From an uncultured bacterium (GTDB lineage Bacteria > Bacillota_I > Bacilli_A > RFN20 > CAG-826): a stretch of DNA of 64,000 bases. Where the stretch lies: positions 76,047 through 140,046 of the forward strand of contig CASFKG010000002.1 of the NCBI GenBank assembly GCA_949295325.1, in the 5' to 3' direction. The notes beneath the pieces were generated by a model. The model was not told the origin of the DNA. It searched no databases and saw only the letters and a program-made list of their open reading frames with translations. This document shows, piece after piece, positions 1 to 64,000 of this stretch (its first letter is position 1; every line of letters begins with the position of its first letter). Both the position numbers and the translations under genes were made by a program.

Positions 1-2
1 AA

Positions 3-290
3 ACCTACATCGACAATCCCCTTATCGCCGCCGAAGGGATACTCGGCAAATTATCCGCGAAGACCGGCATCGACGCCTCGCTGATGGTGGCGATAGTCGC
101 GGTGAACGACGACTGCTTCCTGACCCCGTACCGCAACCGGGGTTCGTCCCCCCTGCTAGTTCCGTTGGGACGGCTCCGGGAAACGATTGGAAACTACGAA
201 TCTCGCGAAGTGCCGTGCTTGCAAAAGGACGAACTTTGGCAGACTATACATGACCTCTATGATTTCTACAAAAAACCAAGCGCGGCCTGA
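3..290 (+). CDS. 3' end of an upstream gene (partial; product unknown)
   Basis: Frame 3 is open from the window edge to TGA at 288-290 with a protein-like translation (…IDNPLIAAEGILGKLSAKTGIDASLMVAIVAVNDD…). The other two frames are Arg-rich nonsense. Confidence 0.3.
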   Translation, partial: TYIDNPLIAAEGILGKLSAKTGIDASLMVAIVAVNDDCFLTPYRNRGSSPLLVPLGRLRETIGNYESREVPCLQKDELWQTIHDLYDFYKKPSAA

Positions 291-1359
291 ATCGATAACG
301 CGCCTCTCTCTAAGGCAACTAAGGGAAAACGCCGGCAAGTACGCGGCGGCCGATCTTTCCTATCTGGCGATGGGACTATTGGGAATCGCCCTGATGTTCC
401 TTTCCGGCAGCCTCGGCTTCCTCTCGATACCTTTCATAACCATTCCCTTCGCCTTCGCGGCCTCCGGCTGCATGGCCGCCATAAGCAAGGGCGGGGATCT
501 AAGCAACGCGGCTTTCTTCAGCGGCTACCGTGCCTATTTCCTGCCCCCGTACCAGGGCTCCTACCGGGTCATTTGGAGCTACGTCAAGGCCTTCTTCATC
601 GGAACGGTGCTTTCCTCGTTCCTTAGCATGCTCGTCGCCGAGATATTCGCCGGGGTCTATCCGACTTTCGAAGCCGATTTGGCCAGTGCCGCCGAAATGC
701 TCATGGGCCTAGACGCCTCCATCGTCGACTTCATCGGCGATTCCGAAAGCCTCAGGCTATTCGTCTTGACGATTGGGGTAATCGAAACCGGTATCGTCTC
801 GGTCATCTACGTCATGTTCCTCGTGGCCGAAGCCCCCAATCCCTTTTTCCGGAACACCGCCAAGGGCTTCAACGGGAACGGCATCAAGGCCTTGAAAAGG
901 CTGATAAACGAAAAAAGCGGCGGCTCTCTCCGCAAGGACTACCTGAAGGCCGTTTGGCCGGTTTACCTGCTGTTGCCCCTTTTCTTTGCGGCTGCTGCGG
1001 CGGCCGCCTATTTCGTCCCGGTCTATAATGCCGACGTCGTCCTCAAGACCGATTTCTGCCTGAGCTGCGGTTCGGCCGGACTGTTCCTCTGCACGGTCAT
1101 CGTGCTTCCCTACGTTTCCCTCGTCTCTTCCAACCTAGCCGACAAGTACCAAAGGGATTTCATGTCGGCGGCCTACGACCTATCCAAACGGGCCATCGAC
1201 ATGGCGGAGATGCAGCGCCGGGCCCAAGAAGACGCCCTCCGCCAGATGCAGAGGGAACTAGACGAAGCCCGCCGGGAGAACGAGGAAGCCAAGGAAAAGC
1301 TCAATCCCGACGGCGGCCGCCACGGCGGCACGGACGGCGGTGACAACCAGGGGGCATAG
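259..1359 (+). CDS. hypothetical membrane protein with a C-terminal coiled-coil and Gly-rich tail
   Basis: Long ORF 187..1359. The likely start is ATG 259, 8 nt after a TATACA(T) -10-like hexamer (leaderless pattern). It has several hydrophobic helices, then QRRAQEDALRQMQRELDEARRENEEAKEKL and a GGRHGGTDGGDNQGA tail. No known domain recognised. Confidence 0.5.
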   Translation: MISTKNQARPESITRLSLRQLRENAGKYAAADLSYLAMGLLGIALMFLSGSLGFLSIPFITIPFAFAASGCMAAISKGGDLSNAAFFSGYRAYFLPPYQGSYRVIWSYVKAFFIGTVLSSFLSMLVAEIFAGVYPTFEADLASAAEMLMGLDASIVDFIGDSESLRLFVLTIGVIETGIVSVIYVMFLVAEAPNPFFRNTAKGFNGNGIKALKRLINEKSGGSLRKDYLKAVWPVYLLLPLFFAAAAAAAYFVPVYNADVVLKTDFCLSCGSAGLFLCTVIVLPYVSLVSSNLADKYQRDFMSAAYDLSKRAIDMAEMQRRAQEDALRQMQRELDEARRENEEAKEKLNPDGGRHGGTDGGDNQGA

Positions 1360-1394
1360 TCGCCCATTTTAGTTTGTCTTGGTATCATTCCCGC

Positions 1395-2345
1395 ATGGAA
1401 GAGAAACTGAGAAAAGCGAACAGGCTCAGGGTACGCTGCCTCGTAGCCATGGTTATTTCGATAATACTCGCCGCCGTCTTCGGTGCGGGCGGCTTTGCCG
1501 GAATGACGGTTTCGATGATTCTCCACTTCGATCCCGAATACCTGAAGTACCTCACGCTTGCCCTATGCGCCTTCTCCTTTTTGGTGGTGATGACCTTCTT
1601 CATATTGGTTGCGCTGAAACAGCCGTCGCGATACAAAAGGCACTTCTACGCCGTTTTTGCGCCGGAAGCCGTTGGAAATACCTACGAACGCTTCGCCTAT
1701 TCAAACGACAAAAGGAAAGCGGACGCGCTTTGCGGTAGGGCCGGCAAGCTATTGAAGAGAAGCCCGGACGTCGAAAACGTTTCCTATTACGAGGGGACTT
1801 ACGGGGGAGTCGGTTTTTCTTCCTTTGCCTACGAGTGCACGGGCCTGAAGGCCCGCCACTTCGGCGCCTTGGCCAAGGCAGAGGAAATGGAACGCAAGGG
1901 CAAAATCAGCGGACATGGGTCCACGGGGACGGCCAGCCTCTCCGGCCGTTTCTTCCTGCTGGAGTTCCAAGACGACCCCAAGGTTTCGCTTTACCTCCGG
2001 GACAAAAGGAACCTGGCTGCCTTCAAGAGACCGGAAAAGGATTACCGGCGTTTCGAAGGCGAGTCCACGCTCTTCGGAAGATACTACGAATGCCTCTACC
2101 GCGGCGACATCCAAGCGGCCTACGAGGCAATCGGTCCCTCCTTCCTTAGCCGCGTCTTGGCGCTGGAAGAGGATTACGGCGGCTACCTGACCCTCTTTAG
2201 CGAAGGCAAAAGCGTTCTCTGCTATTTCGAAAAATACGATTCCGGCTTGGGACTGGGCCTGGCCCGGAAAGCGACCGAGAACACCCTAAGATACCTTAGG
2301 GAGGAGCTGATGCTGCCGAAGCTTCTCATAAAGGCCGTGCTTTAG
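1395..2345 (+). CDS. hypothetical protein with two N-terminal TM helices and a soluble C-terminal domain
   Basis: ORF 1374..2345. An extended -10 (TGgTATCAT, 1380-1388) sits 6 nt upstream of ATG 1395, suggesting a leaderless start. N-terminus: VAMVISIILAAVFGAGGFAGMTVSMIL. No family recognised. Confidence 0.5.
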   Translation: MEEKLRKANRLRVRCLVAMVISIILAAVFGAGGFAGMTVSMILHFDPEYLKYLTLALCAFSFLVVMTFFILVALKQPSRYKRHFYAVFAPEAVGNTYERFAYSNDKRKADALCGRAGKLLKRSPDVENVSYYEGTYGGVGFSSFAYECTGLKARHFGALAKAEEMERKGKISGHGSTGTASLSGRFFLLEFQDDPKVSLYLRDKRNLAAFKRPEKDYRRFEGESTLFGRYYECLYRGDIQAAYEAIGPSFLSRVLALEEDYGGYLTLFSEGKSVLCYFEKYDSGLGLGLARKATENTLRYLREELMLPKLLIKAVL

Positions 2346-2517
2346 CCTTTTCCCCGCTATTCCCCTTGGCGGTACCATGTCCCGGACATGGTGTCTTCAA
2401 GGCTCCGGCACCCCGGCTTCCGCGCGGCGATGGGCTTCGGAGCTTTTGATTAACTATCGGGAATGGGTTTTGGCCTGGGGCGCTAGGTCAAAAGGAAGCA
2501 AAACGGGCTTGCCCCGG

Positions 2518-3420
2518 CTATTTCCCTATCCTTATTTCGGCGCGCGGTTCCATCGCGAAACCGTCGAATATCACTTCTTTTATTTCCGGGGCGGATATAT
2601 AGCCGCTTCTCGGGTTTTTGACCGAGATGATCGGGGTGGTGATATCGGCTTCGACGTCGCAGTTTTCGAAAGCCAAATCGGTATTGAGCATCCGGCAGTT
2701 GACGAGCTTCAGGTTCGTGCAGTTGACGAAGGGCTGGGTGCCTTCGATCGTGCAGTCGACGAAAGTGAGGCCGTCGCTGTACCAGGCAAGGTATTCTCCT
2801 TTTATGTACGAGTTCCTTATGACCCCTCCCTTGGCATGCCAGAAGGCGTCCTTGGTATCGAGCCTCGAATCGGAAACGGAGAGGTTTTCGTTGTACTGGA
2901 AGGAATACTTTCCCTTGAATTCCATGTTCCTTATGGAGAGGTTTGCGTTTTCGAAGAAGGCATAGACCCCCTCGAGCCTTAGACCCTCTATCCTCGTGTT
3001 CCGGCATTTCCAGCCGAATTCGTCGCTTGCGGCCGCTGAATCTATGATTGTTGTGCCGTCGCATTCCCGGAAGGCCTTTACCACGTTGAACTGGCACGAT
3101 TCGATTGTCGTGTCCTTGTCGTACCAGAATGGGGCACGGCTGTTTTCGAGGAAACGGCAGTTTCGGAAATAGGCCCCATCGGCATGCCAGCAGGGATAGC
3201 GCAGGTTGAAGAAGCAGTCGACGGCCTTGTAGTTCGAACACTCCTTGAGCGGGCTTTCGCCGTCGAGTTTTCCCTCGAAGCGGACGTTCCTTAGCTCCGT
3301 GTCCCTGAGCCCGTAAAGGGACCTCTCGGCCTCGTAAGATTGGTTTTCGATCGTTTTCACGGTTGCATTAAAACGCTTAACGGCAAGCAGGTCAAATACC
3401 TGCTGGTTATGGGCGTCCAT
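2518..3420 (-). CDS. DUF3737-like beta-helix repeat protein
   Basis: 300 aa with repetitive N/C/F-rich beta-helix-like segments (…CRFLENSRAPFWYDKDTTIESCQFNVVKAFRECDGTTII…ENCDVEADITTP…) typical of DUF3737 family proteins of Firmicutes. The call is by pattern memory only. Confidence 0.45.
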   Translation of the reverse strand: MDAHNQQVFDLLAVKRFNATVKTIENQSYEAERSLYGLRDTELRNVRFEGKLDGESPLKECSNYKAVDCFFNLRYPCWHADGAYFRNCRFLENSRAPFWYDKDTTIESCQFNVVKAFRECDGTTIIDSAAASDEFGWKCRNTRIEGLRLEGVYAFFENANLSIRNMEFKGKYSFQYNENLSVSDSRLDTKDAFWHAKGGVIRNSYIKGEYLAWYSDGLTFVDCTIEGTQPFVNCTNLKLVNCRMLNTDLAFENCDVEADITTPIISVKNPRSGYISAPEIKEVIFDGFAMEPRAEIRIGK

Positions 3421-3422
3421 GC

Positions 3423-5483
3423 CTAAAAGACCCGGATTATTTCCTCTTTGCTGACCCCGGAAGCGGATATCGTTATGACCGCGGTCGAGGGCTCGTCGAC
3501 CTTGACCGAGGCGATGTAAAAAGAGAGATGCCCGTGATGCAGAGAGGTCGGCTTTTCGCCCCGTATGTAGACGGGACCCTGAAGGTCGATGCTAACGGGG
3601 CAGTCCTCTTTCACCATCGTCCCGAAGCCGTCGACCAGCCTTACGTAAATGCGGGCGGAGTCGTAGGTCCGCATGTCGGTCAGGGAATCCTTGTAGAGGT
3701 CGACGTAGAGTTGGCGCTCGTCGCTTTTCCCGAAAGCCTTGCTTATGGTCGGGACGCCGGACCTCGAGGAGATGAACTGGTAGGTGCTTTCCCTTTTCGG
3801 GTCGGCAGCTTCGAAGAAGATGGACATGAGGGCCTCTTCGCTTATGCCGTGGCGCCTAAGCAGGGAAGAGTAGGGCAGCTTCTGCCATTTTCCCAATGGT
3901 TCCGGATAGGAAAGAGCCATCAGGTTAAGGAGCTTTTCGATTTTCCTTAGTTCCCGTTTCCGCAGGCCCTTGAGGGCATAGCCGGCCCTGATGAAATCCT
4001 TTATCAGTACCGGGGGATGCACCAACTCGCCGTAATGTTCGCGGTCGCCTTTGAAGACATCCAGAAGATAGCCGTCCTTGTAGACTTCGAGATAGTCGTC
4101 GTTGCTATAGGCGACGATGGCCCCGCCTTTCCCTTCCATGAAGGAGTCGTCGACCCTTAGCATCGGGCTCGCCAGCCTATTGGAGGCATAGGCAAAGCCG
4201 CTCAAGGACAGGAAACGGTCCTCGCCGGCCAGCCCGTTTTTGGCAAAGGCCTTTCCCGATATGTCCCCCAGGGCGTCCTCCTTATGGGCAAAAGAGAGGA
4301 AATCGATCGTATCGAGCCCGTTTTTGCATCTGTTTTCGCGGTCGTCTTCGATAATGAAGGGAATTTCGCTTCTCTTGGCTTCGCTTAGCATCTTCGCCCC
4401 TTCCGGCGCCCTCACGCGCGAATATTCAAGTAGCAGGCAGTCGCCGCCGTTATCGAGGTCGCGGCTGACAATGAGCGCCCCCTTGGCGTTTTTCCTTATC
4501 GCGTCGACCTCGCCTTTTTCCATGCCTTTCGGGATTATGGCCCCCATGAGTGAAGCATGCCGTCCGTAGAGATCAAGGAAGGAATCAACCCTCCTTAGAC
4601 TCCCCAGATCGAATAGGGAAAGAAGGCCGATTTCATCCGCCGACTTCAAGAGGTCGTGGCTCGGCTGGTATTGGCGCAGCACCATGAAATCGGCTCCCAG
4701 CCGCCTCCTCATGATCAGGACGTCTTCGTAGTGGGGCGAAAAGGGGACCGCGGCTCCCAGGCCGGGGAAGAGGGAACCGTATTCGACGCCGGAAAAACGT
4801 TTCTTGCGTCCGGCGATCAAGAGGGTGTTGCCCCGGACGAGGGAACTGTAAAAGCCTAGCCGCACCGATTTGCTTTCGGTTTCCTCCCCGCTATTTATCG
4901 TCATGACGAGGTCGTATAGTTCCGGCGATTTGGGACGGTAGAGCAAAATGTCGCTCAAGGTAGTGTGCGGATTATCGAAGTCCACTATCTTCCGCCCCCG
5001 CCTAAACAAGGAGAAGGTTATGTCCTTTCTCTCGTAGGGGCCGTCGGCTTTGTAATGGATGTCGATGGTGCCCGAATCGTCCCCCCGGGCATAGAGGTCG
5101 CTTATGTGCACCGGGCCGCTCGTCTCTATGTAAAGATAGGTCCTGACCCCGGGCGATTTGGAACCCGGATCCTGCGATACTTCGAGCAGTATTTCGTTTT
5201 CACCATCGAGGAAGGGGCCTTTTAGTTCGAGTTCCCCCCGAGTCAGCCTCCCTTCGATTTTCCCTTGGGCTACGCCGTTTAGGTAGACTTCGGCACTTCC
5301 TTCTATTCCTTCGTGGATTAGGAATTTCCTCTCGCCTTTTGGAAATTCGAAGGTCCGGCTCATGGAGAAGTGTCCCCCGTGCCTGAACAAAAAAGGGATG
5401 TCTAGCAGGAAAGAAGGCCCCTCTCCGTTACGGTTTGCCGAAACTTTCCAGTGCCGGTTCAGGCTGATGCGTTCCATATCCAA
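3423..5483 (-). CDS. glycoside hydrolase family 2-like protein (possibly non-catalytic)
   Basis: The N-terminus resembles a GH2 sugar-binding domain (NRHWKV…FEFPKGERKFLIHEGIEGSAEVYLNGVAQG…GENEILLEV). It is followed by a TIM-barrel-like block (GADFMVLRQYQPSHDLLKSADEIGLLSL). The canonical NHPSI/WSxGNE catalytic motifs were not found. It lies 2 nt upstream of 2518..3420, so the two are probably an operon. Confidence 0.45.
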   Translation of the reverse strand: MDMERISLNRHWKVSANRNGEGPSFLLDIPFLFRHGGHFSMSRTFEFPKGERKFLIHEGIEGSAEVYLNGVAQGKIEGRLTRGELELKGPFLDGENEILLEVSQDPGSKSPGVRTYLYIETSGPVHISDLYARGDDSGTIDIHYKADGPYERKDITFSLFRRGRKIVDFDNPHTTLSDILLYRPKSPELYDLVMTINSGEETESKSVRLGFYSSLVRGNTLLIAGRKKRFSGVEYGSLFPGLGAAVPFSPHYEDVLIMRRRLGADFMVLRQYQPSHDLLKSADEIGLLSLFDLGSLRRVDSFLDLYGRHASLMGAIIPKGMEKGEVDAIRKNAKGALIVSRDLDNGGDCLLLEYSRVRAPEGAKMLSEAKRSEIPFIIEDDRENRCKNGLDTIDFLSFAHKEDALGDISGKAFAKNGLAGEDRFLSLSGFAYASNRLASPMLRVDDSFMEGKGGAIVAYSNDDYLEVYKDGYLLDVFKGDREHYGELVHPPVLIKDFIRAGYALKGLRKRELRKIEKLLNLMALSYPEPLGKWQKLPYSSLLRRHGISEEALMSIFFEAADPKRESTYQFISSRSGVPTISKAFGKSDERQLYVDLYKDSLTDMRTYDSARIYVRLVDGFGTMVKEDCPVSIDLQGPVYIRGEKPTSLHHGHLSFYIASVKVDEPSTAVITISASGVSKEEIIRVF

Positions 5484-5526
5484 TAGGCTATACTAAACGG
5501 GCAGTTTAGGCAAAGAAAGGAGCCAT

Positions 5527-5826
5527 ATGTTTCCACTTACGAGGGAAGCCCGCGCCCTAGCGGACATATCGCGCTCCTCGACCGGGGCCCTGAAGAAGAA
5601 GGAACTTCTCGATATACTGCTGATCTACGAGGAAATCAGCGAAAACGAAGGCTTCATGAAATATATGAAAAAGGAGGAAGCCAAGTCGGCTTCCGTCTTG
5701 ATAGATAAGACCTGCCTGGCCTATTTCAGGGCTCTGGACGGCCCGGAAGCGAGAAGCCTAGTCCTCGAACTCGCAATGCTCGTAGACAGAGTCTACGCGC
5801 GGATGATCGTCTCGAAATACGGCTGA
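5527..5826 (+). CDS. hypothetical small protein
   Basis: A 99-aa ORF preceded by a good RBS (AAAGGAG, 7 nt spacer) and a TATACT -10-like box. No family recognised. Confidence 0.45.
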   Translation: MFPLTREARALADISRSSTGALKKKELLDILLIYEEISENEGFMKYMKKEEAKSASVLIDKTCLAYFRALDGPEARSLVLELAMLVDRVYARMIVSKYG

Positions 5827-5911
5827 TTGTACAGTGTAAGAAAAACAAGAGAATCATTCGCCAAACACTGAAACTTTAGTGTAAAACAACTAGAGAAAAG
5901 GCCTAATTGCC

Positions 5912-5940
5912 TTGCAAAGCGACGCAACCTGGGTTATATT
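5912..5940 (+). promoter_or_regulatory. sigma70-type promoter for tRNA-fMet (TTGCAA-17 nt-TATATT)
   Basis: -35 TTGCAA at 5912-5917 and -10 TATATT at 5935-5940, with a 17-nt spacer. It sits about 24 nt upstream of the tRNA 5' end. Confidence 0.55.
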
Positions 5941-5964
5941 TCACCGGCGCGTAGTAGCGTACAT

Positions 5965-6039
5965 CGCGGGGTAGAGCAGTGGTAGCTCGTCAGGCCCATA
6001 ACCTGAAGGCCGGTGGTTCAAGTCCATCCCCCGCAACCA
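5965..6039 (+). tRNA. initiator tRNA-fMet (anticodon CAT)
   Basis: Cloverleaf with anticodon loop CCCATAA and a C1:A72 mismatch at the top of the acceptor stem (CGCGGGG…CCCCGCA-A-CCA). It is near-identical in design to E. coli tRNAfMet, and CCA is encoded. Confidence 0.85.
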
Positions 6040-6048
6040 AAGGATAAA

Positions 6049-6072
6049 GCCCGGCATTGCCGGGTTTTCTTT
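6049..6072 (+). terminator. rho-independent terminator after tRNA-fMet
   Basis: Hairpin (G)CCCGGC-ATT-GCCGGG followed by TTTTCTTTTG. Confidence 0.6.
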
Positions 6073-6297
6073 TGCTTCCGTTAAATTAGATTATGAACAC
6101 TTGTCTATTTTTCCTTCGATTGCGCCTAGAAATTTCTAGTTTATAGACACTATTACATGTTTTGTCTATTTTCTTATAACATTAGCCATTTACATTTTTC
6201 TTGGCGAAACTATATTCATCTCGCCCCCGGACCTAGCCCCCTCTTCGTCCGGGGCTTTTTGTTTTCTAGCAACCCGAAGCGCTTTATAATGCGCTTA

Positions 6298-6894
6298 ATG
6301 AGCAAGATAAGCCGCGAAGAACCAAAACGCACCGCCGCCGCTATCGAATCCTTTGTCCAAGGGGAGTTCGATAGTCCATCCCTGGGTGTGGATTCGGAAG
6401 GCCGTTTCTGCATCCCGGTTGATCTGAGGGGCGAGGAGCTTTACGCCCCTTTCGCCGGGAAAAGCCGCCTGAACGACGATCTTTTCGCCGCGGTCGAGGA
6501 GGCCGCGAAACTATCGCATAAGCCCATTCACCTCGAGATGAAACTCGAGGAGGAAAGGCTGCCGGAAAAAGACCACGTGAGGCGGGGTTACTGCCGCCAC
6601 TACGAAGCGGAGATGGAAGAGACCAAGAGGAAAATCAAGAAACTGAACCTCCAGTCGCTGCTCCTGCTCGCCGTCGGCATCTTGTTCCTGGCCGGCTACG
6701 GACTGAGCCAATATTACCTCGGGGGCCACGAAATATATTTCATCGTGCCCGAAATACTTTCCATCGTCGCCTGGGTATTCGTCTGGGCCGCCACGGAGAA
6801 GTTCTTCTTCGATTCGAGGACCGAAAGGCTGCATTGGCTCAATTACCGGCGCCTCAAGAACGCTTCGATGACCTTCTACGTCGAAAGGAAATAG
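6298..6894 (+). CDS. hypothetical membrane protein (2 C-terminal TM helices), first gene of a glycolipid operon
   Basis: ORF 6157..6894, but 6157-6297 is AT-rich and non-coding-like. TATAAT at 6285-6290 sits 7 nt before ATG 6298 (MSKISREEP…), again a leaderless pattern. The stop lies 2 nt before the GT4 gene. Confidence 0.5.
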   Translation: MSKISREEPKRTAAAIESFVQGEFDSPSLGVDSEGRFCIPVDLRGEELYAPFAGKSRLNDDLFAAVEEAAKLSHKPIHLEMKLEEERLPEKDHVRRGYCRHYEAEMEETKRKIKKLNLQSLLLLAVGILFLAGYGLSQYYLGGHEIYFIVPEILSIVAWVFVWAATEKFFFDSRTERLHWLNYRRLKNASMTFYVERK

Positions 6895-6895
6895 G

Positions 6896-8059
6896 ATGAT
6901 CGTCTGCGTTGTAAGCGATGTTTTGGGCGAAGCCAATAACGGCACGACCATCGCCGGCTTGAATCTGATAAAGACATTGAAGGACCGGGGCTACGACGTC
7001 CGCATCGTCTGCCCGGACAAGGACAAAAGCGGCCAGATCAATTACTATATCGTCCCGACCTACAGCTTCGGCCCGCTCGATTTCATCGTCGAAGCCAACG
7101 GAGTGACTCTTGCAAAAGGCGACTCGCTCGTCCTCATGCGGGCCATGCAGGAGGCCGACGAAGTCCACGTGATGACCCCGTTTAGCCTTGGACGCAAGGC
7201 GGTCAAGGTGGCCTCCTACCTCGGAAAGCCCGTTTCCGCCGGCTTCCATATCCAAGCGGAAAACGTGACCGCCCATTTCTTTTTCCTCCAAGACATAAAG
7301 TGGGTGAACAAACTCGTCTACAAGGACTTCTGGAAGCACCACTTCCAGTACGTCGACGCCATACATTATCCAACCCAGTTCATCCGCGATACGTTCGAAA
7401 GCGCGATAGGGAGGAAGACGCCCGGATACGTCATATCGAACGGGGTCAACAGGGAATTCCATAAGCGGGACGTCGGCCGCCCGAACAATTTAAAAGGCAA
7501 ATTCATCATCTATTGCACGGGGCGCTATTCGAAGGAGAAGAACCAGAAACTGCTTATCAAGGCGGTTTCCCTTTCCAAGTACGCGGACAAAATCCAGATA
7601 ATCTTCGCCGGCGAAGGCCCGAGGAAAAGGCAGCTCGAGGCCCTAAGCCGGAAACTCCTCAAAAACCCGGCCATCTTCCAGTTCTTCACGCGGAGCGAAC
7701 TCGTGGACGCCTTGTCGATCGGCGACCTCTATGTCCATACCTCCTCGGTCGAGATAGAAGCCATCAGCTGCCTGGAAGCCATCAGCTGCGGGCTCGTGCC
7801 TTTAATAAACAACGCAAAAAGAAGTGCGACGCGTTACTTCGGCCTCGGCGAAAACAACCTATTCAGGGAAGACGACTACCGGGATCTTTCCAGGAAAATC
7901 GACTATTGGATCGAGCATCCCGAGGAAAAGGAGAAATGCGCGGAGTCCTACCAAGGCTACAGCAAGCAGTTCGACTTCGACTACTGCATGCAGAAGATGG
8001 TGGAACTCGTAGAAGAAACGGCGAAGATCAAGAAGGAGGGCAGAAGTGGCAGGCAGTAA
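6896..8059 (+). CDS. GT4-family glycosyltransferase, likely glycolipid (glycosyl-diacylglycerol) synthase
   Basis: GT-B/GT4 architecture with the E-X7-E motif (EIEAISCLEAISCGLVP). The N-terminus (MIVCVVSDVLGEANNGTTIAG) resembles monoglycosyl-DAG synthases. It is operonic with an acyltransferase. Confidence 0.7.
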   Translation: MIVCVVSDVLGEANNGTTIAGLNLIKTLKDRGYDVRIVCPDKDKSGQINYYIVPTYSFGPLDFIVEANGVTLAKGDSLVLMRAMQEADEVHVMTPFSLGRKAVKVASYLGKPVSAGFHIQAENVTAHFFFLQDIKWVNKLVYKDFWKHHFQYVDAIHYPTQFIRDTFESAIGRKTPGYVISNGVNREFHKRDVGRPNNLKGKFIIYCTGRYSKEKNQKLLIKAVSLSKYADKIQIIFAGEGPRKRQLEALSRKLLKNPAIFQFFTRSELVDALSIGDLYVHTSSVEIEAISCLEAISCGLVPLINNAKRSATRYFGLGENNLFREDDYRDLSRKIDYWIEHPEEKEKCAESYQGYSKQFDFDYCMQKMVELVEETAKIKKEGRSGRQ

Positions 8060-8837
8060 GGGAAAGGAGAGGATAATCTACTATAGCGATCCGCTGAACG
8101 ACGACTTCGCGGGAACGGGCCTGAAGAGGGTCCACCTCAAGAAGAACTACCATTACACCAGCCGGAACGTATTTTACAGATTCGTTTCCTTCCTCGTTTA
8201 TTACCTCATTGCCCTGCCGGTCCTCTATGTCGCCGGAAAGTTCTGGCGGGGAATCCGGGTCAAGGGGAAGAAAAGGCTCAAGGCCCTCAAAGGGAAAGGC
8301 GCCTTCTTCTACGGGAACCATACCCAGATAGCCGACGGATTCATGGTCCAGGTCTACTGCGTTCCCTGGCGCCGTACTTCCATCATCGCCGACCGTTCGG
8401 CTTTTGCCATCAAGGGCATCGGGTGGCTTCTCAAGATGATGGGGATGCTTCCGGTACCGGAAACCGTCGGGGAAACCATGGCCTTCATGAAGGCCATCGA
8501 GGATCTTAACAAAAGGAAAAACCACATCGTCATCTATCCCGAGGCCCATATCTGGCCCTTCTATACCGGAATAAGGCCCTTCAAGGAAAACGCCTTCGTC
8601 TATCCCAGCCAACTGCTGGCCCCGGTGGTTCCTTTCTGCGTCACTTATAGGAAAAGGAAGATCTTCAGGAACAAGTCGCCGAGGATGGACATCCACATCG
8701 GGCAGCCCGTCTATCCCGATGCTTCGCTTTCAATCCATGATAGGGCCAAGGCCCTCCGCGACAGGACCTACGATTTCATGGTGGAAACCGCCTCGAGCAA
8801 CGAAAACGTCGAATGGATTAAGTACGTCAGGAAATAG
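8046..8837 (+). CDS. lysophospholipid/1-acyl-sn-glycerol-3-phosphate acyltransferase family protein
   Basis: Carries the H(X4)D acyltransferase motif (FYGNHTQIADGF) and an N-terminal TM helix. Its start overlaps the GT4 stop by 14 nt. Confidence 0.65.
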   Translation: MAGSKGKERIIYYSDPLNDDFAGTGLKRVHLKKNYHYTSRNVFYRFVSFLVYYLIALPVLYVAGKFWRGIRVKGKKRLKALKGKGAFFYGNHTQIADGFMVQVYCVPWRRTSIIADRSAFAIKGIGWLLKMMGMLPVPETVGETMAFMKAIEDLNKRKNHIVIYPEAHIWPFYTGIRPFKENAFVYPSQLLAPVVPFCVTYRKRKIFRNKSPRMDIHIGQPVYPDASLSIHDRAKALRDRTYDFMVETASSNENVEWIKYVRK

Positions 8838-8868
8838 GCGAGCAAATGCCTGGCCTATTCGCCGCGTC

Positions 8869-8883
8869 TTGATATAATCAAGG
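8869..8883 (+). promoter_or_regulatory. palindromic operator over an extended -10 (CTTGAT-ATA-ATCAAG; TGaTATAAT) upstream of rubrerythrin
   Basis: Perfect 6-3-6 inverted repeat containing TATAAT (8874-8879) with an upstream TG. The RBS AAGGAG lies at 8887-8892. Confidence 0.45.
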
Positions 8884-8902
8884 GCAAGGAGAACCAAAAA
8901 AC

Positions 8903-9442
8903 ATGGATTTGAAAGGATCTAAAACCGAACAGAACCTCATGACCGCTTTCGCCGGCGAGTCGCAGGCCCACACCAAGTACGAGTACTATGCCTCCAAGGC
9001 CAAGAAGGAAGGCTACGAGCAGATAGCCGCCATCTTCATGGAGACTTCCCTTAACGAAAAGGAACACGCCAAGCTCTGGTTCAAGTACCTCCATGACGGC
9101 GACGTTCCCACCACCGAAGCCAACCTCAAGGACGCCGCCAGCGGAGAGAACTACGAATGGACCGACATGTATGCCGGCTTCGCCGAAACCGCCCGCAAGG
9201 AAGGCTTTGAGGAAATCGCCCTTAAGTTCGAGATGGTCGGGGCCATCGAAAAGGCCCACGAGGAGCGCTACCTGAAGCTTCTCGAGAAGGTCAAGGGCGG
9301 CAAGGTCTTCATTTCCGAGGACGTTACCGTCTGGAAGTGCCGCAACTGCGGACATCTCGTAATCGGCAAGTACGCCCCCGAGATTTGCCCGGTCTGCAAG
9401 CATCCGAAGAGCTTCTTCGAGCTTCGCGCCACCAACTATTAA
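8903..9442 (+). CDS. rbr: rubrerythrin
   Basis: Diiron four-helix N-domain ([22 protein letters not shown]…EKEHAKLW) plus a C-terminal rubredoxin-like CxxC…CxxC (CRNCGH…CPVCKH). Confidence 0.9.
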
Positions 9443-9460
9443 TCGATAGCAAAGGAGAAG

Positions 9461-9488
9461 GGCGGGGAGAAATCCCCGCCTTGTTCAT
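9461..9488 (+). terminator. rho-independent terminator after rubrerythrin
   Basis: GGCGGGGA-GAAA-TCCCCGCC hairpin followed by TTGTTCAT. Confidence 0.6.
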
Positions 9489-9492
9489 AGAC

Positions 9493-9753
9493 ATGGAAAA
9501 AATAGAAATCAACGTCGAAGGGATGATGTGCTCCAATTGCGAAAAGCACGTTGCCGAAGCGCTAAGCAAGGTGCCCGGCGTCAAATCCGCTTCCGCCGAC
9601 CGCGAGAAGAAAGCCGCTTTCGTCGAAGCCGAGGACGGGGTCGGAGACGACCTCCTCAAGGCCGCGGTGGAGGAAGCCGGGTACAAGCCCGGGGATGTCG
9701 CTAGGGCCAAAGAGAAGAGCCGTTGCTTTTTCTCGCGGCTATTCAAACGATAA
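9493..9753 (+). CDS. heavy-metal-associated (HMA) domain metallochaperone, CopZ-like
   Basis: MEKIEINVEGMMCSNCEKHV carries the GMxCxxC metal-binding motif in a ~86-aa ferredoxin-like fold. The ORF as called (9337) begins inside rubrerythrin, so the start was moved to ATG 9493. Confidence 0.6.
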   Translation: MEKIEINVEGMMCSNCEKHVAEALSKVPGVKSASADREKKAAFVEAEDGVGDDLLKAAVEEAGYKPGDVARAKEKSRCFFSRLFKR

Positions 9754-9799
9754 TCGCTCTTGATTTATCTCGGTTAGACCTTGATAATATCGAGGCGCT

Positions 9800-9876
9800 G
9801 GACCATTGGTGTAGCGGCCTAACATGCTTCCCTGTCACGGAAGAGACCACGGGTTCGAATCCCGTATGGTCCGCCA
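9800..9876 (+). tRNA. tRNA-Asp (GTC)
   Basis: GGACCAT acceptor, anticodon loop CTGTCAC, T-arm GGGTTCGAATCCC, 3' GCCA. Confidence 0.85.
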
Positions 9877-9882
9877 GCGTTT

Positions 9883-9958
9883 GGCCCGATAGCTCAGTCG
9901 GTAGAGCAAGGGACTGAAAATCCCTGTGTCGGCGGTTCGATTCCACCTTGGGCCACCA
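9883..9958 (+). tRNA. tRNA-Phe (GAA)
   Basis: GGCCCGATAGCTCAGTCGGTAGAGC…, anticodon loop CTGAAAA, 3' ACCA. Confidence 0.85.
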
Positions 9959-10007
9959 TTCCGTCAGTCTCGACCTTCGAAAGGGTCGTTGCAAGTTATA
10001 GCGAAAG

Positions 10008-10036
10008 GTCCGGATTTGCCGGGCTTTTTGTTTTTT
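10008..10036 (+). terminator. rho-independent terminator after the tRNA-Asp/Phe pair
   Basis: GTCCGG-ATTTG-CCGGGC hairpin followed by TTTTTGTTTTTT. Confidence 0.55.
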
Positions 10037-10191
10037 CCAGCCGCGGCCGGGATCTCGGACAAACACCGGGCGAATGGCGTTGGGCATCTTTTCCTTTCGA
10101 GAAACGAAATGTAAGCATTTTTAAGCCGGCGAAAATAATCGTTGCCTATATTGCCAATGCCGATATCCTTTCATCATCAAAGGAGAAACAC

Positions 10192-12615
10192 ATGGAAAGC
10201 AACAAACTATTATTGGCTTTGGCGGCTTCGGCCCTGGTTCTGGCTTCCTGCGCAGGGAATGCCTCTTCCTCTTCGGCCACCCCGCCGCCCGGGCCGTCGA
10301 CTTCATCGACCGGTAGCGATCCCGAACCGGCCACGGCCATCGACGATGCCTTCATCGCCGCTTTATCTGCCAATTCGATTGTCGGAGAAGGAACTTTGGC
10401 CAACTACGGTAGCGAAACGAACGTCGAACTGTTCATAGGAACCGAATCCTACGAGTTCTTCGACTATGACGATTTCGGATACTATTACCAAGCCCAAGTG
10501 CTGCACAAAAACGCGGACGGGACCGTCCAGAGCTACTACCGCGACATAACGAACGAAATCTTCGATTCCCAACTCCTGCTGGAAGGGAGCAAAACGGCGG
10601 TCCTTTGGGATAACAATTTCTACAATCCCTTCGGAAAGATCGCCGCTTCCGACTTGACGGAGGACGGGGCGGGGGGATACGACCTCGCCGCCGACAAGGT
10701 CAATGCCTTCTGCATACCGCTTATGTTCTATTCGGTCGGAACCTACGATTCCGTAAGCCTCTCGCGGCTGGGCGATAGTCTTGCGATTTCCATAGCGGCG
10801 ACCGACGCGCGGGGAGATGACATGGACATGTCTATCGAGGTCAGGCAAGGCGAAGAAGCCGACCGTGCGGTTCCCGTCCCCTACGAAACGGAAGAGTGCC
10901 ACGAGGGCATCGATGCCGCCTTGTACGATTGGACCATGGCTTTGGCCGGTCCGAGCGACACGACCGGCTTCGTCTACGAAAAGACCATGACCCCGCTCGA
11001 TGACGACAGCATGAGCGTCGCTAGTAGCAAATCGACGGTAACCTACAATGCGGTTCTTTTCGCAAACGACGGCGGGATCACCAGCGAAAACGACTGGGGT
11101 TATGCGCTTTATAGCGACGGGAAGTACTACGAGTTCGAGGTAGTAGACGGCACGGCGGTCCGGGGAGAACCCTACGAGGGCTCATCTTATTATCCGATTC
11201 CGTCTCCGAACATCATCGCCGCCGAGATGTTCGTTCCGACGAAAGATCAGGATACCTACCTCTATCGTGATCCGGCCACTGCCACCGAGGCCCTCATCTT
11301 CCTGCTGGAGGATGCCAATGTAATCGGCCTTGTTTCCTATCTGGGCGCCAAGGACCTCACGATCCACATCGGCCCGGACGGCTACGTCGACAATTTCTCG
11401 TATACGTCCGGCATGTACAACTACGGCGGTGGCCTTTACCACGAACGCGTAAGCGTCGACATCGCCGAATTCGATACGGCCACCATCGATTACGATTTCA
11501 CCATCGAGGAAATCGCTCCGATTCCCGACATGTACGGCACGTGGACCGGTACCGACTATTGGGAGGGGACCGAGTATACTTTGGAAATTTCGGAGGACAG
11601 CGTCATATTGAACGGCAACGCCGCCGAACTCGTCTTGACGGAAACCAACCAGTGGGGTTACTACATCGGGACCCTGACATCCGGTCAAGATACTTTTGCT
11701 TTCGAGTACTATCCGGCGAGTTCCGGTTATCCGAAGCAAATCCTCCTCGAAAACGATACCTGCAGCGTTTACCTCGAAATAGCGGACAACGAGCCAATCG
11801 CCATGCCAGATGAGCTAATCGGTTCCTGGCACGGGGAAGAGGAGGGAAGCGGCTTCGCCTTCGACGTCGTCATCCTCAGTGGATCCGATATCAGCATCAA
11901 CGGCGTCTCCGCCGAAGTCGGCGAATGGGGCGAGACCTCCGACGGACTCGGCTACAAAGCCGAATTGACCGTCGAAGGCACCGTCTACGTTTTGACCTAC
12001 CGTCCGGCGGCCGGCACTTTCCGCCTCACGGACGAAACCGGGGCCTTGGTCGTCGATCTCGTGAGGACCGGGGAAGCCGAACCCGCCATCGATCCGAAGT
12101 TCGTAGGAACCTGGCAGGGGATCGACGATGCCGGCGGCGCAAGCCATACGCTGGTGATAAACGCCGATGCCACCGCCACCTATGACGGCGTTGCTTTCGA
12201 CGAACCGTTGGAATTCGTTAAGACCGTGTTTTCCGAAAAGGCCACCGCTACCCTCGGCGACAAGGAGTACGAAATCGAATACCTTTCGGGACTTGAGGGC
12301 GATTACATAAAAGTTACCGACGAGGATTACGTCGAAGCCACCCTCTACAAATCCTTTCCGTCCTTCGACTTCCCGGACGAATACGTCGGGACGTGGTCCG
12401 ACGGTACCCATGAGTTGGTGATGGGCGGGGACGGGACGATCGTATTCGACGGAACGCCCGCGACTTCCTTCGTTTCAACTGGCTTCGAAGGCGAATACGT
12501 TGCGGTCATCGGCGGAGAAACCTACGACATAAGCTACGTTGACTATTCCGGCCAGCAGCCCTTCTTCAGCGTACTGACTCCCGACGGAAACCCCCTCATT
12601 CTCAGGAAAGCCTGA
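10192..12615 (+). CDS. acidic lipoprotein with four C-terminal tandem ~95-aa repeats (unknown family)
   Basis: Signal peptide plus lipobox (MESNKLLLALAASALVLASCAGN), followed by a Ser/Pro-rich linker. The C-terminal half has four repeats. Each opens with [YLFY][GIVV]G[TS]W and the first three have an I[LS]?[IV]NG[NV][AS]AE motif, the fourth being more diverged (YGTWTG…, IGSWHG…, VGTWQG…, VGTWSD…). An RBS (AAAGGAG) precedes the ATG. Confidence 0.7.
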   Translation: MESNKLLLALAASALVLASCAGNASSSSATPPPGPSTSSTGSDPEPATAIDDAFIAALSANSIVGEGTLANYGSETNVELFIGTESYEFFDYDDFGYYYQAQVLHKNADGTVQSYYRDITNEIFDSQLLLEGSKTAVLWDNNFYNPFGKIAASDLTEDGAGGYDLAADKVNAFCIPLMFYSVGTYDSVSLSRLGDSLAISIAATDARGDDMDMSIEVRQGEEADRAVPVPYETEECHEGIDAALYDWTMALAGPSDTTGFVYEKTMTPLDDDSMSVASSKSTVTYNAVLFANDGGITSENDWGYALYSDGKYYEFEVVDGTAVRGEPYEGSSYYPIPSPNIIAAEMFVPTKDQDTYLYRDPATATEALIFLLEDANVIGLVSYLGAKDLTIHIGPDGYVDNFSYTSGMYNYGGGLYHERVSVDIAEFDTATIDYDFTIEEIAPIPDMYGTWTGTDYWEGTEYTLEISEDSVILNGNAAELVLTETNQWGYYIGTLTSGQDTFAFEYYPASSGYPKQILLENDTCSVYLEIADNEPIAMPDELIGSWHGEEEGSGFAFDVVILSGSDISINGVSAEVGEWGETSDGLGYKAELTVEGTVYVLTYRPAAGTFRLTDETGALVVDLVRTGEAEPAIDPKFVGTWQGIDDAGGASHTLVINADATATYDGVAFDEPLEFVKTVFSEKATATLGDKEYEIEYLSGLEGDYIKVTDEDYVEATLYKSFPSFDFPDEYVGTWSDGTHELVMGGDGTIVFDGTPATSFVSTGFEGEYVAVIGGETYDISYVDYSGQQPFFSVLTPDGNPLILRKA

Positions 12616-12644
12616 TAAGCCAAACGGTCAAAAGCCCTCCTTTC

Positions 12645-12666
12645 GCCCAAGAGGATGGGCTTTTTT
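12645..12666 (+). terminator. rho-independent terminator after the lipoprotein gene
   Basis: GCCCA-AGAGGA-TGGGC hairpin followed by TTTTTT. Confidence 0.65.
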
Positions 12667-13149
12667 CCTTGCGGGCAACCTGCCGGAAGCGGGAACGGCG
12701 AACGGCTCGAAAAAGGGATACGGGCGGCTTTTCTATTGGCCCTTGGCTTCGGGATATCCCTTTATCTCCCTTCGATGGCCTTTCCTGACCTATACGCCTA
12801 TATATTCAACGCGGACGAAGAAGTCCTTGGACTCGTTAGAACATACGCCCCGTTGTTCCTCGTGGGGACGATAATGTTCCCGATCCAAATGACGTTGCAG
12901 AACCTGAACGTCGCCTTTGGCCAGGCCAAAAGCGCGATTGTCCTTGCGGTCATGAGAAAGGTCGGCATACTCATTCCACTATGCTTCGTCCTTTCGCATT
13001 TCCTTTCCTATCCAGGGGTCTACATGTCGGAAGGCATAGCCGATTTGGTTGCCGGGACCATCACCGGCATCGTGATATTCTCGACCTTTCCGCGGATCAT
13101 AAGAAGAAGGTCGGAATCGGCAAAGAAATACGTCGGAAACGACTCCTGA
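12655..13149 (+). pseudogene. remnant of a MATE-family efflux transporter (C-terminal ~3 TM helices only)
   Basis: The translation (…TYAPLFLVGTIMFPIQMTLQNLNVAFGQAKSAIVLAVMRKVGILIPLCFVLSHFL…GIADLVAGTITGIVIF) matches the conserved C-terminus of MATE/NorM/DinF transporters. The N-terminal ~300 aa are absent. The only in-frame ATG (12655) lies inside the preceding terminator hairpin and has no RBS. Confidence 0.4.
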
Positions 13150-13218
13150 GGGCTCCGGCGCTCCTTGAGTCTAAGAGATTTATACATAGTAAAGACACTG
13201 GATATTTTTTGCCGAAAA

Positions 13219-13245
13219 GAAAACGCCCCGCCGGGGCGTTGCTTC
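13219..13245 (-). terminator. rho-independent terminator downstream of the minus-strand tRNA-Asp/Gly pair
   Basis: Minus-strand reading: ACGCCCC-GGC-GGGGCGT hairpin followed by TTCTTTTCGGCAAAAAA. Confidence 0.5.
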
Positions 13246-13249
13246 CTAT

Positions 13250-13323
13250 TGGAGCAGGTGACGAGAATCGAACTCGCATAGTCAGCTTGGAAGGCTGATG
13301 TTCTACCACTGAACTACACCTGC
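13250..13323 (-). tRNA. tRNA-Gly (TCC)
   Basis: Reverse complement is GCAGGTGTAGTTCAGTGGTAGAAC…, anticodon loop CTTCCAA, 3' TCCA. Confidence 0.85.
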
Positions 13324-13324
13324 G

Positions 13325-13401
13325 TGGCGGACCATACGGGATTCGAACCCGTGGTCTCTTCCGTGACAGGGAAGCATGTTAGGCCGCTACACCAATGGTC
13401 C
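13325..13401 (-). tRNA. tRNA-Asp (GTC), second copy
   Basis: Its reverse complement is 77/77 identical to the plus-strand tRNA-Asp at 9800..9876. Confidence 0.85.
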
Positions 13402-13442
13402 ATTCGCGTAGCCCGGCTAATATAGCACGGACCCGCGGGCGA

Positions 13443-13748
13443 TTAAAGGTTTAGTAGAGACAAAACGCTCTCTTTCGGCATATAGCCCATGCGGACAGCC
13501 AACGTTTTGCCGTTTTCGAAGGCAATGAGGGTCGGGATGGCGCTCACGCGGTAGACGGAAGCGAGTTCCGGGACTTCGTCGACGTTGACCTTTAGAACGT
13601 TGATTTCGGGATGTTCCTTGGCGATCTCTTCGACGATGGGGGACAGCATCTTGCAGGGCCCGCACCAGTCGGCATAGAAGTCGACTAGGACCTTGCCCGA
13701 TTGGATTTCGACATCGAATTCCGACTTGCTAGCAATGTGTTTCAGCAT
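13443..13748 (-). CDS. trxA: thioredoxin
   Basis: 101 aa with the WCGPC active site (VDFYADWCGPCKMLSP) and a typical Trx fold length. Confidence 0.85.
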   Translation of the reverse strand: MLKHIASKSEFDVEIQSGKVLVDFYADWCGPCKMLSPIVEEIAKEHPEINVLKVNVDEVPELASVYRVSAIPTLIAFENGKTLAVRMGYMPKESVLSLLNL

Positions 13749-13775
13749 GTTTTTCTCCTTTTTGATCTTATGGTT

Positions 13776-14714
13776 CTACGCCGCGCCCACGCAAAGGGCC
13801 ACGATAAGGAATATCAGCCCAAGGTGTATCGGGTAATAGGCATAGCAACCGTACTTGAACCATTTGCCATTGTAACCAAGTCTTCCGCTATAGCAAGCAA
13901 CTAGCACCGCGGAAAGGCAGGAATAGCTTTGCAGCCCCATGCTCCAGATGTCGTAGGGCCCCGAGGCGAATAGTTCGGTGGCGCCGATGGAACATAATCC
14001 CCAGAAAACGAGATTGACGACGATGATCGATCCGGCACAGAAAAGATCTAGCAGAAAGCGGTAGTCTTCCGTCTTCCTATACTCGTCCATCATTTCCTCG
14101 CCTCTGATGGCCGAGACCGACGAGACGAGCATTTCCAGAAGTTTCGGGGAGTAGTAGAAAAGCATGAACAGGGCAAAGCCGTAGATGTTATAGCCTCCGA
14201 AGAAAAGCCGGAAAGGCGCATAGGCGATATCCACGCCCGACATGAACCTTATGAAATACGACGCCCCGACATAGGCCAAAGGCAAAAGCGCCAACGTCCG
14301 GATTTTCCGGTTTTTGCTTTCCAACAGGTAAATAAACAAGGCGTAGGGCAGCAAATCGGAAAAAGCCTGGCTACCGACATTTGTGGAAAAGCCGAACTGG
14401 ATGACGCAGGAGACGGCCAAAACCGCAATCCATACTGCCGAGAGCCTCAGTAAATACCTTTCCCTGGAATGGGTATGGCGGAGGCCTTCTGCCAAAAGGA
14501 ATACGAATAGCGGGAAGGAGAGCCGACCTATCATCCTCAGGACAAGTATCAGGTTATCGAGCCAGCCACCGGAAACGATTAGTATCCCGGCGCTAGGAAG
14601 AACGTTCTCCAAGGCCAATCCGACATGGTCGACCGTCATGGTAATCAGGGCGACGACCTTTAGCCAAAACGAATCGATGACCAGGTGTTTTTTCTTATTT
14701 AGCGTTTCTTCCAT
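13776..14714 (-). CDS. TraX-family polytopic membrane protein
   Basis: N-terminal motif FWLKVVALITMTVDHVGLAL is characteristic of TraX family proteins. It has 8-9 predicted TM helices. Confidence 0.55.
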   Translation of the reverse strand: MEETLNKKKHLVIDSFWLKVVALITMTVDHVGLALENVLPSAGILIVSGGWLDNLILVLRMIGRLSFPLFVFLLAEGLRHTHSRERYLLRLSAVWIAVLAVSCVIQFGFSTNVGSQAFSDLLPYALFIYLLESKNRKIRTLALLPLAYVGASYFIRFMSGVDIAYAPFRLFFGGYNIYGFALFMLFYYSPKLLEMLVSSVSAIRGEEMMDEYRKTEDYRFLLDLFCAGSIIVVNLVFWGLCSIGATELFASGPYDIWSMGLQSYSCLSAVLVACYSGRLGYNGKWFKYGCYAYYPIHLGLIFLIVALCVGAA

Positions 14715-15529
14715 CAGACGGCTCCTGCGGCGATAAGTATAACCGAGAGGAGGTTATTGAGGGCATGGGTCGTTAGGGAGGCACCCAATCCCTGCTTGTC
14801 GTAAACATAGCAGAGTATGAGGCCCGGCACGATGTAGGAAGGCAGGTTCAGCCATTCGTTAAGGGAACCGATATTCGTGAAGTCGAAATGGATGAAGCCG
14901 AATATCGCCCCGGCAACTATGTATGCGATCCAGTCGTTAGCACGTTTAAGCACCCCGAAAAGTCCGACCCTGTAGATGAGTTCTTCGGCGAATGGCCCCA
15001 AAAGCCCAAGGAAGACGATGGCCAGGGCCGGAGATGCCAGTACGATCTGATTGACAAGAGTCTGGTTCTGGTTGTCGGTGACGTTGGCCCCTGCAAGGCT
15101 AAGTACCAGTCCATAGAGGAAATTAAACACATAGATCACAATGAAGCCGACGAGGCCCAAAACAGGTCCTTTCCAGGAAAATTTGCGCAATATCCCCTTC
15201 CATTTGTCGAAAACGATAAGGCACAGTAGGACTAGGACCGTCCCATAACTCACATACTGTGCAATCGAAAGGTTCACGGGGTCCGTTACGGCGCTTTGTC
15301 CGCCGGCAGAAAGCTGAATCAATTGGACCGCCGTTGCTACGAGGGAAAGCAAAAGATAGCCACCTAGCGCAAGCGCGATTTCCCTCGCGGCCCCGACCGG
15401 ATAAAAACCGGAGAATCCCCTGGTGGATGCCGGATCGTCGTTTTCCTTTCCGCACTTCGGGCAATCCTTCAGCGCAGCATCGTAAGTCGACCCGCATTCC
15501 TGGCATTTACGGTAGGTGACAATCCGCAT
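14714..15529 (-). CDS. CPBP-family intramembrane metalloprotease (CAAX protease/Abi-like) with an N-terminal zinc ribbon
   Basis: CPBP motifs: EExxxR (FAEELIYRVGLFG), FxxxH (FGFIHF) and HALNNLL. The N-terminus has CQECGS…CPKCGK (2×CxxC). Confidence 0.7.
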   Translation of the reverse strand: MRIVTYRKCQECGSTYDAALKDCPKCGKENDDPASTRGFSGFYPVGAAREIALALGGYLLLSLVATAVQLIQLSAGGQSAVTDPVNLSIAQYVSYGTVLVLLCLIVFDKWKGILRKFSWKGPVLGLVGFIVIYVFNFLYGLVLSLAGANVTDNQNQTLVNQIVLASPALAIVFLGLLGPFAEELIYRVGLFGVLKRANDWIAYIVAGAIFGFIHFDFTNIGSLNEWLNLPSYIVPGLILCYVYDKQGLGASLTTHALNNLLSVILIAAGAV

Positions 15530-15531
15530 GT

Positions 15532-15551
15532 GGCAAATGTTATCATTTGCC
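15532..15551. promoter_or_regulatory. 20-bp perfect palindrome (GGCAAATG-TTAT-CATTTGCC) in a divergent promoter region
   Basis: Sits 3 nt from the CPBP start codon (minus strand). It is 27 nt upstream of the extended -10 (TGcGATAAT, 15575-15583) of the giant gene. Confidence 0.45.
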
Positions 15552-15590
15552 TAGTGCTTGTGCATATTTCTTTGTGCGATAATTGCAGAC

Positions 15591-18500
15591 ATGGGATCCC
15601 TATTCAGAATTTTGGCCGACGCCGTCGACGTCGGTTCGATAGTCGATATTTTGACGACTTCGCTCAACGTTGCCTTCTGGGCGATAGTCGCCCTGCTCAT
15701 ACTAGCCTTCCTTTGGGGCCTTCTCCACGGCTGGCGTTACGGGGTCTACCGCCTCGTTTCCTTTGCCATTTGGATCGCCGTCTTCCTGATTTGCCTTGAA
15801 CCGCTTGCCGATTTCGTCGGCAACTTCGATCTATCCGGTTTCGGCTTGCCGGCTATAAACCTGGCCATTAACGGTGCGACGGTTTCGGTTTCCTGGACAA
15901 CGCCTTTCGCGACCATCGGAACGCTGGTTAGCGAGGCCATGAAGGCCCTAGGGACAAACCTCGATCCTTCCGAGCTTGCTTCCTACGCCATTTCGCTGGC
16001 CACAAACAGCGTCAAACTCGTTCTTCTTTTGGTCTACGGGCTGCTGTTGCTAACCCTCGTAAATTTCGTCATCTGGCTTTTCTGGCACATCCTTTTCAAG
16101 TGGCTCACCCCGAAGAGAATCCGTAGAAACCGGAAGAAGATGAACAAAGGACGCATAGTGAACGGCCTTGTCCAGACCGCCTTCGTCTTCGTCGCTGGCG
16201 CCTTGGTTATCTACCCGCTGACTTCCGTTGTGAATACCATCAACCAAGCCGTGGTCCGCCCCGACGAAGAAACGATGGAACAGATAAGGGCGGATAACGG
16301 AACCTACGCGACGGTTGTCGACGTCCTAGATGCCTACGACTCTTCGATTTTTGCCCAGGTTTTCTTCAACTGGAGCGAATCGGAAGGCATGACGTTCGAC
16401 GCGAAGCTCATCGATCTTCTGATAAACAGCAATTATGGCGACATGTCGGTGTCGCTTCTTCAGGAACTGGGATCAATCGCTTCCATTGCCGCGACGGCGC
16501 TTTCTACCGGCGTCGACTTAAGCGGCAGCCAAGGCGAAATCCTTTCGACATTGATTACCGCCAATCAAACCCCGGAAATACTTAGGCTTTTGGCCGACAA
16601 CCAACTGGTGAGCATCGCCCTTCCCTTCGCCTTTCAGATTGCGGTTAACATCGACGAGGTTTCCTCTTATCTCTTGACCGACGAGGGAATCGCCGCCGAC
16701 AGCGAGGATTTCTCCAATGCCCTCGATTCCTTGGCGGATCTATACCAAGGCGTCCTCGATTCGGGGACCCTCGAAGGCCTATACATCGACGATAACGGCC
16801 AAATGAGCTTCGACCTGGATTACGTCTTCAATCTTTTTAACGAGGAAACGAAGGCCGACTTCGATGCTTTCTTCGACTCGATTGACGACGGCAAGCTTGC
16901 CCTTTTCGAGAACATACTCGACAGTTTCGCCTACGTCCAGGCGGTAGCTGCCGATAAGCAGTTCGGAGAAGATCCCAACGTCCTTACCATCGCCGACTTT
17001 TTGCCGGAAGCCACCTTCGTCGACACGAACAACGACGGTCGTCCGGACGCGGTGAGCCAGGATTTCAAGGACATCGAGTGGGGAAGCGAATTACGCTACG
17101 TCTACGACTTCGTCTACGAAGCCAATTCGATCGATCCAGATTTCGCCCCGGCCCTGTTGTCCGGCCTCATGGCCTCCGGCGGGACGGGCGAGGTGAACAT
17201 GCAGCCGGTCATCGACTTTGCCGTCGACAACATCACCGACATATCCGACCTCTTCGTCGGCGATCTCGGCGACATCGATTCCGAAACCGGGCATTCGAAG
17301 ACGGAAGGGGAGACCTGCCTCCTCGACTCGTCACTCATCAACAACGCGATGCCGAAAATGCTTTCTTTGCTTGGAACCGGCATAAATTCCGGTCTATTCG
17401 AGGACGAGGAAGTCGTCGACATGCAGCCCATCACCGACGAACTGGAGGGCGCGACGGTCGCGGAGAGCATGATCAACTACAAACGCGAGCTCTCCTCTCT
17501 TCTCTCCGTCATGGAGGAGTTCCTCGTCGGCCATCCCTCCGCGTCCGCGCTTTTGAAGGATTTCGAGGAACATCCGGGCGTCTACATCGATCCCGACAAC
17601 GTCTTCCAAGGCATGGAAGGCGATATCTATGACGGGGCAATCGACGCCCTAAGGGTTATGGATTCCTCTTTGATAGCGAGCAATATCCTGCCGGCGGTCT
17701 TCTCAAAATTCCTCGACGGGGACGGCAATTTCGTCAATAACCTGCTCGGGCCCGAAGCCTTGCCGCTTGATTTCGGCGTCGAAAACCTCGGTGGGGAACT
17801 GGCCGACCTATTGGCCGCGGTTAAGGAACTGGACCCCTATATCCCGGTTCTTACCGGACTTGGTAGTTCCAGTTTCTCCTCCTCCCAGATCAAGGACCTC
17901 CTTTCCGTCGAAATCGGCGAGGGGAGCGATGCCAAACCCCTTCTTGGATACCTGCTCGATTTATTTGCCAACAGCAAGATCCTCAATCCGGTCGACGAAG
18001 TCGACGGAGTGACCGTGATAAACACCAACTACTACTGTCTCATGAAGACCGTGGCCGATGCTGCCTTCGGGGAGGGCAGTTTCCGGCTTTCCATCGGCGA
18101 TTTCCAGGATGCTTCCTTCGCGGAAAGCGAAAACGACGCATTCTTGAGGGTCCTTGGCGAAATCGTCGATACCGGGCTGCTCGATAACCTCGGCGATGTC
18201 GCTTCGGGCGAGATTACCCGGGTCCTTCGGGTCCTCAACGCCATTCCGGAAGAGGATTTCGTCTCCCTGTTCGGATCGCTTGGCGATTCCTTGGTCCTGA
18301 AGAGCTGCATAAGCGACTTCCTCGACGAGAACCTCACCGCCGCGTTGTTCGGGACCGATAGCGGCATATCCTTCGGAAACGTGACCGATTGGGTCGAGGA
18401 AGGACGGTCGCTCAAGGCCCTTATACGCTTTGCAAGCGAAGTAGGGGATCTTTCCAATATCGACTTCTTCAATAGCGACCCCTATGCCGTGGAGGGGATT

Positions 18501-21500
18501 ATACGGGTCTGTGCGACCAGCCAGTTGTTCATAAAAGACGGCGATTATCTGTTCCCCGGTTTCCTCGCGGATACTTTGGGAAAGTCCCTCGAGGGCACTT
18601 CGGTCACCCTGATAGAGGGTTCGTATTTCGATTATGGGACGCAGTCGTTTGCCGTCATCGAAGGCAACGAATACGGCTTACTTAAGGCCAACGTCCTTTC
18701 CCTCGACAATCCGGACGATTGGGTCGCCGAGTCCGCCGTCTTGGGCGACGTTCTCGAATCGGCCCAGAAACTAGGTGGACTCGAGAACCTCTCGATCTAC
18801 GAAATGGACCCAGACCTATTCGAAGAACTCATGTCCTCGGCCTCCTACTCGGAGGTTCTGGGAAATCTTCTTGTCCCCAACGTCTTTGCCATGGTGGAAG
18901 ACGATTTGGCCGCTGCGCTGGTGCAATACGGCGGAATCAGCGTCGAAAACGCCAACATCGCCTATGTCTATGACGGAACGCCCCAGGAAAGGGCGGCCGA
19001 AACCGTCCTCCTTTCCGATCTGCTGGCCGCCGTAACCGATCCGACGTACGGCCTGATGGACGAAGGCCAGGTGGCGAGTTCGGTTTCGCTCGCTAGCCTT
19101 TCGGGACGCCATACCCTTAAACCGATCCTCGACGCCTTGGCGGACAGCCGGGTCTTCAATTCATCCTACGTCGAAGGCACCGACACGGCCTTCGAATCGC
19201 TTTTGGCCAGCACGCTTTACGGAACCGGGCTCTACGGCGATGCCGTGACCGGCCAGGAGGTCCTCGAAAGGGTCCGGGAAGTGACGGACTGGAACTTCGA
19301 GAACGCCTCCATCGCCGATGCCCTGGATTCCATGAAGGAGATTCTCGGCGGCGGGACCGACTTGGGGAGCCTCGACTTCGCCTCTTATTTCAGCGGTACC
19401 GCGGCCGAGGTGGAAGCAAGGAAGAGCGATTTGGCCGCCCTGCTCGACAACATGGACCAAAGCCTCTTGCTCTCGCTCGCCATGAGAAGCCAGCTCGCCG
19501 GCATGGCCTCTTCCTTCGAGGTTCCGCTTGTCGAAGGCGGCTTGGCCACCGCCAACTTCGCCTACGAAAACGGGGAAGGCCGCTACGGGCACGAGGAAAT
19601 AATGAATTTCGTGGACGCATTGTCCATATTGGCCGGTCTAGGCGACGATCCGCTTTCCGGCGACATGAGATCCTATGTCGACGTAGCCAAGCTTTTGGCC
19701 CAGAGCCATATTTTCAACACGGTTAAGGACGGGCAGGAAAGGACCTTCTTCCAAAGCACGATGTACGCGATTATCGGTAACGAGGCCATATCTGCCTATC
19801 TTTGCCCGGTGGACGACGCGGGCCGCCCGACCAGTCCGAAGGCCGAGGGGTTCGCCACTTCCGGCGATTATATCGCCAACTTCATCTACAGCGTCAATTT
19901 CCCAAGCAGCGCCGATGGCGTCGCCACCCCCGACAACCAGGTCGAATTGGACAGGCAGCAGGGGCTGATAGATTCCTTGGGGGACGTCCTGCCTTCGATT
20001 TCCGCCTTCTTCGGGGCCGGCGATTTCTCTCCCTCTAGCATCGATACCGAGACCCTCTACGGGTTGCTTGACGCCATCAACGGCAGCGATTTGCTTTTCG
20101 AAATGGTGCCGAACATCCTCTCGTCCTATTTGACCGGCGACAACCTCGACATCGAAATCGAAGGCATAGACATCGCGTTGGCCAATCCCTATTTCTCCTA
20201 TTATTACGACGAATCCAGCGGGGTCCTCGATTTCGATAGCCCCGACTGGAGCCGCCATTATCCGGCCAGCGAAATCGAGAACATCGTGGACCTCATCTCT
20301 TATCTGCGCGATTTCCGGAACGTCCTTGGCACTATCGATTTCTCCTCGGTTTCGCCCATCGCTTTCCACGACGTGCTCATGCTTGCCCACGACTCCTACG
20401 TGTTCAACCTGGCCGGTCCGAACCAGCAGAACCTGAGCCATGCCCGCAACGCGATCGACCAACTGCCGAACAACCTGACCGTGTTCGAACAGCTGATGCT
20501 AAAGGTCTACGATGCCACCGCGATAGGATATTTCTCCTTCGACGTCCAGGAGGATGCCGTATTCCTGCTCTCCTTAAAGGACAATAACGGCAATCCGTTC
20601 CTGGGAAGCTATTCGGATCTTCTGTCCTTTGCCGCCCGGGAAGACGCCAAGGAGGTAGGTTCGAGGGCCAAACTCTATGCGAGGATAATCGAAGGGCGCG
20701 ACGGCGGCTTCGACTATGAGCGCGAAATCGCCGCCCTTACCATCGGAAGCCCGACCGAAGTCGGTTTCTTCGAAGCCATCCAGAACAGCGACCTGCTCGG
20801 CAGCGACAGCGACCTTTCCAACGTTTCCACGAGCTTCGAGAACCTTTCGCCCGACGATCTCGGCCTCTTGCTGCGGAGCCTCAACGAACTCGAACTGGTC
20901 GACCTTCCGGCCGCCTATCTGGCCGATTCGATGGTCAACGGCTTGCCGGACGAAAACTCCTCGTCGAGTTTCTCCGGGATGGGAATGCAAAGCTATTCCA
21001 GCTATTCCGTAAAAAGCGGTAGCAGCCTCTTCGGCGAAGGCCGCATCCTCTCTCTCGACATAAGCGAGGTCGACGAGACCCTCCTTGACGGCCTTACTTT
21101 CACATTGCACGGCAAGGACCGGGAAGGTACGGCGGCGAACGTTTCCGACTTACCCCATAGCGGCGGGCACTACGATTTCGGGGACCTGCTCCCTTACGGC
21201 CTAGAGGTCAGCGGCCTTCCGGAGGACTCGAATGCCGCGTTTACCTACACGGTCGACAGCTCGGACTACTTCTTCAGGGAAGAAAAGACCATTGCGGCGG
21301 CCGCGCAGCGTTACCGCGAAGGCGGCATAGAGACGATGGTCGAGATGCTCGACGCGCTCTATATCGACGGCGACGGCGACGGGACCGAGGACAGCTATTT
21401 CGCCTTCGACGCCTCCAGCCGGGAAGGCATCACCCAGGCCCTCGACATCGGCACCGCCACCATCTTGGAGTTCCTCGGATCCAAAGGCGGTTTCTACGTG

Positions 21501-22535
21501 ACCCCGTCCGGCGATTATACCGGCGGCGCCATTACCCTATATAACCTGCTTATCGTCTCCAGCGACCTGAGCGGCCTCGCCGATCTGCTACCCGGCATCG
21601 AGATCCCGGCATCCGCGAATGTCCCGCTAGGGGAAGCGGTAGTGTACGGCGGCATCCCCATGGGAGAAGACGGCCTTCCCGTCGAGGGAGCCGAGGGAAC
21701 CGCGACCGACGATCCGCTCGCAGCCATCGGGAACATCCTAAGCCTTCTTGAGTACAATAGCGGCTTCGCTGATGGCAGCGGCCACCATCCTACCTATGCC
21801 CAGGAAGGGAAGTGGCTCGACGAAAACATCGCGGGAATCGTGGCCTTCGAAGGCCTCTATTACGGGTTCGAAGCCGCGGCCATCGCGGATGCTCCGTCAT
21901 ACCTCTATTTGATGAACCTCCTGGATCAGGCGGATTCGCCTTACGGGGATTTCTATTCCTCCCTTTTCGGATCCGATTCCAATCTTGTTGCCGACAAACC
22001 GCTGTTCGGGGCGAACATGATCGCCAACTTGGCCGGCGAGATGACCGCGGGCTTCCGCGGCTATGCCCGCGAGGCCAGCGGCCTGCCTTTGTCCACATCC
22101 CGTCCCTACATCATCCAAAAGGTCGGCGCGGATCCGGCCGCCTTGGCGAGTTTGCCGGACAATCTCGCATTCGCCCTTGAAGACGGAGATTTCTTCAAAG
22201 GGGCGGACGTTGCCTTGCTCTGCCAGTCTGACGGCGGCCTCGCGGACCTGCTGAAGGTGATGGGGTCGTTGGTAAGCGGCGATCCGGTCGAGTCCATCAT
22301 AGACGGGTTCGCCGAACTGCAGCCCGATAGCCCGGATGCCTGGGGATTCGCCTACGAGGCCGCGGTGTCGCTTCTTGTCGGACCGCTGTTCGACGAAATG
22401 GCGCTTTCGGGATATCTCGATTCCAGTAGCCAAGCCAACATTCCCGACTTCATGGATTTCGATTCCAGGTTCCTTACCATCGGGGAAAACGGCCCGGAAA
22501 ACGTCTTCGCCTATCTTTCTGCCAATGTCCGCTAA
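15591..22535 (+). CDS. giant (~2314 aa) highly acidic membrane-anchored protein of unknown function
   Basis: Single uninterrupted ORF 15558..22535. The likely start is ATG 15591, 7 nt after the -10 (leaderless). The N-terminal ~230 aa contain 4-5 hydrophobic helices and a KRIRRNRKKMNKGR loop. The remaining >2000 aa are D/E/S/G/L-rich with isolated DxDxDG-like motifs (DTNNDGRPDAV; YIDGDGDGTEDSYF). No enzymatic or known adhesin domain was recognised. Confidence 0.7.
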   Translation: MGSLFRILADAVDVGSIVDILTTSLNVAFWAIVALLILAFLWGLLHGWRYGVYRLVSFAIWIAVFLICLEPLADFVGNFDLSGFGLPAINLAINGATVSVSWTTPFATIGTLVSEAMKALGTNLDPSELASYAISLATNSVKLVLLLVYGLLLLTLVNFVIWLFWHILFKWLTPKRIRRNRKKMNKGRIVNGLVQTAFVFVAGALVIYPLTSVVNTINQAVVRPDEETMEQIRADNGTYATVVDVLDAYDSSIFAQVFFNWSESEGMTFDAKLIDLLINSNYGDMSVSLLQELGSIASIAATALSTGVDLSGSQGEILSTLITANQTPEILRLLADNQLVSIALPFAFQIAVNIDEVSSYLLTDEGIAADSEDFSNALDSLADLYQGVLDSGTLEGLYIDDNGQMSFDLDYVFNLFNEETKADFDAFFDSIDDGKLALFENILDSFAYVQAVAADKQFGEDPNVLTIADFLPEATFVDTNNDGRPDAVSQDFKDIEWGSELRYVYDFVYEANSIDPDFAPALLSGLMASGGTGEVNMQPVIDFAVDNITDISDLFVGDLGDIDSETGHSKTEGETCLLDSSLINNAMPKMLSLLGTGINSGLFEDEEVVDMQPITDELEGATVAESMINYKRELSSLLSVMEEFLVGHPSASALLKDFEEHPGVYIDPDNVFQGMEGDIYDGAIDALRVMDSSLIASNILPAVFSKFLDGDGNFVNNLLGPEALPLDFGVENLGGELADLLAAVKELDPYIPVLTGLGSSSFSSSQIKDLLSVEIGEGSDAKPLLGYLLDLFANSKILNPVDEVDGVTVINTNYYCLMKTVADAAFGEGSFRLSIGDFQDASFAESENDAFLRVLGEIVDTGLLDNLGDVASGEITRVLRVLNAIPEEDFVSLFGSLGDSLVLKSCISDFLDENLTAALFGTDSGISFGNVTDWVEEGRSLKALIRFASEVGDLSNIDFFNSDPYAVEGIIRVCATSQLFIKDGDYLFPGFLADTLGKSLEGTSVTLIEGSYFDYGTQSFAVIEGNEYGLLKANVLSLDNPDDWVAESAVLGDVLESAQKLGGLENLSIYEMDPDLFEELMSSASYSEVLGNLLVPNVFAMVEDDLAAALVQYGGISVENANIAYVYDGTPQERAAETVLLSDLLAAVTDPTYGLMDEGQVASSVSLASLSGRHTLKPILDALADSRVFNSSYVEGTDTAFESLLASTLYGTGLYGDAVTGQEVLERVREVTDWNFENASIADALDSMKEILGGGTDLGSLDFASYFSGTAAEVEARKSDLAALLDNMDQSLLLSLAMRSQLAGMASSFEVPLVEGGLATANFAYENGEGRYGHEEIMNFVDALSILAGLGDDPLSGDMRSYVDVAKLLAQSHIFNTVKDGQERTFFQSTMYAIIGNEAISAYLCPVDDAGRPTSPKAEGFATSGDYIANFIYSVNFPSSADGVATPDNQVELDRQQGLIDSLGDVLPSISAFFGAGDFSPSSIDTETLYGLLDAINGSDLLFEMVPNILSSYLTGDNLDIEIEGIDIALANPYFSYYYDESSGVLDFDSPDWSRHYPASEIENIVDLISYLRDFRNVLGTIDFSSVSPIAFHDVLMLAHDSYVFNLAGPNQQNLSHARNAIDQLPNNLTVFEQLMLKVYDATAIGYFSFDVQEDAVFLLSLKDNNGNPFLGSYSDLLSFAAREDAKEVGSRAKLYARIIEGRDGGFDYEREIAALTIGSPTEVGFFEAIQNSDLLGSDSDLSNVSTSFENLSPDDLGLLLRSLNELELVDLPAAYLADSMVNGLPDENSSSSFSGMGMQSYSSYSVKSGSSLFGEGRILSLDISEVDETLLDGLTFTLHGKDREGTAANVSDLPHSGGHYDFGDLLPYGLEVSGLPEDSNAAFTYTVDSSDYFFREEKTIAAAAQRYREGGIETMVEMLDALYIDGDGDGTEDSYFAFDASSREGITQALDIGTATILEFLGSKGGFYVTPSGDYTGGAITLYNLLIVSSDLSGLADLLPGIEIPASANVPLGEAVVYGGIPMGEDGLPVEGAEGTATDDPLAAIGNILSLLEYNSGFADGSGHHPTYAQEGKWLDENIAGIVAFEGLYYGFEAAAIADAPSYLYLMNLLDQADSPYGDFYSSLFGSDSNLVADKPLFGANMIANLAGEMTAGFRGYAREASGLPLSTSRPYIIQKVGADPAALASLPDNLAFALEDGDFFKGADVALLCQSDGGLADLLKVMGSLVSGDPVESIIDGFAELQPDSPDAWGFAYEAAVSLLVGPLFDEMALSGYLDSSSQANIPDFMDFDSRFLTIGENGPENVFAYLSANVR

Positions 22536-23121
22536 GTTCGGAATCGTCGCCGAAAGCCGTTATGAATGCAAGGTGCTTTCGTCGACTTTCCGGTTCGCCT
22601 TGATTCCGCTTCGCGGCCGTTCCCCCGAAGAAACGGCCGAGGAATTCAAGAACGAGGAAAAGGGCGCCAGCCACTATCCATATGCCTACGTGGAAGGAAG
22701 CCGGGAGCGCTGCAGCGACGACGGGGAACCCCACGCGGCCGCGGGTCTTCCGTTCCTCAATTTGCTTAGGAGCAGGGAACTCGACGGCGTCTTGCTCATC
22801 TGCGCCCGCCATTTCGGCGGGACCAAGCTCGGCCTAGGACGGCTCAAGCACGTCTTTTCGGACGGCGCCAAGCAAGTAATCGCCTTAGCCAAGGTAGGGG
22901 AAATAGTCATAACCGATACCTACGAGGTCGAGGTTCCTTTCGAGAGGATGGCGGCCGCGGAAAACCTGCTAAAGCGTAATGGCGTCGCCCACCGGCGCGA
23001 AATCGGGGCCGAGATGGCCGTAGTAAGTTTCGACGGCAATGCTAATATATGCGCGGCTTTGGAAACCCTCGGCCTCAAGCCCTCTTTCCTTGGCAGCAGG
23101 AAGTCAGTAAAGGAGATTTGA
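22525..23121 (+). CDS. YigZ/IMPACT-family protein (UPF0029)
   Basis: ~198 aa with LICARHFGGTKLGLGRL, the YigZ/IMPACT signature. ATG 22525 overlaps the last 11 nt of the giant gene. The ORF as called (22336) has a nonsense N-terminal extension. Confidence 0.7.
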   Translation: MSAKFGIVAESRYECKVLSSTFRFALIPLRGRSPEETAEEFKNEEKGASHYPYAYVEGSRERCSDDGEPHAAAGLPFLNLLRSRELDGVLLICARHFGGTKLGLGRLKHVFSDGAKQVIALAKVGEIVITDTYEVEVPFERMAAAENLLKRNGVAHRREIGAEMAVVSFDGNANICAALETLGLKPSFLGSRKSVKEI

Positions 23122-23123
23122 AC

Positions 23124-24443
23124 ATGATGAACTACGATGAACGGGTCGACAGCTGCGAATACCAAAGGCGCCGGCGCGACTTGGCCAGGAAGATAAAGGA
23201 AGACAGTCTCATCGTCCTCTTCTCGGGAGTCGAAAAGAAAAAAAGCGCCGACGAGAACTATCCATTCGAAGTCAACAAGAATTTCTATTATCTGACTGGC
23301 ATCGACCAGTCCGATTCCGTCATCATCATCTCGGTGAATGGCGGCATCTACCGGGAATACCTTTTCGTTGCTCCTTACGACGAAAAGAAGGAGAAATGGA
23401 CCGGCAAGCTCCTCACTTTCGCCCAAGCCAGCGAAATAAGCGCCTGCCAAAACGTCCTGCCGACCGGCGCCTTCGGGGCCATGCTCGAAAGGGCATTGGG
23501 GGGAAATAGCGAGGAGCTCGAGGAGCCCAAGCACCTTTATTTCGATTTCGAGAAGGAAAACAAGATTGCCGAGGAAACCAGCGTAAGCGACTTCCGCGGA
23601 AAAATCGCCGGCATGTTTCCGGCCATTCCCCAGTTCGATGTCTATCCGTACGTCACCACGATGAGGCTCGTGAAGTCGAGCCAGGAAATGAAACTGTTCA
23701 AGCGGGCCGTAAGCGCGACCAAGGCAGCAATCGAAAAAACCGTCGCCGCCATCCGGCCGGGCGTCAGGGAATACGAGCTAGCCGATGCCTTCCTCCACGA
23801 GGTAAACGACCAAACCGGTTATCAAGGACTGAGCTTTGCGACGATAATGGCATCGGGGAAAAACGCGGCTATCCTGCATTATCCGACGCCGAAGGATACG
23901 TGTCTGGACGGCGATCTGATCCTCATGGACCTAGGGGGCCGCTTCGGGTATTACAACGCGGACGTTTCCCGTACCTTCCCGGTAAACGGCAAGTTCGACG
24001 ACCTGCAGCTCAAACTCTACGAGATGGTCCTTAACGCCAACAAACTTGTCATCTCGTTGGCCCGCCCGGGAGTGACCATCCGGGAACTTCAAAATGCCAC
24101 CAAGGCGCATCTGGCCAAAGGCATGGTCGATCTGGGGCTCATGGATTCCGAAGACGATCTCATCAAGTATTACTTCCACGGCGTGAGCCACCTAATCGGC
24201 CTCGATACCCACGATCCCTACGAATCCATAGAGGGGAGTGTTGATTACCACGACATCCCCCTGCAGCCGGGCATGATAATAAGCGACGAACCCGGCATAT
24301 ACATCGCCGAAAGGGGAATCGGAATCAGGATCGAGGACGATCTCTACATAACCGAGAGCGGCTGCGTTAACCTGACCAGCGAGATCCTGAAGGAGCCCAA
24401 GGACATCGAAGCCTTCTTTTCCAAACTACAGGGCACCCGTTAG
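23124..24443 (+). CDS. pepP: Xaa-Pro aminopeptidase (M24B family)
   Basis: N-terminal creatinase-like domain followed by a pita-bread domain (DLGGRFGYYNADVSRTF…HGVSHLIGLDTHD…EPGIY…IEDD). RBS AAGGAG is 7 nt upstream of ATG 23124. Confidence 0.8.
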   Translation: MMNYDERVDSCEYQRRRRDLARKIKEDSLIVLFSGVEKKKSADENYPFEVNKNFYYLTGIDQSDSVIIISVNGGIYREYLFVAPYDEKKEKWTGKLLTFAQASEISACQNVLPTGAFGAMLERALGGNSEELEEPKHLYFDFEKENKIAEETSVSDFRGKIAGMFPAIPQFDVYPYVTTMRLVKSSQEMKLFKRAVSATKAAIEKTVAAIRPGVREYELADAFLHEVNDQTGYQGLSFATIMASGKNAAILHYPTPKDTCLDGDLILMDLGGRFGYYNADVSRTFPVNGKFDDLQLKLYEMVLNANKLVISLARPGVTIRELQNATKAHLAKGMVDLGLMDSEDDLIKYYFHGVSHLIGLDTHDPYESIEGSVDYHDIPLQPGMIISDEPGIYIAERGIGIRIEDDLYITESGCVNLTSEILKEPKDIEAFFSKLQGTR

Positions 24444-24452
24444 AATAAACGG

Positions 24453-25927
<1,475 letters not shown>

Positions 25928-25931
<4 letters not shown>

Positions 25932-28234
25932 ACGTTAGCTTAAACGGAAAGCTTGTCATCGTTCCTTATGGACTGAGGGATTCGGTACTGTCTTTAAGGC
26001 GGCAAAACCCCACCTTGGATTTTCTTCTTTTTTCCTACGAGGAACTGGAAGGGCTGCTCGGCTTCCGGGCGGGAGACAAGGCCCTTGGCTATCTGGTCGG
26101 CGAAAAGGGATACACGATTGCCAAGGCCGAAAAAACGCTTTCCGCGATATGCAAGATTGGAAAAACCACCGCAAAAGGAGCATTTTTCGAAAAAATATCC
26201 GCAATCCGGGATGAGTTGCTCGAAAAGGGCCTGCTTTATGCCCATCCCAATCCGCGTCTATTGCTCGAACACCACGAACCGTTGGTTTACGGATATCCGA
26301 AATGCCGAAAATTGGAAAAACTGATCGCGAGGCTTGGCTTGGGAGATGCAACCTACGTCCCCCTTTCGACCAACGAACGCGTCAAGCCCGCTAGGCTCTA
26401 CGACGACTTCTACATGGAAGGCCTGGCCCTTCTTTCCGAAACGGCGAAACTGCTCCGTGAAACGGACGACCCGCGGAAAGTACACATCTACGGACTTTCC
26501 GGGAACCTCCGTGAATTCTTCATGCAGGAGGCCCCGGCCTACGGCTTTTCGATTCCGAGGAACGTGGCGCTCAGCGATACGCTTTTGTTCCGGGAGTTCA
26601 TTTCCGGTATCGGAAGCGGAGACGACGAAAAAAGGCTCGAAGATCTTTTTTCGGGGCTAGCGGAAAACACCGGCGCGAGGCAGCTGGCTTCTCTGGTCAA
26701 TTCCTTCTCCTCCATAAAGGACCTGGATAGGCGCAAGGCCCTCTACATGGAATCGGCCCGGGCGGTAGAAGTCGGCATTCCGGCGGTTTCCGGGGGACCT
26801 GGCGAGATCACTTCTCCCTACGTTCCGGAAGAGGAAAAGATCATCGTCGTTTCGGCGTATCTCGGAACCCTCCCAAGGACCAGCGTCGAGGATACCTATT
26901 TCAAGGACGAGTACAAGGAGCTGGCCGGGCTTCCCACTTCCGTGGACGAAGCCGAGCTCCGGGCCTTGGAGGGCGGGATGCTGCTGAGGCACAGGGGCCT
27001 AGTTTATTCCTCGCTTAACAAGGAAGGCGGAAAGCCCTCCTATCTATACGGCGACGCCGACTTGCTGCCTTCCGACGTCGCTACCGTAACGGAGAACGGG
27101 GGAGATGCGGTGCTTTTCGGCTTCCTCAAGGACCTTCAGGAGCAGACCCTGAACGAAGACCCCCGGATTAACGTTCTTTTGGAAAAAAGGCCGGATTTGA
27201 AGGATATCCACGGAACTTTTCCCTATGATTTCGGCGGAAACGGCGATCGGAACTTTGCCCGCGGAAAGGCCGCCCGCAGGTATTCCTATTCCGGTCTCAA
27301 GATATACCGCCTTTGCCCGTTTTCCTATTATCTTTCCCACGTTCTCGGATTGAAGGACGGGGAAGATAACTTCGGCGCTTTCGTCGGCAATTTCTTTCAC
27401 CACATGCTGAAACTCCGTGACGATCCCTCCCTCGATGCAAAGCAGCTGAAGGACAAGGCGGCTTCGGAGGCCGCCGCCTTGAGGAAGGAACCGCTTAGCG
27501 AAGAAGAAAAGGTGCTATTCGCCAAGGTCTATGCTTTCGCCGACGAGATGCTCAAGAGGATCGCCGCCTTCGAAGATGCGCTCGGTTACCGCGGCATCGA
27601 GCGCGAGGCCCGCTTCGATTTCCGCCAAGGCGGCTTTTCCGTGAACGGTTCGGTCGACGAAATCATCCACGTCGGCGGCCCGTTGCCCTACGATGTCCTG
27701 ATCGATTTCAAGACCGGTACCGAAAAATTCGATCCCGACATATTCCGGCAATACCGGGTCGAAAGCCAGCTTCCAATCTATTCCTGGGTCCACGATGCTT
27801 CCAGCGGGCCGACCGATCAGACCGGCGCCGCCCTCATTTTCCCGCTCGCCCCGGCCAAGGCCTCCTTCTGGCCGGATTCGTGGTCGCAGGGAACCAAGAA
27901 CAAGAGGAAGGCCGATTTGCCAAAGGTAAACGGCATCCTCCTCGACGAGCCGCGGGTCTACGAGCCCCTTAACGCGAGCGAAATAGTCGCCGGGGCCACC
28001 AAATTCAAGGATGACGGGACTGTCCGGTCGGCCTATCGCGGCATATCCCAAAGCGGCATCGACGCCATCAAAAAGGAAGCCCTCGGCTATCTTGCCGACC
28101 TCGATTCCTCTATCCAGGACGGGGAATTCGCCGTGAAGCCGGTCGAGATAAAGAAAACCGGCGATAACGCCTGCGCCAATTGTCCCTTCCGGGACGTCTG
28201 CTACCGCCGGGACGGGGTCGTCGAACACATTTAA
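25928..28234 (+). CDS. addB: helicase-nuclease complex subunit B (AddB/RexB-like; PD-(D/E)XK nuclease with C-terminal Cys cluster)
   Basis: 768 aa lying upstream of addA. The C-terminus has a DFKTG…K nuclease motif and CANCPFRDVCYRR cysteines. The start overlaps the glpK stop. Confidence 0.7.
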
Positions 28235-28248
28235 CGGAGATAACGAAC

Positions 28249-31200
28249 ATGGCATACAAACCTTCGTCGCAGCAGCAAGCGGCCATATCCGCCGGCAAGG
28301 GAAGATATCTAGTTGCCGCTGGAGCCGGTTCGGGGAAGACCGAAGTACTATCGCTAAGGACGGTGGAACTAATCAAAACCGGGCAGTGCAAACTCGGAGA
28401 ACTGCTCGTCCTTACCTTCGGCAACGATGCCGCCGCGTCGATGAAGAAGAGGATATTAGAAAAGCTTTCGGCCGAAAACGACCACCACTGCAAGGAAGCG
28501 GCCAGGAGCATCGATTCGGCTTCCGTGATGACCTTCGATGCGCTGGCCTACCGCATCGTCTCTTCCTATGCGCATCTGCTGGGGCTTTCCAGTTCCATTG
28601 CCATCGATGCCGACGGCATCCTGGATTTCGAATGCCAACGCCTCATCGATTCCTATAGCGAGGAGCTTTCTGGGAAAAAGGACGCGAAGTATCTGAGCCT
28701 GCTTTGGCGCTATTGCTACAAGACCGCCGATCCGATCAAGAATTATGTTCTGGACCTCTACAAGGCCTCTCTGCTCAGCCCCGATCCCCTGGAGTGGCTG
28801 TCGAAAGAAGTACCAGGACGTTTCCTGACCCCCGGATATTACCGGGAATGCGAGGAAAGCATCAGGCAATGGGCAATCGGCCAACTCGCGGAAATCATCT
28901 CGGACTGCCATGATCTCCTCTCCTTCGAATCGGACTACCGCGATGCCTTCGCCTTTGTTCCGGAAGACCTTAGCTTGGCCTACCGAAAGTCCTTGGAAGA
29001 GGGCAACGGGTTCCAGCTGGCCGGCCGTTACCCTACCTGCGGCAAGGCCATGGAGGAAGCCTATCCCGGCATAAAGGGAATTTCGGAAAGCCTCAAGGCA
29101 AGGGTCGCCGCCGTGCAGAAAAAGACAAAGCTCCTTGGCGGGCACCCCGAGGAGTTGGAAGAGGAATTCCTCGCTTCGAAAGACGATATCTCCTTCCTTT
29201 GCGGATTGGCCGCCCGGCTCTACCGCGACATGGCGGCGGTTATGGAAAACGCCGGGCTTTACGGCTTCAACGACATCTACCACATGGCGTTGGAAGCGAT
29301 GGACAATCCGGAAATCAACAGGGATTTTGCGGGGAAATACAAGTTCATCATGGTGGATGAATACCAGGATACCTCGGATTTGCAGCAATCATTCATCGAC
29401 AAACTCGGCATCTCGAACGTCTTCTACGTCGGCGACGTGAAACAGTCGATCTACGGTTTCCGCCACGCCAATCCGAAATACTTCTCGAAACTAAGCGGCG
29501 ACTACGCCGGAAAAAAAGACGGCACCCTGCTCCGCATGACGTACAACTTCCGCAGCCGCGAGGAAGTATTGGAAGGCATAAACGGGATATTCGCTTCATT
29601 CATGAGCGAAGGGCTCGGCGGCGTCGATTACGCAGACGGCCAGGCGCTGGATTACGGAAACAAATCGTATTCCCCCTCCTCCAGCCTAGAAAGATACGGC
29701 ATCGAAACGGTTTCGGTGAAAGACGACGGCAAATCCCCGCTTCCTTGCTACCGCTATATCGCCGAAGACATCGCCCGCAAACTCACAAGCGGATTCAGGG
29801 TGTTTTCGAAAGACGAAGCCGGAGGAGGGAGACCCTGCCGGCCCGGCGACTTCGCCGTCCTATGCATGACCAGGAATAACTACGACGATCTGATAAAGGA
29901 ACTCGAAAGCCGGCACGTCCCGTACGTCTCGGATGCCCCAAAGGGACTTGGCGATTCCGACGTCCTCATGGCCCTTTCCTCCCTTGCCAAGTTCTACCTA
30001 TACCTCGACGAAAAGGACAACCTCGACGATTTGAGGCATAGCTACGCCAGCATCCGCCGTTCCTTCCTCTATATGGACAGCGACGAAGACATCTGGAAAG
30101 CCCTTTGCGGAAACGCCTTTCTTAACGGCGACTTCGCCCGGGACGTCAGGCAAAACCGGGCGGCATTCCTGAAACTCTCCCTTCCCGAGGCGGTCCGCTA
30201 TCTTTCCGAGCACCACGGATTCCGGGAAGGATTATTGCGGGTCCGGGGCCTCAAGAAGGCCTACGCCTCCCTTTATTCCATCTACGGCGTCGCCGAGAGT
30301 TTCGAAAGGCTCGGCTACGGCCTCGAAAAACTGACCGGCCTTCCCGGTTTCCTGCGCGAGCAGAAAAGCGACCTGGGGGGAGACAAGGCGAACATGGATC
30401 TCGATGCCGTCAAGATCTACACCATCCACAAGTCTAAAGGGCTCGAGTTCCCTCTCGTCTATATCGGCGAACTCGAACACCGTTTCAATTTCCGCGATTT
30501 CAACGTCGGGAAACTGGCCGACTGCGAGTACGGCGTGGCCTTGGAACCCTACGATACCAGCCTGGCCTTCGCCCCTTCGGTCGATGCGTCGATCAAGAAG
30601 AGGGCCGGAGCCCTTTCCGAGTACATCCGTCTCTTCTACGTGGCCCTTACCCGAACCAAGGAAAAACTGGTACTCGTCGAAACGGATGTCCCGGATCGGC
30701 CAAACGAGTACGGAAAGGCTTGGAACATAAGGTGTTTCCGGGATTTGCTGGAACTAGCGGGGATAAAAGCAAAGGAAGCGTCGCTTCCTTTCCCCGGCGG
30801 GGAAACCTCCTACGTTTCCGCTTTCGCCGCTTCCGGGACCGGTACGGTCGACCTCATCAAAGCCAAACCGGTCGGCGGGAGCGAAAAGTCGGCCCGCTAC
30901 AGCAAGGAAAGCCTCTTCGTGGACGAATGGGCGGCCGAACGCGGCACCATGCTCCATAGCCTCATGCAGCTCGTCGATTTCGCTACCTTGGATTGCTCCT
31001 TCGTCGCGGATTTAGATCTACGGTCCTCTCTCGAAAGGGCCCTGGCGCTTCCTCCCTTCCGGGAAGCCAGGGGCTACAAGGCCTACAAGGAGTACGGTTT
31101 CGTCGACGAAACCGGAAGGGAAGGATCCATCGATCTCCTGCTCCTAGGCAAGGACAGGGCCGTGGTGATCGACTACAAATCAAGCAACATCGACGACCCG

Positions 31201-31314
31201 CATTACGATGACCAGGTAAACGGCTACCGCAAAATCGTCGAAGGGCTGTTCGGCCTGCCGACGTCCGGATATCTTGTTTCCCTAACGCAAGGCCGCTATA
31301 AGGTAGTAGAGTAA
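28249..31314 (+). CDS. addA: ATP-dependent helicase/nuclease subunit A (UvrD-type helicase with C-terminal PD-(D/E)XK nuclease)
   Basis: Walker A (AGAGSGKTEVL), UvrD motifs (FIMVDEYQDTS; TIHKSKGLEFP), and a C-terminal nuclease (VIDYKSS). The start was moved to ATG 28249, which has a GGAGA RBS. Confidence 0.85.
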   Translation: MAYKPSSQQQAAISAGKGRYLVAAGAGSGKTEVLSLRTVELIKTGQCKLGELLVLTFGNDAAASMKKRILEKLSAENDHHCKEAARSIDSASVMTFDALAYRIVSSYAHLLGLSSSIAIDADGILDFECQRLIDSYSEELSGKKDAKYLSLLWRYCYKTADPIKNYVLDLYKASLLSPDPLEWLSKEVPGRFLTPGYYRECEESIRQWAIGQLAEIISDCHDLLSFESDYRDAFAFVPEDLSLAYRKSLEEGNGFQLAGRYPTCGKAMEEAYPGIKGISESLKARVAAVQKKTKLLGGHPEELEEEFLASKDDISFLCGLAARLYRDMAAVMENAGLYGFNDIYHMALEAMDNPEINRDFAGKYKFIMVDEYQDTSDLQQSFIDKLGISNVFYVGDVKQSIYGFRHANPKYFSKLSGDYAGKKDGTLLRMTYNFRSREEVLEGINGIFASFMSEGLGGVDYADGQALDYGNKSYSPSSSLERYGIETVSVKDDGKSPLPCYRYIAEDIARKLTSGFRVFSKDEAGGGRPCRPGDFAVLCMTRNNYDDLIKELESRHVPYVSDAPKGLGDSDVLMALSSLAKFYLYLDEKDNLDDLRHSYASIRRSFLYMDSDEDIWKALCGNAFLNGDFARDVRQNRAAFLKLSLPEAVRYLSEHHGFREGLLRVRGLKKAYASLYSIYGVAESFERLGYGLEKLTGLPGFLREQKSDLGGDKANMDLDAVKIYTIHKSKGLEFPLVYIGELEHRFNFRDFNVGKLADCEYGVALEPYDTSLAFAPSVDASIKKRAGALSEYIRLFYVALTRTKEKLVLVETDVPDRPNEYGKAWNIRCFRDLLELAGIKAKEASLPFPGGETSYVSAFAASGTGTVDLIKAKPVGGSEKSARYSKESLFVDEWAAERGTMLHSLMQLVDFATLDCSFVADLDLRSSLERALALPPFREARGYKAYKEYGFVDETGREGSIDLLLLGKDRAVVIDYKSSNIDDPHYDDQVNGYRKIVEGLFGLPTSGYLVSLTQGRYKVVE

Positions 31315-31318
31315 AGGG

Positions 31319-32446
31319 GTGCCGAACTCCACGCTCAAACCCCTTAACGGCGATGCCTTTGCCGCCCTCTGCAAGGCGGTCTTGGGAAATCCCGACGCCA
31401 AAACGGTCGGTTTTCTCTACGGCGCCTATTGCCTTGGGGTCGACGGCTTCAGCAGGCTTGCCGGCACCAACAAAGCGCTGTCCGCCCTGCCGCTGAACCA
31501 CGTGCAGCTGCTTCTATACATATACAACGAGCACCTCTTTTACCTGTCCACCCACGGCGGAAAGGAAGGCGAAGGGGAGGGGTATGTCTCCTATCTGGTG
31601 TCCGCCGCGCTCGACAAATACGCCACCAACGAGCATCTCAGCTACCAAAGCGTTTCCTTTTCCAACCGCTTCAATCCCGAGATATCGACCATCTCGCTCT
31701 ATCTGAATTTCATATTGGGGATGCTTTCCCGCTACAAGAAGGGCGATCCGGCCAATACCCTGGTCGTGGACGTGATGAACAAGGCCTTCCAGCTTTGCAA
31801 GTGCATCGTCTTGCTTTTAACCAACGGCTTCCCGACCGAAGCCTTCTCCACCTGGCGGACCCTACACGAAAACGAATGCATACTGCTGGCCCTGATCCGT
31901 TACGGCAACCCCGCCGTGGAAGGCTATTTGCGGCACCTGACCTACGCGATGGCGTTCCGGGGAGGGCTGGGCAACAAGGAAAAGACCGATGCCTGCTTCC
32001 TCGAGATAAAGGAAGGCATGCACGCGGCCGGCCTCAAAAGCAAGGACATGAAGCGCTTCATCGAGTACGGCTGGCTCCTCAATATACCCGATATCTCGTC
32101 GGTGGAGGACTTCAAGCTCAATTTCCGCGACGGGGTGGAAAGGATCGCCGGCCTCCATGCCTACAGCAAGGTGTACGAAATGAGCAGCGAACTCGCCCAT
32201 AGCTCGCCGCTACTGATATATTCGAGGAAGAACTATTTCCATCTGGTGGCGATGCTTAACCTCTACGAGTCCTTCTTCCGGCTCGAAAAGGTCTTCTCGA
32301 GCCTATACCTGAGCAACGTGGACGAAGGGGAACGCAACCGCTACAAGGCCCTGCGTCAGGTTTATTTCCCCCAGCTATTGGCCGTCCACGAAATACTGAA
32401 GGCCCGTTTGAAGAACCTTGGCAAGAAGGTTCACACGTCCGCGTAG
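31319..32446 (+). CDS. hypothetical all-alpha protein co-transcribed with addBA
   Basis: 375-aa ORF that starts (GTG/ATG region) 4 nt after the addA stop. No family recognised. Confidence 0.5.
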   Translation: MPNSTLKPLNGDAFAALCKAVLGNPDAKTVGFLYGAYCLGVDGFSRLAGTNKALSALPLNHVQLLLYIYNEHLFYLSTHGGKEGEGEGYVSYLVSAALDKYATNEHLSYQSVSFSNRFNPEISTISLYLNFILGMLSRYKKGDPANTLVVDVMNKAFQLCKCIVLLLTNGFPTEAFSTWRTLHENECILLALIRYGNPAVEGYLRHLTYAMAFRGGLGNKEKTDACFLEIKEGMHAAGLKSKDMKRFIEYGWLLNIPDISSVEDFKLNFRDGVERIAGLHAYSKVYEMSSELAHSSPLLIYSRKNYFHLVAMLNLYESFFRLEKVFSSLYLSNVDEGERNRYKALRQVYFPQLLAVHEILKARLKNLGKKVHTSA

Positions 32447-34077
32447 CAGCTGCCGCCGATGAACTCGCGCATGAGCGAGTTGCTCGGTACCCAGGAATCG
32501 TCCATGCCGACGAAGAACTTGAGCATCCTCATGAGCCTTTCGGCCACCGGGAAGTAGGGGGACTCGCGGTCGATCGCGGCCAATAGGGGCATGGCGTACT
32601 TCTTCATGACCGGCAGTTCGTAGCTGAGCATCGAATTGTAGACGAAGTCGCTGCCTTCCTGGGTCGAATATATCCACTTGAACTCGCCCTTGCGGACCCC
32701 GGGCCACATGGATAGCGTTTCCTCGGCCGACGCGCCGCGGAACTTCTTGTCGCGGACGAGCCGGCGGATAAGCCGCAGGTCGGTAATCGAAAGCGGGTTG
32801 TGGTCGTCGATGTTTATCTGGGCCTGCGGCGCAATGAAGACCTTGAACTTGTTGTGTTTGGGTATGGAAGTGGTAAGCCGGTCGTTCAGGGCGTGGATGC
32901 CCTCGATGATGATGGGATCGCCTTCCGCGATTTTCAGCCTGCGTCCCGGCACCCGGCCTCCGCGGTTGAAGTCGAATTTCGGAAGTTCGACTTCCTCGCC
33001 GTTTATGAGGTCGACCATGTTCTGGTTGAAGAGGTCGATGTCCAGGGCATCGATGCTTTCGAGGTCGGGTTTGCCCTCTTCGTCGAGCGGGCACTGTTCC
33101 TTGCTCTTGTAATAGTCGTCGATCGAAATGCGGATCGGGCGGATGCCGCGGCTGAGCAGTTCGATCCTGAGCCTGTTGGCGAAGGTCGTCTTGCCGGAAC
33201 TCGAAGGACCGGCGACGCATATCAAACGGACGTCATCGCGTTCGTCTTGGATCAACTGCCCGAGTTCGCACAGCATCCGGTTGTGGCGGGCTTCGCAGAG
33301 GTTGATGAACTCGATGTCGCCGGCCGTCTCTATCGTCTTGTTTATGCCGGCAACGGTGTCGGCGCCGACGATCTTCGCCCAGTCGTGGCTTTCCTTTAAT
33401 ATCCTATTAAAGGTCGGGGCGTCCTCGAATTCGGGTATTTCCCCTCCGGTTTCGGAGCGGGGGTACTGTATGAGGAAACCCGGTGTATAAAGCCTCAGTT
33501 TGTATTTCTTTATGTAACCGGTCGAGGGGACGAGGTGGCTGTACATGTAGTCGAAATAGCCGTCGCAGTCGTAGAGGTGGACCGTCTTTTCGGGACGGTA
33601 TTTCAATATGGCGAGTTTGTCGTCGTATCCCCTTTCCCTGTATATCCTGGCGGCTTCCTCGTTGCTGACCACGTTCCTTTTCAGCGGAAGGTCCGCTTTC
33701 ACGATCCGGTCGATCTCGTGGTTCACCTTTATGAGCATGGCGGTGTCGCTTCTGACGCCCGGGTCGAGGAGGTTGACCTTGACGCAGCGGCTCACGTCGT
33801 AGCTGAAGCGTATCTTGAGATCGGGGTAGAGGTTATGGAAGGCCATGGCCACGACGAAACGGAGGGACGCCTCGTAGGTGTTTATGGCATCGTGGTCGCT
33901 GAGGGTCAGCGGTTCCACCTCCGCGTCGTAATAGATTTCGTATAGCAGGTCCCGCACGCGGTTATTGACCCTGGCGGCCACGTAGTCGTAACGCTTCTCT
34001 TCCGGAAGCAGTTCCAATATCGAGACCTTGCGGTCGTAGGTTTTACTTGTTCCGTTTAGCTTGATGGTAAATGACAT
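32431..34077 (-). CDS. nucleoside/uridine kinase-family P-loop protein with an N-terminal TGS-like domain
   Basis: Walker A (CVAGPSSSGKTTFANRL) followed by a uridine-kinase/PRK-like fold, with a ~280-aa N-terminal extension. This architecture is common in Clostridia-type 'uridine kinase family' proteins. Confidence 0.6.
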   Translation of the reverse strand: MSFTIKLNGTSKTYDRKVSILELLPEEKRYDYVAARVNNRVRDLLYEIYYDAEVEPLTLSDHDAINTYEASLRFVVAMAFHNLYPDLKIRFSYDVSRCVKVNLLDPGVRSDTAMLIKVNHEIDRIVKADLPLKRNVVSNEEAARIYRERGYDDKLAILKYRPEKTVHLYDCDGYFDYMYSHLVPSTGYIKKYKLRLYTPGFLIQYPRSETGGEIPEFEDAPTFNRILKESHDWAKIVGADTVAGINKTIETAGDIEFINLCEARHNRMLCELGQLIQDERDDVRLICVAGPSSSGKTTFANRLRIELLSRGIRPIRISIDDYYKSKEQCPLDEEGKPDLESIDALDIDLFNQNMVDLINGEEVELPKFDFNRGGRVPGRRLKIAEGDPIIIEGIHALNDRLTTSIPKHNKFKVFIAPQAQINIDDHNPLSITDLRLIRRLVRDKKFRGASAEETLSMWPGVRKGEFKWIYSTQEGSDFVYNSMLSYELPVMKKYAMPLLAAIDRESPYFPVAERLMRMLKFFVGMDDSWVPSNSLMREFIGGSCYADV

Positions 34078-34199
34078 ATCTCCTCCCGAACACGAGATTA
34101 TGGCCTACCTTGTAAGCGCTTGCAAGCAAGCAAAACAGCGCCTTTTTGCGTTTTTCCCCAAACGTTGTCCCCGGGCCGCGATTACCCTATGATTTAAAC

Positions 34200-35393
34200 A
34201 TGAAACGCTTGTGCTACCTGCAGTCGGGGGGACCGACCGCCGTCATCAACTCTTCCCTTTACGGTGCCATCGAGGAGGCCAGGCTCCACGAGGAAATCGG
34301 GGGCTTCTACGGAAGCCACTACGGTATAGAAGGGCTGATCAAGGACGATCTCTTCGATCTTTACGGCGAGGACGACGAGCAAATCGCCCTCTTGCCCCAG
34401 ACCCCGGGGGCCATTCTTGGGACCACCAGGCGGAAGATGCCGGAGGACCTCCACGATCCGGTCTACCTTAAGATAATTGACACCATAAAGAAGCACGATA
34501 TCGGCTATCTTTTCGTAAACGGTGGCAACGATTCGATGGATACCTGCTCGCGGCTTACCCGCCTATTCGCCGAACACGGAGTGCCTTGCCTCGTCCTCGG
34601 CATTCCCAAGACCGTCGACAACGACCTCATGGGCACCGATCACAGCCTCGGTTATCCCAGTGCCGCCAAGCATGTCATCAATACCGTGAAGGAAGCGGTG
34701 ATCGATGCTTCCTGCTATCCGCACGGCAAATTGGTGCTCCTCGAGATCATGGGCCGCAACGCCGGCTGGCTTACCGCTTCAGCGGACCTCCTGCCGGAGC
34801 GTTACCGGCCCGACCTGATATTCCTGCCGGAAATGCCGTTCGACGAGCAGAAGTTCCTCGACGTGATTTCGAAGACCTACTGGGAAAAGGGCTATGCGGT
34901 GGCTGCCCTGAGCGAAGGAATAAAGCTGCCGAGGGCCCCGAAGAAGGTCGACAGTTTCGGCCACTCATCACTAGAAGGGGTCGCGGCTGCCCTGAGCGAA
35001 TTGATCGAAGGGAAGTGCGGCATCCCCACTAGGACCATGGAGCTGAGCCTTCCGCAGCGGGCCGATCCGTTGACCGTTTCGAAGGTCGATAGGGAAGAGG
35101 CCATAAACCTCAGCCGGTATGCCGTTAGGGAAATACTGAAGGGCGAAACCGGGAAGATGGTCTGCATAAGGAGGCTCGCGGATTCCCCCTATGAATCGGA
35201 ATTCTTCCTAAGCGACGTACACGTTCTTGCAAACGGGGAGAGGACCATCCCCCCTTCGATGATCAAAGACGAACGCGGGATGGACCGCTCCTTCAGGGAT
35301 TACCTCCGGCCGCTGGTCGAAGGCGAGGTCGAAATATCCTACGAAGGCGGAAGTTTCCGCTCGGCGGAATTCCGTTACGTCAAAGTGGAGTAA
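34200..35393 (+). CDS. pfkA: 6-phosphofructokinase (PfkA family; long, possibly PPi-dependent type)
   Basis: QSGGPTAVINSS, FVNGGNDSMDT, GIPKTVDNDL and MGRNAGWL motifs. 397 aa from ATG 34200. Confidence 0.85.
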   Translation: MKRLCYLQSGGPTAVINSSLYGAIEEARLHEEIGGFYGSHYGIEGLIKDDLFDLYGEDDEQIALLPQTPGAILGTTRRKMPEDLHDPVYLKIIDTIKKHDIGYLFVNGGNDSMDTCSRLTRLFAEHGVPCLVLGIPKTVDNDLMGTDHSLGYPSAAKHVINTVKEAVIDASCYPHGKLVLLEIMGRNAGWLTASADLLPERYRPDLIFLPEMPFDEQKFLDVISKTYWEKGYAVAALSEGIKLPRAPKKVDSFGHSSLEGVAAALSELIEGKCGIPTRTMELSLPQRADPLTVSKVDREEAINLSRYAVREILKGETGKMVCIRRLADSPYESEFFLSDVHVLANGERTIPPSMIKDERGMDRSFRDYLRPLVEGEVEISYEGGSFRSAEFRYVKVE

Positions 35394-35447
35394 GCGCTTT
35401 CAAGGCCTATCTTTAAGATAGGCTAATATACTTTTCCCGGAGCCAAT

Positions 35448-36818
35448 ATGTTACCGATTCTAGATGCCGTCCAAAACACCGCGGACGGCGAGCCCTTTGA
35501 AATACTCCTGCCGCTTGGTCTGATCCTCATTTTGGCCAAACTGCTCTCGACTGCCTTGGCCAAATTCAAGATCCCCCAGGTCATCGGCTTCTTGTTTAGC
35601 GGGCTTCTGATCGGCCTCCTCTATTTCATACCGGGGGAGACGGTTCTGACCGACTATACCCGCGGGGGAATCGACATACTCGCGAAAATCGGCGTCGTGC
35701 TGATTCTCTTCTCGGCCGGGGTGGAAACCGACCTCAAGCAGATCAAGGCCGTGGGGAAGTCCTCGGTCGTCATTACCGGCCTCGGCGTTTTGATGCCCCT
35801 TCTTTTCGGCTTCCTGGCCGCGTTCCTCTTCAGGGTATACGGGGGAATGGACACCTCCTATTTGCCGGAAAGCGTCGATCCCGTCTACGGCGACCTCTAT
35901 TACGGGGTCATCCTCACGGCGACCAGCGTTTCGATTACCGTCGCCACCCTCAAGGAACTGGGAAAACTCGAAGGGAAGGTCGGCAGCGCCCTTATCAGCG
36001 CCGCCATATTGGACGACATCATCGGGATCGTCCTGCTTTCCCTTATCATATCGCTTTCCGGTTCCTCGACGAGCGACGGCAATTTGCTGGAAATGCTGAT
36101 AAACGCCTGCGGGGGCACCGTCGAGGGCCCTTGGACCGTCGTGGTGATTGTCGCGAACATGGCCATCTTCTTCGGGCTTTCGTTCGGCGCCTATTTCATC
36201 ATCAAGCCGATTTTCAATTACCTCGATGCCAAGTTCCCGCATCACCGCCGCATCCCGATCTTCGGACTGGCCTTCTGTTTCGTCTGGGCGTATCTGAGCC
36301 AGGAGTTTTTCCAGATCGCCGACATCACCGGTGCCTACATCGCGGGGCTGCTTCTCTCGCTGACCAAGTCCAAGGAATACATCGACCACCGCACCGAAAC
36401 CACCGCCAACGTCATGTTCGTGCCGGTATTCTTCGCCTCGGTGGCCTTGAAAATGTACGATGCCTCCTTCGATTTTTCCGATTTCGCCTTCATCGGCTTC
36501 GGGCTGCTTTACGTGGTACTCGGCGTGCTGGGGAAGATCGTCGGGGCCGGAAGCGGGGCCAAGATGTGCCGCTATTCCCTGAAGGATTCCCTTCGCATCG
36601 GAATAGGGATGATGGCCCGGGCAGAAGTGCTTATCGTCACCGCCCAGACCGGCGTCGACGTTGGACTCGTGTCCCCGCAGATAATCCCGTTCTGCCTGCT
36701 GCTCATCCTCCTTACTTCCTTCCTCACTCCGATTTTCCTCAAGCTTCTCTATAGAAACGAAAACGGCGGCGCCTCTTCCGCAAAAGCGGAAGTTGAAGGC
36801 GGGAGCCCCTCAAACTAG
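35448..36818 (+). CDS. cation:proton antiporter (CPA2/Kef-type Na+/H+ exchanger family)
   Basis: 12-13 TM helices, with an N-terminal pattern LILAKLLSTALAKFKIPQVIGFLFSGLLIGL typical of Na+/H+ exchanger family proteins. Confidence 0.6.
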   Translation: MLPILDAVQNTADGEPFEILLPLGLILILAKLLSTALAKFKIPQVIGFLFSGLLIGLLYFIPGETVLTDYTRGGIDILAKIGVVLILFSAGVETDLKQIKAVGKSSVVITGLGVLMPLLFGFLAAFLFRVYGGMDTSYLPESVDPVYGDLYYGVILTATSVSITVATLKELGKLEGKVGSALISAAILDDIIGIVLLSLIISLSGSSTSDGNLLEMLINACGGTVEGPWTVVVIVANMAIFFGLSFGAYFIIKPIFNYLDAKFPHHRRIPIFGLAFCFVWAYLSQEFFQIADITGAYIAGLLLSLTKSKEYIDHRTETTANVMFVPVFFASVALKMYDASFDFSDFAFIGFGLLYVVLGVLGKIVGAGSGAKMCRYSLKDSLRIGIGMMARAEVLIVTAQTGVDVGLVSPQIIPFCLLLILLTSFLTPIFLKLLYRNENGGASSAKAEVEGGSPSN

Positions 36819-36840
36819 AATAAGGGACCCGGGGTAAGAT

Positions 36841-37296
36841 ATGCTCAAGAAGTTCATGGCCCTAAGCGAAGAGAAGAAGACACTCGCGGTGCTTCTTGCG
36901 ATTTCGCTTGCGGTCTTCGCCTGCCTTTGCCCCTTCTTTTTCCTGAGTCTCGGACAATACCCGATCGGATGGATAACCGGCAGCCTCATCGCCTGCGTTT
37001 GCTACCTGAGCATGTACAAGGGCAACGAGTTCCTGCTTTCCATGGACGGCAAGAAAGGTGCCGCCGCTTATTCCGTGCTTTTGTATTTCTCGCGTTTTTT
37101 GCTCATGGGCGCCGGGCTCGTCGTCGCGGCGGTCTGTACCTACAAAAGCGAGTGGTTCGGTGGTTTCGACGCCTTCAATTTCTGGACGGTTTTCGCCGGA
37201 TACCTCCTTTTGTTCGTGTTGGTGCCGGTTAAGACCTTCATAGCCAGCTCGATCGCGAACAAGAAGGAGCAGCGGGGCCGGGAGGAGGAAAAATGA
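36841..37296 (+). CDS. atpI: ATP synthase protein I (AtpI/AtpZ-like small membrane protein)
   Basis: 151-aa, 4-TM protein immediately upstream of atpB. Confidence 0.45.
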   Translation: MLKKFMALSEEKKTLAVLLAISLAVFACLCPFFFLSLGQYPIGWITGSLIACVCYLSMYKGNEFLLSMDGKKGAAAYSVLLYFSRFLLMGAGLVVAAVCTYKSEWFGGFDAFNFWTVFAGYLLLFVLVPVKTFIASSIANKKEQRGREEEK

Positions 37297-38081
37297 ACCT
37301 CGGCGAACGTCTTTCCGAATTCTTCTCCTTCGGCTGGGAATTCCTCGATGCCCCTCTTTTTTCGAGCCTCCTGGTCATGCTCGTCATTTTGGCCTTGGCG
37401 GCCGTAATCGGGCTTTTGGCCAGCCGCGCCGATCCCAGGAAGCCCAGCAAGGGCCTTCTTTTCCTGGCCGAGTGGGGCTACGAGAAACTGGAAGGCTTCG
37501 TCCAGGAAAACATGGGCGCCGCGATGCTGAATTACCTGCCCTACTTTTTGGCGATGGTCCCCTATTGCGGCTTGGCTTTCCTCGTCGGCCTGACCGGGCT
37601 TCCCAGCGTAATCGACTGGATGGCGGCGCCGCTTAGCATGGCCGTCATCATGTTCGTCACCATCCATTTTACGGCCGTCCGCTACCAGAAGTGGGGATAT
37701 TTTTCGCGTTATACCTCGCCGATTTTCTTCTGGCTGCCAATCAACCTCATAACCATGTGGACGCCGATCATCTCGGTATCCATGAGGCTTTTCGGCAATT
37801 GCCTTAGCGGTACGATAATAATCGGCTTGGTGCAATGGGCCCTGACCGGCCTCGGGCAAAGCCTTTTCCCCATGATGTCGGGCGACAGCGCCGGCGCGAT
37901 TTTCGCCCCGATTCCGATGGGGGTATTGAACCTATATTTCGGCCTCTTCTCGGCCTATGTCCAGACGACCGTCTATAGCTTCCTCTGCGCGCTTTGGTTT
38001 GCAGGGGAACGCCCGGAGGACATGCCTTCTCCGGCTATAGAGGAAGGACGGGGTCGCACGCTAGAAGCGGCCAACGCATAG
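37293..38081 (+). CDS. atpB: F0F1 ATP synthase subunit a
   Basis: Conserved RLFGNCLSG motif with the essential Arg, 5-6 TM helices. Confidence 0.85.
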   Translation: MNLGERLSEFFSFGWEFLDAPLFSSLLVMLVILALAAVIGLLASRADPRKPSKGLLFLAEWGYEKLEGFVQENMGAAMLNYLPYFLAMVPYCGLAFLVGLTGLPSVIDWMAAPLSMAVIMFVTIHFTAVRYQKWGYFSRYTSPIFFWLPINLITMWTPIISVSMRLFGNCLSGTIIIGLVQWALTGLGQSLFPMMSGDSAGAIFAPIPMGVLNLYFGLFSAYVQTTVYSFLCALWFAGERPEDMPSPAIEEGRGRTLEAANA

Positions 38082-38096
38082 AAAGGAGCTAAGACC

Positions 38097-38333
38097 ATGA
38101 CCGATTTAGGACTATGCGCAATCGGAGCGGCACTCGCCATGATGTGCGGGAACTTCTCCGCCTTGGGAGAAGCTCTCATCTGCTCCCATGCCATCGACGG
38201 GATGACCAGGAATCCCGAGATGAGGGGCAAGCTGCAGAGCACGATGATGATCGCCGTCGCCCTCGACGAGTCGACCGGCATCTACTCGCTCATCGTGGCC
38301 ATCCTCATCATCTTCGTTTTGGGTCTGGCTTGA
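38097..38333 (+). CDS. atpE: F0F1 ATP synthase subunit c
   Basis: 78-aa two-helix proteolipid with an Asp/Glu in helix 2 (AVALDESTGIYSL). Confidence 0.85.
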   Translation: MTDLGLCAIGAALAMMCGNFSALGEALICSHAIDGMTRNPEMRGKLQSTMMIAVALDESTGIYSLIVAILIIFVLGLA

Positions 38334-38336
38334 TAA

Positions 38337-38882
38337 ATGAGATTGCCCTATCTGTCCGGGGCACCTTTTTCGCCCGAGGACTTCCTTGACAAGATAATAC
38401 CCAATTTCTGGTCTTTCCTGATCCAGCTTCTGGCTCTTGCGGCTTTGATCGTGGCCGTCTACTTTTTGGCGTACAGGCCATTGAGGAAACTCATAGCCAA
38501 GCGCCGGGAGTACGTCGAGGAAAACCTGGACGGGGCCAAGCAGGCCAGGAAGAAGGCCGAGGCCGCAGAAAGGGAAGCCGTTCACCGCAAAGACGACGCG
38601 AAAGCCGAGGCCGCCGCCATAGTGGCAACCGCCAAGGCCGAAGCCAAGAAGGAAGCGGAGGGCATTTACCGCGAGGGCAGGGAAAAGCTGGAAAAGGCCG
38701 AAGCCGAAAGCCGCTCGAGGATAGCCAAGGAAGAGGAAGACGCGAAGAAGGAACTGAAGCGGGCCGCCGCCTCATTGGCCATGGACGCCACCGGCCGGCT
38801 GTTGAAGGAGAAAGTCGATTCCGCCAGCGACAGGAAACTGGTCGAAGGCTACATCGACGAACTTTCGGATGAGGGAAAGTAA
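38337..38882 (+). CDS. atpF: F0F1 ATP synthase subunit b
   Basis: N-terminal TM helix followed by a long charged coiled-coil (KKAEAAEREAVHRKDDAKAEAAAI…). Confidence 0.8.
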   Translation: MRLPYLSGAPFSPEDFLDKIIPNFWSFLIQLLALAALIVAVYFLAYRPLRKLIAKRREYVEENLDGAKQARKKAEAAEREAVHRKDDAKAEAAAIVATAKAEAKKEAEGIYREGREKLEKAEAESRSRIAKEEEDAKKELKRAAASLAMDATGRLLKEKVDSASDRKLVEGYIDELSDEGK

Positions 38883-39423
38883 GGCTGACATCGCGAGGGC
38901 CCTCGGACAGGCCTATTACGAGGCGCTCTGCGAAGGCGGGACTTTGAAGGAGGGCTACGAAGCCTTCTTCCGCCTCGAGGAGCTGCTACGGGAAGTCCCT
39001 TCGCTAAAAGACGCCCTTTCCGGATACGGCGACGGGGAAGAGGAGGCGTTGCTACTAGGTGAAGTCCGATCCTCCATCGGCGGGCCAAGGGAATTCGCCA
39101 ATTTCCTAAAAATCGCCCATTCTCGGAAACTATTCGGGCGTTTTGCGGACATTTCGCACGTCTTCGGAAGACTCGCCGACGAGGCACTCGGCATATGGAG
39201 CGGAACGGTCTATTCGGCCCACCCCCTGTCGGAGATTGAAAGAAACGGCATCCTCGCCGCGCTCGAAAAGGAAACGGGGCGGGAACTCTCGCTCGAATTC
39301 AAGGTGCAGGAAGGACTCCTCGGGGGCTTCAGGGCCTACGTGGGGGGAAAATGCTACGACTATACCCTCGAAGGCTCGCTGAAGCGGCTTTCGGCGGATT
39401 TGCTCAGGGAGGCAGAGGTATGA
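38869..39423 (+). CDS. atpH: F0F1 ATP synthase subunit delta
   Basis: 184 aa, OSCP/delta-like, sitting between atpF and atpA and overlapping both. Confidence 0.8.
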   Translation: MRESKADIARALGQAYYEALCEGGTLKEGYEAFFRLEELLREVPSLKDALSGYGDGEEEALLLGEVRSSIGGPREFANFLKIAHSRKLFGRFADISHVFGRLADEALGIWSGTVYSAHPLSEIERNGILAALEKETGRELSLEFKVQEGLLGGFRAYVGGKCYDYTLEGSLKRLSADLLREAEV

Positions 39424-40924
39424 AATTCGACGTATCCAAGTTGGCGGCGTCGCTTAAGAAGCAGATAGAAGGCTTCGAGGACAAGGGCCGCAAGGGCGAA
39501 GTCGGGCGCGTGATAAGCATCGGGGACGACATCGCTTCGGTCTACGGGCTCAAGGACGCCATGCTCGGCGAGCTCCTGCTATTTCCCGAAGACAGGTACG
39601 GCCTCGTGATGAACCTCGGGGAAGACAGCATCGACTGCGCGCTCATAAGCGGCGAAGGCAACATCAAGGAAGGCGACGAGGTCAAAAGGACGAAGAGGGT
39701 CGTCGAGGTACCGGTGGGCGATGCCTTGCTCGGCCGCGTTTTGGGCGCCCTCGGAAACCCGATAGACGGCAAAGGCCCCCTCGGCAACACCGCGACCCGG
39801 CCGGTCGAAAGGGTGGCCCCGGGCATCATGCGCCGCCAAAGCGTCGATACCCCGATGCTCACCGGCATCCGGGCCATCGACGCGATGATCCCGATCGGCC
39901 GCGGCCAAAGGGAGCTGATTATCGGCGACCGTCAGACCGGCAAGACCTCGATTGCCGTCGACGCGATAATCAACCAGAAGGGAAAAGGCGTGAAATGCAT
40001 CTACTGCGCGATAGGCCAGAAGACGTCATCCGTCGCCTACCTTGCCAAGCAGCTCCGGGACGCGGGGGCCATGGAATATAGCCTAATCGTCAGCGCGACG
40101 AGCAGCGAGCCGGCTCCCCAACTCTATCTCGCCCCCTATAGCGCGATGGCCATGGCGGAAGAGTGGATGGAAAAGGGCGAGGACGTCCTCATCGTCTTCG
40201 ACGACCTTTCGAAGCATGCGGTGGCCTACCGTACGCTTTCGCTTCTGCTCAGGCGCTCCCCGGGCCGCGAAGCCTATCCTGGCGATATCTTCTATCTCCA
40301 CAGCCGTCTTCTCGAAAGGGCCTGCCGCCTCAACGCGGAAAACGGAGGCGGTTCCATCACCGCGCTTCCCATCGTCGAAACCCAGGAAGGCGACATCTCG
40401 GCCTATATTCCGACGAACGTCATTTCGATTACCGACGGCCAGATCTACCTGACCTCGGATTTGTTCAACGCCGGCCATAGGCCCGCCATCGACTCCGGAT
40501 TATCGGTCAGCCGCGTCGGTTCCTCCGCCCAGCATCGGGACATGAAGGAAGTAGGCGGAGGGCTCAAGATTGAGCTCGCTTCCTACCAGGAAAACCTTTC
40601 CTTCGCCCAATTCGGGAGCGATTTGGACGCTTCGACCAAGGCCATTTTGACCCACGGGGCGGTGCTCGAGGCCTCACTCATCCAGAAAAACGGCGCGCCC
40701 GAGGCCGAGGAAAAGCAGGCCCTCTTGCTTTATGCCTGCAAGGCCGGGTATTTCGATGCGGTTCCTCCTAGCGAGGTAGCATCGCTTCTCGAAGAATACT
40801 TCGACTACCTGGAAAACGCCGCCCCGGAAGCCGTAAGGGAAGTCGCGGAGAGCCATGAACTGGGCGACTCCGTCAAGGAAAGGATCAGGGAAACCGCAGC
40901 CGATTTCCTGAAAAACAGGCAATA

Positions 40925-40925
<1 letters not shown>
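39420..40925 (+). CDS. atpA: F0F1 ATP synthase subunit alpha
   Basis: GDRQTGKTSIA P-loop and conserved alpha-subunit blocks. ATG 39420 overlaps the atpH stop. The ORF as called carries a 23-aa spurious extension. Confidence 0.95.
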
Positions 40926-43175
<2,250 letters not shown>

Positions 43176-43176
<1 letters not shown>

Positions 43177-43487
43177 TGTTCGACTACGAGTTTTCGAGAC
43201 TCGACGAACCCATCAGGGGGAAAGCCGATTCGGTATACATGGAGGCCACCAAGGGCCCGCTCGGCATTTATACCGGCTATGCCGACTATGCCGGCATGCT
43301 CCGGAGTCCCCTTTCCGCGGTCAGGGTTACTTTAAATGCCGTCGATACCTATTATCTGGCCGAAGGCGGCGCCTTCGTTATAAAGGACGGGACCCTGAAC
43401 GTGATCAGTCCATCTTTCAGAAAATGCAAGGACAGGCAAGAGGCCGTAGGCCTATTGTCCAAAAGCGGCTATAATCTCTTGCTGTAG
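43176..43487 (+). CDS. atpC: F0F1 ATP synthase subunit epsilon (short form, 103 aa)
   Basis: Position after atpD. It has an N-terminal beta-sandwich-like sequence, and the C-terminal helical hairpin appears absent. Confidence 0.65.
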
Positions 43488-43498
43488 GGAGAAAAACC

Positions 43499-44722
43499 AT
43501 GAACTTCATATTCATTTCTCCGAATTTCCCGGTCCGCTACTTCAAGTGGGTCGAGGCCTTGGCCGACCACGGCGTGAACGTCCTCGGAATCGGCGATTCG
43601 CCGACCTACGACGTCCATCCGCGCCTTTCGCGTGCCCTTAAGGAGTACTACTTCGTCAAGGACCTTTCGGATTATCCGAAGATGCTCGAGGCCTGCCGGT
43701 ACTACGAAAAGAAGTACGGGAAGATAGATTTCATCGAATCCGACAACGAGTGGTGGCTCGAAAGCGACGCGAAGCTAAGGGAAGACATGGGGGTCAACAC
43801 CGGCTTCCATCCCGGCGAAATGCGGCACATCAAGGCCAAGTCGGCCATGAAGACCTGTTTCAACAAGGCCGGGGTCAAGACCATGCGCTACGTTTTGGCC
43901 GACGGACCCGACGATCTCGGGAAGGTGCTCGATTTCGCTTCGACGGTCGGCTACCCGCTCTTCGCCAAGCCCGACGTCGGGGTAGGGGCCAACGATTCCT
44001 ATTCGCTCAAAGACGAAGCCGCCGTCCGGAAAATGCTGTCCAAGAGGCTTCCCGAAACCTACATCATCGAAGAGAAGATCGACGGCATCATCGTTTCCTT
44101 CGACGGCATATGCAACAGCCGTTCCGAAGTTGTTTTCGCCACCAGCGACCACTTCATGACCCCGATTGCCGACGTCGTCAACGAAGACACCGATTACTAC
44201 TATTTCAACAATCCCTTCTCCCTTCCTTTCCACGACGTCGACGGGCAGGAATTCTACAGGAAGGGATGCGAGGTCGTGAAAAGTTTCGGCATCCGCAGCC
44301 GCTTCTTCCATATCGAGTTCTTCGTTTTGGCGAAGGACAAGCCCGGCTTCGCCGGCATGGGGGAGTTCGTCGCCCTCGAGTGCAACATGAGACCGCCGGG
44401 AGGCTACACGCCCGACCTCATCGACTACGCGAACTCCGTATCGTGCTACGAGATATACGCCGACGTCATCTGCTACGACGAGAACCGGCAGGACATGGGA
44501 AAGACGAAGTACTATGCCTTCGCCAGCGCCCGCAAGGACAACATCGCTTACCTCCATAGCGAGCGGGAAATATTCGACCGCTACGGGGACAAGATCTGCA
44601 TGCACGGCCGTTACCCGGAGCACATGGCCAGGGCCATGGGCGACATCTACTACTACGGCAAGTTCACGGACTTCGAAGAGGGGAAGAAATTCGCCGCCTT
44701 CGTGGCCGAAAGGGCTAAATGA
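43499..44722 (+). CDS. ATP-grasp domain protein (carboxylate-amine ligase-like), function unknown
   Basis: 407 aa with central ATP-grasp-like blocks (GYPLFAKPDVGVGANDSY…; …FFHIEFFVLAKDKPG…ALECNMRPPGG). It starts 11 nt after atpC. Confidence 0.55.
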   Translation: MNFIFISPNFPVRYFKWVEALADHGVNVLGIGDSPTYDVHPRLSRALKEYYFVKDLSDYPKMLEACRYYEKKYGKIDFIESDNEWWLESDAKLREDMGVNTGFHPGEMRHIKAKSAMKTCFNKAGVKTMRYVLADGPDDLGKVLDFASTVGYPLFAKPDVGVGANDSYSLKDEAAVRKMLSKRLPETYIIEEKIDGIIVSFDGICNSRSEVVFATSDHFMTPIADVVNEDTDYYYFNNPFSLPFHDVDGQEFYRKGCEVVKSFGIRSRFFHIEFFVLAKDKPGFAGMGEFVALECNMRPPGGYTPDLIDYANSVSCYEIYADVICYDENRQDMGKTKYYAFASARKDNIAYLHSEREIFDRYGDKICMHGRYPEHMARAMGDIYYYGKFTDFEEGKKFAAFVAERAK

Positions 44723-45494
44723 TCAGCGAGGCACCTTCGCCAAGGGGTGCCTTTTCCTTTCCGACCTTGATGTAGGCTTCGTAGCTTTCGAGGCCGAATT
44801 CCTGCAATGCGGCAAGGTCCCCTTCCTCATAGAGGAAAATACCAGCGGTACCGTCAAGCTTCGGATATATTTCCGACATGAAGGTCATCCGTCCTTCCTC
44901 GTCCCCTTTGGCCAGCAGGACGAGCGGAGCGGAAGGATATTCGCCCGCAAAACTCACGAAACTAGTTTCCTCGTCGAAGAAGTAGCGGCCGCTCAGTTCG
45001 CAATCCCTCTTCAAAAGGCTGTTCAGGAGGTTGCCGTTCCAGTCGCCGGCCGGTCTGCCCCGGATGTTGAGCCTCTCGATCCTGTCTTCGTCAAGCAAAA
45101 AGAAACCCGGCGTGAATATCTCTTCCTCCGAAAGCCCGTAACGGGAGGCGATGGCCGCCGCGTTTCGCATGAATTTGGCGTTTTCCCATTCGTCCAGGCT
45201 GTTGGTGAAACTGAATATAAGCGGCTTGTCGATGTTCGCGAACTCGGAGTAGGCGTCCTCGAGCATAAGGCAGGGATAGCAGTTTTTCCCAAGCAGCGCG
45301 AGATACACGTCCATTCCGGCATCGACCATCGACAAGACGGTCGCGGCATCGGTTTCGACGGCGACATCGCTATATCCCCGTCTTTCCCCGTAAAGAAGAT
45401 CGCCGTTCCGGTCGATGACGAATCCCTTTTCCCGATAGCAGGATGTAAGAAGGAGCGGTAGGGCCGCGAGGACAAAAAACGACTTTCTTTCCAT
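44715..45494 (-). CDS. thioredoxin-fold lipoprotein with a CxxC motif
   Basis: Signal/lipobox MERKSFFVLAALPLLLTSC, and a CYPC motif (LLGKNCYPCLMLED). The start was moved to ATG 45494. Confidence 0.5.
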   Translation of the reverse strand: MERKSFFVLAALPLLLTSCYREKGFVIDRNGDLLYGERRGYSDVAVETDAATVLSMVDAGMDVYLALLGKNCYPCLMLEDAYSEFANIDKPLIFSFTNSLDEWENAKFMRNAAAIASRYGLSEEEIFTPGFFLLDEDRIERLNIRGRPAGDWNGNLLNSLLKRDCELSGRYFFDEETSFVSFAGEYPSAPLVLLAKGDEEGRMTFMSEIYPKLDGTAGIFLYEEGDLAALQEFGLESYEAYIKVGKEKAPLGEGASLII

Positions 45495-45501
45495 GTCACG
45501 A

Positions 45502-46281
45502 TTATAGCACGGGCGCGCTTTCGGAATGGATCCCGAAGGCCTTGACTTTGTCCATGGCAATCGCTAGGAAGGCGCTGTTCCCGGTTGCCTTGTAACGCAA
45601 GAGGGCCCAGTAGTACCAGAGGGCATCGAGAAAGGGGGAGAGGGAGAGGACCTCGGAAGTCTCCTCCTTGCTCGGGGTTCTCCCGAAATAGCCGGTCAGG
45701 AGAGCCTTGGACAAGTCGGGATCCTCTATTCCGTTTTCGCTTAGGACGCTGTTCAGATCGAAAAGCGGGAGATTGGTTCCCGCGAACTCCAAGTCGAGGA
45801 GGACGATTCTTCCGCCGGGGGTTTCGAGTACGTTCCCCTCCACCAGGTCGTTATGGCATGGACGGGTTCCGTATTTGGCCAGAAGGCTTTCGAATACGGA
45901 GACGGCCGCATCGACTTTTCCTTTGTCCAAGTAAGGCCCTTCTGCATGGTTTTCATAGTACTTGAGGCGCCTAACTGCGTAGAATCCGCCTATGTCGCCT
46001 GATTTATATCCATGCAGTTTCCGTATCGTCCGGCCGAGTTTTTCCAATTGTCCGGCGGTGGGGGCCGAAAGGAATTTCCTTCCGTCTATATATTCCTCCA
46101 CGTAGTCCCCGTTATCTTCGTAGCGGTAAACCCGCGGGAATATATCGCCTTCCCCCAAGGCATATGTTTTCCTTTCGTTTATAGCCGAAAAGAAATCCGG
46201 GTCGCTATCCAGTTTCTTCCGGTAGACGAAGCCTTTGTCCCTGTATATCAGGTTATTCAATCCGCCGCCCAGTTCTTCCAT
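45502..46281 (-). CDS. phosphotransferase (APH/choline-kinase-like) family protein
   Basis: Brenner motif HNDLVEGNVL and DLEFA(G) from the catalytic/activation loops of the aminoglycoside/choline kinase fold. Confidence 0.6.
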   Translation of the reverse strand: MEELGGGLNNLIYRDKGFVYRKKLDSDPDFFSAINERKTYALGEGDIFPRVYRYEDNGDYVEEYIDGRKFLSAPTAGQLEKLGRTIRKLHGYKSGDIGGFYAVRRLKYYENHAEGPYLDKGKVDAAVSVFESLLAKYGTRPCHNDLVEGNVLETPGGRIVLLDLEFAGTNLPLFDLNSVLSENGIEDPDLSKALLTGYFGRTPSKEETSEVLSLSPFLDALWYYWALLRYKATGNSAFLAIAMDKVKAFGIHSESAPVL

Positions 46282-47684
46282 CAGCGTTTGACGCCCGCTT
46301 CGTGGAAGGCCTTCAGGTATTCGTCCGGTATCTTCTTAACGAAAAGGGATTTGTATTTTCCCACGATCGCCTGTCCCGGGACGTTTCCTTTCCTGACGTC
46401 GCCCCTAAGGGCAACCATGACTTCGCCTTCGTCCCTTCCGGAGGCATAGACCGCCAGGCAGGCGGCGAATTCGGTCTCCTCCTCCGTGGGGGTTTCCTTC
46501 CTGATTACCACGTGCGGTCCGGTCGAGTCCTTGACATGGAACCACAGGAACCGCGGGTTCTTGCAGAAAGCAAAGGTCAGGGCGTCGTTTTCCCTGGCCG
46601 TGTGGCCGTAGTAGGCCTTGAGGGCGCCCATTGCCACGAGCCTGGGAAGAACCAGTCGCGATTTGCTTTTCTTCTTTTTTCTCTCATCCGCCGGCTCGCC
46701 GAGCATTTCCTCGAGGGTTTCCTCGTCGAGGTCTTCGTAAACGGCAAGCCGCGAAGCCACCTGTTCGAGTTCCCTTTCGGCTTTTTCCCGGTTGACCTTT
46801 ATATTGGCGAGGCTCGTTTTCGCCTTCTTGGCACGCCGGTAGTACCTTTCGGCGGCGGTGCTGATCTTTTCCTTCGGATCGAACGGGTATTCCCTTCCTT
46901 CGTAGGAGAGGATTCCCTTTTCGGCATCGAGTCCTTCCCCGACGTAGAAGGCATCGCCGATTTCCCCGTCGCCGATGTGGCAGAGGGCTTCCTTTTCGTC
47001 TTTGTCGAAGGCCGAAAGCTTCCTTATCAGGAGCTTCTCCCTTCTTTTGTCTTCTTCGATGAGGCTGCCGTATCTGTCCCGGCGGCGTTCCGAATCGATT
47101 TCCCTTTCCTTTTCCGCGGCCTGCTTTTCGTATAGTCCGAATTCGCTTGGGTCGACGGGCCCGCCTTCGGCAAACGGGCATTCGGGCGGCACGTAGGAAA
47201 GGCCCCGTATAAGCGGCCTTTCCGAATCGAGGGGAGACGGTCTATAGGCCGTGAGTATTTTCCCGTCTTCGTTCAAAAGGACGAGATTGGCCCTTTTCGG
47301 GAGTCCTTCGTAGACCAGCGTCCTTTCGATTTCGCGGTAGGCGGCGTCGTTGACGAGGCAATCGAAGGCCAGAACCCTGTCGTGGCCGAGCCGCCTCACG
47401 GATTTGACGAACGCGTTTGGCAGTTCCTTCTTGACGACATCGAGGAAAGGGGATTCGAAACCCCGGCATTTCCTGGCGTTTTTCGAAAGATAGACCATCG
47501 GCGATACCGCGTCCAAGGCGAAGACAAGGCGCGAGTACCCAGAACCCGAGACGGCGAAACAAAGGGCCTTTTTGGCGTAGAGCATCGGCCTCGCGAGGTG
47601 GTGGCCGCCGAGGGCGGCATCTAGTTTCTTCGACAGCAAATCGTAAAAAGGCGCGCGGAAATTCACCGCTAGACTATAGCACAT
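46281..47684 (-). CDS. NFACT-family protein (RqcH/FbpA-like, short form)
   Basis: N-terminal NFACT-N-like region, plus a C-terminal DUF814/NFACT-R motif (NPRFLWFHVKDSTGPHVVIRKE…EFAACLAVYAS). Confidence 0.55.
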   Translation of the reverse strand: MCYSLAVNFRAPFYDLLSKKLDAALGGHHLARPMLYAKKALCFAVSGSGYSRLVFALDAVSPMVYLSKNARKCRGFESPFLDVVKKELPNAFVKSVRRLGHDRVLAFDCLVNDAAYREIERTLVYEGLPKRANLVLLNEDGKILTAYRPSPLDSERPLIRGLSYVPPECPFAEGGPVDPSEFGLYEKQAAEKEREIDSERRRDRYGSLIEEDKRREKLLIRKLSAFDKDEKEALCHIGDGEIGDAFYVGEGLDAEKGILSYEGREYPFDPKEKISTAAERYYRRAKKAKTSLANIKVNREKAERELEQVASRLAVYEDLDEETLEEMLGEPADERKKKKSKSRLVLPRLVAMGALKAYYGHTARENDALTFAFCKNPRFLWFHVKDSTGPHVVIRKETPTEEETEFAACLAVYASGRDEGEVMVALRGDVRKGNVPGQAIVGKYKSLFVKKIPDEYLKAFHEAGVKR

Positions 47685-47714
47685 TTGCCTTAAGGCCCCA
47701 AAAAGGCCTATAAT
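47685..47714 (+). promoter_or_regulatory. sigma70-type promoter of gmk (TTGCCT-18 nt-TATAAT), leaderless-type
   Basis: -35 at 47685-47690 and -10 at 47709-47714. The ATG lies 11 nt downstream with no RBS. Confidence 0.5.
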
Positions 47715-47725
47715 CCCATAAATAG

Positions 47726-48313
47726 ATGGCTAAGCGGGGACTTTTGATAATACTGAGCGGACCCAGCGGGGTAGGCAAGGGGACCGTCAGGATGGAACTG
47801 ATGAAGGACGAAAGCCTGAAGCTCTACTATTCGGTGTCGATGACGACCCGCAAGATGAGGCCCGGCGAAGTCGAAGGCCGCGAGTATTATTTCGTGAGCG
47901 AAGACGAATTCAAAAAGAACGTCGAGGAAGGGAACCTTCTGGAGTGGGCGAAGTTCGTCGGGAATTACTACGGCACCCCGAAATCCATCGTCGAGAAGAT
48001 GAGGGACGAAGGAAAGAACGTCCTTTTGGAAATAGAGGTAAGCGGCACCCTGCAGGTTCTCGGCAAGCTCCGGGACGACAAGGGGCTGATTTCCATTTTC
48101 CTCGTGCCCCCGAGCATCGAGGACCTCGAGAACCGCATAAGAGGCCGCAAGACCGAAACCGAGGAAATGATCGCCGAAAGGCTAGAGAAAGCCCGGGGCG
48201 AGCTCCGCTGCGGGCACTATTACCAGCACGAAGTCGTCAACGACGACTTGGCACGGGCCGTCGGGGAGATAGCCTCCCTCATCAAGGCCCGCATGGCCGA
48301 TGACGATCGTTGA
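47726..48313 (+). CDS. gmk: guanylate kinase
   Basis: GPSGVGKGT P-loop, 195 aa. Confidence 0.9.
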   Translation: MAKRGLLIILSGPSGVGKGTVRMELMKDESLKLYYSVSMTTRKMRPGEVEGREYYFVSEDEFKKNVEEGNLLEWAKFVGNYYGTPKSIVEKMRDEGKNVLLEIEVSGTLQVLGKLRDDKGLISIFLVPPSIEDLENRIRGRKTETEEMIAERLEKARGELRCGHYYQHEVVNDDLARAVGEIASLIKARMADDDR

Positions 48314-50495
48314 GGTCCTGACCGAAATAGGGAAAAGGGGCCTGATGCGCCCCTTTAGCTATCTTTACGACGGAAAGCAGCCGATCGGGCCCCGCTTCCG
48401 CGTCATCGTCCCTTTCGGCGGCCGCGAGATCATGGGATTCGTCACCGGTGTCCGCCAGACCGGCTTTTCAAAAGAAGAACTCGAAAGCCAGCTTGGGCAC
48501 GAACTCCGCTTCGTGTCGTCGGTCATCGACCGGGAGCCGCTGCTCGGGGACGAACTCATGGAACTGGCCAAAAGGGTAAGCGACTATTACATGTCGCCCC
48601 TCGTGACCGTTCTTCAGGCCATGCTCCCGAAGTCGCTTTCACCCCGCAGATCCTCCCTCAAGGCCCCGAAGATCGCCTATGAAAAATGGGTCAGGACGGC
48701 AAAGGAAGAGGTTCCATCCCTTACCCCAAGGCAAAGGGAATGCCTGAGGCTTGTCTCACGCAACGGGGAAGTGAGGAAAAAGGAAGCCGGCACGCCATCG
48801 GTCGTCAAGACATTGGTAGACAAAGGATATCTACGCGAGTTCAGCAGGGAGCGCCCCCGTTTCCATATACCCGAAGCCGAAAGGGAACAGGCCCACGAAC
48901 CGACGGTCGACCAGCAGAAGGCCATAGAGGAGATACTCTCTTCCGGGAAGAAGACCGTCTTGCTGCAAGGCGTCACCGGTTCCGGGAAAACGGAAGTCTA
49001 CCTTAGGCTGAGCGAGCATTTCCTCCGGGAAGGCAAGAACGTTTTGATGCTGGTCCCCGAAATATCGCTTACGCCGGTCATGGTCGAATATTTCTCGAGG
49101 CGTTTCGGCAGCATCATCGCGATTCTCCATAGCGGCCTTACGCCCGCCGAGAAATACGACGAGTACCGGCGCATAAAAAGGGGAGAGGCCCGAATCGTCG
49201 TCGGGGCCAGAAGCGCCGTATTCGCCCCCCTCGGCAACATAGGTCTGATCGTCATCGACGAGGAACACGTCGATAGCTACAAGCAGGACACGCCCCCTTA
49301 TTACCACGCCCGCGAAGTGGCGAAGATGCGTTCCGAGATATCCGGGGCGAAGGTCGTTTTGGGCTCCGCCACCCCGAGTCTGGAAACCAAGGCAAGAGCC
49401 GTAAAAGGGGTATACGGCTTTGCCGAGCTCAAAAGGAGGATTTCGAGCCAAGGCCTTCCCTCGACCACGATAGTCGACATGCGTGAGAAGTCCTCGCGCG
49501 GCAGCGAAAAGCACATTTTCAGCGCGGAACTCATAGCAAAGATCAGGGAAAAGCTCTCCAGGCACGAGCAGATAATCCTCTTGTTGAACAGAAGGGGCTA
49601 TTCCTCTTTCATAACCTGCGAGTCCTGCGGCTATATCTTCGACTGCCCCAACTGCGGCGGCCACCTTACCTACCATAGGGAAGACGGGATGCTCAAATGC
49701 CACCACTGTGACTTCCTCATGGATTTCCCGGCCCGCTGCCCCGAATGCGGCTCGGCCTCCTTGGCCCGCGTGGGTTTCGGGACGGAGCGCGTCATGAAGG
49801 AAATAGGGGTGCTTTTCCCGGACGCCAAGGCGGAAAGACTCGATAGCGACTCCGGGAAGGTCGCCAAAGCCGCCTCCGGCATAACCAGGAGGTTCCACGA
49901 CCACGGGTTCGACATACTCGTGGGAACGCAGATGATTGCCAAGGGGCACGATTTTCCGGACGTCACTTTGGTCGGAGACGTTCTGGCCGACATCGGGTTG
50001 GGCCTGCCGAGTTACCGTTCCTCGGAAAGGACCTTCAACCTCATCGCCCAGGCGGTCGGGAGGGCCGGGAGGGCCGAAAAGAGGGGAGAGGCGATAATCC
50101 AGACCTACAACCCGAACCACTACGCGATAGTCTTCGGGGCCAGGCAGGATTACGAAGGCTTCTTCGGCCGGGAGATGCTCTCGCGCCGCTCCTACGGCTA
50201 TCCCCCATACCGGAACCTCATAACCCTGACCTTCCTTTCCGAGAAGGAGGAGAAGGCCGCCGAATTCGCCGCCGATTTCCGGGAAATGGCCCTGAAGCAG
50301 GGCTTCGCGGACGTCGAAATCGTCGGTCCCGGTACTCCTTTCCTTGCCTTCTTCGCCGGGCGCTACCGCCGGACGTTGCTTTTCAAATTCAAAAAGAGTG
50401 AGGATTTGCGAAGATTTCTCTATTCGGAAACGCAAAGGCTTTCCGGAAAATCGGGGGTTGAAATAGAAATAGAAGTTGACCCCTTAGATTCCTAG
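48300..50495 (+). CDS. priA: primosomal protein N' (replication restart helicase PriA)
   Basis: Walker A (GVTGSGKTEVY), DEEH box (VIDEEHVDSY), and a Zn-binding Cys cluster (CESCGY…CPNCGG…CHHCDF…CPECG). Confidence 0.9.
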   Translation: MTIVEVLTEIGKRGLMRPFSYLYDGKQPIGPRFRVIVPFGGREIMGFVTGVRQTGFSKEELESQLGHELRFVSSVIDREPLLGDELMELAKRVSDYYMSPLVTVLQAMLPKSLSPRRSSLKAPKIAYEKWVRTAKEEVPSLTPRQRECLRLVSRNGEVRKKEAGTPSVVKTLVDKGYLREFSRERPRFHIPEAEREQAHEPTVDQQKAIEEILSSGKKTVLLQGVTGSGKTEVYLRLSEHFLREGKNVLMLVPEISLTPVMVEYFSRRFGSIIAILHSGLTPAEKYDEYRRIKRGEARIVVGARSAVFAPLGNIGLIVIDEEHVDSYKQDTPPYYHAREVAKMRSEISGAKVVLGSATPSLETKARAVKGVYGFAELKRRISSQGLPSTTIVDMREKSSRGSEKHIFSAELIAKIREKLSRHEQIILLLNRRGYSSFITCESCGYIFDCPNCGGHLTYHREDGMLKCHHCDFLMDFPARCPECGSASLARVGFGTERVMKEIGVLFPDAKAERLDSDSGKVAKAASGITRRFHDHGFDILVGTQMIAKGHDFPDVTLVGDVLADIGLGLPSYRSSERTFNLIAQAVGRAGRAEKRGEAIIQTYNPNHYAIVFGARQDYEGFFGREMLSRRSYGYPPYRNLITLTFLSEKEEKAAEFAADFREMALKQGFADVEIVGPGTPFLAFFAGRYRRTLLFKFKKSEDLRRFLYSETQRLSGKSGVEIEIEVDPLDS

Positions 50496-50496
50496 T

Positions 50497-50515
50497 CTTT
50501 GTGATATACTATCAC
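50497..50515 (+). promoter_or_regulatory. 19-bp palindrome TTGTGATA-TAC-TATCACAA embedding a TATACT -10
   Basis: Perfect 8-3-8 inverted repeat immediately after the priA stop. It is 18 nt upstream of ATG 50533. Confidence 0.4.
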
Positions 50516-50532
50516 AACGTGAGGACGTCAAA

Positions 50533-51090
50533 ATGGTAACCCTGACCTTCCTTGGACTCGACCAATTCGTGGTCGGCCACTATAGCAAAGACCATACCAA
50601 GGCCTTGGCAAATCTATTCGAAGTAGAAGAGGACGATCTCGACTTCGTGGCACCGAACAACATGGTGTTCCATAACGGCGTCGAACAGACCTCCTGGAAC
50701 GTGACCGTGAAGGTCTTCGCCCCGGAGGAATGCCAGCCGCTAGAGGGAAAAGTCGCCAAGTACCTGCTAGATACCGTGAAGGATTTCGCGATCAACGTCC
50801 GGGTCGTGTTCGAGTATTTCCACGAACACCGCATCCACGAATCCCTGAATCCCGATTACCCGCGGTTCATAACCGAGAGCAATATCGTCAGCGACGAGTA
50901 CGACCCCGGATTCGACGACGAGGACGGGGACATGCCCGACCCGAGGGACAGGGCGGATCTCGACCCCAATGACGAAAACCAGCTGTTCCTCGGCAATGCC
51001 TTCGAAGGTTTCGAGGAGAAACTCGAAAAGGCCCGTGCCGAAAAACTAGAACAAGAGAACCTTGATAAGGAGAAGAATAGCGCCAAGTAG
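50533..51090 (+). CDS. hypothetical acidic protein
   Basis: 185 aa, with a C-terminal half very rich in D/E (DEYDPGFDDEDGDMPDPRDRADLDPNDE…). It occupies the slot where def/fmt sit in many Firmicutes. Confidence 0.5.
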   Translation: MVTLTFLGLDQFVVGHYSKDHTKALANLFEVEEDDLDFVAPNNMVFHNGVEQTSWNVTVKVFAPEECQPLEGKVAKYLLDTVKDFAINVRVVFEYFHEHRIHESLNPDYPRFITESNIVSDEYDPGFDDEDGDMPDPRDRADLDPNDENQLFLGNAFEGFEEKLEKARAEKLEQENLDKEKNSAK

Positions 51091-51108
51091 CGCAGGAGGT
51101 AATCCACA

Positions 51109-52437
51109 ATGCAGGAACTCGATTTAGCCGCCAAGATACTAGACGACATCATCGACGAAGGTACCCCGTTCGGGGAAGCCCTGAAGAAGGTATTCCAGCC
51201 TAACCAGGAACTAAGGCCCCTGAGGGCGACCGTTAGCGGTCTTGTGGGGTGCGAACTCAGGCACCACCTGATGTTCGAATACATAATGGAAGCCGACGAA
51301 TACAAGGACTGGGAGATGCCGGCCAAACGGCTGGCCTACCTTTCGCTTGCCGACCTCTATTACTTCAAGCGCATCTCGCCCGAGGACATCAAGGCGCATC
51401 TCGCCCAGGCCATCGGCGAAGAGAAAGCCGCCGCCCTCGAACCGCTTTTCGCCAAGGCCGGCAATCCCAAGGAGTACCTGCCCGAACTGCCGCGCGATCT
51501 CCAGCTCTCGCTCCGCTTCAACGTGCCGGAATGGGTTTTGAAGGTCTGGCGCCACTTCGGGAACGGGAAGATGTACAACATCGCCAAGGCCAACAGCCGC
51601 CCGGCCAAGTTCTACGTCCGCGTCCGCACTTCCATGATTTCGGCGGAAGCCATCCTCTCGAGCGGCGAGGATTTCGAAAAGACCCCGGTGGAAGACGTCC
51701 TCCTCTACAAAGGGAAGACCCCGCTTAGGAAGGTCGAACTATACCGCAAGGGGATGATATTCGACATCAAGCCCGCGACCAAGTTCATCAGCGATACCTT
51801 CAAGATCGAAGACCCCAAGCAGGGGCTTCTCTACCTGAGTGCCCGCGACCATTCCATGATCGAGGAATGGATCGAGACCTACGGGCCGCGCGTCGCCATG
51901 AACATCGGCGTGAAGGACGTTAGCAAATATCCCGACGTCACCCGCCTGATAAAGGCCGAAAACCTGAAAAACGTCAATTTCTTCGGCGCGGAGCCCGACG
52001 CGATGGAAGCCGCGATCAGCAAGCCGCAGGACCTGGTCTTCTGCGTCCCCGCTTCCTCCTCGTTCGACAATATCCGCGAAACCCCGGATTTCCTTCTGCA
52101 TTTCTCGACCGAAGAGCTCGACCAGGCCTACGACGAACAGAAGAAGGCCCTCGAAGGCTGCTCGAAGTACGTGGCCGAGGGCGGAACTTTGGTCTATATC
52201 ATCTACACCATCTCCCGCAAGGAAGGGCATAACACCGTGAAGACTTTCCTCGAGAACCATCCGGAATTCCAGCTGGTCGAAGAGAAGCAGGGCTTCCCCT
52301 TCGAAGAGCTCGATACTTCCTATTACTATTGCGCCATGAAGAAGGATTCTTCCTTGGCGAAGGCCGAACCCCCGCTCATCGATCCCGCGATGATCCCCAG
52401 CGAAGAGGCGCCGCAGGCCCAGGCCGAAGGGAAATAA
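51109..52437 (+). CDS. RsmB/Sun-like protein with NusB-like N-domain; catalytic motifs degenerate (probable pseudo-methyltransferase)
   Basis: The C-terminal block GGTLVYIIYTISRKEG…FLENHPEF aligns to RsmB GGxLVYsTCS…FL but has TIS in place of TCS. Motif IV reads CVPASSS rather than DAPCSG. No DxCAAPGGKT SAM motif was found. Confidence 0.55.
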   Translation: MQELDLAAKILDDIIDEGTPFGEALKKVFQPNQELRPLRATVSGLVGCELRHHLMFEYIMEADEYKDWEMPAKRLAYLSLADLYYFKRISPEDIKAHLAQAIGEEKAAALEPLFAKAGNPKEYLPELPRDLQLSLRFNVPEWVLKVWRHFGNGKMYNIAKANSRPAKFYVRVRTSMISAEAILSSGEDFEKTPVEDVLLYKGKTPLRKVELYRKGMIFDIKPATKFISDTFKIEDPKQGLLYLSARDHSMIEEWIETYGPRVAMNIGVKDVSKYPDVTRLIKAENLKNVNFFGAEPDAMEAAISKPQDLVFCVPASSSFDNIRETPDFLLHFSTEELDQAYDEQKKALEGCSKYVAEGGTLVYIIYTISRKEGHNTVKTFLENHPEFQLVEEKQGFPFEELDTSYYYCAMKKDSSLAKAEPPLIDPAMIPSEEAPQAQAEGK

Positions 52438-52438
52438 G

Positions 52439-53473
52439 ATGCGCCCCTTGCTCTGCCTTACGCGGGAGGAGCTTGGGGAAGCGCTTGTAAGTCTCGGAAA
52501 GTCCCGCTACGTCGGCGACCAGATAGCCGATTGGGTTTACAGAAAGGGAGTATACGACTACTCCCGGATGACCAATCTCTCCTTGGCTTATAGGGAAGAG
52601 CTTCCTTCCCTTTTTCCTATACGCCTTCCGAAGGTATTCGCCAGGCAGGATGCCAAGGACGGGACCGTCAAGCTCCTTCTCGAAATGGAGGACGGCTCGA
52701 AGGTCGAAACCGTCTTGATGCGCTACGACTACGGCAATGCCGTCTGCGTTTCCAGCGAGGTAGGCTGTTCCATGGGGTGCGCTTTCTGCGCCTCGGGCCT
52801 GCTCAAGAAGGAAAGGGGCCTCACCGCCGGCGAAATGGTGGGGCAGGTCCTTTGCATAAACGAAATACTCAAGGAGACCCGGGAGCGCACGACCCACGTC
52901 GTGGTGATGGGAACCGGGGAGCCTTTCGACAACTACGACGAGGTAATGCGCTTCATAAGGATCCTAAACGACCCGAAATGCCTTGGTCTCGGGGCCCGGC
53001 ACATCACCGTATCGACCGCCGGGCTGGTGCCGGGGATACTCAAGTACGGGAAGGAAGGACTCCAAGTCAACCTTGCGATTTCCCTGCACGCCCCGACGCA
53101 GGCCAAACGCGAAAAGCTCATGCCGGTCGCCCGCTTCTTCCCGCTCGACAAGCTGATGGAGGCGGTGAAGCAATACATCTCCGATTCCGGGCGAAGGGTG
53201 ACTTTCGAATACATAATGCTAAGCGGCATGAACGATACGCCGCAGGACGCCAAGGAACTTTCCGAATTGCTCCGCGGCATTCTATGCTATGTCAACCTCA
53301 TCCCCTATAACCCGGTCAAGGAAAAGCCTTTTAAAAGGAGCCCTCGCCGGGACGTGGACGCCTTCCGGGACTATCTCGTCAAGCACGGTATAAACGTGAC
53401 CGTCCGCAAGGAGTTCGGCACCGGGATCGACGCCGCCTGCGGACAACTCAGGGCCAAGGAGCACGGGCTATGA
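52439..53473 (+). CDS. rlmN: 23S rRNA/tRNA adenosine-C2 methyltransferase RlmN (radical SAM)
   Basis: CxxxCxxC radical-SAM motif (GCSMGCAFCASG), 344 aa, conserved position upstream of stp/stk. Confidence 0.9.
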   Translation: MRPLLCLTREELGEALVSLGKSRYVGDQIADWVYRKGVYDYSRMTNLSLAYREELPSLFPIRLPKVFARQDAKDGTVKLLLEMEDGSKVETVLMRYDYGNAVCVSSEVGCSMGCAFCASGLLKKERGLTAGEMVGQVLCINEILKETRERTTHVVVMGTGEPFDNYDEVMRFIRILNDPKCLGLGARHITVSTAGLVPGILKYGKEGLQVNLAISLHAPTQAKREKLMPVARFFPLDKLMEAVKQYISDSGRRVTFEYIMLSGMNDTPQDAKELSELLRGILCYVNLIPYNPVKEKPFKRSPRRDVDAFRDYLVKHGINVTVRKEFGTGIDAACGQLRAKEHGL

Positions 53474-54222
53474 AACGGATGCCGGTAGGAACCTATGCCA
53501 GCCTTACCGACATCGGGCGGGTCAGGCTGGCCAACGAAGACCAGGCCCTCGCCGCGGTCAATAGCCACGGCGAGGTCCTTCTTGCCGTCTTAGACGGCAT
53601 GGGCGGCAACAACAAGGGGGACTTGGCCTCGAGCCTGGCCAAAGACTTGATTTTGGATGCCTTCTATAGGAAAAAAGCGACGCCGTTAGCGATAATGGCC
53701 CGTTTTTGGCTTGGCCATGCCTTGGCATCTGCCAACAAAAAGGTCTATACCAAGTCGGAATCAAGCCCGCTTTACAAAGGGATGGGCACTACTTTTTCCG
53801 GCGTCCTTTTGATCGGGAAGAAGGCCGTCGTCGCCAATGTCGGGGACTCCCGCTGCTATCTTTATGGCGAAGGCGGACTGAAGCGCCTTACCGAAGACCA
53901 GACCTACGTTTCCTTTCTCCTTAGGACCGGGAAGCTGAAGCCCGAGCAGGCTGCCGTCCATCCCGACCGCCACGTCTTGCTTAACGCCCTGGGCATATAC
54001 CCCTCCCTTTCGCTATCCTATAAGACGATATGCTACGAAGGGGAGAGCATCCTCTGCTGTACCGACGGGCTTTATAATTCGTTAAAGGAGAGCGATATAG
54101 AAGCCGTTTTGCGGCTCGATTCGCGGGCCGACCAGAAGGCCGGCATGCTTTGCCGCATGGCCAGCGAATTCGGGGGAAGCGACAACGTCGGCGTTTCCTA
54201 TTGGGAGGCCATCCGTGATTAA
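53470..54222 (+). CDS. stp: PP2C-family Ser/Thr protein phosphatase
   Basis: LAVLDGMGG motif and a GDSR motif, 250 aa. It is coupled to the kinase gene. Confidence 0.85.
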   Translation: MKRMPVGTYASLTDIGRVRLANEDQALAAVNSHGEVLLAVLDGMGGNNKGDLASSLAKDLILDAFYRKKATPLAIMARFWLGHALASANKKVYTKSESSPLYKGMGTTFSGVLLIGKKAVVANVGDSRCYLYGEGGLKRLTEDQTYVSFLLRTGKLKPEQAAVHPDRHVLLNALGIYPSLSLSYKTICYEGESILCCTDGLYNSLKESDIEAVLRLDSRADQKAGMLCRMASEFGGSDNVGVSYWEAIRD

Positions 54223-55093
54223 GGTCGGGGACAAGATAGACGGGCGCTACCGCGTGGTGAGCCGCATCGCCCGGGGCGGCATGGCCGACGTCTACGAAGC
54301 CGTCGACGTCTTCAGCCACAAGCCGGTCAGCCTCAAGGTCATGCGGGAGGACATGATGGATAGCCCCAGCAACGTCGCCCGCTTTTCCCGCGAATGCGTC
54401 GCCGCGGCTTCGCTCGACAACCCGAACATAGTGAAGGTCTACGGGCAGGGCATCGCCGACGGCCGTCCCTACATGGCCAACGAATACATAAAAGGCCAGA
54501 CCCTGAGGGACACCTTGAATTTCTCGACTACCCACTCCCTTTTGCCGCGCGAGGCCTGTTCCGTCATGCTCCAGCTGACCAGCGGCGTCGAATACATCCA
54601 CGAGCACGGCATAATCCACCGCGACATCAAGCCGGACAACCTTTTCTACCTGCCGGACGGTTCGATAAAGATAAGCGACTTCGGCATCTCGACGATGATC
54701 GGGGAAAAGAACCGCGGGGACGGCGTGAGCGGGACCATCTACTACACCGCCCCGGAAATAATTCTGGGTAAGCAGTGCGGCGTCGCGAGCGACATCTATT
54801 CCATGGGCATCGTCTTCTACGAACTGCTGACCGGATCGGTCCCCTTCGACGCGCCTACCCCGGAAGAAGTCGCCCTGATGCACGTGAAGCGCCATTTCCC
54901 GGAACCGAGCAAACTGAACCCCCTGGTCGGAAAGCCCATCGACATGATCGTCATGAAGGCCACGAGGAAACGTCCCGAGGAGCGCTATCATAGCGCCAAG
55001 GAAATGCAAGACGCCATCGAGACCGCGCTCAAATCGCCCAACTCCTACAAGGAAAAAAGAGGCTTCCTCAGCCGCCTCTTCGGATTCAAATGA
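54215..55093 (+). CDS. Hanks-type Ser/Thr protein kinase (catalytic domain only, no TM/PASTA)
   Basis: Hanks-kinase motifs: GGMADVYEA, VSLKV, HRDIKPDN, DFG and APE. Only 292 aa, with no hydrophobic segment. Confidence 0.85.
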   Translation: MIKVGDKIDGRYRVVSRIARGGMADVYEAVDVFSHKPVSLKVMREDMMDSPSNVARFSRECVAAASLDNPNIVKVYGQGIADGRPYMANEYIKGQTLRDTLNFSTTHSLLPREACSVMLQLTSGVEYIHEHGIIHRDIKPDNLFYLPDGSIKISDFGISTMIGEKNRGDGVSGTIYYTAPEIILGKQCGVASDIYSMGIVFYELLTGSVPFDAPTPEEVALMHVKRHFPEPSKLNPLVGKPIDMIVMKATRKRPEERYHSAKEMQDAIETALKSPNSYKEKRGFLSRLFGFK

Positions 55094-55752
55094 GAAAGTC
55101 CTTCGTCGCCCCTTCATTGCTTTCGGCCGATCCTAAGGATCTACGGGGTGCCGCGCTTTTGGCGAGGGACTCCGGCTGCCGGTACATCCATTTCGACGTC
55201 ATGGACGGGAAGTTCGTGGAAAACAAATCCTTTTCGCCGGAGGACTTCCAAGAAATAACCGGGATCGAGGGACTTGTCTACGACGTCCATCTAATGGCGG
55301 AGGACCCGCTTGCGCTAGCCAAGGAATACGCAAAACTGGGAGCCGATATCGTCACCTTCCATTTGGAAGCCGCCAAAGACCCGGAATACCTAAAGAAGGC
55401 GGCAAGGGAGCTGCGCGGTTTGGGCATCAGGCCCGGCATCAGCATAAAGCCCCGTACCCCGGTGGGCGCCCTCCGGCCCTACCTCGGGGAATTCGGCCTC
55501 GTTTTGCTGATGTCGGTCGAACCGGGGAAGGGCGGACAGTCCTTCATCCCCGAATCGCTTCCGAGGGTCTCCGAACTAAGGAAGCTCATAGGGGAGAGGG
55601 ACATCCTCCTCGAAATCGACGGCGGCATAAACGACGTCACCGGCAAGGCGGCCTTCGAAAGGGGGGCCGACATACTCGTGGCCGGATCCTATCTCTACGG
55701 ACACCCGGATTTTTCTAGACGCGTGGAATCGCTTTGCTTTTATGCTTTATAG
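55090..55752 (+). CDS. rpe: ribulose-phosphate 3-epimerase
   Basis: SLLSAD…HFDVMDGKFV…VHLM motifs, 220 aa. Confidence 0.9.
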   Translation: MRKSFVAPSLLSADPKDLRGAALLARDSGCRYIHFDVMDGKFVENKSFSPEDFQEITGIEGLVYDVHLMAEDPLALAKEYAKLGADIVTFHLEAAKDPEYLKKAARELRGLGIRPGISIKPRTPVGALRPYLGEFGLVLLMSVEPGKGGQSFIPESLPRVSELRKLIGERDILLEIDGGINDVTGKAAFERGADILVAGSYLYGHPDFSRRVESLCFYAL

Positions 55753-56380
55753 CGTCCTTTCCTTCATAGCCGCCCTTATAGGCCTGCTCGGGTTCTTCTT
55801 CCTGGTTTTCCCTTACGGCAAGAAGGGAGGCTTTTTGAACCGTTATCCCTTCGAAGGGGGACCAAAGCCCCTGTTTCCGATGGTTTCGCTCGGAATCGGG
55901 GTACTGGGGCATTGCCTCGTCTACATAACCGTTTTCGCCCTTTCCCCGGCCGGGGCGTTCCCGATATTGCTCTCGGCCCTCGTTCTCCTCTCGGGGATAT
56001 CCTATCTGGCGGCCTTCTATTTCGGATTCGACAAACCGGTTTGGCACCTGAGGCTGGCCGCCGCCGCGTTTGCCCTTAATAGCGCGGCCGCCGCGGGGCA
56101 GGGGTTCTACCTGATGAGCCTCGACGCCCTGAACGTCCCTAACGGCTACGGCGTCGTGCTCGGGGCGGCTTCCTTCCTGCTTTCGGCCCTCTTCCTCGTC
56201 CCTTTGCTCGATAGGCGCATCCTTTCCTCGTTCCGCAACACGGAAATCGCGGTCGGGGAAGAAAAGGGATACGTCCGTCCCCGTTTCGAGCCGATGGCCT
56301 TCTACGAAAGGCTATATCCGGCCGTCCTCGCGCTGTCGGCCGCCTTGGCCCTGGCCTACGCGCTTTTGATGCTTGCCTAG
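55742..56380 (+). CDS. hypothetical polytopic membrane protein
   Basis: 212 aa with ~6 hydrophobic helices. Its start overlaps the rpe stop. Confidence 0.45.
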   Translation: MLYSVLSFIAALIGLLGFFFLVFPYGKKGGFLNRYPFEGGPKPLFPMVSLGIGVLGHCLVYITVFALSPAGAFPILLSALVLLSGISYLAAFYFGFDKPVWHLRLAAAAFALNSAAAAGQGFYLMSLDALNVPNGYGVVLGAASFLLSALFLVPLLDRRILSSFRNTEIAVGEEKGYVRPRFEPMAFYERLYPAVLALSAALALAYALLMLA

Positions 56381-56410
56381 TTGCCGCGGCCCCGCCCCGG
56401 CCGTCCATAG

Positions 56411-56465
56411 AAAAAAGCGGGGGTTACCCGCGGTCTTCCGACAAAAAAGCGGCCCGAGGGGCCGC
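56411..56465 (-). terminator. tandem rho-independent terminators downstream of rpmB
   Basis: Minus-strand hairpins GCGGCCC-CTC-GGGCCGC + TTTTTT (56443-56465) and GCGGG-TAACC-CCCGC + TTTTTT (56411-56431). Confidence 0.5.
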
Positions 56466-56474
56466 ATCCACGAC

Positions 56475-56684
56475 TTAGGCGTTTTCCTTTTCCGCTTTGG
56501 CGGTGGACTTGTTGAGGGCGCGATAGGCACGCGCGCTCATGCGGATTTCGACCATCTTGCCGTTGATTTCGACGTGGTACTTCTGGAGGTTCACGTTCCA
56601 CTTGCGGCGGGTGGCGCGCAGCGAGTGGCTGCGGTTGTTGCCGCTCATCGGTCCTTTTCCGCTAACGGGGCACTTTCTAGACAT
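56475..56684 (-). CDS. rpmB: 50S ribosomal protein L28
   Basis: MSRKCPVSGKGPMSGNNRSHSLRATRRKWNVNLQ… has the classic L28 N-terminus, 69 aa. Confidence 0.85.
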   Translation of the reverse strand: MSRKCPVSGKGPMSGNNRSHSLRATRRKWNVNLQKYHVEINGKMVEIRMSARAYRALNKSTAKAEKENA

Positions 56685-56851
56685 CGTTAAACACCTGCTT
56701 CCTTTTTTAGCGGGCGTATTTTATCACCGCCCACCCCCTAGTGGCAACGGAAAGTATTCCGGGCCCTTCTTTACAAGAAGGAAGCCGAAAACGTGCCATC
56801 ATTGTGGTATCATCTAGGAGGTTTGGGCCCGCTGGGCCTTTTAGGAGAAAC

Positions 56852-57988
56852 ATGAGTAACAGAATTGCCGCGATGATACTGGCCGGCGGGAAGGGGACGA
56901 GGCTGCAGGCCCTGACCCGGAAGGTGGCCAAGCCCGCCGTGAGCTACGGCGGGAAATACCGCATAATCGATTTTCCGCTTAGCAACTGCGCCAACAGCGG
57001 AATCTACGCCGTGGGCGTCTTGACCCAGTACGAGTCGAGCGACCTGAACACCTACGTCGGCAACGGGGAGAAGTGGGGATATAACGGCGTCCGGTCCATG
57101 GTCAGCGTCTTGACCCCGAAACAGACCGAGGAAGGGAGCAACTGGTACGCCGGAACCGCCGACGCGATAAGCCAGAACCTCGATTGGCTCGACAAAGTCG
57201 ATCCGACCTACGTCCTTATCCTCTCGGGCGACCACATTTATTCCTGCACGTACAACGAGATGCTCGACCGCCATATAAAGTCCGGCGCCGACTGCACCAT
57301 CGCCGTCTACCCGGTGCCCTGGACGGAAGCCCCGCGCTTCGGGATCCTCATAACCGACAAGGACGGTGCCATCACCGACTTCCAGGAAAAACCCAAGAAC
57401 CCGAAATCCAACCTGGCTTCGATGGGCATCTACATATTCACCTACAAGACGCTCAGGGCGGCGCTTCTAAGCGACATGAAGGACGAACATAGCGACCACG
57501 ACTTCGGCAAGAACATCATCCCGAAGATGATGGAGGAACACAAGAAGCTGATGGCCTATACCTACCACGGATATTGGAAGGACGTCGGCACGGTCGCTAG
57601 CCTCCACCAAGCCAACATGGACCTGCTTCTCAATAACCCCGGCGGCACCAACCTCTACACGGTCCAGGGTGCCAACAAGATATACAGCGAAGACACCTAC
57701 AGCGCCCCGCAGTACATCGGCCGCAAGGCCAAGGTCATAGATAGCCTCGTCAACCAAGGCGCCTACGTCCTCGGCCTGCTCGACCACTGCGTGGTCTCGG
57801 GCTCCTGCGTCATAGAAGAAGGAGCCGAGGTCTACAATACCGTCGTCATGCCGGGCGTCCGTGTCAAAAGCGGCGCGAAGGTCTACGACGCGATACTCGC
57901 CCCGGACGTCACCGTGGGCGCAAACGAAGTCGTCAACGGCGGGCGCGAGGGGATCCTCCTTTACGCCGGCGGAAGGGGGAACAAGTGA
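56852..57988 (+). CDS. glgC: glucose-1-phosphate adenylyltransferase
   Basis: IAAMILAGGKGTRL…PAVSYGGKYRIIDFPLSN. RBS AGGAG lies 5 nt upstream of ATG 56852. The ORF as called (56741) has a spurious extension. The leader carries an extended -10 (TGgTATCAT, 56805-56813) and a hairpin GGCCC-GCT-GGGCC. Confidence 0.9.
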   Translation: MSNRIAAMILAGGKGTRLQALTRKVAKPAVSYGGKYRIIDFPLSNCANSGIYAVGVLTQYESSDLNTYVGNGEKWGYNGVRSMVSVLTPKQTEEGSNWYAGTADAISQNLDWLDKVDPTYVLILSGDHIYSCTYNEMLDRHIKSGADCTIAVYPVPWTEAPRFGILITDKDGAITDFQEKPKNPKSNLASMGIYIFTYKTLRAALLSDMKDEHSDHDFGKNIIPKMMEEHKKLMAYTYHGYWKDVGTVASLHQANMDLLLNNPGGTNLYTVQGANKIYSEDTYSAPQYIGRKAKVIDSLVNQGAYVLGLLDHCVVSGSCVIEEGAEVYNTVVMPGVRVKSGAKVYDAILAPDVTVGANEVVNGGREGILLYAGGRGNK

Positions 57989-59109
57989 TGCTTAGGGACG
58001 TAATCGGGCTCATCGACTGCCACAACTGCCCGGAACTGGGGCCGCTGACCGCGAACAGGCCGCTGGCCTCGACTTCCTTCCTCGGCCGCTTTGCCTTCAT
58101 CGATTTCTGCCTTTCCAACTTCACCAATTCCGAAATCGGCAACATCGGCATTTTGGTCAAGGACCACCAGCGGTCGATCCTCAAGCACCTGGGGAACAAC
58201 ACCGCCTGGCTGAGGAACACCAAGACCGGCCTCGAACAGATTCTCACCAACGAGCGCGGCATCCTAAATCCGCCTTACAACCACGACATCAACAACCTGA
58301 AGGAAAACGACTGGATACTCTATTCTTCCAACGCCTCCTATCTCGTCTTCGTCGACCCCCATATCGTCACCAACATCGACTTGCGCCCCATCATCGAGGA
58401 GCACATCGACCGGCGCGAAACCATGACCGTCGTCTATAGCGAGGTCCCGGATTCGGACACCTCGTTCCTAAACGAAAACGCGATCGAACTCGACGAAGAC
58501 AACTACGTGATCCATACCGAAAAAAACGACGGGAAGAGGAAGAACGCGAAGGTCTCGCTTTCGATTTGGATAATAAACCGCACGGGGCTTGCCGAGATAA
58601 TAAAGCGCCACGGTTCGGTGAACCCGCTTTACGGGCTCAAGCAGATGATCCCCTACCTTCTAAGGGCCTCGCCCTTCAAGATCCACGCCCACCGGCACGA
58701 GGGCTACGTCCGCTGCTTTGATTCCCTCGAGAACTACGTCCGCTATTCTTTCGAACTGCTGGAACCGGATGTCTACGCGCAGCTATTCCGACCCGACTGG
58801 CCGATATACACGCTGACGCACGATACCCCGCCGGCCCTCTACGGCGAAACGGCGGACGTCCGCAACTCCTTCGTCGCAAACGGCTGCATCGTCCAGGGCA
58901 AGGTTTCCCATAGCATCCTCTCGCGCGAGGTGAAGGTGGGCCCGGGCTCGGTCATCGAGGACTCCATAGTCTTCAGCGACTGCGCGATCGGCAACGACGT
59001 CGTCGTGAAAAACGCCTTGATCGACAAATACTGCGTCGTGACGCAGCGCCAGAAGGTCGTCGGCCGCGAAGGGGCGACGGCCTATCTCAGGCAGGGGGCC
59101 ATACTATGA
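57985..59109 (+). CDS. glgD: glucose-1-phosphate adenylyltransferase regulatory subunit GlgD
   Basis: Paralog of GlgC lacking the GGxGxRL motif, in the typical Firmicutes glgC-glgD-glgA order. Its start overlaps the glgC stop. Confidence 0.8.
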   Translation: MMLRDVIGLIDCHNCPELGPLTANRPLASTSFLGRFAFIDFCLSNFTNSEIGNIGILVKDHQRSILKHLGNNTAWLRNTKTGLEQILTNERGILNPPYNHDINNLKENDWILYSSNASYLVFVDPHIVTNIDLRPIIEEHIDRRETMTVVYSEVPDSDTSFLNENAIELDEDNYVIHTEKNDGKRKNAKVSLSIWIINRTGLAEIIKRHGSVNPLYGLKQMIPYLLRASPFKIHAHRHEGYVRCFDSLENYVRYSFELLEPDVYAQLFRPDWPIYTLTHDTPPALYGETADVRNSFVANGCIVQGKVSHSILSREVKVGPGSVIEDSIVFSDCAIGNDVVVKNALIDKYCVVTQRQKVVGREGATAYLRQGAIL

Positions 59110-60545
59110 AGGTCGCGATGATAGTGAGCGAGTGCGCCCATTACGCCAAGACGGGCGGCCTGGCCGACGTGGCCTACGCCCTCAGCGACGCCCTCGGGAA
59201 ACTCAAAGACGACGTCATGCTCGTCATGCCCTTCTACAGGTGCATGAAGCAGAAGTACATACCCCTGAGCCGGAAACTCGGGCAGTTCGACGTCTACATG
59301 AGCTGGCGGAAGGAAGAGGCCCACGTCTTCCTATACCAGGACAAGCACTTCCGGGCCTACCTTATCGCCAACGACTACTACTTCGAGCGCGACAACCTCT
59401 ACGGCTATAACGACGACGGGGAGAGGTTCGCCTTCTTCTCCCTCGCGGCCAAGCAGCTGTTCCGCTTCATCGGCGAAAAGCCCGACATCGTGCACGTCCA
59501 CGACTGGCAGACCGCGATGGTCCCATGCCTATTCAGGGAAGGGCCGCGCTTCGACGATTTCTATGACGGCATCAGGTGCGTCCTCACCATCCATAACCCC
59601 GCCTTCAAGGGCATGATCGACCGTTTCTTCCTAAACGACTTCTACGGCCTCAGGGACGAACTCTTCGATTCCGGGAAGGTCAGGTTCGAAGGCATGGTCT
59701 CGACCCTGAAGTCCGGCATCGTCTATAGCGACGCCGTGACCACCGTGAGCCCGAACCACGCCGCCGAACTGCTGACCCCGATGGGAAGCCAAGGGCTTAA
59801 CGGGGTCCTCGGCCTCCGCAGGGACGACTTCCACGGGATCCTTAACGGGATAGACACGGGCGAGTGGAATCCCTACCGCGACGGGAAAATAGCGAAACGC
59901 TATAACGGGGATAACCTCGAGGAAGGCCGGCATTTGAACCAGGCCGACCTCCTTAAGTCGTTTAGGATCGGCTTCTACGGGGGACCGGTCTACGGCCTCG
60001 TCAGCCGGCTGACCTACCAAAAGGGCATCGACATCGTCCTTCCGGCGATCAGGTCGGTGCTAAGCAAAGGCGCGAGCTTCGTGATATTGGGCTCCGGCGA
60101 GCATCCGCTCGAAGCCGGCTTCGAAAACCTGAGGAAGGAATATCCCTCGACCGTGGGGATCTACATAGGCTATAACGACGACCTGGCCCACAAGATCTAC
60201 GCCGGGAGCGACTACTTCCTGATGCCTTCGCTCTTCGAACCCTGCGGCATCGGGCAGATGATCGCCCAGCGCTACGGCAGCCTCCCCATCGTCCGCTATA
60301 CCGGCGGGTTGAAGGATACCGTGGCGGGCTACGACGGCCATAACGCCGAAACGGCCAACGGCCTGGGCTTCTACGACTACGGGGTCGATGCCCTGAAAGG
60401 CAGCCTGGCCCAGTCGCTGGACGTCTACCGCGACCAGGCGCTATATTACCGCCTCGCGCGCAACGCGATGTCCATCGACCATTCGTGGAAGAAATCGGCC
60501 ACGGCTTACCAAAAACTTTATAGAAGCATACTGGACAGGAAATAG
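59106..60545 (+). CDS. glgA: glycogen synthase (ADP-glucose type)
   Basis: N-terminal KTGGLADV motif, GT5 family, 479 aa. Confidence 0.9.
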   Translation: MKVAMIVSECAHYAKTGGLADVAYALSDALGKLKDDVMLVMPFYRCMKQKYIPLSRKLGQFDVYMSWRKEEAHVFLYQDKHFRAYLIANDYYFERDNLYGYNDDGERFAFFSLAAKQLFRFIGEKPDIVHVHDWQTAMVPCLFREGPRFDDFYDGIRCVLTIHNPAFKGMIDRFFLNDFYGLRDELFDSGKVRFEGMVSTLKSGIVYSDAVTTVSPNHAAELLTPMGSQGLNGVLGLRRDDFHGILNGIDTGEWNPYRDGKIAKRYNGDNLEEGRHLNQADLLKSFRIGFYGGPVYGLVSRLTYQKGIDIVLPAIRSVLSKGASFVILGSGEHPLEAGFENLRKEYPSTVGIYIGYNDDLAHKIYAGSDYFLMPSLFEPCGIGQMIAQRYGSLPIVRYTGGLKDTVAGYDGHNAETANGLGFYDYGVDALKGSLAQSLDVYRDQALYYRLARNAMSIDHSWKKSATAYQKLYRSILDRK

Positions 60546-60549
60546 AAAA

Positions 60550-62943
60550 ATGCCATACGACCACACCAAAATCGAGTCCAAGTGGCGCTCGTTTTACTTG
60601 GAAAACGAAACCTTCAAGTGCGACACGCACGACTTTTCCAAGCCGAAGTACTACGTGCTCGACATGTTCCCTTATCCCTCGGGGCAAGGCCTCCACGTCG
60701 GACACCCCGAAGGTTATACGGCCACCGACATAGTGGCCAGGAAGAAGAGGATGGAAGGCTATAACGTCCTCCACCCGATGGGCTGGGACGCCTTCGGCCT
60801 GCCGGCGGAACAGTTCGCCATAAAGAACAACGTCCACCCCGAGGCCTTCACCCGGAAGAACATCGCCCATTTCAAGGAGCAGATAAATTCCCTCGGCCTC
60901 AGCTACGACTGGAGCAAGGAATTCGCCACCATCGACGAGGACTACTACCGCTGGACCCAGTGGATTTTCGCCCGCATGTTCGAAAACGACTTGGCCTACG
61001 TCGCGGACATCCCCGTCAACTACTGCGAGGAACTGGGAACCGTTTTGGCCAACGAGGAAGTCATAGACGGCAAGTCCGAAAGGGGAGGCTATCCGGTCAA
61101 GCGCATCCCGATGCGCCAGTGGATCCTCCGCATCACCAAATACGCCAAGCAGCTCGAAGAGGGCCTCAAGACCCTCGACTGGCCGAAGAGCACAATCGAA
61201 ATGCAGAGGAACTGGATCGGGGAGAGCCACGGGGTCGAAATCGACTTCAAGGTCAAGGGCCGCGACGACGGTTTCACCGTCTATACCACCCGGGTCGATA
61301 CCCTTTTCGGCTGCACCTACTGCTGCCTGGCCCCGGAACACCCGCTCGTGGAAAAACTCGCCACGCCGGAGCAGCGGAAGGAAGTGGAAGCCTATGTCGA
61401 AGCCGCCGCCCGCAAGTCCGACCTCATGCGCACTTCGCTAGAAAAGGAAAAAAGCGGGGTATTCCTCGGCGTCTACGCCATAAACCCCATAAACGGGAAG
61501 GAAATACCCATCTACGTCGCCGACTACGTCCTCGGGGCCTACGGGTCCGGGGCCGTCATGGCGGTGCCGGCCCACGACGAACGCGACTACGCCTTCGCCA
61601 AGAAGCACGGGCTCGGCATGGTCCAGGTTTTGGAAGGCGACGTTTCCCAAAACGCCTTCGTCGGCGATGCCAAGCACATCAACAGCGGTTTTGCCGACGG
61701 GCTCGATATCGCCGGGGCGAAGAGGGCCATAACCGAAAGGCTTATCGAAATCGGCGCCGGCCGGGAGAAGGTCAACTTCAAGCTCCGCGACTGGATATTC
61801 TCGCGCCAGCGCTACTGGGGCGAGCCCATCCCGGTCGTGGAGACCCAAGATGAGGTGGAACACGCGGTTCCCGATAGCGAACTGCCGGTCCGGCTCCCGG
61901 AAATGGAGGACTACCGTCCCAGCCGCAACGGCAAACCCCCGCTTTCCAAGGCCCCCGACAGCTGGCTTCATACCGTCTATAACGGCAAGCCCGCGGTCCG
62001 CGAAACCAACACGATGCCCCAATGGGCGGGCAGCAGCTGGTATTTCCTGCGCTTCGTCGATCCCCATAACGACAAGGAACTCGGAAGCCGGGAACTGCTC
62101 GACCACTGGCTTCCCGTCGATCTCTACATAGGCGGCCAGGAACACGCGGTCCTCCATCTGCTCTATGCGCGCTTCTACACCAAGTTCCTCCACGACATCG
62201 GGGTCCTCAAGGCGGACGAACCCTTCAAGAGGCTCTTCCACCAGGGGATGATCCTCGGGGCCAACGGGGAGAAGATGAGCAAGGCCCGCGGAAACGTCGT
62301 CAATCCCGACGACATCGTGAAGCAGTACGGGGCCGACTCCCTCCGGCTTTTCGAGATGTTCGCCGGACCGCTCAACGAATCCAAGCCCTGGACCACCACC
62401 GGGCTGGAAGGCGCCAGGCGCTTCATCGAGCGCGTTTACCGTCTCGTCGAAAACAACCTGGATAGCCTCTCGGACACCAATTCCGGGGAACTTGATTATA
62501 GTTACAACTTCATGGTCAAGAAGGTGAGCGAGGATTACGACGCGCTTTCCTTCAATACCGCGATTGCCCAGATGATGGTCTTCGTGAACGACTGCTACAA
62601 GGCCAAGTCGCTTTATCGGCCCTACGTCGAGAACTTCGTCAAGATGTTCGGCTGCGTCTGCCCCTTCGTCGGGGAAGAGCTTTTCGAGATGCTGACCGGC
62701 AAGAAAGGCTTCGACTACGAGCCGTGGCCGGCCTATGACGAAAGCAAGCTCGTGAAAAACGAGGTCACGATTTCCCTTGCGATAAACGGCAAGGGCCGCG
62801 ACCTCATCGTCATCCCAAAGGACGCCGACAGGGAAACCGCCCTCAAGGCCGCGCTTTGCAGCGAGAAGGCCGCAAAGTACATCGCGGGCGAACCCAAGAA
62901 GGTCATCTACGTCCCGGGGAAGATAATCAACCTCATTTTCTGA
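60550..62943 (+). CDS. leuS: leucyl-tRNA synthetase
   Basis: HIGH-type motif (HVGHPEGY), KMSKS (KMSKARGN), CP1 editing domain, 797 aa. Confidence 0.95.
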   Translation: MPYDHTKIESKWRSFYLENETFKCDTHDFSKPKYYVLDMFPYPSGQGLHVGHPEGYTATDIVARKKRMEGYNVLHPMGWDAFGLPAEQFAIKNNVHPEAFTRKNIAHFKEQINSLGLSYDWSKEFATIDEDYYRWTQWIFARMFENDLAYVADIPVNYCEELGTVLANEEVIDGKSERGGYPVKRIPMRQWILRITKYAKQLEEGLKTLDWPKSTIEMQRNWIGESHGVEIDFKVKGRDDGFTVYTTRVDTLFGCTYCCLAPEHPLVEKLATPEQRKEVEAYVEAAARKSDLMRTSLEKEKSGVFLGVYAINPINGKEIPIYVADYVLGAYGSGAVMAVPAHDERDYAFAKKHGLGMVQVLEGDVSQNAFVGDAKHINSGFADGLDIAGAKRAITERLIEIGAGREKVNFKLRDWIFSRQRYWGEPIPVVETQDEVEHAVPDSELPVRLPEMEDYRPSRNGKPPLSKAPDSWLHTVYNGKPAVRETNTMPQWAGSSWYFLRFVDPHNDKELGSRELLDHWLPVDLYIGGQEHAVLHLLYARFYTKFLHDIGVLKADEPFKRLFHQGMILGANGEKMSKARGNVVNPDDIVKQYGADSLRLFEMFAGPLNESKPWTTTGLEGARRFIERVYRLVENNLDSLSDTNSGELDYSYNFMVKKVSEDYDALSFNTAIAQMMVFVNDCYKAKSLYRPYVENFVKMFGCVCPFVGEELFEMLTGKKGFDYEPWPAYDESKLVKNEVTISLAINGKGRDLIVIPKDADRETALKAALCSEKAAKYIAGEPKKVIYVPGKIINLIF

Positions 62944-62944
62944 A

Positions 62945-63691
62945 ATGCTTCTGGCCATCGACATCGGAAATACCCTGACCAAACTGGCCCTCTTCGAAGG
63001 AAGCCTCATCCGCAAGAAGGCCGTCTTTTCGACGAAGGATTTCTCGGGCGGCCCCGCGGGCCTGATACGGGGCTTCCTGTCGGGGGAAATTGCCGATTTC
63101 GCGATCGTTTCCCTCGTGGTCGCCCCCTTGGGGGAAGTACTCGAGGAAGCCTTCTTCTCCCTTGGAACGGCCCACCGCGTATTGCTGCAGGGCAGCCGGG
63201 GAATCATAAAGGACGCGGTCAAGGACATATCGGAGGTCGGCTCCGACATCATGGCGGACGTCCGGGGCGCCTTGCTTTTGGGGAACGGCCCCTATTTCAT
63301 CGCCGACCTCGGGACCGCCGACAAGTACATACTGGTCGACGGGGAGAACACGTTCGCCGGCATGGCCATCGATTCGGGACTCGGGGTTTCCTCGCGTGCC
63401 CTCGGGGCGAGTGCCTCCGCGCTCGGGGAGGTGGCCTATGAACTGCCGAAGTCCCCGCTGGGCCGCGATACGAGCGAATGCATGAATGCCGGTTTCCTTT
63501 ACGGGAGAAAATACGAAATCGAGGGTTTTTGCCGCGATTATGCGGCGATATTGGGGTCGGAGCCCCGCAAAATACTGACGGGCGGCAACGCCGTCTACCT
63601 CAAGGGGATACTCGGCGGCTTCGAGTATCTGCCCGACCTCAGCCTTTATGGGCTATTGAGCATCGCCTCGGAGGAAAGAAATGGATTATAG
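62945..63691 (+). CDS. coaX: type III pantothenate kinase
   Basis: MLLAIDIGNTLTKLALFEG N-terminal motif with an ASKHA fold, 248 aa. Confidence 0.85.
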   Translation: MLLAIDIGNTLTKLALFEGSLIRKKAVFSTKDFSGGPAGLIRGFLSGEIADFAIVSLVVAPLGEVLEEAFFSLGTAHRVLLQGSRGIIKDAVKDISEVGSDIMADVRGALLLGNGPYFIADLGTADKYILVDGENTFAGMAIDSGLGVSSRALGASASALGEVAYELPKSPLGRDTSECMNAGFLYGRKYEIEGFCRDYAAILGSEPRKILTGGNAVYLKGILGGFEYLPDLSLYGLLSIASEERNGL

Positions 63692-64000
63692 GAACGTCTT
63701 GTTCGTGGCCGTGGCCCTCCTGCTGCTACTGCTATGCCTCTACATGAGGAACAGGGAAAGGGGGAGGAAATTCCGCTACGACGCCGCCAACATAAGCTTC
63801 GACGGCTTTTTGCTCGCGCTTACCGCGCTGCTGGCCTTCGTCCCGCAGATAGGCTACATCACCATCGTGCCCGGCATTTCATTCACGCTGGTGCACATCC
63901 CGGTCTTGCTCGCCGCCATGGTGGGCGGCCGCCGGAAGGGGCTGCTCCTCGGGACTGCCTTCGGCGTTACCTCGATGTTCGTCGCGATGACGCAGCCGGT
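63681..64000 (+). CDS. partial membrane protein, possibly an ECF-transporter S component (runs off the window)
   Basis: ATG 63681 overlaps the coaX end by 11 nt. It has hydrophobic helices with IGYITIVPGISFTLVHIPVLLAAMVGG, reminiscent of ECF S-components. Confidence 0.35.
   Translation, partial: MDYRNVLFVAVALLLLLLCLYMRNRERGRKFRYDAANISFDGFLLALTALLAFVPQIGYITIVPGISFTLVHIPVLLAAMVGGRRKGLLLGTAFGVTSMFVAMTQP

Follow-up and report, generated by a model that had tools for sequence, protein, structure and literature searches.

Two identical, convergently placed tRNA-Asp genes, probably old loci kept alike, on either side of a species-specific interval in an uncultured bacterium

The window, a stretch of 64,000 nucleotides (64 kb), includes two identical tRNA-Asp genes. 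These are probably old paralogous loci that have been homogenised and that face each other across an ordinary gene-turnover spot containing a pseudogene. Each is the first gene of a tRNA operon, and there is nothing unusual in the way the two operons are arranged, tail to tail. ARAGORN placed tRNA-Asp(GTC) genes that are 100 % identical and in opposite orientation at 9800–9876 (plus strand) and 13325–13401 (minus strand). The Rfam tRNA matches agreed with the ARAGORN calls, with 63.6 bits for each tRNA-Asp copy, and by both methods the copies are complete canonical genes with the same anticodon. The repeat finder returned inverted arms of 78 nt (9799–9876 and 13325–13402) that are 100 % complementary, with a spacing of 3448 nt. 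Each arm corresponds to the tRNA-Asp gene plus one base, a length far above chance, and the homology ends with the gene.

The first-pass annotation had described identical inverted tRNA-Asp genes, each with a partner tRNA (Phe or Gly), and had placed between the tRNA pairs a gene for an 807-aa lipoprotein, its terminator and a MATE-like ORF with its ATG (12655) inside the terminator hairpin. All of this was borne out. It had also described the tRNA terminators as outward-facing, which is wrong relative to the bracketed segment, as the terminators (at approximately 10000–10037 and 13240–13222) sit inside the tRNA-Asp pair because the two tRNA operons are convergent. The features, in order along the window, are as follows.

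8903–9753, plus strand: left conserved flank, made up of a rubrerythrin gene (8903–9442) and a CopZ-like HMA gene (9493–9753)
9760–9788, plus strand: promoter-like site TTGATT-17-GATAAT, 11 nt 5' of the left tRNA-Asp (consensus scan)
9800–9876, plus strand: tRNA-Asp(GTC), left copy, first gene of the Asp-Phe operon (ARAGORN, Rfam, repeat finder)
9883–9958, plus strand: tRNA-Phe(GAA), its 3' end forming the left edge of the species-specific segment (ARAGORN, Rfam, blastn)
10000–10037, plus strand: intrinsic terminator of the Asp-Phe operon, a GC hairpin with a U-run (fold, sequence)
10192–12615, plus strand: gene for the 807-aa lipoprotein, with its own RBS (ORF, lipobox, repeats)
12630–12666, plus strand: lipoprotein terminator, a hairpin with a T-run, which includes the ATG at 12655
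12685–13149, plus strand: 3' remnant of a MATE transporter gene (Pfam, TIGRFAM, homologue alignment)
13222–13240, no strand assigned: GC-rich palindromic hairpin, the terminator of the Asp-Gly operon, with its T-rich tail on the minus strand
13250–13323, minus strand: tRNA-Gly(TCC), its 3' end forming the right edge of the species-specific segment (ARAGORN, Rfam, blastn)
13325–13401, minus strand: tRNA-Asp(GTC), right copy, first gene of the Asp-Gly operon (ARAGORN, repeat finder)
13419–13447, minus strand: promoter-like site TTTAAT-17-TGcTATATT, 5' of the right tRNA-Asp (read from the sequence)
13443–15529, minus strand: right conserved flank, made up of genes for thioredoxin (Trx), TraX and an Rce1-like protease

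The order on the plus strand is promoter, tRNA-Asp, tRNA-Phe and terminator, and that on the minus strand is promoter, tRNA-Asp, tRNA-Gly and terminator. The fold of 9959–10040 has an energy of -29.4 kcal/mol (z = -3.6). The hairpin at 13222–13240 also stands at the end of the MATE remnant. Comparison by blastn with L030, the closest relative whose contig could be used, showed homology beginning at 9783, and hence the -10 region of the left promoter-like site is conserved. The right promoter-like site was unflagged by the consensus scan, and its motif CTGTGCTATATT recurs at the corresponding position in L030, L032 and L039.

Both loci were traced in relatives. L030 carries GT4, acyltransferase, rubrerythrin, tRNA-Asp and tRNA-Phe genes in the same order as the left locus of the window; the CopZ-like HMA gene is missing from L030. 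The order TraX-Trx-Asp-Gly of the right locus is present in L032–L034/L036, where TraX is 44 % identical, and also in L037–L039, L042, L043, L045, L048, L049, L061 and L067, where TraX is 30–37 % identical. A TraX search of genome contigs returned distant matches only (33–42 % identity over approximately 90 residues), with no GTDB representative of the same genus. Gene order therefore indicates long-standing vertical inheritance of the two tRNA-Asp loci and not a fresh duplication of either, because the rubrerythrin-Asp-Phe linkage is found in L030 and the Trx-Asp-Gly linkage, with a conserved promoter, in many distant relatives. The suggestion that the pair reflects a recent duplication or insertion, or brackets a delivered cargo, finds no support, both loci being conserved in this way.

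The identity of the two copies appears to be maintained. Between the window and L030, nucleotide identity is 72 % in the protein-gene block and 97.7 % in the tRNA-Asp/tRNA-Phe pair. The left tRNA-Asp differs from its L030 orthologue at 2 nt, which make up a compensated pair in the anticodon stem, T29-A43 in both window copies and C29-G43 in L030. The right copy is 0 nt from the left copy and 7–12 nt from the Trx-linked tRNA-Asp genes of relatives. The contigs of species C (L027–L029) end 129 nt past thioredoxin, so they fall outside the tRNA comparison. Since species differ in tRNA-Asp and yet the window copies share the compensated stem change, this three-species comparison points to concerted evolution, in the form of gene conversion, that keeps the tRNA-Asp copies identical, probably together with purifying selection. 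Loss of tRNA-Asp in the ancestor of species A and B, followed by a recent re-duplication in the window lineage, would also give the same identical copies, and L030 is indeed without a second tRNA-Asp. However, this needs one extra event, and the conserved promoter spacing speaks against it.

Concerted evolution of this kind has a familiar counterpart in aspT, aspU and aspV of Escherichia coli, which are identical multi-copy tRNA genes. As there, the window has identical isoacceptor copies at separate loci in their own operons, here with a lineage-specific compensated substitution in both. Unlike aspT, aspU and aspV, the window copies are inverted and 3.4 kb apart, and the conversion is deduced from comparison.

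The DNA between the two operons is species-specific. The left blastn match to L030 stops exactly at 9958 and the right match reaches 13242, 8 nt beyond tRNA-Gly, leaving a species-specific interval of 3.28 kb (9959–13241) that runs from the 3' end of tRNA-Phe to that of tRNA-Gly. In L030, Trx-tRNA-Gly on one side and tRNA-Phe-tRNA-Asp-rubrerythrin on the other enclose 4.37 kb containing a 5'-nucleotidase gene and four unknown ORFs, with the same convergent flanks as the window and a single tRNA-Asp. No homology was found between the 3.28 kb window interval and the 4.37 kb interval of L030. Since a single tRNA-Asp and unrelated genes lie within the same flanks in L030, the limits of the variable segment are set by tRNA-Phe and tRNA-Gly, at their 3' ends, and not by tRNA-Asp. 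The first-pass annotation had seen a cargo segment bracketed by the tRNA-Asp genes and had proposed a comparison of synteny with relatives. The DNA between the operons is indeed variable, and L030 has the same flanks with unrelated content inside, but the boundaries do not lie at tRNA-Asp.

The same flanks with different accessory content are what is found at hotspots flanked by core genes, and the interval at 9959–13241 is probably a species-specific spot of gene turnover, in the sense of two genomes compared, L030 being the sole relative that shares both flanks. Turnover would have come about through insertion, deletion or ordinary recombination and not through an integrase. Many hotspots of gene flux are without mobile elements and show recombination in the core genes on either side (Oliveira, Touchon and Rocha 2017, PMC5635113). 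The interval resembles these in that a relative has conserved flanks around unrelated content and the window contains no integrase or mobile element; hotspots, however, are defined statistically over many genomes per species, whereas two species are compared here.

The larger of the two genes in the interval encodes the 807-aa lipoprotein, which has the lipobox LASC (Cys20), is all-beta and ends in four C-terminal repeats of approximately 95 aa. It had no match in Pfam or NCBIfam. The AF2 model has a pLDDT of 83, and a PDB fold search with the whole 807-aa model gave weak multi-domain matches only, which were TbpB/LolA/OspA-like. Homologues with 36–52 % identity were found in other genomic contexts, none syntenic with the window, so these cannot date the arrival of the gene. 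Some adjoin a tRNA cluster (L018) or restriction-modification/defence-like genes (L017, L020). In this organism, the lipoprotein gene, which has its own terminator, is probably an accessory surface gene of the interval.

The MATE-like ORF is 164 aa if read from the ATG at 12655, and gene callers start it at 12775. It matches positions 56–161 of 161 in Pfam MatE and positions 278–388 of 396 in TIGR00797, the latter with 53.9 bits against a cutoff of 147.4. The remnant corresponds to residues ~316–462 of a relative of ~470 aa, or the last ~150 of ~460 residues. A functional MATE transporter has approximately 450 residues, two MatE repeats and 12 transmembrane helices, and the ORF falls short of this. 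All matches of the first homologue search were fragments of split MATE genes, and their loci were unrelated to this one, with no synteny. The impression that all MATE relatives are short proved to be an artefact of this word-indexed search, which seems to return matches of ~0.55–1.7 times the query length, as a full HMMER scan found full-length relatives of 440–474 aa. The 5' part of the gene is absent from the whole 64-kb window and from the loci of all relatives fetched.

The break in the MATE gene falls directly after the lipoprotein terminator (12661–12685). The gene has lost its 5' two thirds, probably by deletion or replacement with an edge at this point, and the truncation is presumably recent, given that the frame of the remnant remains open and well conserved. 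It had been proposed that an insertion destroyed the MATE gene and delivered the lipoprotein gene. A true 3' remnant abutting the terminator was found, but delivery is unsupported, and a simple deletion would account for the truncation equally well. The 124–164-aa 'MatE' ORF is better labelled a pseudogene fragment.

The first-pass annotation had read the identical inverted tRNA-Asp genes as an active inversion substrate, with a 3.4-kb segment that flips, and as the trace of an insertion that brought the lipoprotein gene and destroyed the MATE gene. This is unlikely. The repeats themselves would allow inversion, as they provide 78 bp of perfect inverted homology, which exceeds the minimum usually quoted for RecA-dependent exchange. 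In length and identity (78 nt, 100 %) they should be adequate for a RecA-type invertible segment, and a RecA-type crossover within them could invert 9877–13324. The homogenised copies also imply interaction between them. Precedents exist: between the inverted tuf genes of Salmonella, inversions reportedly make up as much as half of all recombination events (PMC6735719), and inversion breakpoints in pairs of oppositely oriented tRNA genes are known in Thermococcales (PMC5495485). The insertion is suggested by truncation of the MATE gene at the lipoprotein terminator and by the presence of lipoprotein homologues at other loci elsewhere. However, the present orientation retains both ancestral linkages: rubrerythrin-Asp-Phe is shared with L030 and Trx-Asp-Gly with more than 10 relatives. 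No inverted orientation was seen between relatives. Likewise, the k87 contig passes through the 78-nt repeats unbroken, the composition of the lipoprotein gene shows no foreign sign and the limits of the variable segment are tRNA-Phe and tRNA-Gly, not tRNA-Asp. Of the proposed homologous inversion substrate, the 78-nt identical inverted repeats stand, and the flip, though mechanistically reasonable, is unsupported.

Inversion would also be without regulatory consequence because both operons begin with the same gene. The product would again be promoter-Asp-Gly and promoter-Asp-Phe, a swap of Phe and Gly that is predicted to be nearly neutral. Nor does the segment resemble a site-specific switch: each repeat is an entire tRNA gene, and the terminators and RBS of the segment are its own. 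No recombinase domain of a Hin, Fim or shufflon-type switch was found by Pfam in any annotated ORF of the window.

The best-known inverted pair of this sort is tufA and tufB of Salmonella, inverted duplicates in which gene conversion goes together with inversion of the chromosome (Hughes 2000, cited in PMC6735719; PMC5485169). As with tufA and tufB, inverted identical housekeeping genes co-evolve in the window and a crossover would invert the DNA between them. The tuf repeats are ~1.2 kb and inversion was seen experimentally, with a fitness cost; in the window pair the repeat is 78 bp, no inversion was observed and the product is predicted to be equivalent in function. Inversions at oppositely oriented tRNA pairs have been described in Thermococcales, where they are catalysed by the integrase of the plasmid pTN3, and in chloroplast genomes (PMC5495485). 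The window shares with these cases oppositely transcribed tRNA genes that are potential inversion end points, but unlike the Thermococcales it has no integrase and no inversion was seen.

An equally improbable origin for the interval is a tRNA-targeting integrative island that entered at the 3' end of tRNA-Phe or tRNA-Gly and has decayed, with loss of its integrase and att repeat. The homology with L030 ends where such elements usually integrate, at tRNA 3' ends, the content of the interval is wholly different between the two species, and the neighbourhoods of the lipoprotein homologues noted above would suit an island. Against this, Pfam scans of the annotated ORFs across the window, including the interval, found no integrase or transposase, and the 28–29-nt 3' parts of tRNA-Phe, tRNA-Gly and tRNA-Asp were found only in the genes themselves at up to 3 mismatches, so there is no partial tRNA direct repeat of the att type. 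Relatives of the cargo were not found on viral contigs, plasmids or phages, PADLOC gave no hits and PHROG none that was informative. Foreign composition had been considered a possible sign, but none was detected; the tetranucleotide distance falls on the 65th percentile when windows of equal size are compared, GC is 0.551 versus 0.566, and the codon usage distance of the lipoprotein gene (0.065) is typical for its length. The interval is like tRNA-targeting islands in that variable DNA begins at a tRNA 3' end, and unlike them in having no integrase, att direct repeat or compositional anomaly. By the hallmarks tested, it is not a mobile element.

It is very unlikely that the convergent operons anchor a cassette-exchange spot by their fixed homology, with a phenotypically silent RecA-driven flip-flop of the cassette between the tRNA-Asp genes that occurs at a measurable rate in the population and is tolerable as both operons share their first gene. 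This behaviour would resemble that of the plastid inverted repeat and, to our knowledge, is undescribed for bacterial tRNA gene pairs. Were both orientations present, this locus could conveniently serve to report short-homology inversion as it happens naturally in an uncultured anaerobe.

That the pair or segment is chimeric, produced by joining unrelated contigs at a conserved tRNA, is scarcely credible: the window is a metagenome contig (ENA ERZ17292901 k87_2359230), tRNA sequences are common to different species and a Logan contig (L002) ends inside tRNA-Phe and tRNA-Gly, but L002 spans 9915–13278 at 100 % identity and joins both partner tRNAs via the interval, the independently assembled L030 shows the same convergent flanks, a second contig of 399,858 bp has the same neighbours, composition is uniform and the 78-nt repeat is shorter than the assembly k (87).

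The locus, read as two old, homogenised tRNA-Asp loci on either side of a turnover spot, is a small example of three known things and has little importance beyond this genome. Identical tRNA copies can be old loci homogenised by conversion and are not necessarily recent. Turnover between related species affects the DNA just 3' of tRNA genes even where there is no integrase, and a pseudogene fragment can mark the edge of a turnover event.

Five tRNA genes were predicted in the window by ARAGORN, and a scan of all 64 kb against Rfam recovered no RNA family besides the tRNAs. The operons of interest, Asp-Phe and Asp-Gly, are convergent and are each headed by tRNA-Asp.

Features of the two tRNA operons and of the DNA between them
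9760–9788, sigma-70-like promoter, 5′ of the left tRNA-Asp
9800–9876, + strand, tRNA-Asp(GTC), left copy (ARAGORN, Rfam)
9883–9958, + strand, tRNA-Phe(GAA) (ARAGORN, Rfam)
about 10000–10037, terminator of the Asp-Phe operon, 3′ of tRNA-Phe, inside the tRNA-Asp pair
10192–12615, ORF of the 807-aa lipoprotein, between the tRNA-Asp arms
12630–12666, hairpin and T-run, containing an ATG at 12655
13240–13222, terminator of the Asp-Gly operon, 3′ of tRNA-Gly, inside the tRNA-Asp pair
13250–13323, − strand, tRNA-Gly(TCC) (ARAGORN, Rfam)
13325–13401, − strand, tRNA-Asp(GTC), right copy (ARAGORN, Rfam)
13427–13419, extended −10 motif TGcTATATT, 5′ of the right tRNA-Asp, with TTTAAT 17 nt upstream (read from the sequence)

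The first-pass annotation had described the two tRNA-Asp genes as identical and inverted, and this was borne out by both tRNA searches and by a repeat finder, which returned a single long inverted repeat (9799–9876 and 13325–13402; 78 nt, 100% complementary, arms 3448 nt apart). The homology covers the tRNA-Asp gene and a single further base, and the flanks lie outside it. The contents claimed between the arms, namely an 807-aa repeat lipoprotein, its terminator and a MATE remnant with an ATG in that terminator, were confirmed, as were all coordinates that had been given. The partner tRNAs, Phe and Gly, and their terminators are present, but the terminators are not outward-facing as had been stated; because each tRNA-Asp is first in its operon and the operons converge, they lie inside the pair.

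Relatives were found through the TraX protein encoded beside the right tRNA pair, at 55% (species C), 53% (species B) and 44% (species D) identity. In L030, the contig of species B (NCBI GCA_964392865.1), both flanks of the window are present and face each other, with Rce1-TraX-thioredoxin and then tRNA-Gly(TCC) on one side and tRNA-Phe, tRNA-Asp, rubrerythrin, an acyltransferase, a GT4 glycosyltransferase and tRNA-Met on the other.

Alignments of the window to L030 (blastn)
6896–9442, 72% identity
9783–9958, promoter −10 region and Asp-Phe, 97.7% identity
13242–13325, tRNA-Gly, 92.9% identity
13465–15034, 65% identity

A second tRNA-Asp is missing from L030, where tRNA-Gly comes first, 25 nt downstream of the conserved promoter motif CTGTGCTATATT. 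The order TraX-thioredoxin-tRNA-Asp-tRNA-Gly was found in species D (L032–L034/L036) and in ten more metagenome loci (TraX 30–37%), while about fifteen other metagenome loci have tRNA-Gly without tRNA-Asp. The right promoter-Asp-Gly operon must therefore be older than the split from species D, with the tRNA-Asp lost in L030. The left arrangement, rubrerythrin-Asp-Phe, is shared with L030 and so predates the split of these two species, and the convergent juxtaposition dates from the common ancestor of the two. Ham1-like, YhhN, CmpB and MFS genes 3′ of tRNA-Gly are common to species D and the metagenome loci and absent from the window and L030. Across loci L032–L067, TraX-thioredoxin-promoter (CTGTGCTATATT)-tRNA-Asp-tRNA-Gly forms a deep synteny block in which TraX is only 30–44% identical (TraX match +400 to +1500), and about half of these loci have lost tRNA-Asp and kept tRNA-Gly alone.

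Several other features were seen around the locus. An 86-aa CopZ-like heavy-metal-associated gene (9493–9753) lies between rubrerythrin and the left tRNA-Asp, where L030 has a 103-nt spacer, making a second small difference in gene content. Two species C contigs, L027 (at 11410) and L029 (at 4017), stop at the identical base, 129 nt past thioredoxin and just beyond a terminator, as might be expected of a repeat or of a boundary that varies between strains. A giant ORF (15558–22535, 2325 aa) matches no Pfam or NCBIfam family; counterparts of 2265–2315 aa adjoin Rce1-TraX-thioredoxin in L027 and in L032/L033 of species D, and none is present in L030. Elsewhere the window has the genes of an ordinary chromosomal backbone, among them those for F-type ATP synthase, PriA, LeuRS, an AddAB-like nuclease/helicase pair, glycogen synthesis and a Ser/Thr kinase-phosphatase pair. 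The AddAB-like pair (PD-(D/E)XK nuclease, UvrD-type helicase) forms a trio with the DUF5677 protein that follows it (25928–32446), and this trio is also in L030.

The comparison with relatives proposed in the first-pass annotation thus found the flanks and tRNA operons shared with L030, and the interval between them unlike. No blastn alignment to L030 was found anywhere in 9959–13241, and the corresponding 4.37 kb in L030 holds a 642-aa 5′-nucleotidase/metallophosphoesterase and four ORFs without family matches. Since the juxtaposition, the DNA between the operons has been fully replaced in at least one of the two species. Judged by this alignment, the variable DNA begins and ends where tRNA-Phe and tRNA-Gly have their 3′ ends, and not at the tRNA-Asp genes that had been proposed to bracket it. 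The compositional check found the interval native-like, with a GC of 0.551 (window 0.566), a tetranucleotide distance to the window at the 65th percentile among equal-sized windows and a typical codon usage in the lipoprotein gene. The annotated ORFs of the 64-kb window include no integrase, transposase or invertase domain, no att-like partial tRNA repeats were found, and PADLOC gave zero hits for the interval genes. The PHROG matches were confined to the MATE remnant and the L030 nucleotidase, each to a family of unknown function. The locus is best described as two old convergent tRNA operons around a small gene-turnover interval, and the interval resembles those gene-flux hotspots of Oliveira et al. 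(PMC5635113) that lack mobile elements.

A lipobox (LASC, Cys20) is present in the 807-aa protein, as are four repeats of about 95 aa, with G[TS]W marks at residues 449, 544, 639 and 733. Its 21 homologues (36–56% identity; near-full-length ones 36–52%) are all uncharacterised, and no relative was found on IMG/VR contigs, plasmids or phages. Because homologues sit at different loci in three other genomes, one right after a tRNA-Ile-Val-Thr cluster and two adjoining restriction-modification or AAA_15-type genes near a nitroreductase-DegV pair, the gene is, on gene order, accessory and without a conserved position. The family (775–923 aa, all-beta, four C-terminal repeats of about 95 aa) is represented at window 10192–12615, L017 8001–10511, L018 8001–10448 and L020 8001–10745; the AAA_15 genes beside members in other genomes are defence-like. 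The AlphaFold model is confident (mean pLDDT 83) and all-beta, and it only weakly resembles the surface lipoproteins TbpB and OspA and LolA-like half-barrels; a role as a surface binding protein would be a guess.

A 164-aa ORF (12655–13149) matches the C-terminal part of MatE. Homology was located at 12685–13146 by tblastn with reconstructed homologues and by a full HMMER scan, corresponding to residues of about 298–449 of 455, 317–463 of 469 and 316–462 of a 470-aa representative; the TIGR00797 match (positions 278–388 of 396) scored 53.9 bits against a cutoff of 147.4. The homologue search found only matches of about 0.55–1.7 times the query length, so full-length relatives of fragments were missed by it and found by the full HMMER scan. 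The 5′ part of a MATE gene is nowhere in the 64 kb, and in none of the relatives does a MATE gene adjoin tRNA-Gly. As neither candidate start has a usable ribosome-binding site and a strong terminator precedes the ORF, it is best named a pseudogene fragment. With a frame that is still open and a well-conserved core (54–72% identical to relatives), the truncation is probably not ancient. The break falls between 12661 and 12685, immediately 3′ of the lipoprotein terminator, and would be explained equally well by a deletion that began at the end of the lipoprotein unit and reached into a MATE gene downstream of it or by incoming DNA that replaced the MATE 5′ part. Of the past insertion or rearrangement proposed earlier, the variability of the segment and the MATE fragment are real, but delivery of the lipoprotein as cargo is not supported. 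The nearest MATE relatives are split into two adjacent ORFs in several independent assemblies (238+216, 331/360/374+94 and 360+123 aa; L003 7252–8651, L009–L012 about 6877–8285, L015 8953–10372), and the 94-aa piece is on at least 24 contigs; the splits may be real frameshifts or sequencing errors.

The tRNA-Asp sequence varies within the clade, with 2 differences from the window in L030, 7 in species D and 8–12 in others. The two L030 differences together change a single anticodon-stem pair, which is T29-A43 in the window and C29-G43 in L030, and the window-specific pair is present in both window copies. The right copy is 0 nt from the left and at least 7 nt from the thioredoxin-linked tRNA-Asp of more distant relatives. 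Given the age of both loci, these sequences are most simply read as copies homogenised by gene conversion, with help from selection on a single functional form of tRNA-Asp; on this reading the identical genes are an instance of concerted evolution. Homogenisation is normal behaviour of multi-copy tRNA genes. A parallel is provided by the inverted tuf genes of Salmonella (PMC5485169; PMC6735719). Alternatively, the thioredoxin-proximal tRNA-Asp may have been lost before the window species and L030 split and then precisely re-inserted in the window lineage, but this needs one event more, and the re-insertion would have to restore the ancestral promoter-to-tRNA spacing.

The window sequence was assembled from a metagenome, comes from an uncultured bacterium and is identical to ENA ERZ17292901 contig k87_2359230 (330 kb), which carries the lipoprotein sequence. 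The latter occurs beside the same neighbour genes on a 399,858-bp contig, and again on L002, a 3.4-kb Logan contig that equals window 9915–13278 at 100% identity and has both ends within tRNA genes (tRNA-Phe and tRNA-Gly). The homologous inversion suggested in the first-pass annotation was not supported. The assembled orientation has rubrerythrin-Asp-Phe as in L030 and thioredoxin-Asp-Gly as in species D and others, and the k=87 assembly runs through both 78-nt repeats; this evidence speaks for a stable orientation. A crossover within the 78-bp repeats is mechanistically possible and would invert 9877–13324. As both operons start with tRNA-Asp, and the partner tRNA, terminator and lipoprotein ribosome-binding site lie in the inverted piece, the product would be left promoter-Asp-Gly-terminator and right promoter-Asp-Phe-terminator, functionally equivalent to the present arrangement. 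If such an inversion occurs, selection could hardly favour or oppose it. Inversions at oppositely oriented tRNA genes are known in Thermococcales and in chloroplasts (PMC5495485); those in Thermococcales are integrase-driven, in contrast to the window, whose annotated ORFs hold no integrase domain, and an inversion found here would be one more example beside them.

Follow-up and report, generated by a model that had tools for sequence, protein, structure and literature searches.

A giant protein with a predicted four-helix membrane anchor and divergent helical modules, a candidate surface structure of uncultured gut Bacilli

The giant Ebh/Embp proteins of staphylococci are built of FIVAR, FIVAR-GA and DUF1542 helical-bundle repeats of ~126 aa and carry a YSIRK signal peptide and a single C-terminal transmembrane (TM) helix. 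Some proteases of the CPBP family sort or process surface proteins. Bacilli of the RFN20 and RF39 types occur widely in the guts of humans and animals and, to our knowledge, have never been cultured. [quoted passage not shown] Another member of the Bacillota with a small genome, Apilactobacillus kunkeei, produces elongated extracellular surface proteins of 3000-8000 aa, Giant1-5, which are encoded in a five-gene cluster and are described as having N-terminal beta-solenoid domains that are related to serine-rich repeat adhesins (PMC12863079).

Here we analyse a gene for a 2314-aa protein from a 64,000-nt window, that is, the whole stretch of DNA under study. By its sequence features, the product is a member of a family that carries no name and has so far turned up only in uncultured, mycoplasma-related gut bacteria. 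Ebh/Embp provide the best analogy for how it may work, being likewise giant acidic surface proteins of Bacillota that are anchored by the membrane and not by sortase, with tandem all-alpha modules forming a long projection. There is, however, no sequence or profile similarity between the two: the giant protein has no FIVAR, GA or DUF1542 match in Pfam, its module measures ~180 rather than ~126 aa, its repeats are too divergent for self-BLAST, and it has an N-terminal four-TM block in place of a C-terminal TM helix and a YSIRK signal peptide. With Giant1-5 it shares very large size and a small Bacillota genome, but it is all-alpha in models, single-copy and N-terminally anchored (PMC12863079). 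Its acidic pI, low number of cysteines, richness in hydrophobic and hydroxy residues and predicted place at the outer face of the envelope also recall S-layer and other surface-coat proteins; nevertheless, Pfam detects no SLH, CWB2 or other anchoring or lattice domain, and S-layer proteins are typically much smaller. Unlike RTX, cadherin and Ig-like (Big, SasG-type) proteins, it contains no recognisable beta-rich repeats or GGxGxD nonapeptides, and an adhesin of this kind was rejected given no Pfam or NCBIfam match, all-alpha models and only two DxDxDG-like motifs. These calcium-loop-like motifs (DTNNDGRPD at residue 478 and DGDGDGTED at residue 1926, with 0.35 expected from shuffles), which the first-pass annotation of the sequence had pointed out, are real but too few to argue for calcium binding.

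The giant gene and its family

The gene occupies positions 15591..22535 on the plus strand, a frame of 2314 codons running from an ATG at 15591 to a TAA stop at 22533-22535. The mechanically called ORF begins upstream, at a TTG (15558), and position 15532, from which the first-pass annotation had counted, marks the first base of a palindrome. One uninterrupted giant gene had been described, and its continuity is borne out: the same 2314-aa product was called on an ENA contig of 330 kb and in a separate Logan assembly, and its relatives, in 189 clusters, are collinear over the full length. The ORF is thus a genuine gene and no assembly artefact. Its GC content (0.57) and GC3 (0.735) are in line with those of neighbouring genes, and on this match, together with the kept synteny, horizontal acquisition was rejected.

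The product (248 kDa, pI 4.05) is composed of 12.8% L, 9.6% S, 9.4% A, 9.1% D, 8.8% G and 6.3% E, with very few cysteines (7 in 2314 aa). It had been called hyper-acidic, which holds for the pI but not for the presumed cause, given that D+E (15.4%) is at an ordinary level and the acidity stems from depletion of lysine and arginine (K+R 4.4%). The depletion is common to the family (30 sequences; 133 representatives) and equally marked in the only other clearly exported protein of the window, a lipoprotein-like ORF (10192-12615; pI 4.05, K+R 3.8%), whereas window ORFs tabulated with Pfam-assigned soluble functions have about 10-17% K+R. Because the lipoprotein-like neighbour displays the same composition, K/R poverty looks like a signature of export rather than a special cation sink; the latter role, suggested at first sight of the sequence, is without specific support, since D+E is ordinary and another exported protein equals the giant one in composition. 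Depletion of K and R probably eases the export of so long a domain, given the effects of charge on translocation. A halophile-style, proteome-wide acidity was ruled out, other proteins of the window having ordinary pI and 10-17% K+R.

An exhaustive HMMER search among 1.84 billion representative proteins accounts for the 189 clusters of relatives, 106 of them at E<=1e-30 and nearly all of 1200-3000 aa. A genome scan recovered the giant protein in 31 species, all represented by uncultured MAGs labelled Bacilli or Mollicutes. The gene occurs there as a single copy in conserved synteny and seems to be universal across the lineage. Between species, identity in the same loci is 27-30% for the giant protein vs about 50-60% for thioredoxin, PepP and FGGY, and the best reading of this pattern is that of a vertically inherited, fast-evolving protein. 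The window protein displays the full family signature, namely a four-TM block with the G-x3-G(W[RK]Y) and WH..FK motifs, a juxtamembrane P..N...Y..S......F...D pattern, at least three ~180-aa modules with [DN]W..E / S.hFN, and a position between the divergent CPBP-TraX-trx cluster and YigZ-PepP.

Searches for known domains were consistently negative. Pfam returned no family at E<=1, NCBIfam yielded only a 12-bit chance match, and neither PDB sequences nor PDB folds gave a significant match to the giant protein; none of the PADLOC defence models matched the giant protein, the CPBP or TraX protein or the lipoprotein-like ORF. The earlier view that no known adhesin, RTX, Ig/cadherin or enzyme domain is present thus agrees with the Pfam, NCBIfam and PDB searches, and no characterised family was matched by any of these resources. 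Within the open-access library searched, the literature on surface, giant or adhesin proteins of RFN20 does not describe the family.

Upstream region and conserved neighbours

The giant gene is separated from its divergent neighbour by 61 nt (15530..15590). This intergenic region contains a 20-bp palindrome (15532-15551, GGCAAATG-TTAT-CATTTGCC) and two TGn-extended -10-like boxes. One of these, TGcGATAAT (15575-15583), ends 7 nt before the ATG of the giant gene; it had been noted in the first-pass annotation together with the palindrome, and both are found in the sequence. The other lies on the minus strand (plus-strand positions 15537-15545) and likewise ends 7 nt before the ATG, in this case that of the CPBP gene. 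No Shine-Dalgarno core is present on the giant or the CPBP side of the region, and a simple -35/-10 scan detected no full sigma-70 site upstream of the giant gene. A -10-like box 6-8 nt before the ATG also occurs in four related loci (L013, L014, L019 and L023). A leaderless promoter of the giant gene and a role for the palindrome are sequence-level suggestions.

The divergent cluster described from the outset was confirmed. It comprises genes, all on the minus strand, for a CPBP/Rce1-like glutamic intramembrane protease (14714..15529; Pfam PF02517), a TraX-family membrane protein (13776..14714; PF05857), whose start codon overlaps the CPBP ORF by a single base, 14714, and, as the last gene, thioredoxin (13443..13748). 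The CPBP gene lies next to the giant gene in 31/31 loci as well as in a relative of 23% identity, the TraX gene is present in 29/31 loci and in L034/L035, and thioredoxin in 29/31. On the other side, and on the plus strand, lie a YigZ/IMPACT-family gene (22525..23121; 27/31 loci), which is probably co-transcribed with the giant gene since its first 11 nt, ATG included, still belong to the giant ORF, and, as the next conserved gene, the Xaa-Pro aminopeptidase (M24) gene PepP (23124..24443; 27/31 loci and L034). The block trx-TraX-CPBP / giant / YigZ-PepP is kept down to 23% identity, and outer genes differ.

TraX is the only conjugation-named family among the neighbours, and its gene is chromosomal and syntenic in 29/31 species. 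An extended VirB6/TrbL-type protein of a type IV secretion system was considered and rejected for the giant protein, there being no Pfam match and the neighbours being housekeeping genes, not VirB4, VirD4 or a relaxase.

The CPBP protein falls far below every curated cutoff of the NCBIfam CPBP models (20-35 bits vs cutoffs of 75-435), with sub-threshold similarities to MrtJ, MrtS and MroQ. A CPBP protease gene beside that for a large, predicted surface protein is reminiscent of the CPBP-sorted substrates (MrtJ/JDVT-CTERM, MrtS/Synerg-CTERM, myxosortase), but the giant protein, whose C-terminus (...ENVFAYLSANVR) is without a TM helix, lacks the corresponding signal of C-terminal motif, TM helix and basic tail.

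Predicted membrane anchor and topology

Hydropathy, family alignment and charge distribution delineate an N-terminal membrane anchor at residues 24-211 (15660..16223, plus strand), with four TM helices at residues about 24-45, 55-75, 138-168 and 188-211 and a ~62-aa outside loop (76-137). The first-pass annotation had counted 4-5 TM helices and a polybasic cytoplasmic loop; the multi-TM anchor and the loop stand, and the count is four. Sequence, alignment and charge analysis place the polybasic loop at residues 169-187 (16095..16151, plus strand), between TM3 and TM4, where it reads TPKRIRRNRKKMNKGR and is preceded by a conserved LWHxxFK at the end of TM3. Across 30 sequences, loops 1 and 3 contain 28% and 41% K+R, respectively, compared with 2-5% in the N-tail, loop 2 and the ectodomain. 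By the positive-inside rule, this contrast between K/R-rich loops 1 and 3 and the K/R-poor remainder points to an N-out, four-TM, C-out topology, with ~2100 aa outside the cell, and the surface location proposed earlier is thereby borne out as a prediction. Six of 133 representatives have a hydrophobic segment at ~306-331, and none has one beyond about residue 330, which argues that there is no C-terminal anchor.

Were the topology reversed, the large domain would form a cytoplasmic alpha-solenoid scaffold on the membrane, cytoskeleton-like as in mycoplasmas. In its favour, alpha-solenoids are typically intracellular, every weak fold match of the models is a eukaryotic cytoplasmic or nuclear protein, and the giant protein has no cleavable signal peptide. 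We regard it as very improbable, however: the charge bias is strong and family-wide (K+R 41% in loop 3 and 28% in loop 1, with the large domain at 5.5%), and the K/R depletion matches that of the lipoprotein-like ORF and differs from what the window's cytoplasmic proteins show.

In the comparison of the N-terminal ~420 residues, the positions shared by at least 80% of sequences are G43, G47, F169, R178, P209, N215, Y249, S252, F259 and D270. Most of these fall into a juxtamembrane segment (residues 209-270, PLTSxVN ... DAYDxSxFAxxFF ... TFD; 16215..16400, plus strand), of which P209, N215, Y249, S252, F259 and D270 reach 89-98% conservation among 132 representatives and are invariant in 29 sequences, and the cytoplasmic face is marked by the conserved motifs GWRYGTYR and LWHxxFK. 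The strongest conservation being in the anchor and the juxtamembrane segment hints at a molecular activity more specific than passive anchoring.

In an alternative view, the four-TM block and juxtamembrane segment would themselves be active in the membrane, for example as a channel, as a translocase of lipids or polymers, or as the place where CPBP and TraX dock. The ectodomain would then serve this module, for instance by being processed or acylated or by acting as a scaffold on which the envelope is assembled. This is in keeping with the concentration of the conserved positions and both motifs at the membrane, with the adjacent, divergent CPBP and TraX genes (29-31/31 loci and the 23%-identity relative, while outer genes differ), and with the processing of surface proteins by some CPBP-family proteases, the similarities to MrtJ, MrtS and MroQ reflecting family relationship. 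We nonetheless consider it quite unlikely. No transporter or enzyme family is homologous to the protein, it carries no C-terminal sorting signal for a CTERM-type sortase, and four helices free of conserved intramembrane charges make a poor channel candidate. Furthermore, gene order in these small genomes is kept well past the block (FGGY, AddAB), so that being adjacent says little about a functional link.

Helical modules, the distal region and a candidate surface coat

The statement that the giant protein has no obvious internal repeats is literally true, in that self-BLAST detects none, but profile-profile comparison (tile vs tile of the protein in hhalign, E 4e-17) reveals an array of cryptic, divergent helical repeats of ~180 aa, with five full and several partial modules. 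All are read from the plus strand. The array begins with a partial module at residues 292-375 (16464..16715; iterated repeat HMM, E 6e-4 to 1e-5), followed by R1 at 629-820 (17475..18050; hhalign vs R4 E 9e-8, HMM E 2e-20), R2 at 845-999 (18123..18587; hhalign E 5e-8, HMM E 1e-26), R3 at 1043-1215 (18717..19235; hhalign E 2e-12, pLDDT about 65-87), R4 at 1233-1400 (19287..19790), the seed of the repeat search (pLDDT 75-90), and R5 at 1460-1645 (19968..20525; hhalign E 2e-15), and ends with two partial modules at 1725-1797 and 1863-1951 (20763..21443; HMM E 1e-6 and 1e-5, hhalign E 1.5e-5). R3 and R5 were matched already in iteration 1 of the HMM (E 4e-9 and 8e-14, respectively), indicating that drift of the profile did not create the signal, and among the 329 six-frame ORFs of the window the giant ORF was the only match to the repeat HMM. 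Across the family, module number scales with protein length (r = 0.71), full modules averaging 4.0 in members of 1200-1700 aa and 8.4 in those of 2800-3100 aa.

AlphaFold2 models, built on alignments of 7-9 sequences (pTM 0.46-0.49), are all-alpha, with pLDDT of 75-90 over residues about 380-1100 and 1115-1770 and below 50 in the TM region. Each module is predicted to contain ~6-7 helices plus a short hairpin, arranged in the manner of an alpha-solenoid, and the ectodomain is assumed to be elongated rather than compact. In the PDB libraries, both models gave weak fold matches only to alpha-solenoids (e.g., CAND1, importins and condensin HEAT subunits). HEAT/ARM proteins (CAND1, the importin-beta family, condensin HEAT subunits, SF3B1), which share all-alpha repeats, are thus the only fold-level neighbours, but no HEAT/ARM repeat was significantly matched in the giant protein by profile or fold, and the repeat profile A6 obtained chance matches only among PDB sequences (THO/HPR1 at E about 2). 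The ~180-aa all-alpha module and the four-TM anchor are new, being absent from Pfam, NCBIfam and PDB, and add to the known architectures of bacterial surface proteins.

The host plausibly lacks a cell wall, as had been surmised: a relative of the giant protein, L010, comes from Ca. Alloenteromonas (formerly Enteromonas), placed in RFN20/CAG-826 and thus within the predicted peptidoglycan-deficient group, and the PrkC-like kinase of the window is devoid of PASTA domains. It is from these relatives and this one kinase that we infer the absence of a wall. Against this background, we give roughly an even chance to the reading, derived from sequence and models, that the giant protein is anchored by four TM helices and forms, from helical modules, a surface fibre or coat in gut Bacilli with a reduced wall or none. 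The four N-terminal helices would anchor the protein, leaving the short acidic N-tail and the C-terminal ~2100 aa outside and the two K/R-rich loops facing the cytoplasm. The ectodomain would be a run of divergent ~180-aa all-alpha modules, whose number sets protein length, and would project from the membrane as an extended, strongly anionic, K/R-poor fibre or coat, with the anchor and juxtamembrane segment as its base, the modules as a spacer or stalk and the distal ~545 aa as an exposed tip. In cells that lack sortases and have scant peptidoglycan or none, such a coat could shield and stabilise the membrane and provide contacts with the gut environment. A more elaborate version appears doubtful to us, namely that the protein is the main building block of an exoskeleton or glycocalyx replacing the lost wall in peptidoglycan-deficient RFN20, its module an extracellular alpha-solenoid of a new type, installed or matured by the always neighbouring CPBP protease and TraX acyltransferase, with expression from back-to-back leaderless promoters. 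Being conserved, syntenic, predicted to be surface-exposed and present in all 31 genome matches, the giant protein is a concrete candidate for the dominant surface structure of RFN20-type Bacilli, and might serve to mark the lineage, act as an antigen or allow enrichment via antibodies or cell sorting.

The distal C-terminal ~545 aa (20898..22532, plus strand) are the least conserved part of the protein, with family identity of 6-15% at about 50% coverage, and are modelled with low confidence (pLDDT below 50). Within species, their diversity is 2-4 times that of the N-terminal part in two clusters. Such rapid evolution of the tip, both between and within species, would befit a specific adhesin or ligand-binding fibre, in which the modules form the stalk and the distal domain binds host mucus, glycans or microbes; stalk length also varies by module number, as in known fibre adhesins, and other giant surface proteins of Bacillota, such as Embp and A. 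kunkeei Giant1-5, are adhesins. Yet no binding domain is recognisable in the window protein, nor, in Pfam, any binding, FIVAR, GA or DUF1542 domain in four distant relatives, the tip is unclassifiable in the low-confidence model, and a single-copy, syntenic and apparently universal gene is more suggestive of a core envelope component than of an accessory adhesin, which makes this specialised function rather unlikely.

Large size and a variable C-terminus are also traits of polymorphic toxins or contact-dependent effectors with a variable C-terminal toxin domain, and one distant relative (P0146) has a sub-threshold DUF637 match (21.3 bits vs a cutoff of 26.6). This already disfavoured explanation is extremely improbable, considering that no toxin, pre-toxin, Rhs, LXG or filamentous-haemagglutinin domain was found, that strain alignments are collinear with no swapping of C-terminal cassettes, and that the downstream gene is the conserved YigZ/IMPACT gene and not a variable immunity gene. 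The CdiA, Rhs, LXG and MafB types were each rejected, the giant protein and its locus showing no delivery domain, swappable toxin or immunity gene of these systems. Within-species alignments contain no indels, cassettes or changes in repeat number, and in this strain-level constancy the giant protein is unlike many antigenically variable adhesins.

A continuous gene with a four-helix membrane anchor

The giant ORF extends on the forward strand from an ATG at 15591 to a TAA at 22535 and encodes a protein of 2314 aa (248 kDa, pI 4.05). The first-pass annotation had recognised this ORF and its continuity but placed the start at 15532, which is the first base of an upstream palindrome. Because gene calling yields the identical 2314-aa product both for a 330-kb ENA contig and for an independent Logan assembly, and relatives align along its full length, a frameshift or gene-fusion artefact can be excluded. 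The GC content of the gene (0.57; GC3, 0.735) matches that of its neighbours. In one of the 31 genomic loci containing relatives (L029), the gene is represented by two consecutive ORFs, 6515-9799 (1095 aa) and 9896-13606 (1237 aa), a split that could reflect a frameshift, a pseudogene or a sequencing error.

The most common residues are L (12.8%), S (9.6%), A (9.4%), D (9.1%) and G (8.8%). The protein had been described as hyper-acidic with isolated DxDxDG motifs. Its pI is indeed low, but the D+E content (15.4%) is ordinary for the window, and it is K+R that is depleted, at 4.4% versus about 10-17% in window ORFs with Pfam-assigned soluble functions. The depletion is family-wide (ectodomain mean, 6.8%) and the same composition is found in an 807-aa lipoprotein-like ORF (10192-12615; pI 4.05, K+R 3.8%), the sole other clearly exported ORF in the window. 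Thus, the acidity is best read as a signature of the exported proteins of this organism rather than as a special cation-binding design; DxDxDG-like motifs are present, albeit only two, versus 0.35 expected.

Four hydrophobic segments are found within residues ~24-211, with the polybasic stretch TPKRIRRNRKKMNKGR between the third and the fourth. Among 30 family members, the K+R share reaches 28% in the TM1-TM2 loop and 41% in the TM3-TM4 loop, but is only 2-5% in the large domain, the N-tail and the ~62-aa loop joining TM2 to TM3. Under the positive-inside rule, such a distribution points to an N-out, C-out topology with four TM helices, so that ~2100 aa would be extracellular. The reversed topology, which would make the protein a cytoplasmic scaffold, runs against the same charge pattern and appears very improbable. 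None of the 133 representatives scanned contains a hydrophobic segment past about residue 330 (six have one at ~306-331) and, therefore, none has a C-terminal anchor. Short-form members (L018, L024, L031 and L032; ~1300 aa, 3-4 modules) carry an additional, highly basic insert of ~30 aa in the cytoplasmic TM3-TM4 loop (columns about 170-200 of family alignment A3).

An all-alpha large domain built of repeats

The apparent lack of internal repeats noted initially holds for self-BLAST, which detects none, but not for profile-based comparisons, which uncover five full modules. When 200-aa tiles from the 31-sequence family alignment were compared profile to profile, tile 1221 matched tile 1421 (probability 98.8%, E = 4e-17) and tile 1021 matched tile 1221 (E = 3e-15), with weaker matches reaching back to tile 621. 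Compared with the whole ectodomain profile, module 1222-1419 identified copies at about 623-831, 845-996, 1042-1214, 1469-1651 and 1708-1799. An HMM built from one module recovered both neighbouring modules in the first iteration (E = 4e-9 and 8e-14) and, upon convergence, delineated full helical modules at residues 629-820, 845-999, 1043-1215, 1233-1400 and 1460-1645, and partial ones at 292-375, 1725-1797 and 1863-1951. The modules start with [DN]W..E, contain L(L/D)..h(N/D).S.hh...hP in the middle, and AN, S.hFN and T.F[EQ] toward the end. The HMM matched nothing outside the giant ORF among 329 six-frame window ORFs, and the repeat profile matched no PDB sequence. Module number follows protein length: in the 31 loci, there are 3-4 full modules at ~1300 aa, 5-7 at ~2300 aa and 7-10 at ~2790 aa, and across 133 representatives (r = 0.71), the mean rises from 4.0 at 1200-1700 aa to 8.4 at 2800-3100 aa.

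AlphaFold2 models of two overlapping 1200-aa tiles, obtained with 7-9 aligned sequences only, are both all-alpha and include short hairpins; confidence is good at about 380-1100 and 1115-1770 (block means mostly 75-90), and poor in the TM region and the last ~545 aa. Foldseek searches against the PDB yielded no match at E ≤ 1e-3 for either model (best E, 0.023 and 0.076). Nearly all of the weak matches are alpha-solenoids (CAND1, condensin HEAT subunits, SF3B1, importins/CRM1 and armadillo proteins), with which the predicted models share the architectural class only.

Identity to relatives is 30-43% across much of residues 1-1000, dropping to about 20% in places, and falls to 6-15% in the final 600 residues. 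When 132 representatives are compared over the N-terminal ~420 residues, the positions shared by at least 80% of them (G43, G47, F169, R178, P209, N215, Y249, S252, F259, D270 and P345) map to the TM helix ends and to the first helices of the ectodomain. Members of each of three 90% clusters align collinearly save for length differences at the extreme N-terminus and a few small gaps, and two of the three show 2-4-fold higher diversity toward the C-terminal end. Across species, the giant protein shows 27-30% identity versus about 50-60% for thioredoxin, PepP and FGGY from the same loci.

We give roughly even odds to the protein being an anionic surface fibre or coat, presumably extended, with its length set by module number and with a variable tip. 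A specific adhesin seems rather unlikely, and a polymorphic toxin extremely unlikely. The features tested for RTX/Ig/cadherin adhesins, S-layer proteins, HEAT/ARM proteins, polymorphic toxins, CTERM-sorted proteins and extended VirB6 proteins are all absent from the giant protein. In its possible mode of working, the putative fibre or coat comes closest to staphylococcal Ebh/Embp, of which none of the tested membership features was detected. We would class the protein among the giant bacterial surface proteins built from repeats, with both module and anchor being new.

A new family known to date only from uncultured RFN20-type Bacilli

Consistent with the original description of a protein with no recognisable domain, searches against Pfam (E ≤ 1), PDB sequences and PADLOC returned no matches, and NCBIfam only a 12-bit chance match; four distant relatives contain no Pfam domains either, bar one sub-threshold DUF637 match. 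A word-indexed protein search retrieved seven clusters (2265-3033 aa, 27-47% identity), all unnamed. Exhaustive phmmer comparison of residues 1-1200 with 1.84 billion representatives yielded 189 clusters at E ≤ 1e-3, of which 106 reached E ≤ 1e-30; almost all are 1200-3000 aa long. No description of the family was found in the open-access literature searched.

Scanning one genome per GTDB species identified relatives in 31 species, all of them represented by uncultured MAGs; the labels are Bacilli, Bacillales, Firmicutes or Mollicutes, apart from a few other automatic ones (e.g., Lachnospiraceae or Roseburia hominis). Among these species, L010 is Candidatus Alloenteromonas pullistercoris, a name that corrects Ca. 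Enteromonas Gilroy et al. 2021; the genus was placed in order RFN20, family CAG-826 (PMC8035907). [quoted passage not shown] The window encodes a 292-aa PrkC/PknB-like Ser/Thr kinase (54215-55093, forward strand) within an rlmN-PP2C-kinase-rpe operon. Since its match to the 563-position PASTA-kinase model is confined to positions 2-277, the kinase lacks the TM and PASTA parts, which is in keeping with a host whose peptidoglycan is absent or reduced. Judging from the relatives and this kinase, a wall-less host is plausible.

Gene neighbourhood and upstream region

Divergent from the giant gene are genes for a CPBP/Rce1-like intramembrane protease (14714-15529), a TraX-family membrane protein (13776-14714), the start codon of which overlaps the CPBP ORF by one base, and thioredoxin (13443-13748). 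Downstream, the start of the YigZ/IMPACT gene lies 11 nt ahead of the giant stop codon; next come the genes for Xaa-Pro aminopeptidase (PepP), FGGY kinase and AddB/AddA. This synteny is conserved: CPBP is present in all 31 loci, TraX and thioredoxin in 29 each, YigZ and PepP in 27 each, FGGY in 21, and AddB and AddA in 10-13. The inner block outlasts the wider synteny, because a relative of 23% identity retains trx-TraX-CPBP, the giant gene, YigZ and PepP amid different outer genes. As gene order is generally conserved in these genomes, however, a functional link of the giant protein with CPBP and TraX is no more than a hypothesis; an active membrane module linked to the two is an unlikely reading of the giant protein.

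The 61-nt intergenic region (15530-15590) contains the TGcGATAAT box and the palindrome reported previously. The former (15575-15583), a TGn-extended -10-like box, ends 7 nt before the giant ATG; a second such box on the minus strand (TGaTAACAT, plus-strand 15537-15545), contained in the 8+4+8 palindrome (15532-15551), ends at the same 7-nt distance from the CPBP ATG. No Shine-Dalgarno core is found on either side, versus 15 of 28 gene starts examined in the window, and a simple -35/-10 scan detected no canonical promoter. In several relatives (L013, L014, L019 and L023), a -10-like box likewise precedes the ATG by 6-8 nt. From sequence, two back-to-back leaderless transcripts are plausible, and the region may represent a leaderless promoter pair with a shared operator.

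Two identical 77-nt tRNA-Asp(GTC) genes in inverted orientation (9800-9876, forward; 13325-13401, reverse) flank a 3.3-kb segment carrying the forward-strand lipoprotein-like ORF (N-terminus MESNKLLLALAASALVLASC...) and a truncated MatE fragment (12655-13149; profile positions 56-161 only). The ORF has no Pfam, NCBIfam or PADLOC match and no relatives in the 31 syntenic loci; the segment is missing from the relatives and may be an insertion or rearrangement between the tRNA copies. Directly 3' of AddA, a DUF5677 protein (31319-32446, forward) is encoded, which 15 of the 31 loci share at 49-70% identity. Several other ORFs, 245-686 aa in length (187-2345, 3423-5483, 6157-6894, 43499-44722 and 51109-52437) match no Pfam family at E ≤ 1e-5. 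A GT4-family glycosyltransferase gene and an overlapping PlsC-like acyltransferase gene (6896-8837, forward), both absent from the 31 syntenic loci, could serve the synthesis of membrane glycolipids, as used by wall-less Bacilli.

Follow-up and report, generated by a model that had tools for sequence, protein, structure and literature searches.

In bacteria, rRNA methyltransferases are as a rule kept intact or are deleted, and the locus described here raises the question of what role is left for an RsmB protein that is kept at full length and has lost its catalytic and cofactor motifs. The gene lies within a 64,000-nucleotide stretch of DNA from an uncultured, genome-reduced member of Bacilli (GTDB order RFN20, probably family CAG-826 or a close relative), which we analyzed as a whole and refer to as the window.

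Profile-profile comparison with canonical RsmB by hhalign gave a probability of 99.4% and an E value of 5e-21, with residues 5-412 of the query paired with residues 9-428 of the Escherichia coli protein. The protein scored under every one of the curated RsmB family cut-offs: NCBIfam RsmB PRK14902 returned 78 bits over aa 5-394, its cut-off being 319, TIGR00563 returned 31.7 against 269, and an HMM of canonical RsmB returned 59.9 bits, compared with 630-710 for true RsmBs. Pfam PF01189 reached 23 bits, below its gathering score of 27, and its match was limited to aa 319-393, corresponding to profile positions 92-166 of 199; thus, the SAM-binding half is unrecognized by this profile. The AlphaFold2 (AF2) model had a pLDDT of 91.4, and its top PDB match by Foldseek was E. 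coli Fmu (1sqf; E value, 2.8e-22; TM scores, 0.75/0.77), with 17% identity over 437 columns. Based on this superposition, the N-domain is still helical and the overall length of RsmB is retained, as had been proposed from the letters of the sequence. Indeed, both the model and hhalign recover the three-domain architecture of RsmB, namely, a NusB-like N-domain, which hhalign aligned to E. coli RsmB residues 9-129, a ferredoxin-like linker domain, and a Rossmann methyltransferase domain. This architecture, as well as the length, is common to the protein and E. coli RsmB (Fmu/Sun; PDB 1SQF/1SQG), the 16S rRNA m5C967 methyltransferase. The basic central domain (pI 9.9) keeps an N-x-P-E-W motif (aa 138-142), and the whole protein is acidic (pI 5.2). 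The protein is a full-length but remote RsmB homologue.

The genomic position of the gene, downstream of the priA side and upstream of rlmN-PP2C-kinase, is that of rsmB. Canonical clusters have the order priA-def-fmt-(Zn peptidase)-rsmB-rlmN-PP2C-kinase-rsgA, as represented by the Firmicutes cluster of the Bacillus subtilis yloM type (priA-def-fmt-rsmB-rlmN-prpC-prkC-rsgA). Because the homologue occupies the exact place of rsmB in these clusters, it is a positional orthologue of rsmB. The sequence-only reading had called it a paralog, a label that this position does not support; the window and some 1.4 Mb of flanking sequence (about 1.4 Mb from 80 related species) showed no second copy. The order priA, DUF1904-like tautomerase-fold gene, rsmB homologue, rlmN, PP2C, and kinase was found at all 84 loci compared (80/80 of RFN20 type and 4/4 distant ones). 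The locus differs from the Firmicutes cluster in that the tautomerase-fold gene replaces def, fmt, and the Zn peptidase, the kinase has no PASTA repeats, and rsgA is missing from the cluster in the lineage of the window; in relatives, it is part of the cluster. A tblastn search of the window and the loci with E. coli Def and Fmt detected neither gene in the window or at any locus. The DUF1904-like gene, standing where def-fmt occur in canonical clusters, is immediately upstream of the rsmB homologue at 79/79 RFN20-type loci that reach that far (the 80th, L038, starts inside the rsmB homologue and was excluded from this count) and at 4/4 distant loci.

Table 1. Coordinates of the gene, its domains and motif remnants, and neighboring features in the window
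Feature	Position	Strand	Remarks
RsmB homologue (predicted dead RsmB orthologue)	51109..52437	+	442 aa plus stop; ATG start
N-terminal domain, all-helical, aa 1-125	51109..51483	+	Equivalent to NusB-like domain of RsmB; AF2 helices H2-115
Central ferredoxin-like domain, aa 126-232	51484..51804	+	Sub-threshold PF22458 match, aa 140-184
Class I methyltransferase-like Rossmann domain, aa 233-412	51805..52344	+	AF2 strands beta1-beta7; hhalign map; without catalytic or cofactor motifs
C-terminal tail, aa 413-442	52345..52434	+	pLDDT <50 for aa 428-442; mean identity 0.07
Motif I remnant LYLSARDH in place of DLCAAPGGKT	51829..51852	+	hhalign
N265 at motif II Asp position (E. coli D277)	51901..51903	+	Asn in at least 90% of RFN20-type members
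V313-P314-A315-S316 at motif IV D-A-P-C (E. coli D322-A-P324-C325)	52045..52056	+	Ungapped in HMMER, MAFFT, and hhalign
I365-Y366-T367 at motif VI T-C-S (E. coli T374-C375-S376)	52201..52209	+	Nucleophile Cys375 replaced by Tyr366
Shine-Dalgarno sequence AGGAGG	51094..51099	+	9 nt ahead of the ATG of the RsmB homologue; read from sequence
DUF1904-like tautomerase-fold gene	50533..51090	+	Directly upstream of the RsmB homologue; sub-threshold PF08921 match
rlmN, radical SAM 23S rRNA/tRNA methyltransferase	52439..53473	+	Pfam RlmN_N and Radical_SAM; apparently intact
Promoter-like site TTGCCT-18-TATAAT	47685..47714	+	Upstream of gmk; consensus scan only

We further compared the catalytic and cofactor motifs with those of E. 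coli RsmB, in a register on which HMMER, MAFFT, and profile-profile hhalign were concordant and in which motifs IV and VI were gap-free. An alternative register pairing P314 with P324, which arose when hhalign was given E. coli RsmB as a lone sequence and which had a one-residue gap in motif IV, was dropped for this ungapped one. At motif I, E. coli DLCAAPGGKT pairs with LYLSA--RDH; P257 and G258 are deleted, and no glycine is left in the Gly-rich loop. That the SAM-binding DxCAAPGGKT block is unrecognizable had been noticed in the sequence-only reading. At motif IV, D322 is replaced by V313, P324 by A315, and C325 by S316; beta-elimination and product release depend on Cys325. At position 316, Cys occurs in 0/111 RFN20-type and 9/130 broad-family sequences, and the nucleophile position, 366, is Cys in none of the 241 sequences checked (0/111 and 0/130, respectively), with the adjacent T367 conserved in 100%. 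Both strings from which the loss had originally been read, CVPASSS (aa 312-318) and TIS (aa 367-369), are present in the protein, whereas the residue equivalences drawn from them were out of register in both motifs; the pairing of TIS with TCS was off by two residues, and T-C-S aligns with I365-Y366-T367. In the corrected alignment there is still no Cys at either catalytic position. Altogether, the motif I loop, D277, D322, P324, C325, and C375 of E. coli RsmB are changed, and the same active-site substitutions are seen family-wide. The earlier view of a catalytically degenerate RsmB kept in a conserved priA-rlmN cluster accords with these motif losses, as well as with the hhalign probability and the invariant gene order. 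Judged from its motifs, the protein is predicted to have neither canonical S-adenosylmethionine binding nor covalent m5C catalysis.

It might be argued that the protein is still an active RNA methyltransferase with unconventional cofactor binding or chemistry, e.g., Cys-free N- or O-methylation, as the Rossmann fold is predicted to be intact in a high-confidence model, an acidic residue (E295, with Asp in about half of the RFN20-type members) persists at the motif III position, and no other part of the protein is as well conserved as the loops of the former active site. Conservation peaks in the former substrate cleft, which comprises the beta4 and beta5 loops, T367 and E372 (the latter also 100%), P326, and D/E327. 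However, among 130 cluster representatives, mean identity in the Rossmann domain was 0.51 for the beta4-beta7 half and 0.32 for the beta1-beta3 half, and the SAM half is the least conserved within the methyltransferase domain. Besides, the shortened, glycine-free loop and the Asn and Val at the positions of D277 and D322 argue against an active enzyme, and the generic SAM-methyltransferase profiles PF13847 and PF01728 match canonical RsmBs and do not match this protein. We consider residual methyltransferase activity highly improbable.

The N-domain deserves separate consideration, since an antitermination role had been suggested for the protein. In structure, the N-domain corresponds to the NusB-like domain found in RsmB, and the protein might act through it as a NusB-like transcription antitermination factor. 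The Pfam NusB profile (PF01029), however, gave no match even at E values up to 1, and few regions are less conserved across the broad family than the N-domain (0.33). The N-domain retains 2/28 canonical-conserved positions, compared with 4/18 in the central domain, as counted against a small canonical set of 15 sequences, mostly from Clostridia; this low retention and poor conservation weaken the antitermination idea. Furthermore, in contrast to NusB, the N-domain is fused to a better-conserved methyltransferase-like body, the C-terminal half of which is the best-conserved part of the protein and would be superfluous for such a role. Antitermination is thus very unlikely.

Outside the catalytic motifs, most residues conserved in canonical RsmB are replaced (for example, Q-D-x-S-S by E-K-P-A-T). 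The landmarks shared with canonical RsmB are P-x-W, R-x-P-D, GGxLxY, the Thr/Ser after the nucleophile position, the Glu of EEN, and a C-terminal Q-x-x-P; in the broad family, P140 is found in 98% and W142 in 86% of members. Among 51 sequences of the homologue, 41 columns were invariant. Lineage-specific invariants include LVGCELRHH in the N-domain (aa 45-53; GCELRHH at 51247-51267), F319-D320, H331, N288, and N290, all of which are not conserved across the broad family.

The family comprises at least 186 clusters (50% identity; E values up to 1e-30) from uncultured gut and rumen Bacilli, and its distribution suggests that the loss of the catalytic motifs is ancient and common to all these related bacteria. 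Relatives are encoded in 130 GTDB species with an intact reading frame. The dN/dS values, 0.02-0.11, are in the same range as those of priA, rlmN, PP2C, and the kinase, and the strong purifying selection on the gene implies that it has kept a function, now repurposed, as the sequence-only reading had anticipated. The scores under all curated family thresholds would also be expected of a decaying pseudogene or of substitutions produced by sequencing or assembly errors, the latter having been allowed for at the outset. This explanation is refuted by the identical protein on independent ENA and Logan assemblies together with the dN/dS values, and the intact frame in 130 species, the family-wide recurrence of the same substitutions, the strong Shine-Dalgarno sequence, and the AF2 pLDDT of 91 likewise stand against it. 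The family accordingly displays what is expected of a pseudo-enzyme, i.e., catalytic and cofactor residues lost family-wide and a frame kept intact by purifying selection in many species.

A methyltransferase encoded elsewhere was also sought. No second rsmB or rsmF was detected in the window or 80 loci by tblastn with E. coli RsmB and the intact RsmF-like protein of a relative, and the canonical-RsmB HMM, run against all six-frame ORFs of the window and about 1.4 Mb of flanks in 80 related species, retrieved only the syntenic dead copy. One relative carries a true RsmF-like gene (L082:17044-18324) whose motifs are intact (DMCASPGGKS, DAPCSGSG, and STCS); this gene is absent from the window. 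The protein itself was rejected as an RsmF/YebU-type m5C methyltransferase; it gave only weak partial matches, and the RsmF N-domain, the PUA-like C-terminal domain, and the intact motifs were not found in it. An Rfam scan of the window returned no rRNA gene. The 16S rRNA of this lineage may lack m5C967, one of the possibilities raised in the sequence-only reading.

Several precedents indicate that ribosome biogenesis can be supported by the presence of a methyltransferase protein rather than by the methyl group (PMC4510066, PMC11194073). Deletion of rsmB in E. coli leads to a build-up of 17S pre-rRNA, the target of the enzyme being an early 30S intermediate (PMC7056703); RlmB and RlmL retain their stimulatory effect on 50S assembly even when catalytically dead (PMC11194073). 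By analogy, the protein may resemble yeast Nop2 (which belongs, like RsmB, to the NOL1/NOP2/Sun superfamily), E. coli RlmB(E198A) and RlmL(N309A), and KsgA/Dim1, all of which have methylation-independent roles. Those proteins are active in nature and their dead versions were engineered, whereas in the present family the dead state is fixed naturally and clade-wide. The classical Mollicutes (the Pneumoniae, Hominis, and AAP groups), genome-reduced relatives in the same part of Bacilli, dispense with m5C967 and have lost the gene outright (PMC4014445). Mollicutes without need of RsmB drop the gene, whereas the present clade retains a full-length, selected, non-catalytic version, which argues that the protein has a function.

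We therefore favor, with a probability of roughly 60%, the reading that a positional orthologue of rsmB has turned into a pseudo-enzyme that acts by binding, as a non-catalytic 30S/16S rRNA factor. In the course of evolution, the ancestral rsmB would have lost the cofactor loop and both catalytic Cys residues and kept the three-domain architecture. As a chaperone or checkpoint, the protein would then bind 16S rRNA or the nascent 30S subunit and, minus methyl transfer, preserve the part in assembly that has been proposed for RsmB of E. coli. The basic central domain and the concentration of conserved residues in the former substrate cleft, with the SAM half conserved least, speak for this reading, and the acidic pI of the whole protein weighs against it. 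Binding rather than methylating is most likely its mode of action; that RNA or the ribosome is bound is suggested by the fold, the operon context, and the precedents, and a non-catalytic role in 30S biogenesis is probable. Since most canonical conserved residues are replaced, any binding of 16S rRNA would use a largely remodeled surface, and a partner other than 16S rRNA is possible.

The DUF1904-like protein is a candidate for such a partner. The Foldseek matches of its AF2 model were 4m1a, cis-CaaD, and MIF; it has no Pro-1, and an acidic linker is followed by a C-terminal helix. The two proteins might form a module with a new function and a target other than the canonical 16S h31 site, which could be a protein, a different RNA, or a small ligand bound in the remodeled cleft. 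The invariable adjacency of the two genes is consistent with this, as are a conserved short, docking-peptide-like C-terminal motif of the DUF1904-like protein beyond its acidic linker and the replacement of most RNA-facing canonical RsmB residues, with new lineage-specific invariants instead. Adjacency by itself, however, is no proof of interaction, the rest of the operon is related to translation or the ribosome (rlmN, and rsgA in relatives), and the lineage-specific invariants do not hold across the broad family; we regard this alternative as tentative and rather unlikely. A further proposal, which we find doubtful, is that the dead RsmB and the DUF1904-like protein constitute a previously unrecognized two-protein module that replaced def-fmt next to rsmB in an ancestor of several uncultured Bacilli orders and that now, in these genome-reduced lineages, targets the 30S P-site region (h31) or translation initiation with no methyl transfer involved. 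If so, the family would represent a natural separation-of-function allele, revealing a methylation-independent job of RsmB.

Under the favored reading of a non-catalytic 30S/16S rRNA factor, the locus is a natural experiment in which a dead version has become fixed throughout a large radiation of bacteria with small genomes (about 1-1.6 Mb). That this version is fixed and constrained like priA or rlmN argues for a selectable function of the RsmB protein other than m5C967 formation, which has so far only been hinted at by the 17S precursor in the E. coli rsmB deletion strain. We found no description of a dead RsmB or of this family in the non-subscription literature searched. The family offers ready-made separation-of-function sequences as reagents for testing RsmB function, together with a conserved companion, the uncharacterized tautomerase-fold gene in the place of def-fmt. 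It is also an annotation trap: its members are labeled as active C967 methylases in JGI/IMG and as hypothetical proteins in NCBI, and rRNA-modification inferences drawn from the JGI/IMG labels for RFN20-like gut and rumen bacteria would be wrong.

The junction sequence places the ATG of rlmN 1 nt past the stop codon of the rsmB homologue, and the gene has a strong Shine-Dalgarno sequence and a predicted translational coupling to rlmN. A promoter-like site upstream of gmk is a candidate start of a gmk-priA-DUF1904-rsmB-rlmN-PP2C-kinase-rpe operon, sites of this consensus being no more numerous than in shuffled sequence; the genes of this run overlap or abut.

The 442-residue window protein is RsmB-like but a remote homologue, and no curated profile recognises it: PF01189 (23 bits; threshold, 27; only the profile's C-terminal half aligned), PF22458 (18.9 bits; threshold, 27), and the NCBIfam RsmB model PRK14902 (78 bits; cut-off, 319) all matched below threshold, and the Pfam search gave no match to PF01029 (NusB). 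Profile-profile comparison by hhalign of a 51-sequence alignment of its family with a canonical RsmB alignment paired residues 5 to 412 with residues 9 to 428 of Escherichia coli RsmB (probability, 99.4%; E, 5e-21). The best PDB match of its AlphaFold2 model (pLDDT, 91.4; pTM, 0.85) was E. coli Fmu/RsmB, 1sqf (E, 2.8e-22; TM, 0.75/0.77; 17% identity across 437 columns), followed by Pyrococcus horikoshii PH0851 and then by RsmF, Nop2, and NSUN proteins. All three RsmB domains (N-terminal helical, central ferredoxin-like, and Rossmann) are there, in agreement with the earlier sequence-only reading that RsmB length and an equivalent of the NusB-like N-domain are kept.

Judged from alignment, the catalytic and cofactor motifs are gone. 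We used as reference E. coli RsmB from NC_000913, confirming C325 in LLDAPCS and C375 in YATCS, and HMMER, MAFFT, and hhalign agreed on one ungapped register for motifs IV and VI. Here V313-P314-A315-S316 lies opposite D322-A-P324-C325 of E. coli (motif IV), and I365-Y366-T367 opposite T374-C375-S376 (motif VI). In motif I, LYLSA--RDH stands for DLCAAPGGKT; P257 and G258 are deleted, and every glycine is lost. In motif II, N265 is opposite D277. The sequence-only reading had seen this degeneracy, rightly calling the SAM-binding block unrecognisable, but in a wrong register: TIS (residues 367 to 369), paired there with TCS, is the wrong tripeptide, its Thr matching the Ser/Thr after the nucleophile, and CVPASSS does mark the loss of Cys325 in motif IV but was offset by one residue. 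Its conclusion is unchanged by this error, because no catalytic Cys is present and the SAM loop is destroyed. Among the close relatives (RFN20-type), Cys was found at neither the Cys325- nor the Cys375-equivalent position (0/111 each); in the broad family (130 full-length representatives), the counts were 9 and 0, respectively. The nine read P-x-C-S opposite Cys325, and a few distant members carry a Cys 2 to 3 residues past the lost nucleophile site (T-F/L-C-R-N-E-T). Such stray residues (P0218 and P0230; P0147, P0151, P0163, P0188, and others) may be relics or independent changes.

A sequencing error or a decaying gene could in principle produce such substitutions. We rejected both, since an identical protein is encoded in independent ENA and Logan assemblies, the motif loss is family-wide, and dN/dS was 0.02 to 0.11 (Nei-Gojobori; 40 close species pairs), on par with priA, rlmN, the PP2C gene, and the kinase gene in the same pairs. 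A word-indexed search found 193 homologues (44 to 99% identity), all in MAGs of an uncultured "Bacilli bacterium" or "Tenericutes bacterium." When 1.84 billion cluster representatives were searched exhaustively with a profile, 186 clusters matched at E ≤1e-30 and 963 at E ≤1e-10. Scanning one genome per GTDB species, we found relatives in 130 species, including two MAGs of Candidatus Enteromonas, a genus placed in order RFN20, family CAG-826 (PMC8035907); a lack of peptidoglycan has been predicted for CAG-826 (PMC10868615). NCBI labels the dead proteins (P0014, P0015, P0016, and others) hypothetical, and JGI/IMG labels them active RsmB/RsmF-family methylases ("16S rRNA (cytosine967-C5)-methyltransferase" and "C967 or C1407 C5-methylase"); the latter label is probably wrong. 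Besides, the public MAG bins that carry the RFN20-type loci L018, L022, L023, L026, L029, L030, L034, L036, L037, L042, and L064 bear implausible names, including Escherichia coli, Bacteroides uniformis, Faecalibacterium prausnitzii, and Roseburia hominis, and look like mislabelled "cleanbin" records.

Canonical clusters of Lachnospiraceae and another Firmicute (L086 and L087) read priA-def-fmt-Zn peptidase-rsmB-rlmN-PP2C-PASTA kinase-rsgA, and the window and all 80 related loci (L002 to L081) read gmk-priA-DUF1904-like-dead rsmB-rlmN-PP2C-kinase-rpe. The dead gene, described earlier as a paralog kept in synteny, is indeed so kept, but it holds rsmB's own place, which makes it the positional orthologue of that gene. 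In the window these genes abut or overlap from gmk to rpe; the dead gene has a strong Shine-Dalgarno sequence (AGGAGG, 9 nt before the start), and the rlmN start codon lies 1 base past its stop. A candidate promoter just 5' of gmk is a consensus match only. The short NFACT/RqcH-like gene divergent from gmk keeps its position in related loci.

Features of the window and of distant low-GC loci
Feature	Sequence	Position	Strand	Remark
Dead rsmB	window	51109-52437	+	ATG start; 442 aa
gmk	window	47726-48313		upstream end of cluster
priA	window	48300-50495		3' of gmk
DUF1904-like gene	window	50533-51090	+	185 aa; between priA and dead rsmB
rlmN	window	52439-53473		directly 3' of dead rsmB
PP2C phosphatase	window			3' of rlmN, before kinase
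Ser/Thr kinase, then rpe	window	54215-55752		3' of PP2C; kinase only 292 aa, neither PASTA repeats nor transmembrane part
NFACT/RqcH-like gene	window	46281-47684	-	467 aa; NFACT_N and NFACT-R_2 only
Large ORF	window	15558-22535	+	2325 aa
Large ORF	window	10192-12615	+	807 aa; lipoprotein-like N-terminus
Large ORF	window	3423-5483	-	686 aa
DUF1904-like gene	L082	9441-9968		
DUF1904-like gene	L084	9438-9974		
DUF1904-like gene	L090	9543-9998		
DUF1904-like gene	L091	2229-2795		
RsmF-like gene	L082	17044-18324	-	RsmF_N, RsmB-F, and PUA

The four distant low-GC loci share the window's order (4/4), with rsgA present in L082, L084, and L090, and L091 ending just beyond the kinase; in RFN20-type loci rpe directly follows the kinase and rsgA is missing, unlike in canonical clusters. 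The def, fmt, and Zn peptidase genes are absent from the window cluster (48300-53473) and those of L002 to L081, and a search of ±10 kb around the cluster in the 80 related species gave neither def nor fmt. A canonical-RsmB HMM run on all six-frame ORFs of the window and ~1.4 Mb of related loci found no second rsmB, matching only the syntenic dead copy (at most ~80 bits; true RsmBs, 630 to 710). Near the dead gene, L082 carries an intact RsmF-like gene (DMCASPGGKS, DAPCSGSG, and STCS) upstream of rimP-nusA; m5C chemistry as such is thus not banned from these lineages. This enzyme has no counterpart in the window.

Conservation across the broad family is lowest in the SAM half of the Rossmann domain (residues 233 to 306; mean identity, 0.32) and highest in the former substrate/catalytic half (residues 307 to 412; 0.51). 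Near-universal residues include N138, P140, W142, P314, S/T317, P326, D/E327, G359, Y363, T367 (100%), K371, E372 (100%), and F380, many of them common with canonical RsmB and seemingly structural. Against a small canonical set, the RFN20-type family keeps 17 of 104 conserved positions (N-domain, 2/28; central, 4/18; SAM/catalytic, 1/25; other methyltransferase, 10/33) and has invariants of its own: LVGCELRHH, R136, K145, H149, R171, R207, K225, N288, N290, F319-D320, and H331. The protein as a whole has an acidic pI (5.2), its central domain a basic one (9.9). The picture suggested by this pattern is of scaffold and cleft maintained, chemistry gone, and surfaces remodelled, which would make a different partner a real possibility.

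The protein is a pseudo-enzyme derived from RsmB, and the literature searched gave no account of any RsmB family that is dead in nature. Its role would most probably be non-catalytic, by binding to nascent 30S or 16S rRNA, because the RsmB architecture is retained with a conserved cleft, the gene is translationally coupled to rlmN in a translation/ribosome-related operon, and there are precedents. In E. coli ΔrsmB, the 17S precursor builds up, and the substrate of RsmB is an early 30S intermediate (PMC7056703); RlmB and RlmL go on promoting 50S assembly when catalytically dead (PMC11194073). Furthermore, classical Mollicutes not needing RsmB delete the gene (PMC4014445), whereas the similarly reduced genomes here keep a dead copy, which argues for a second function. 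The interpretation of the sequence-only reading is partly supported: it was right about a dead enzyme kept in synteny and wrong about a paralog, and the roles it proposed (RNA binding or antitermination, or else loss of 16S m5C967) would be candidates.

Elsewhere in the window, the 2325-residue ORF has normal coding GC1/2/3 (0.58/0.39/0.73) and N-terminal hydrophobic segments. Pfam gave it no match at E ≤1e-4, and it probably encodes a giant protein, of unassigned family, of the membrane or surface. The 807- and 686-residue ORFs likewise had no Pfam match at that limit.

The DUF1904-like gene lies directly 5' of the dead rsmB in every examined locus reaching that far and occupies the def-fmt place of canonical clusters. 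The family of its product has at least 629 members, named "hypothetical" and found in MAGs of the kind described above. The first ~100 residues are predicted to adopt a tautomerase-superfamily fold (best PDB match, DUF1904 protein 4m1a, then cis-CaaD and MIF), lacking an N-terminal Pro-1. Next come an acidic disordered linker, the conserved motif (L/V)(F/Y)xGN(A/I)FExF, and, at the C-terminus, a helix; in low-GC relatives the tail is rich in Cys and His.
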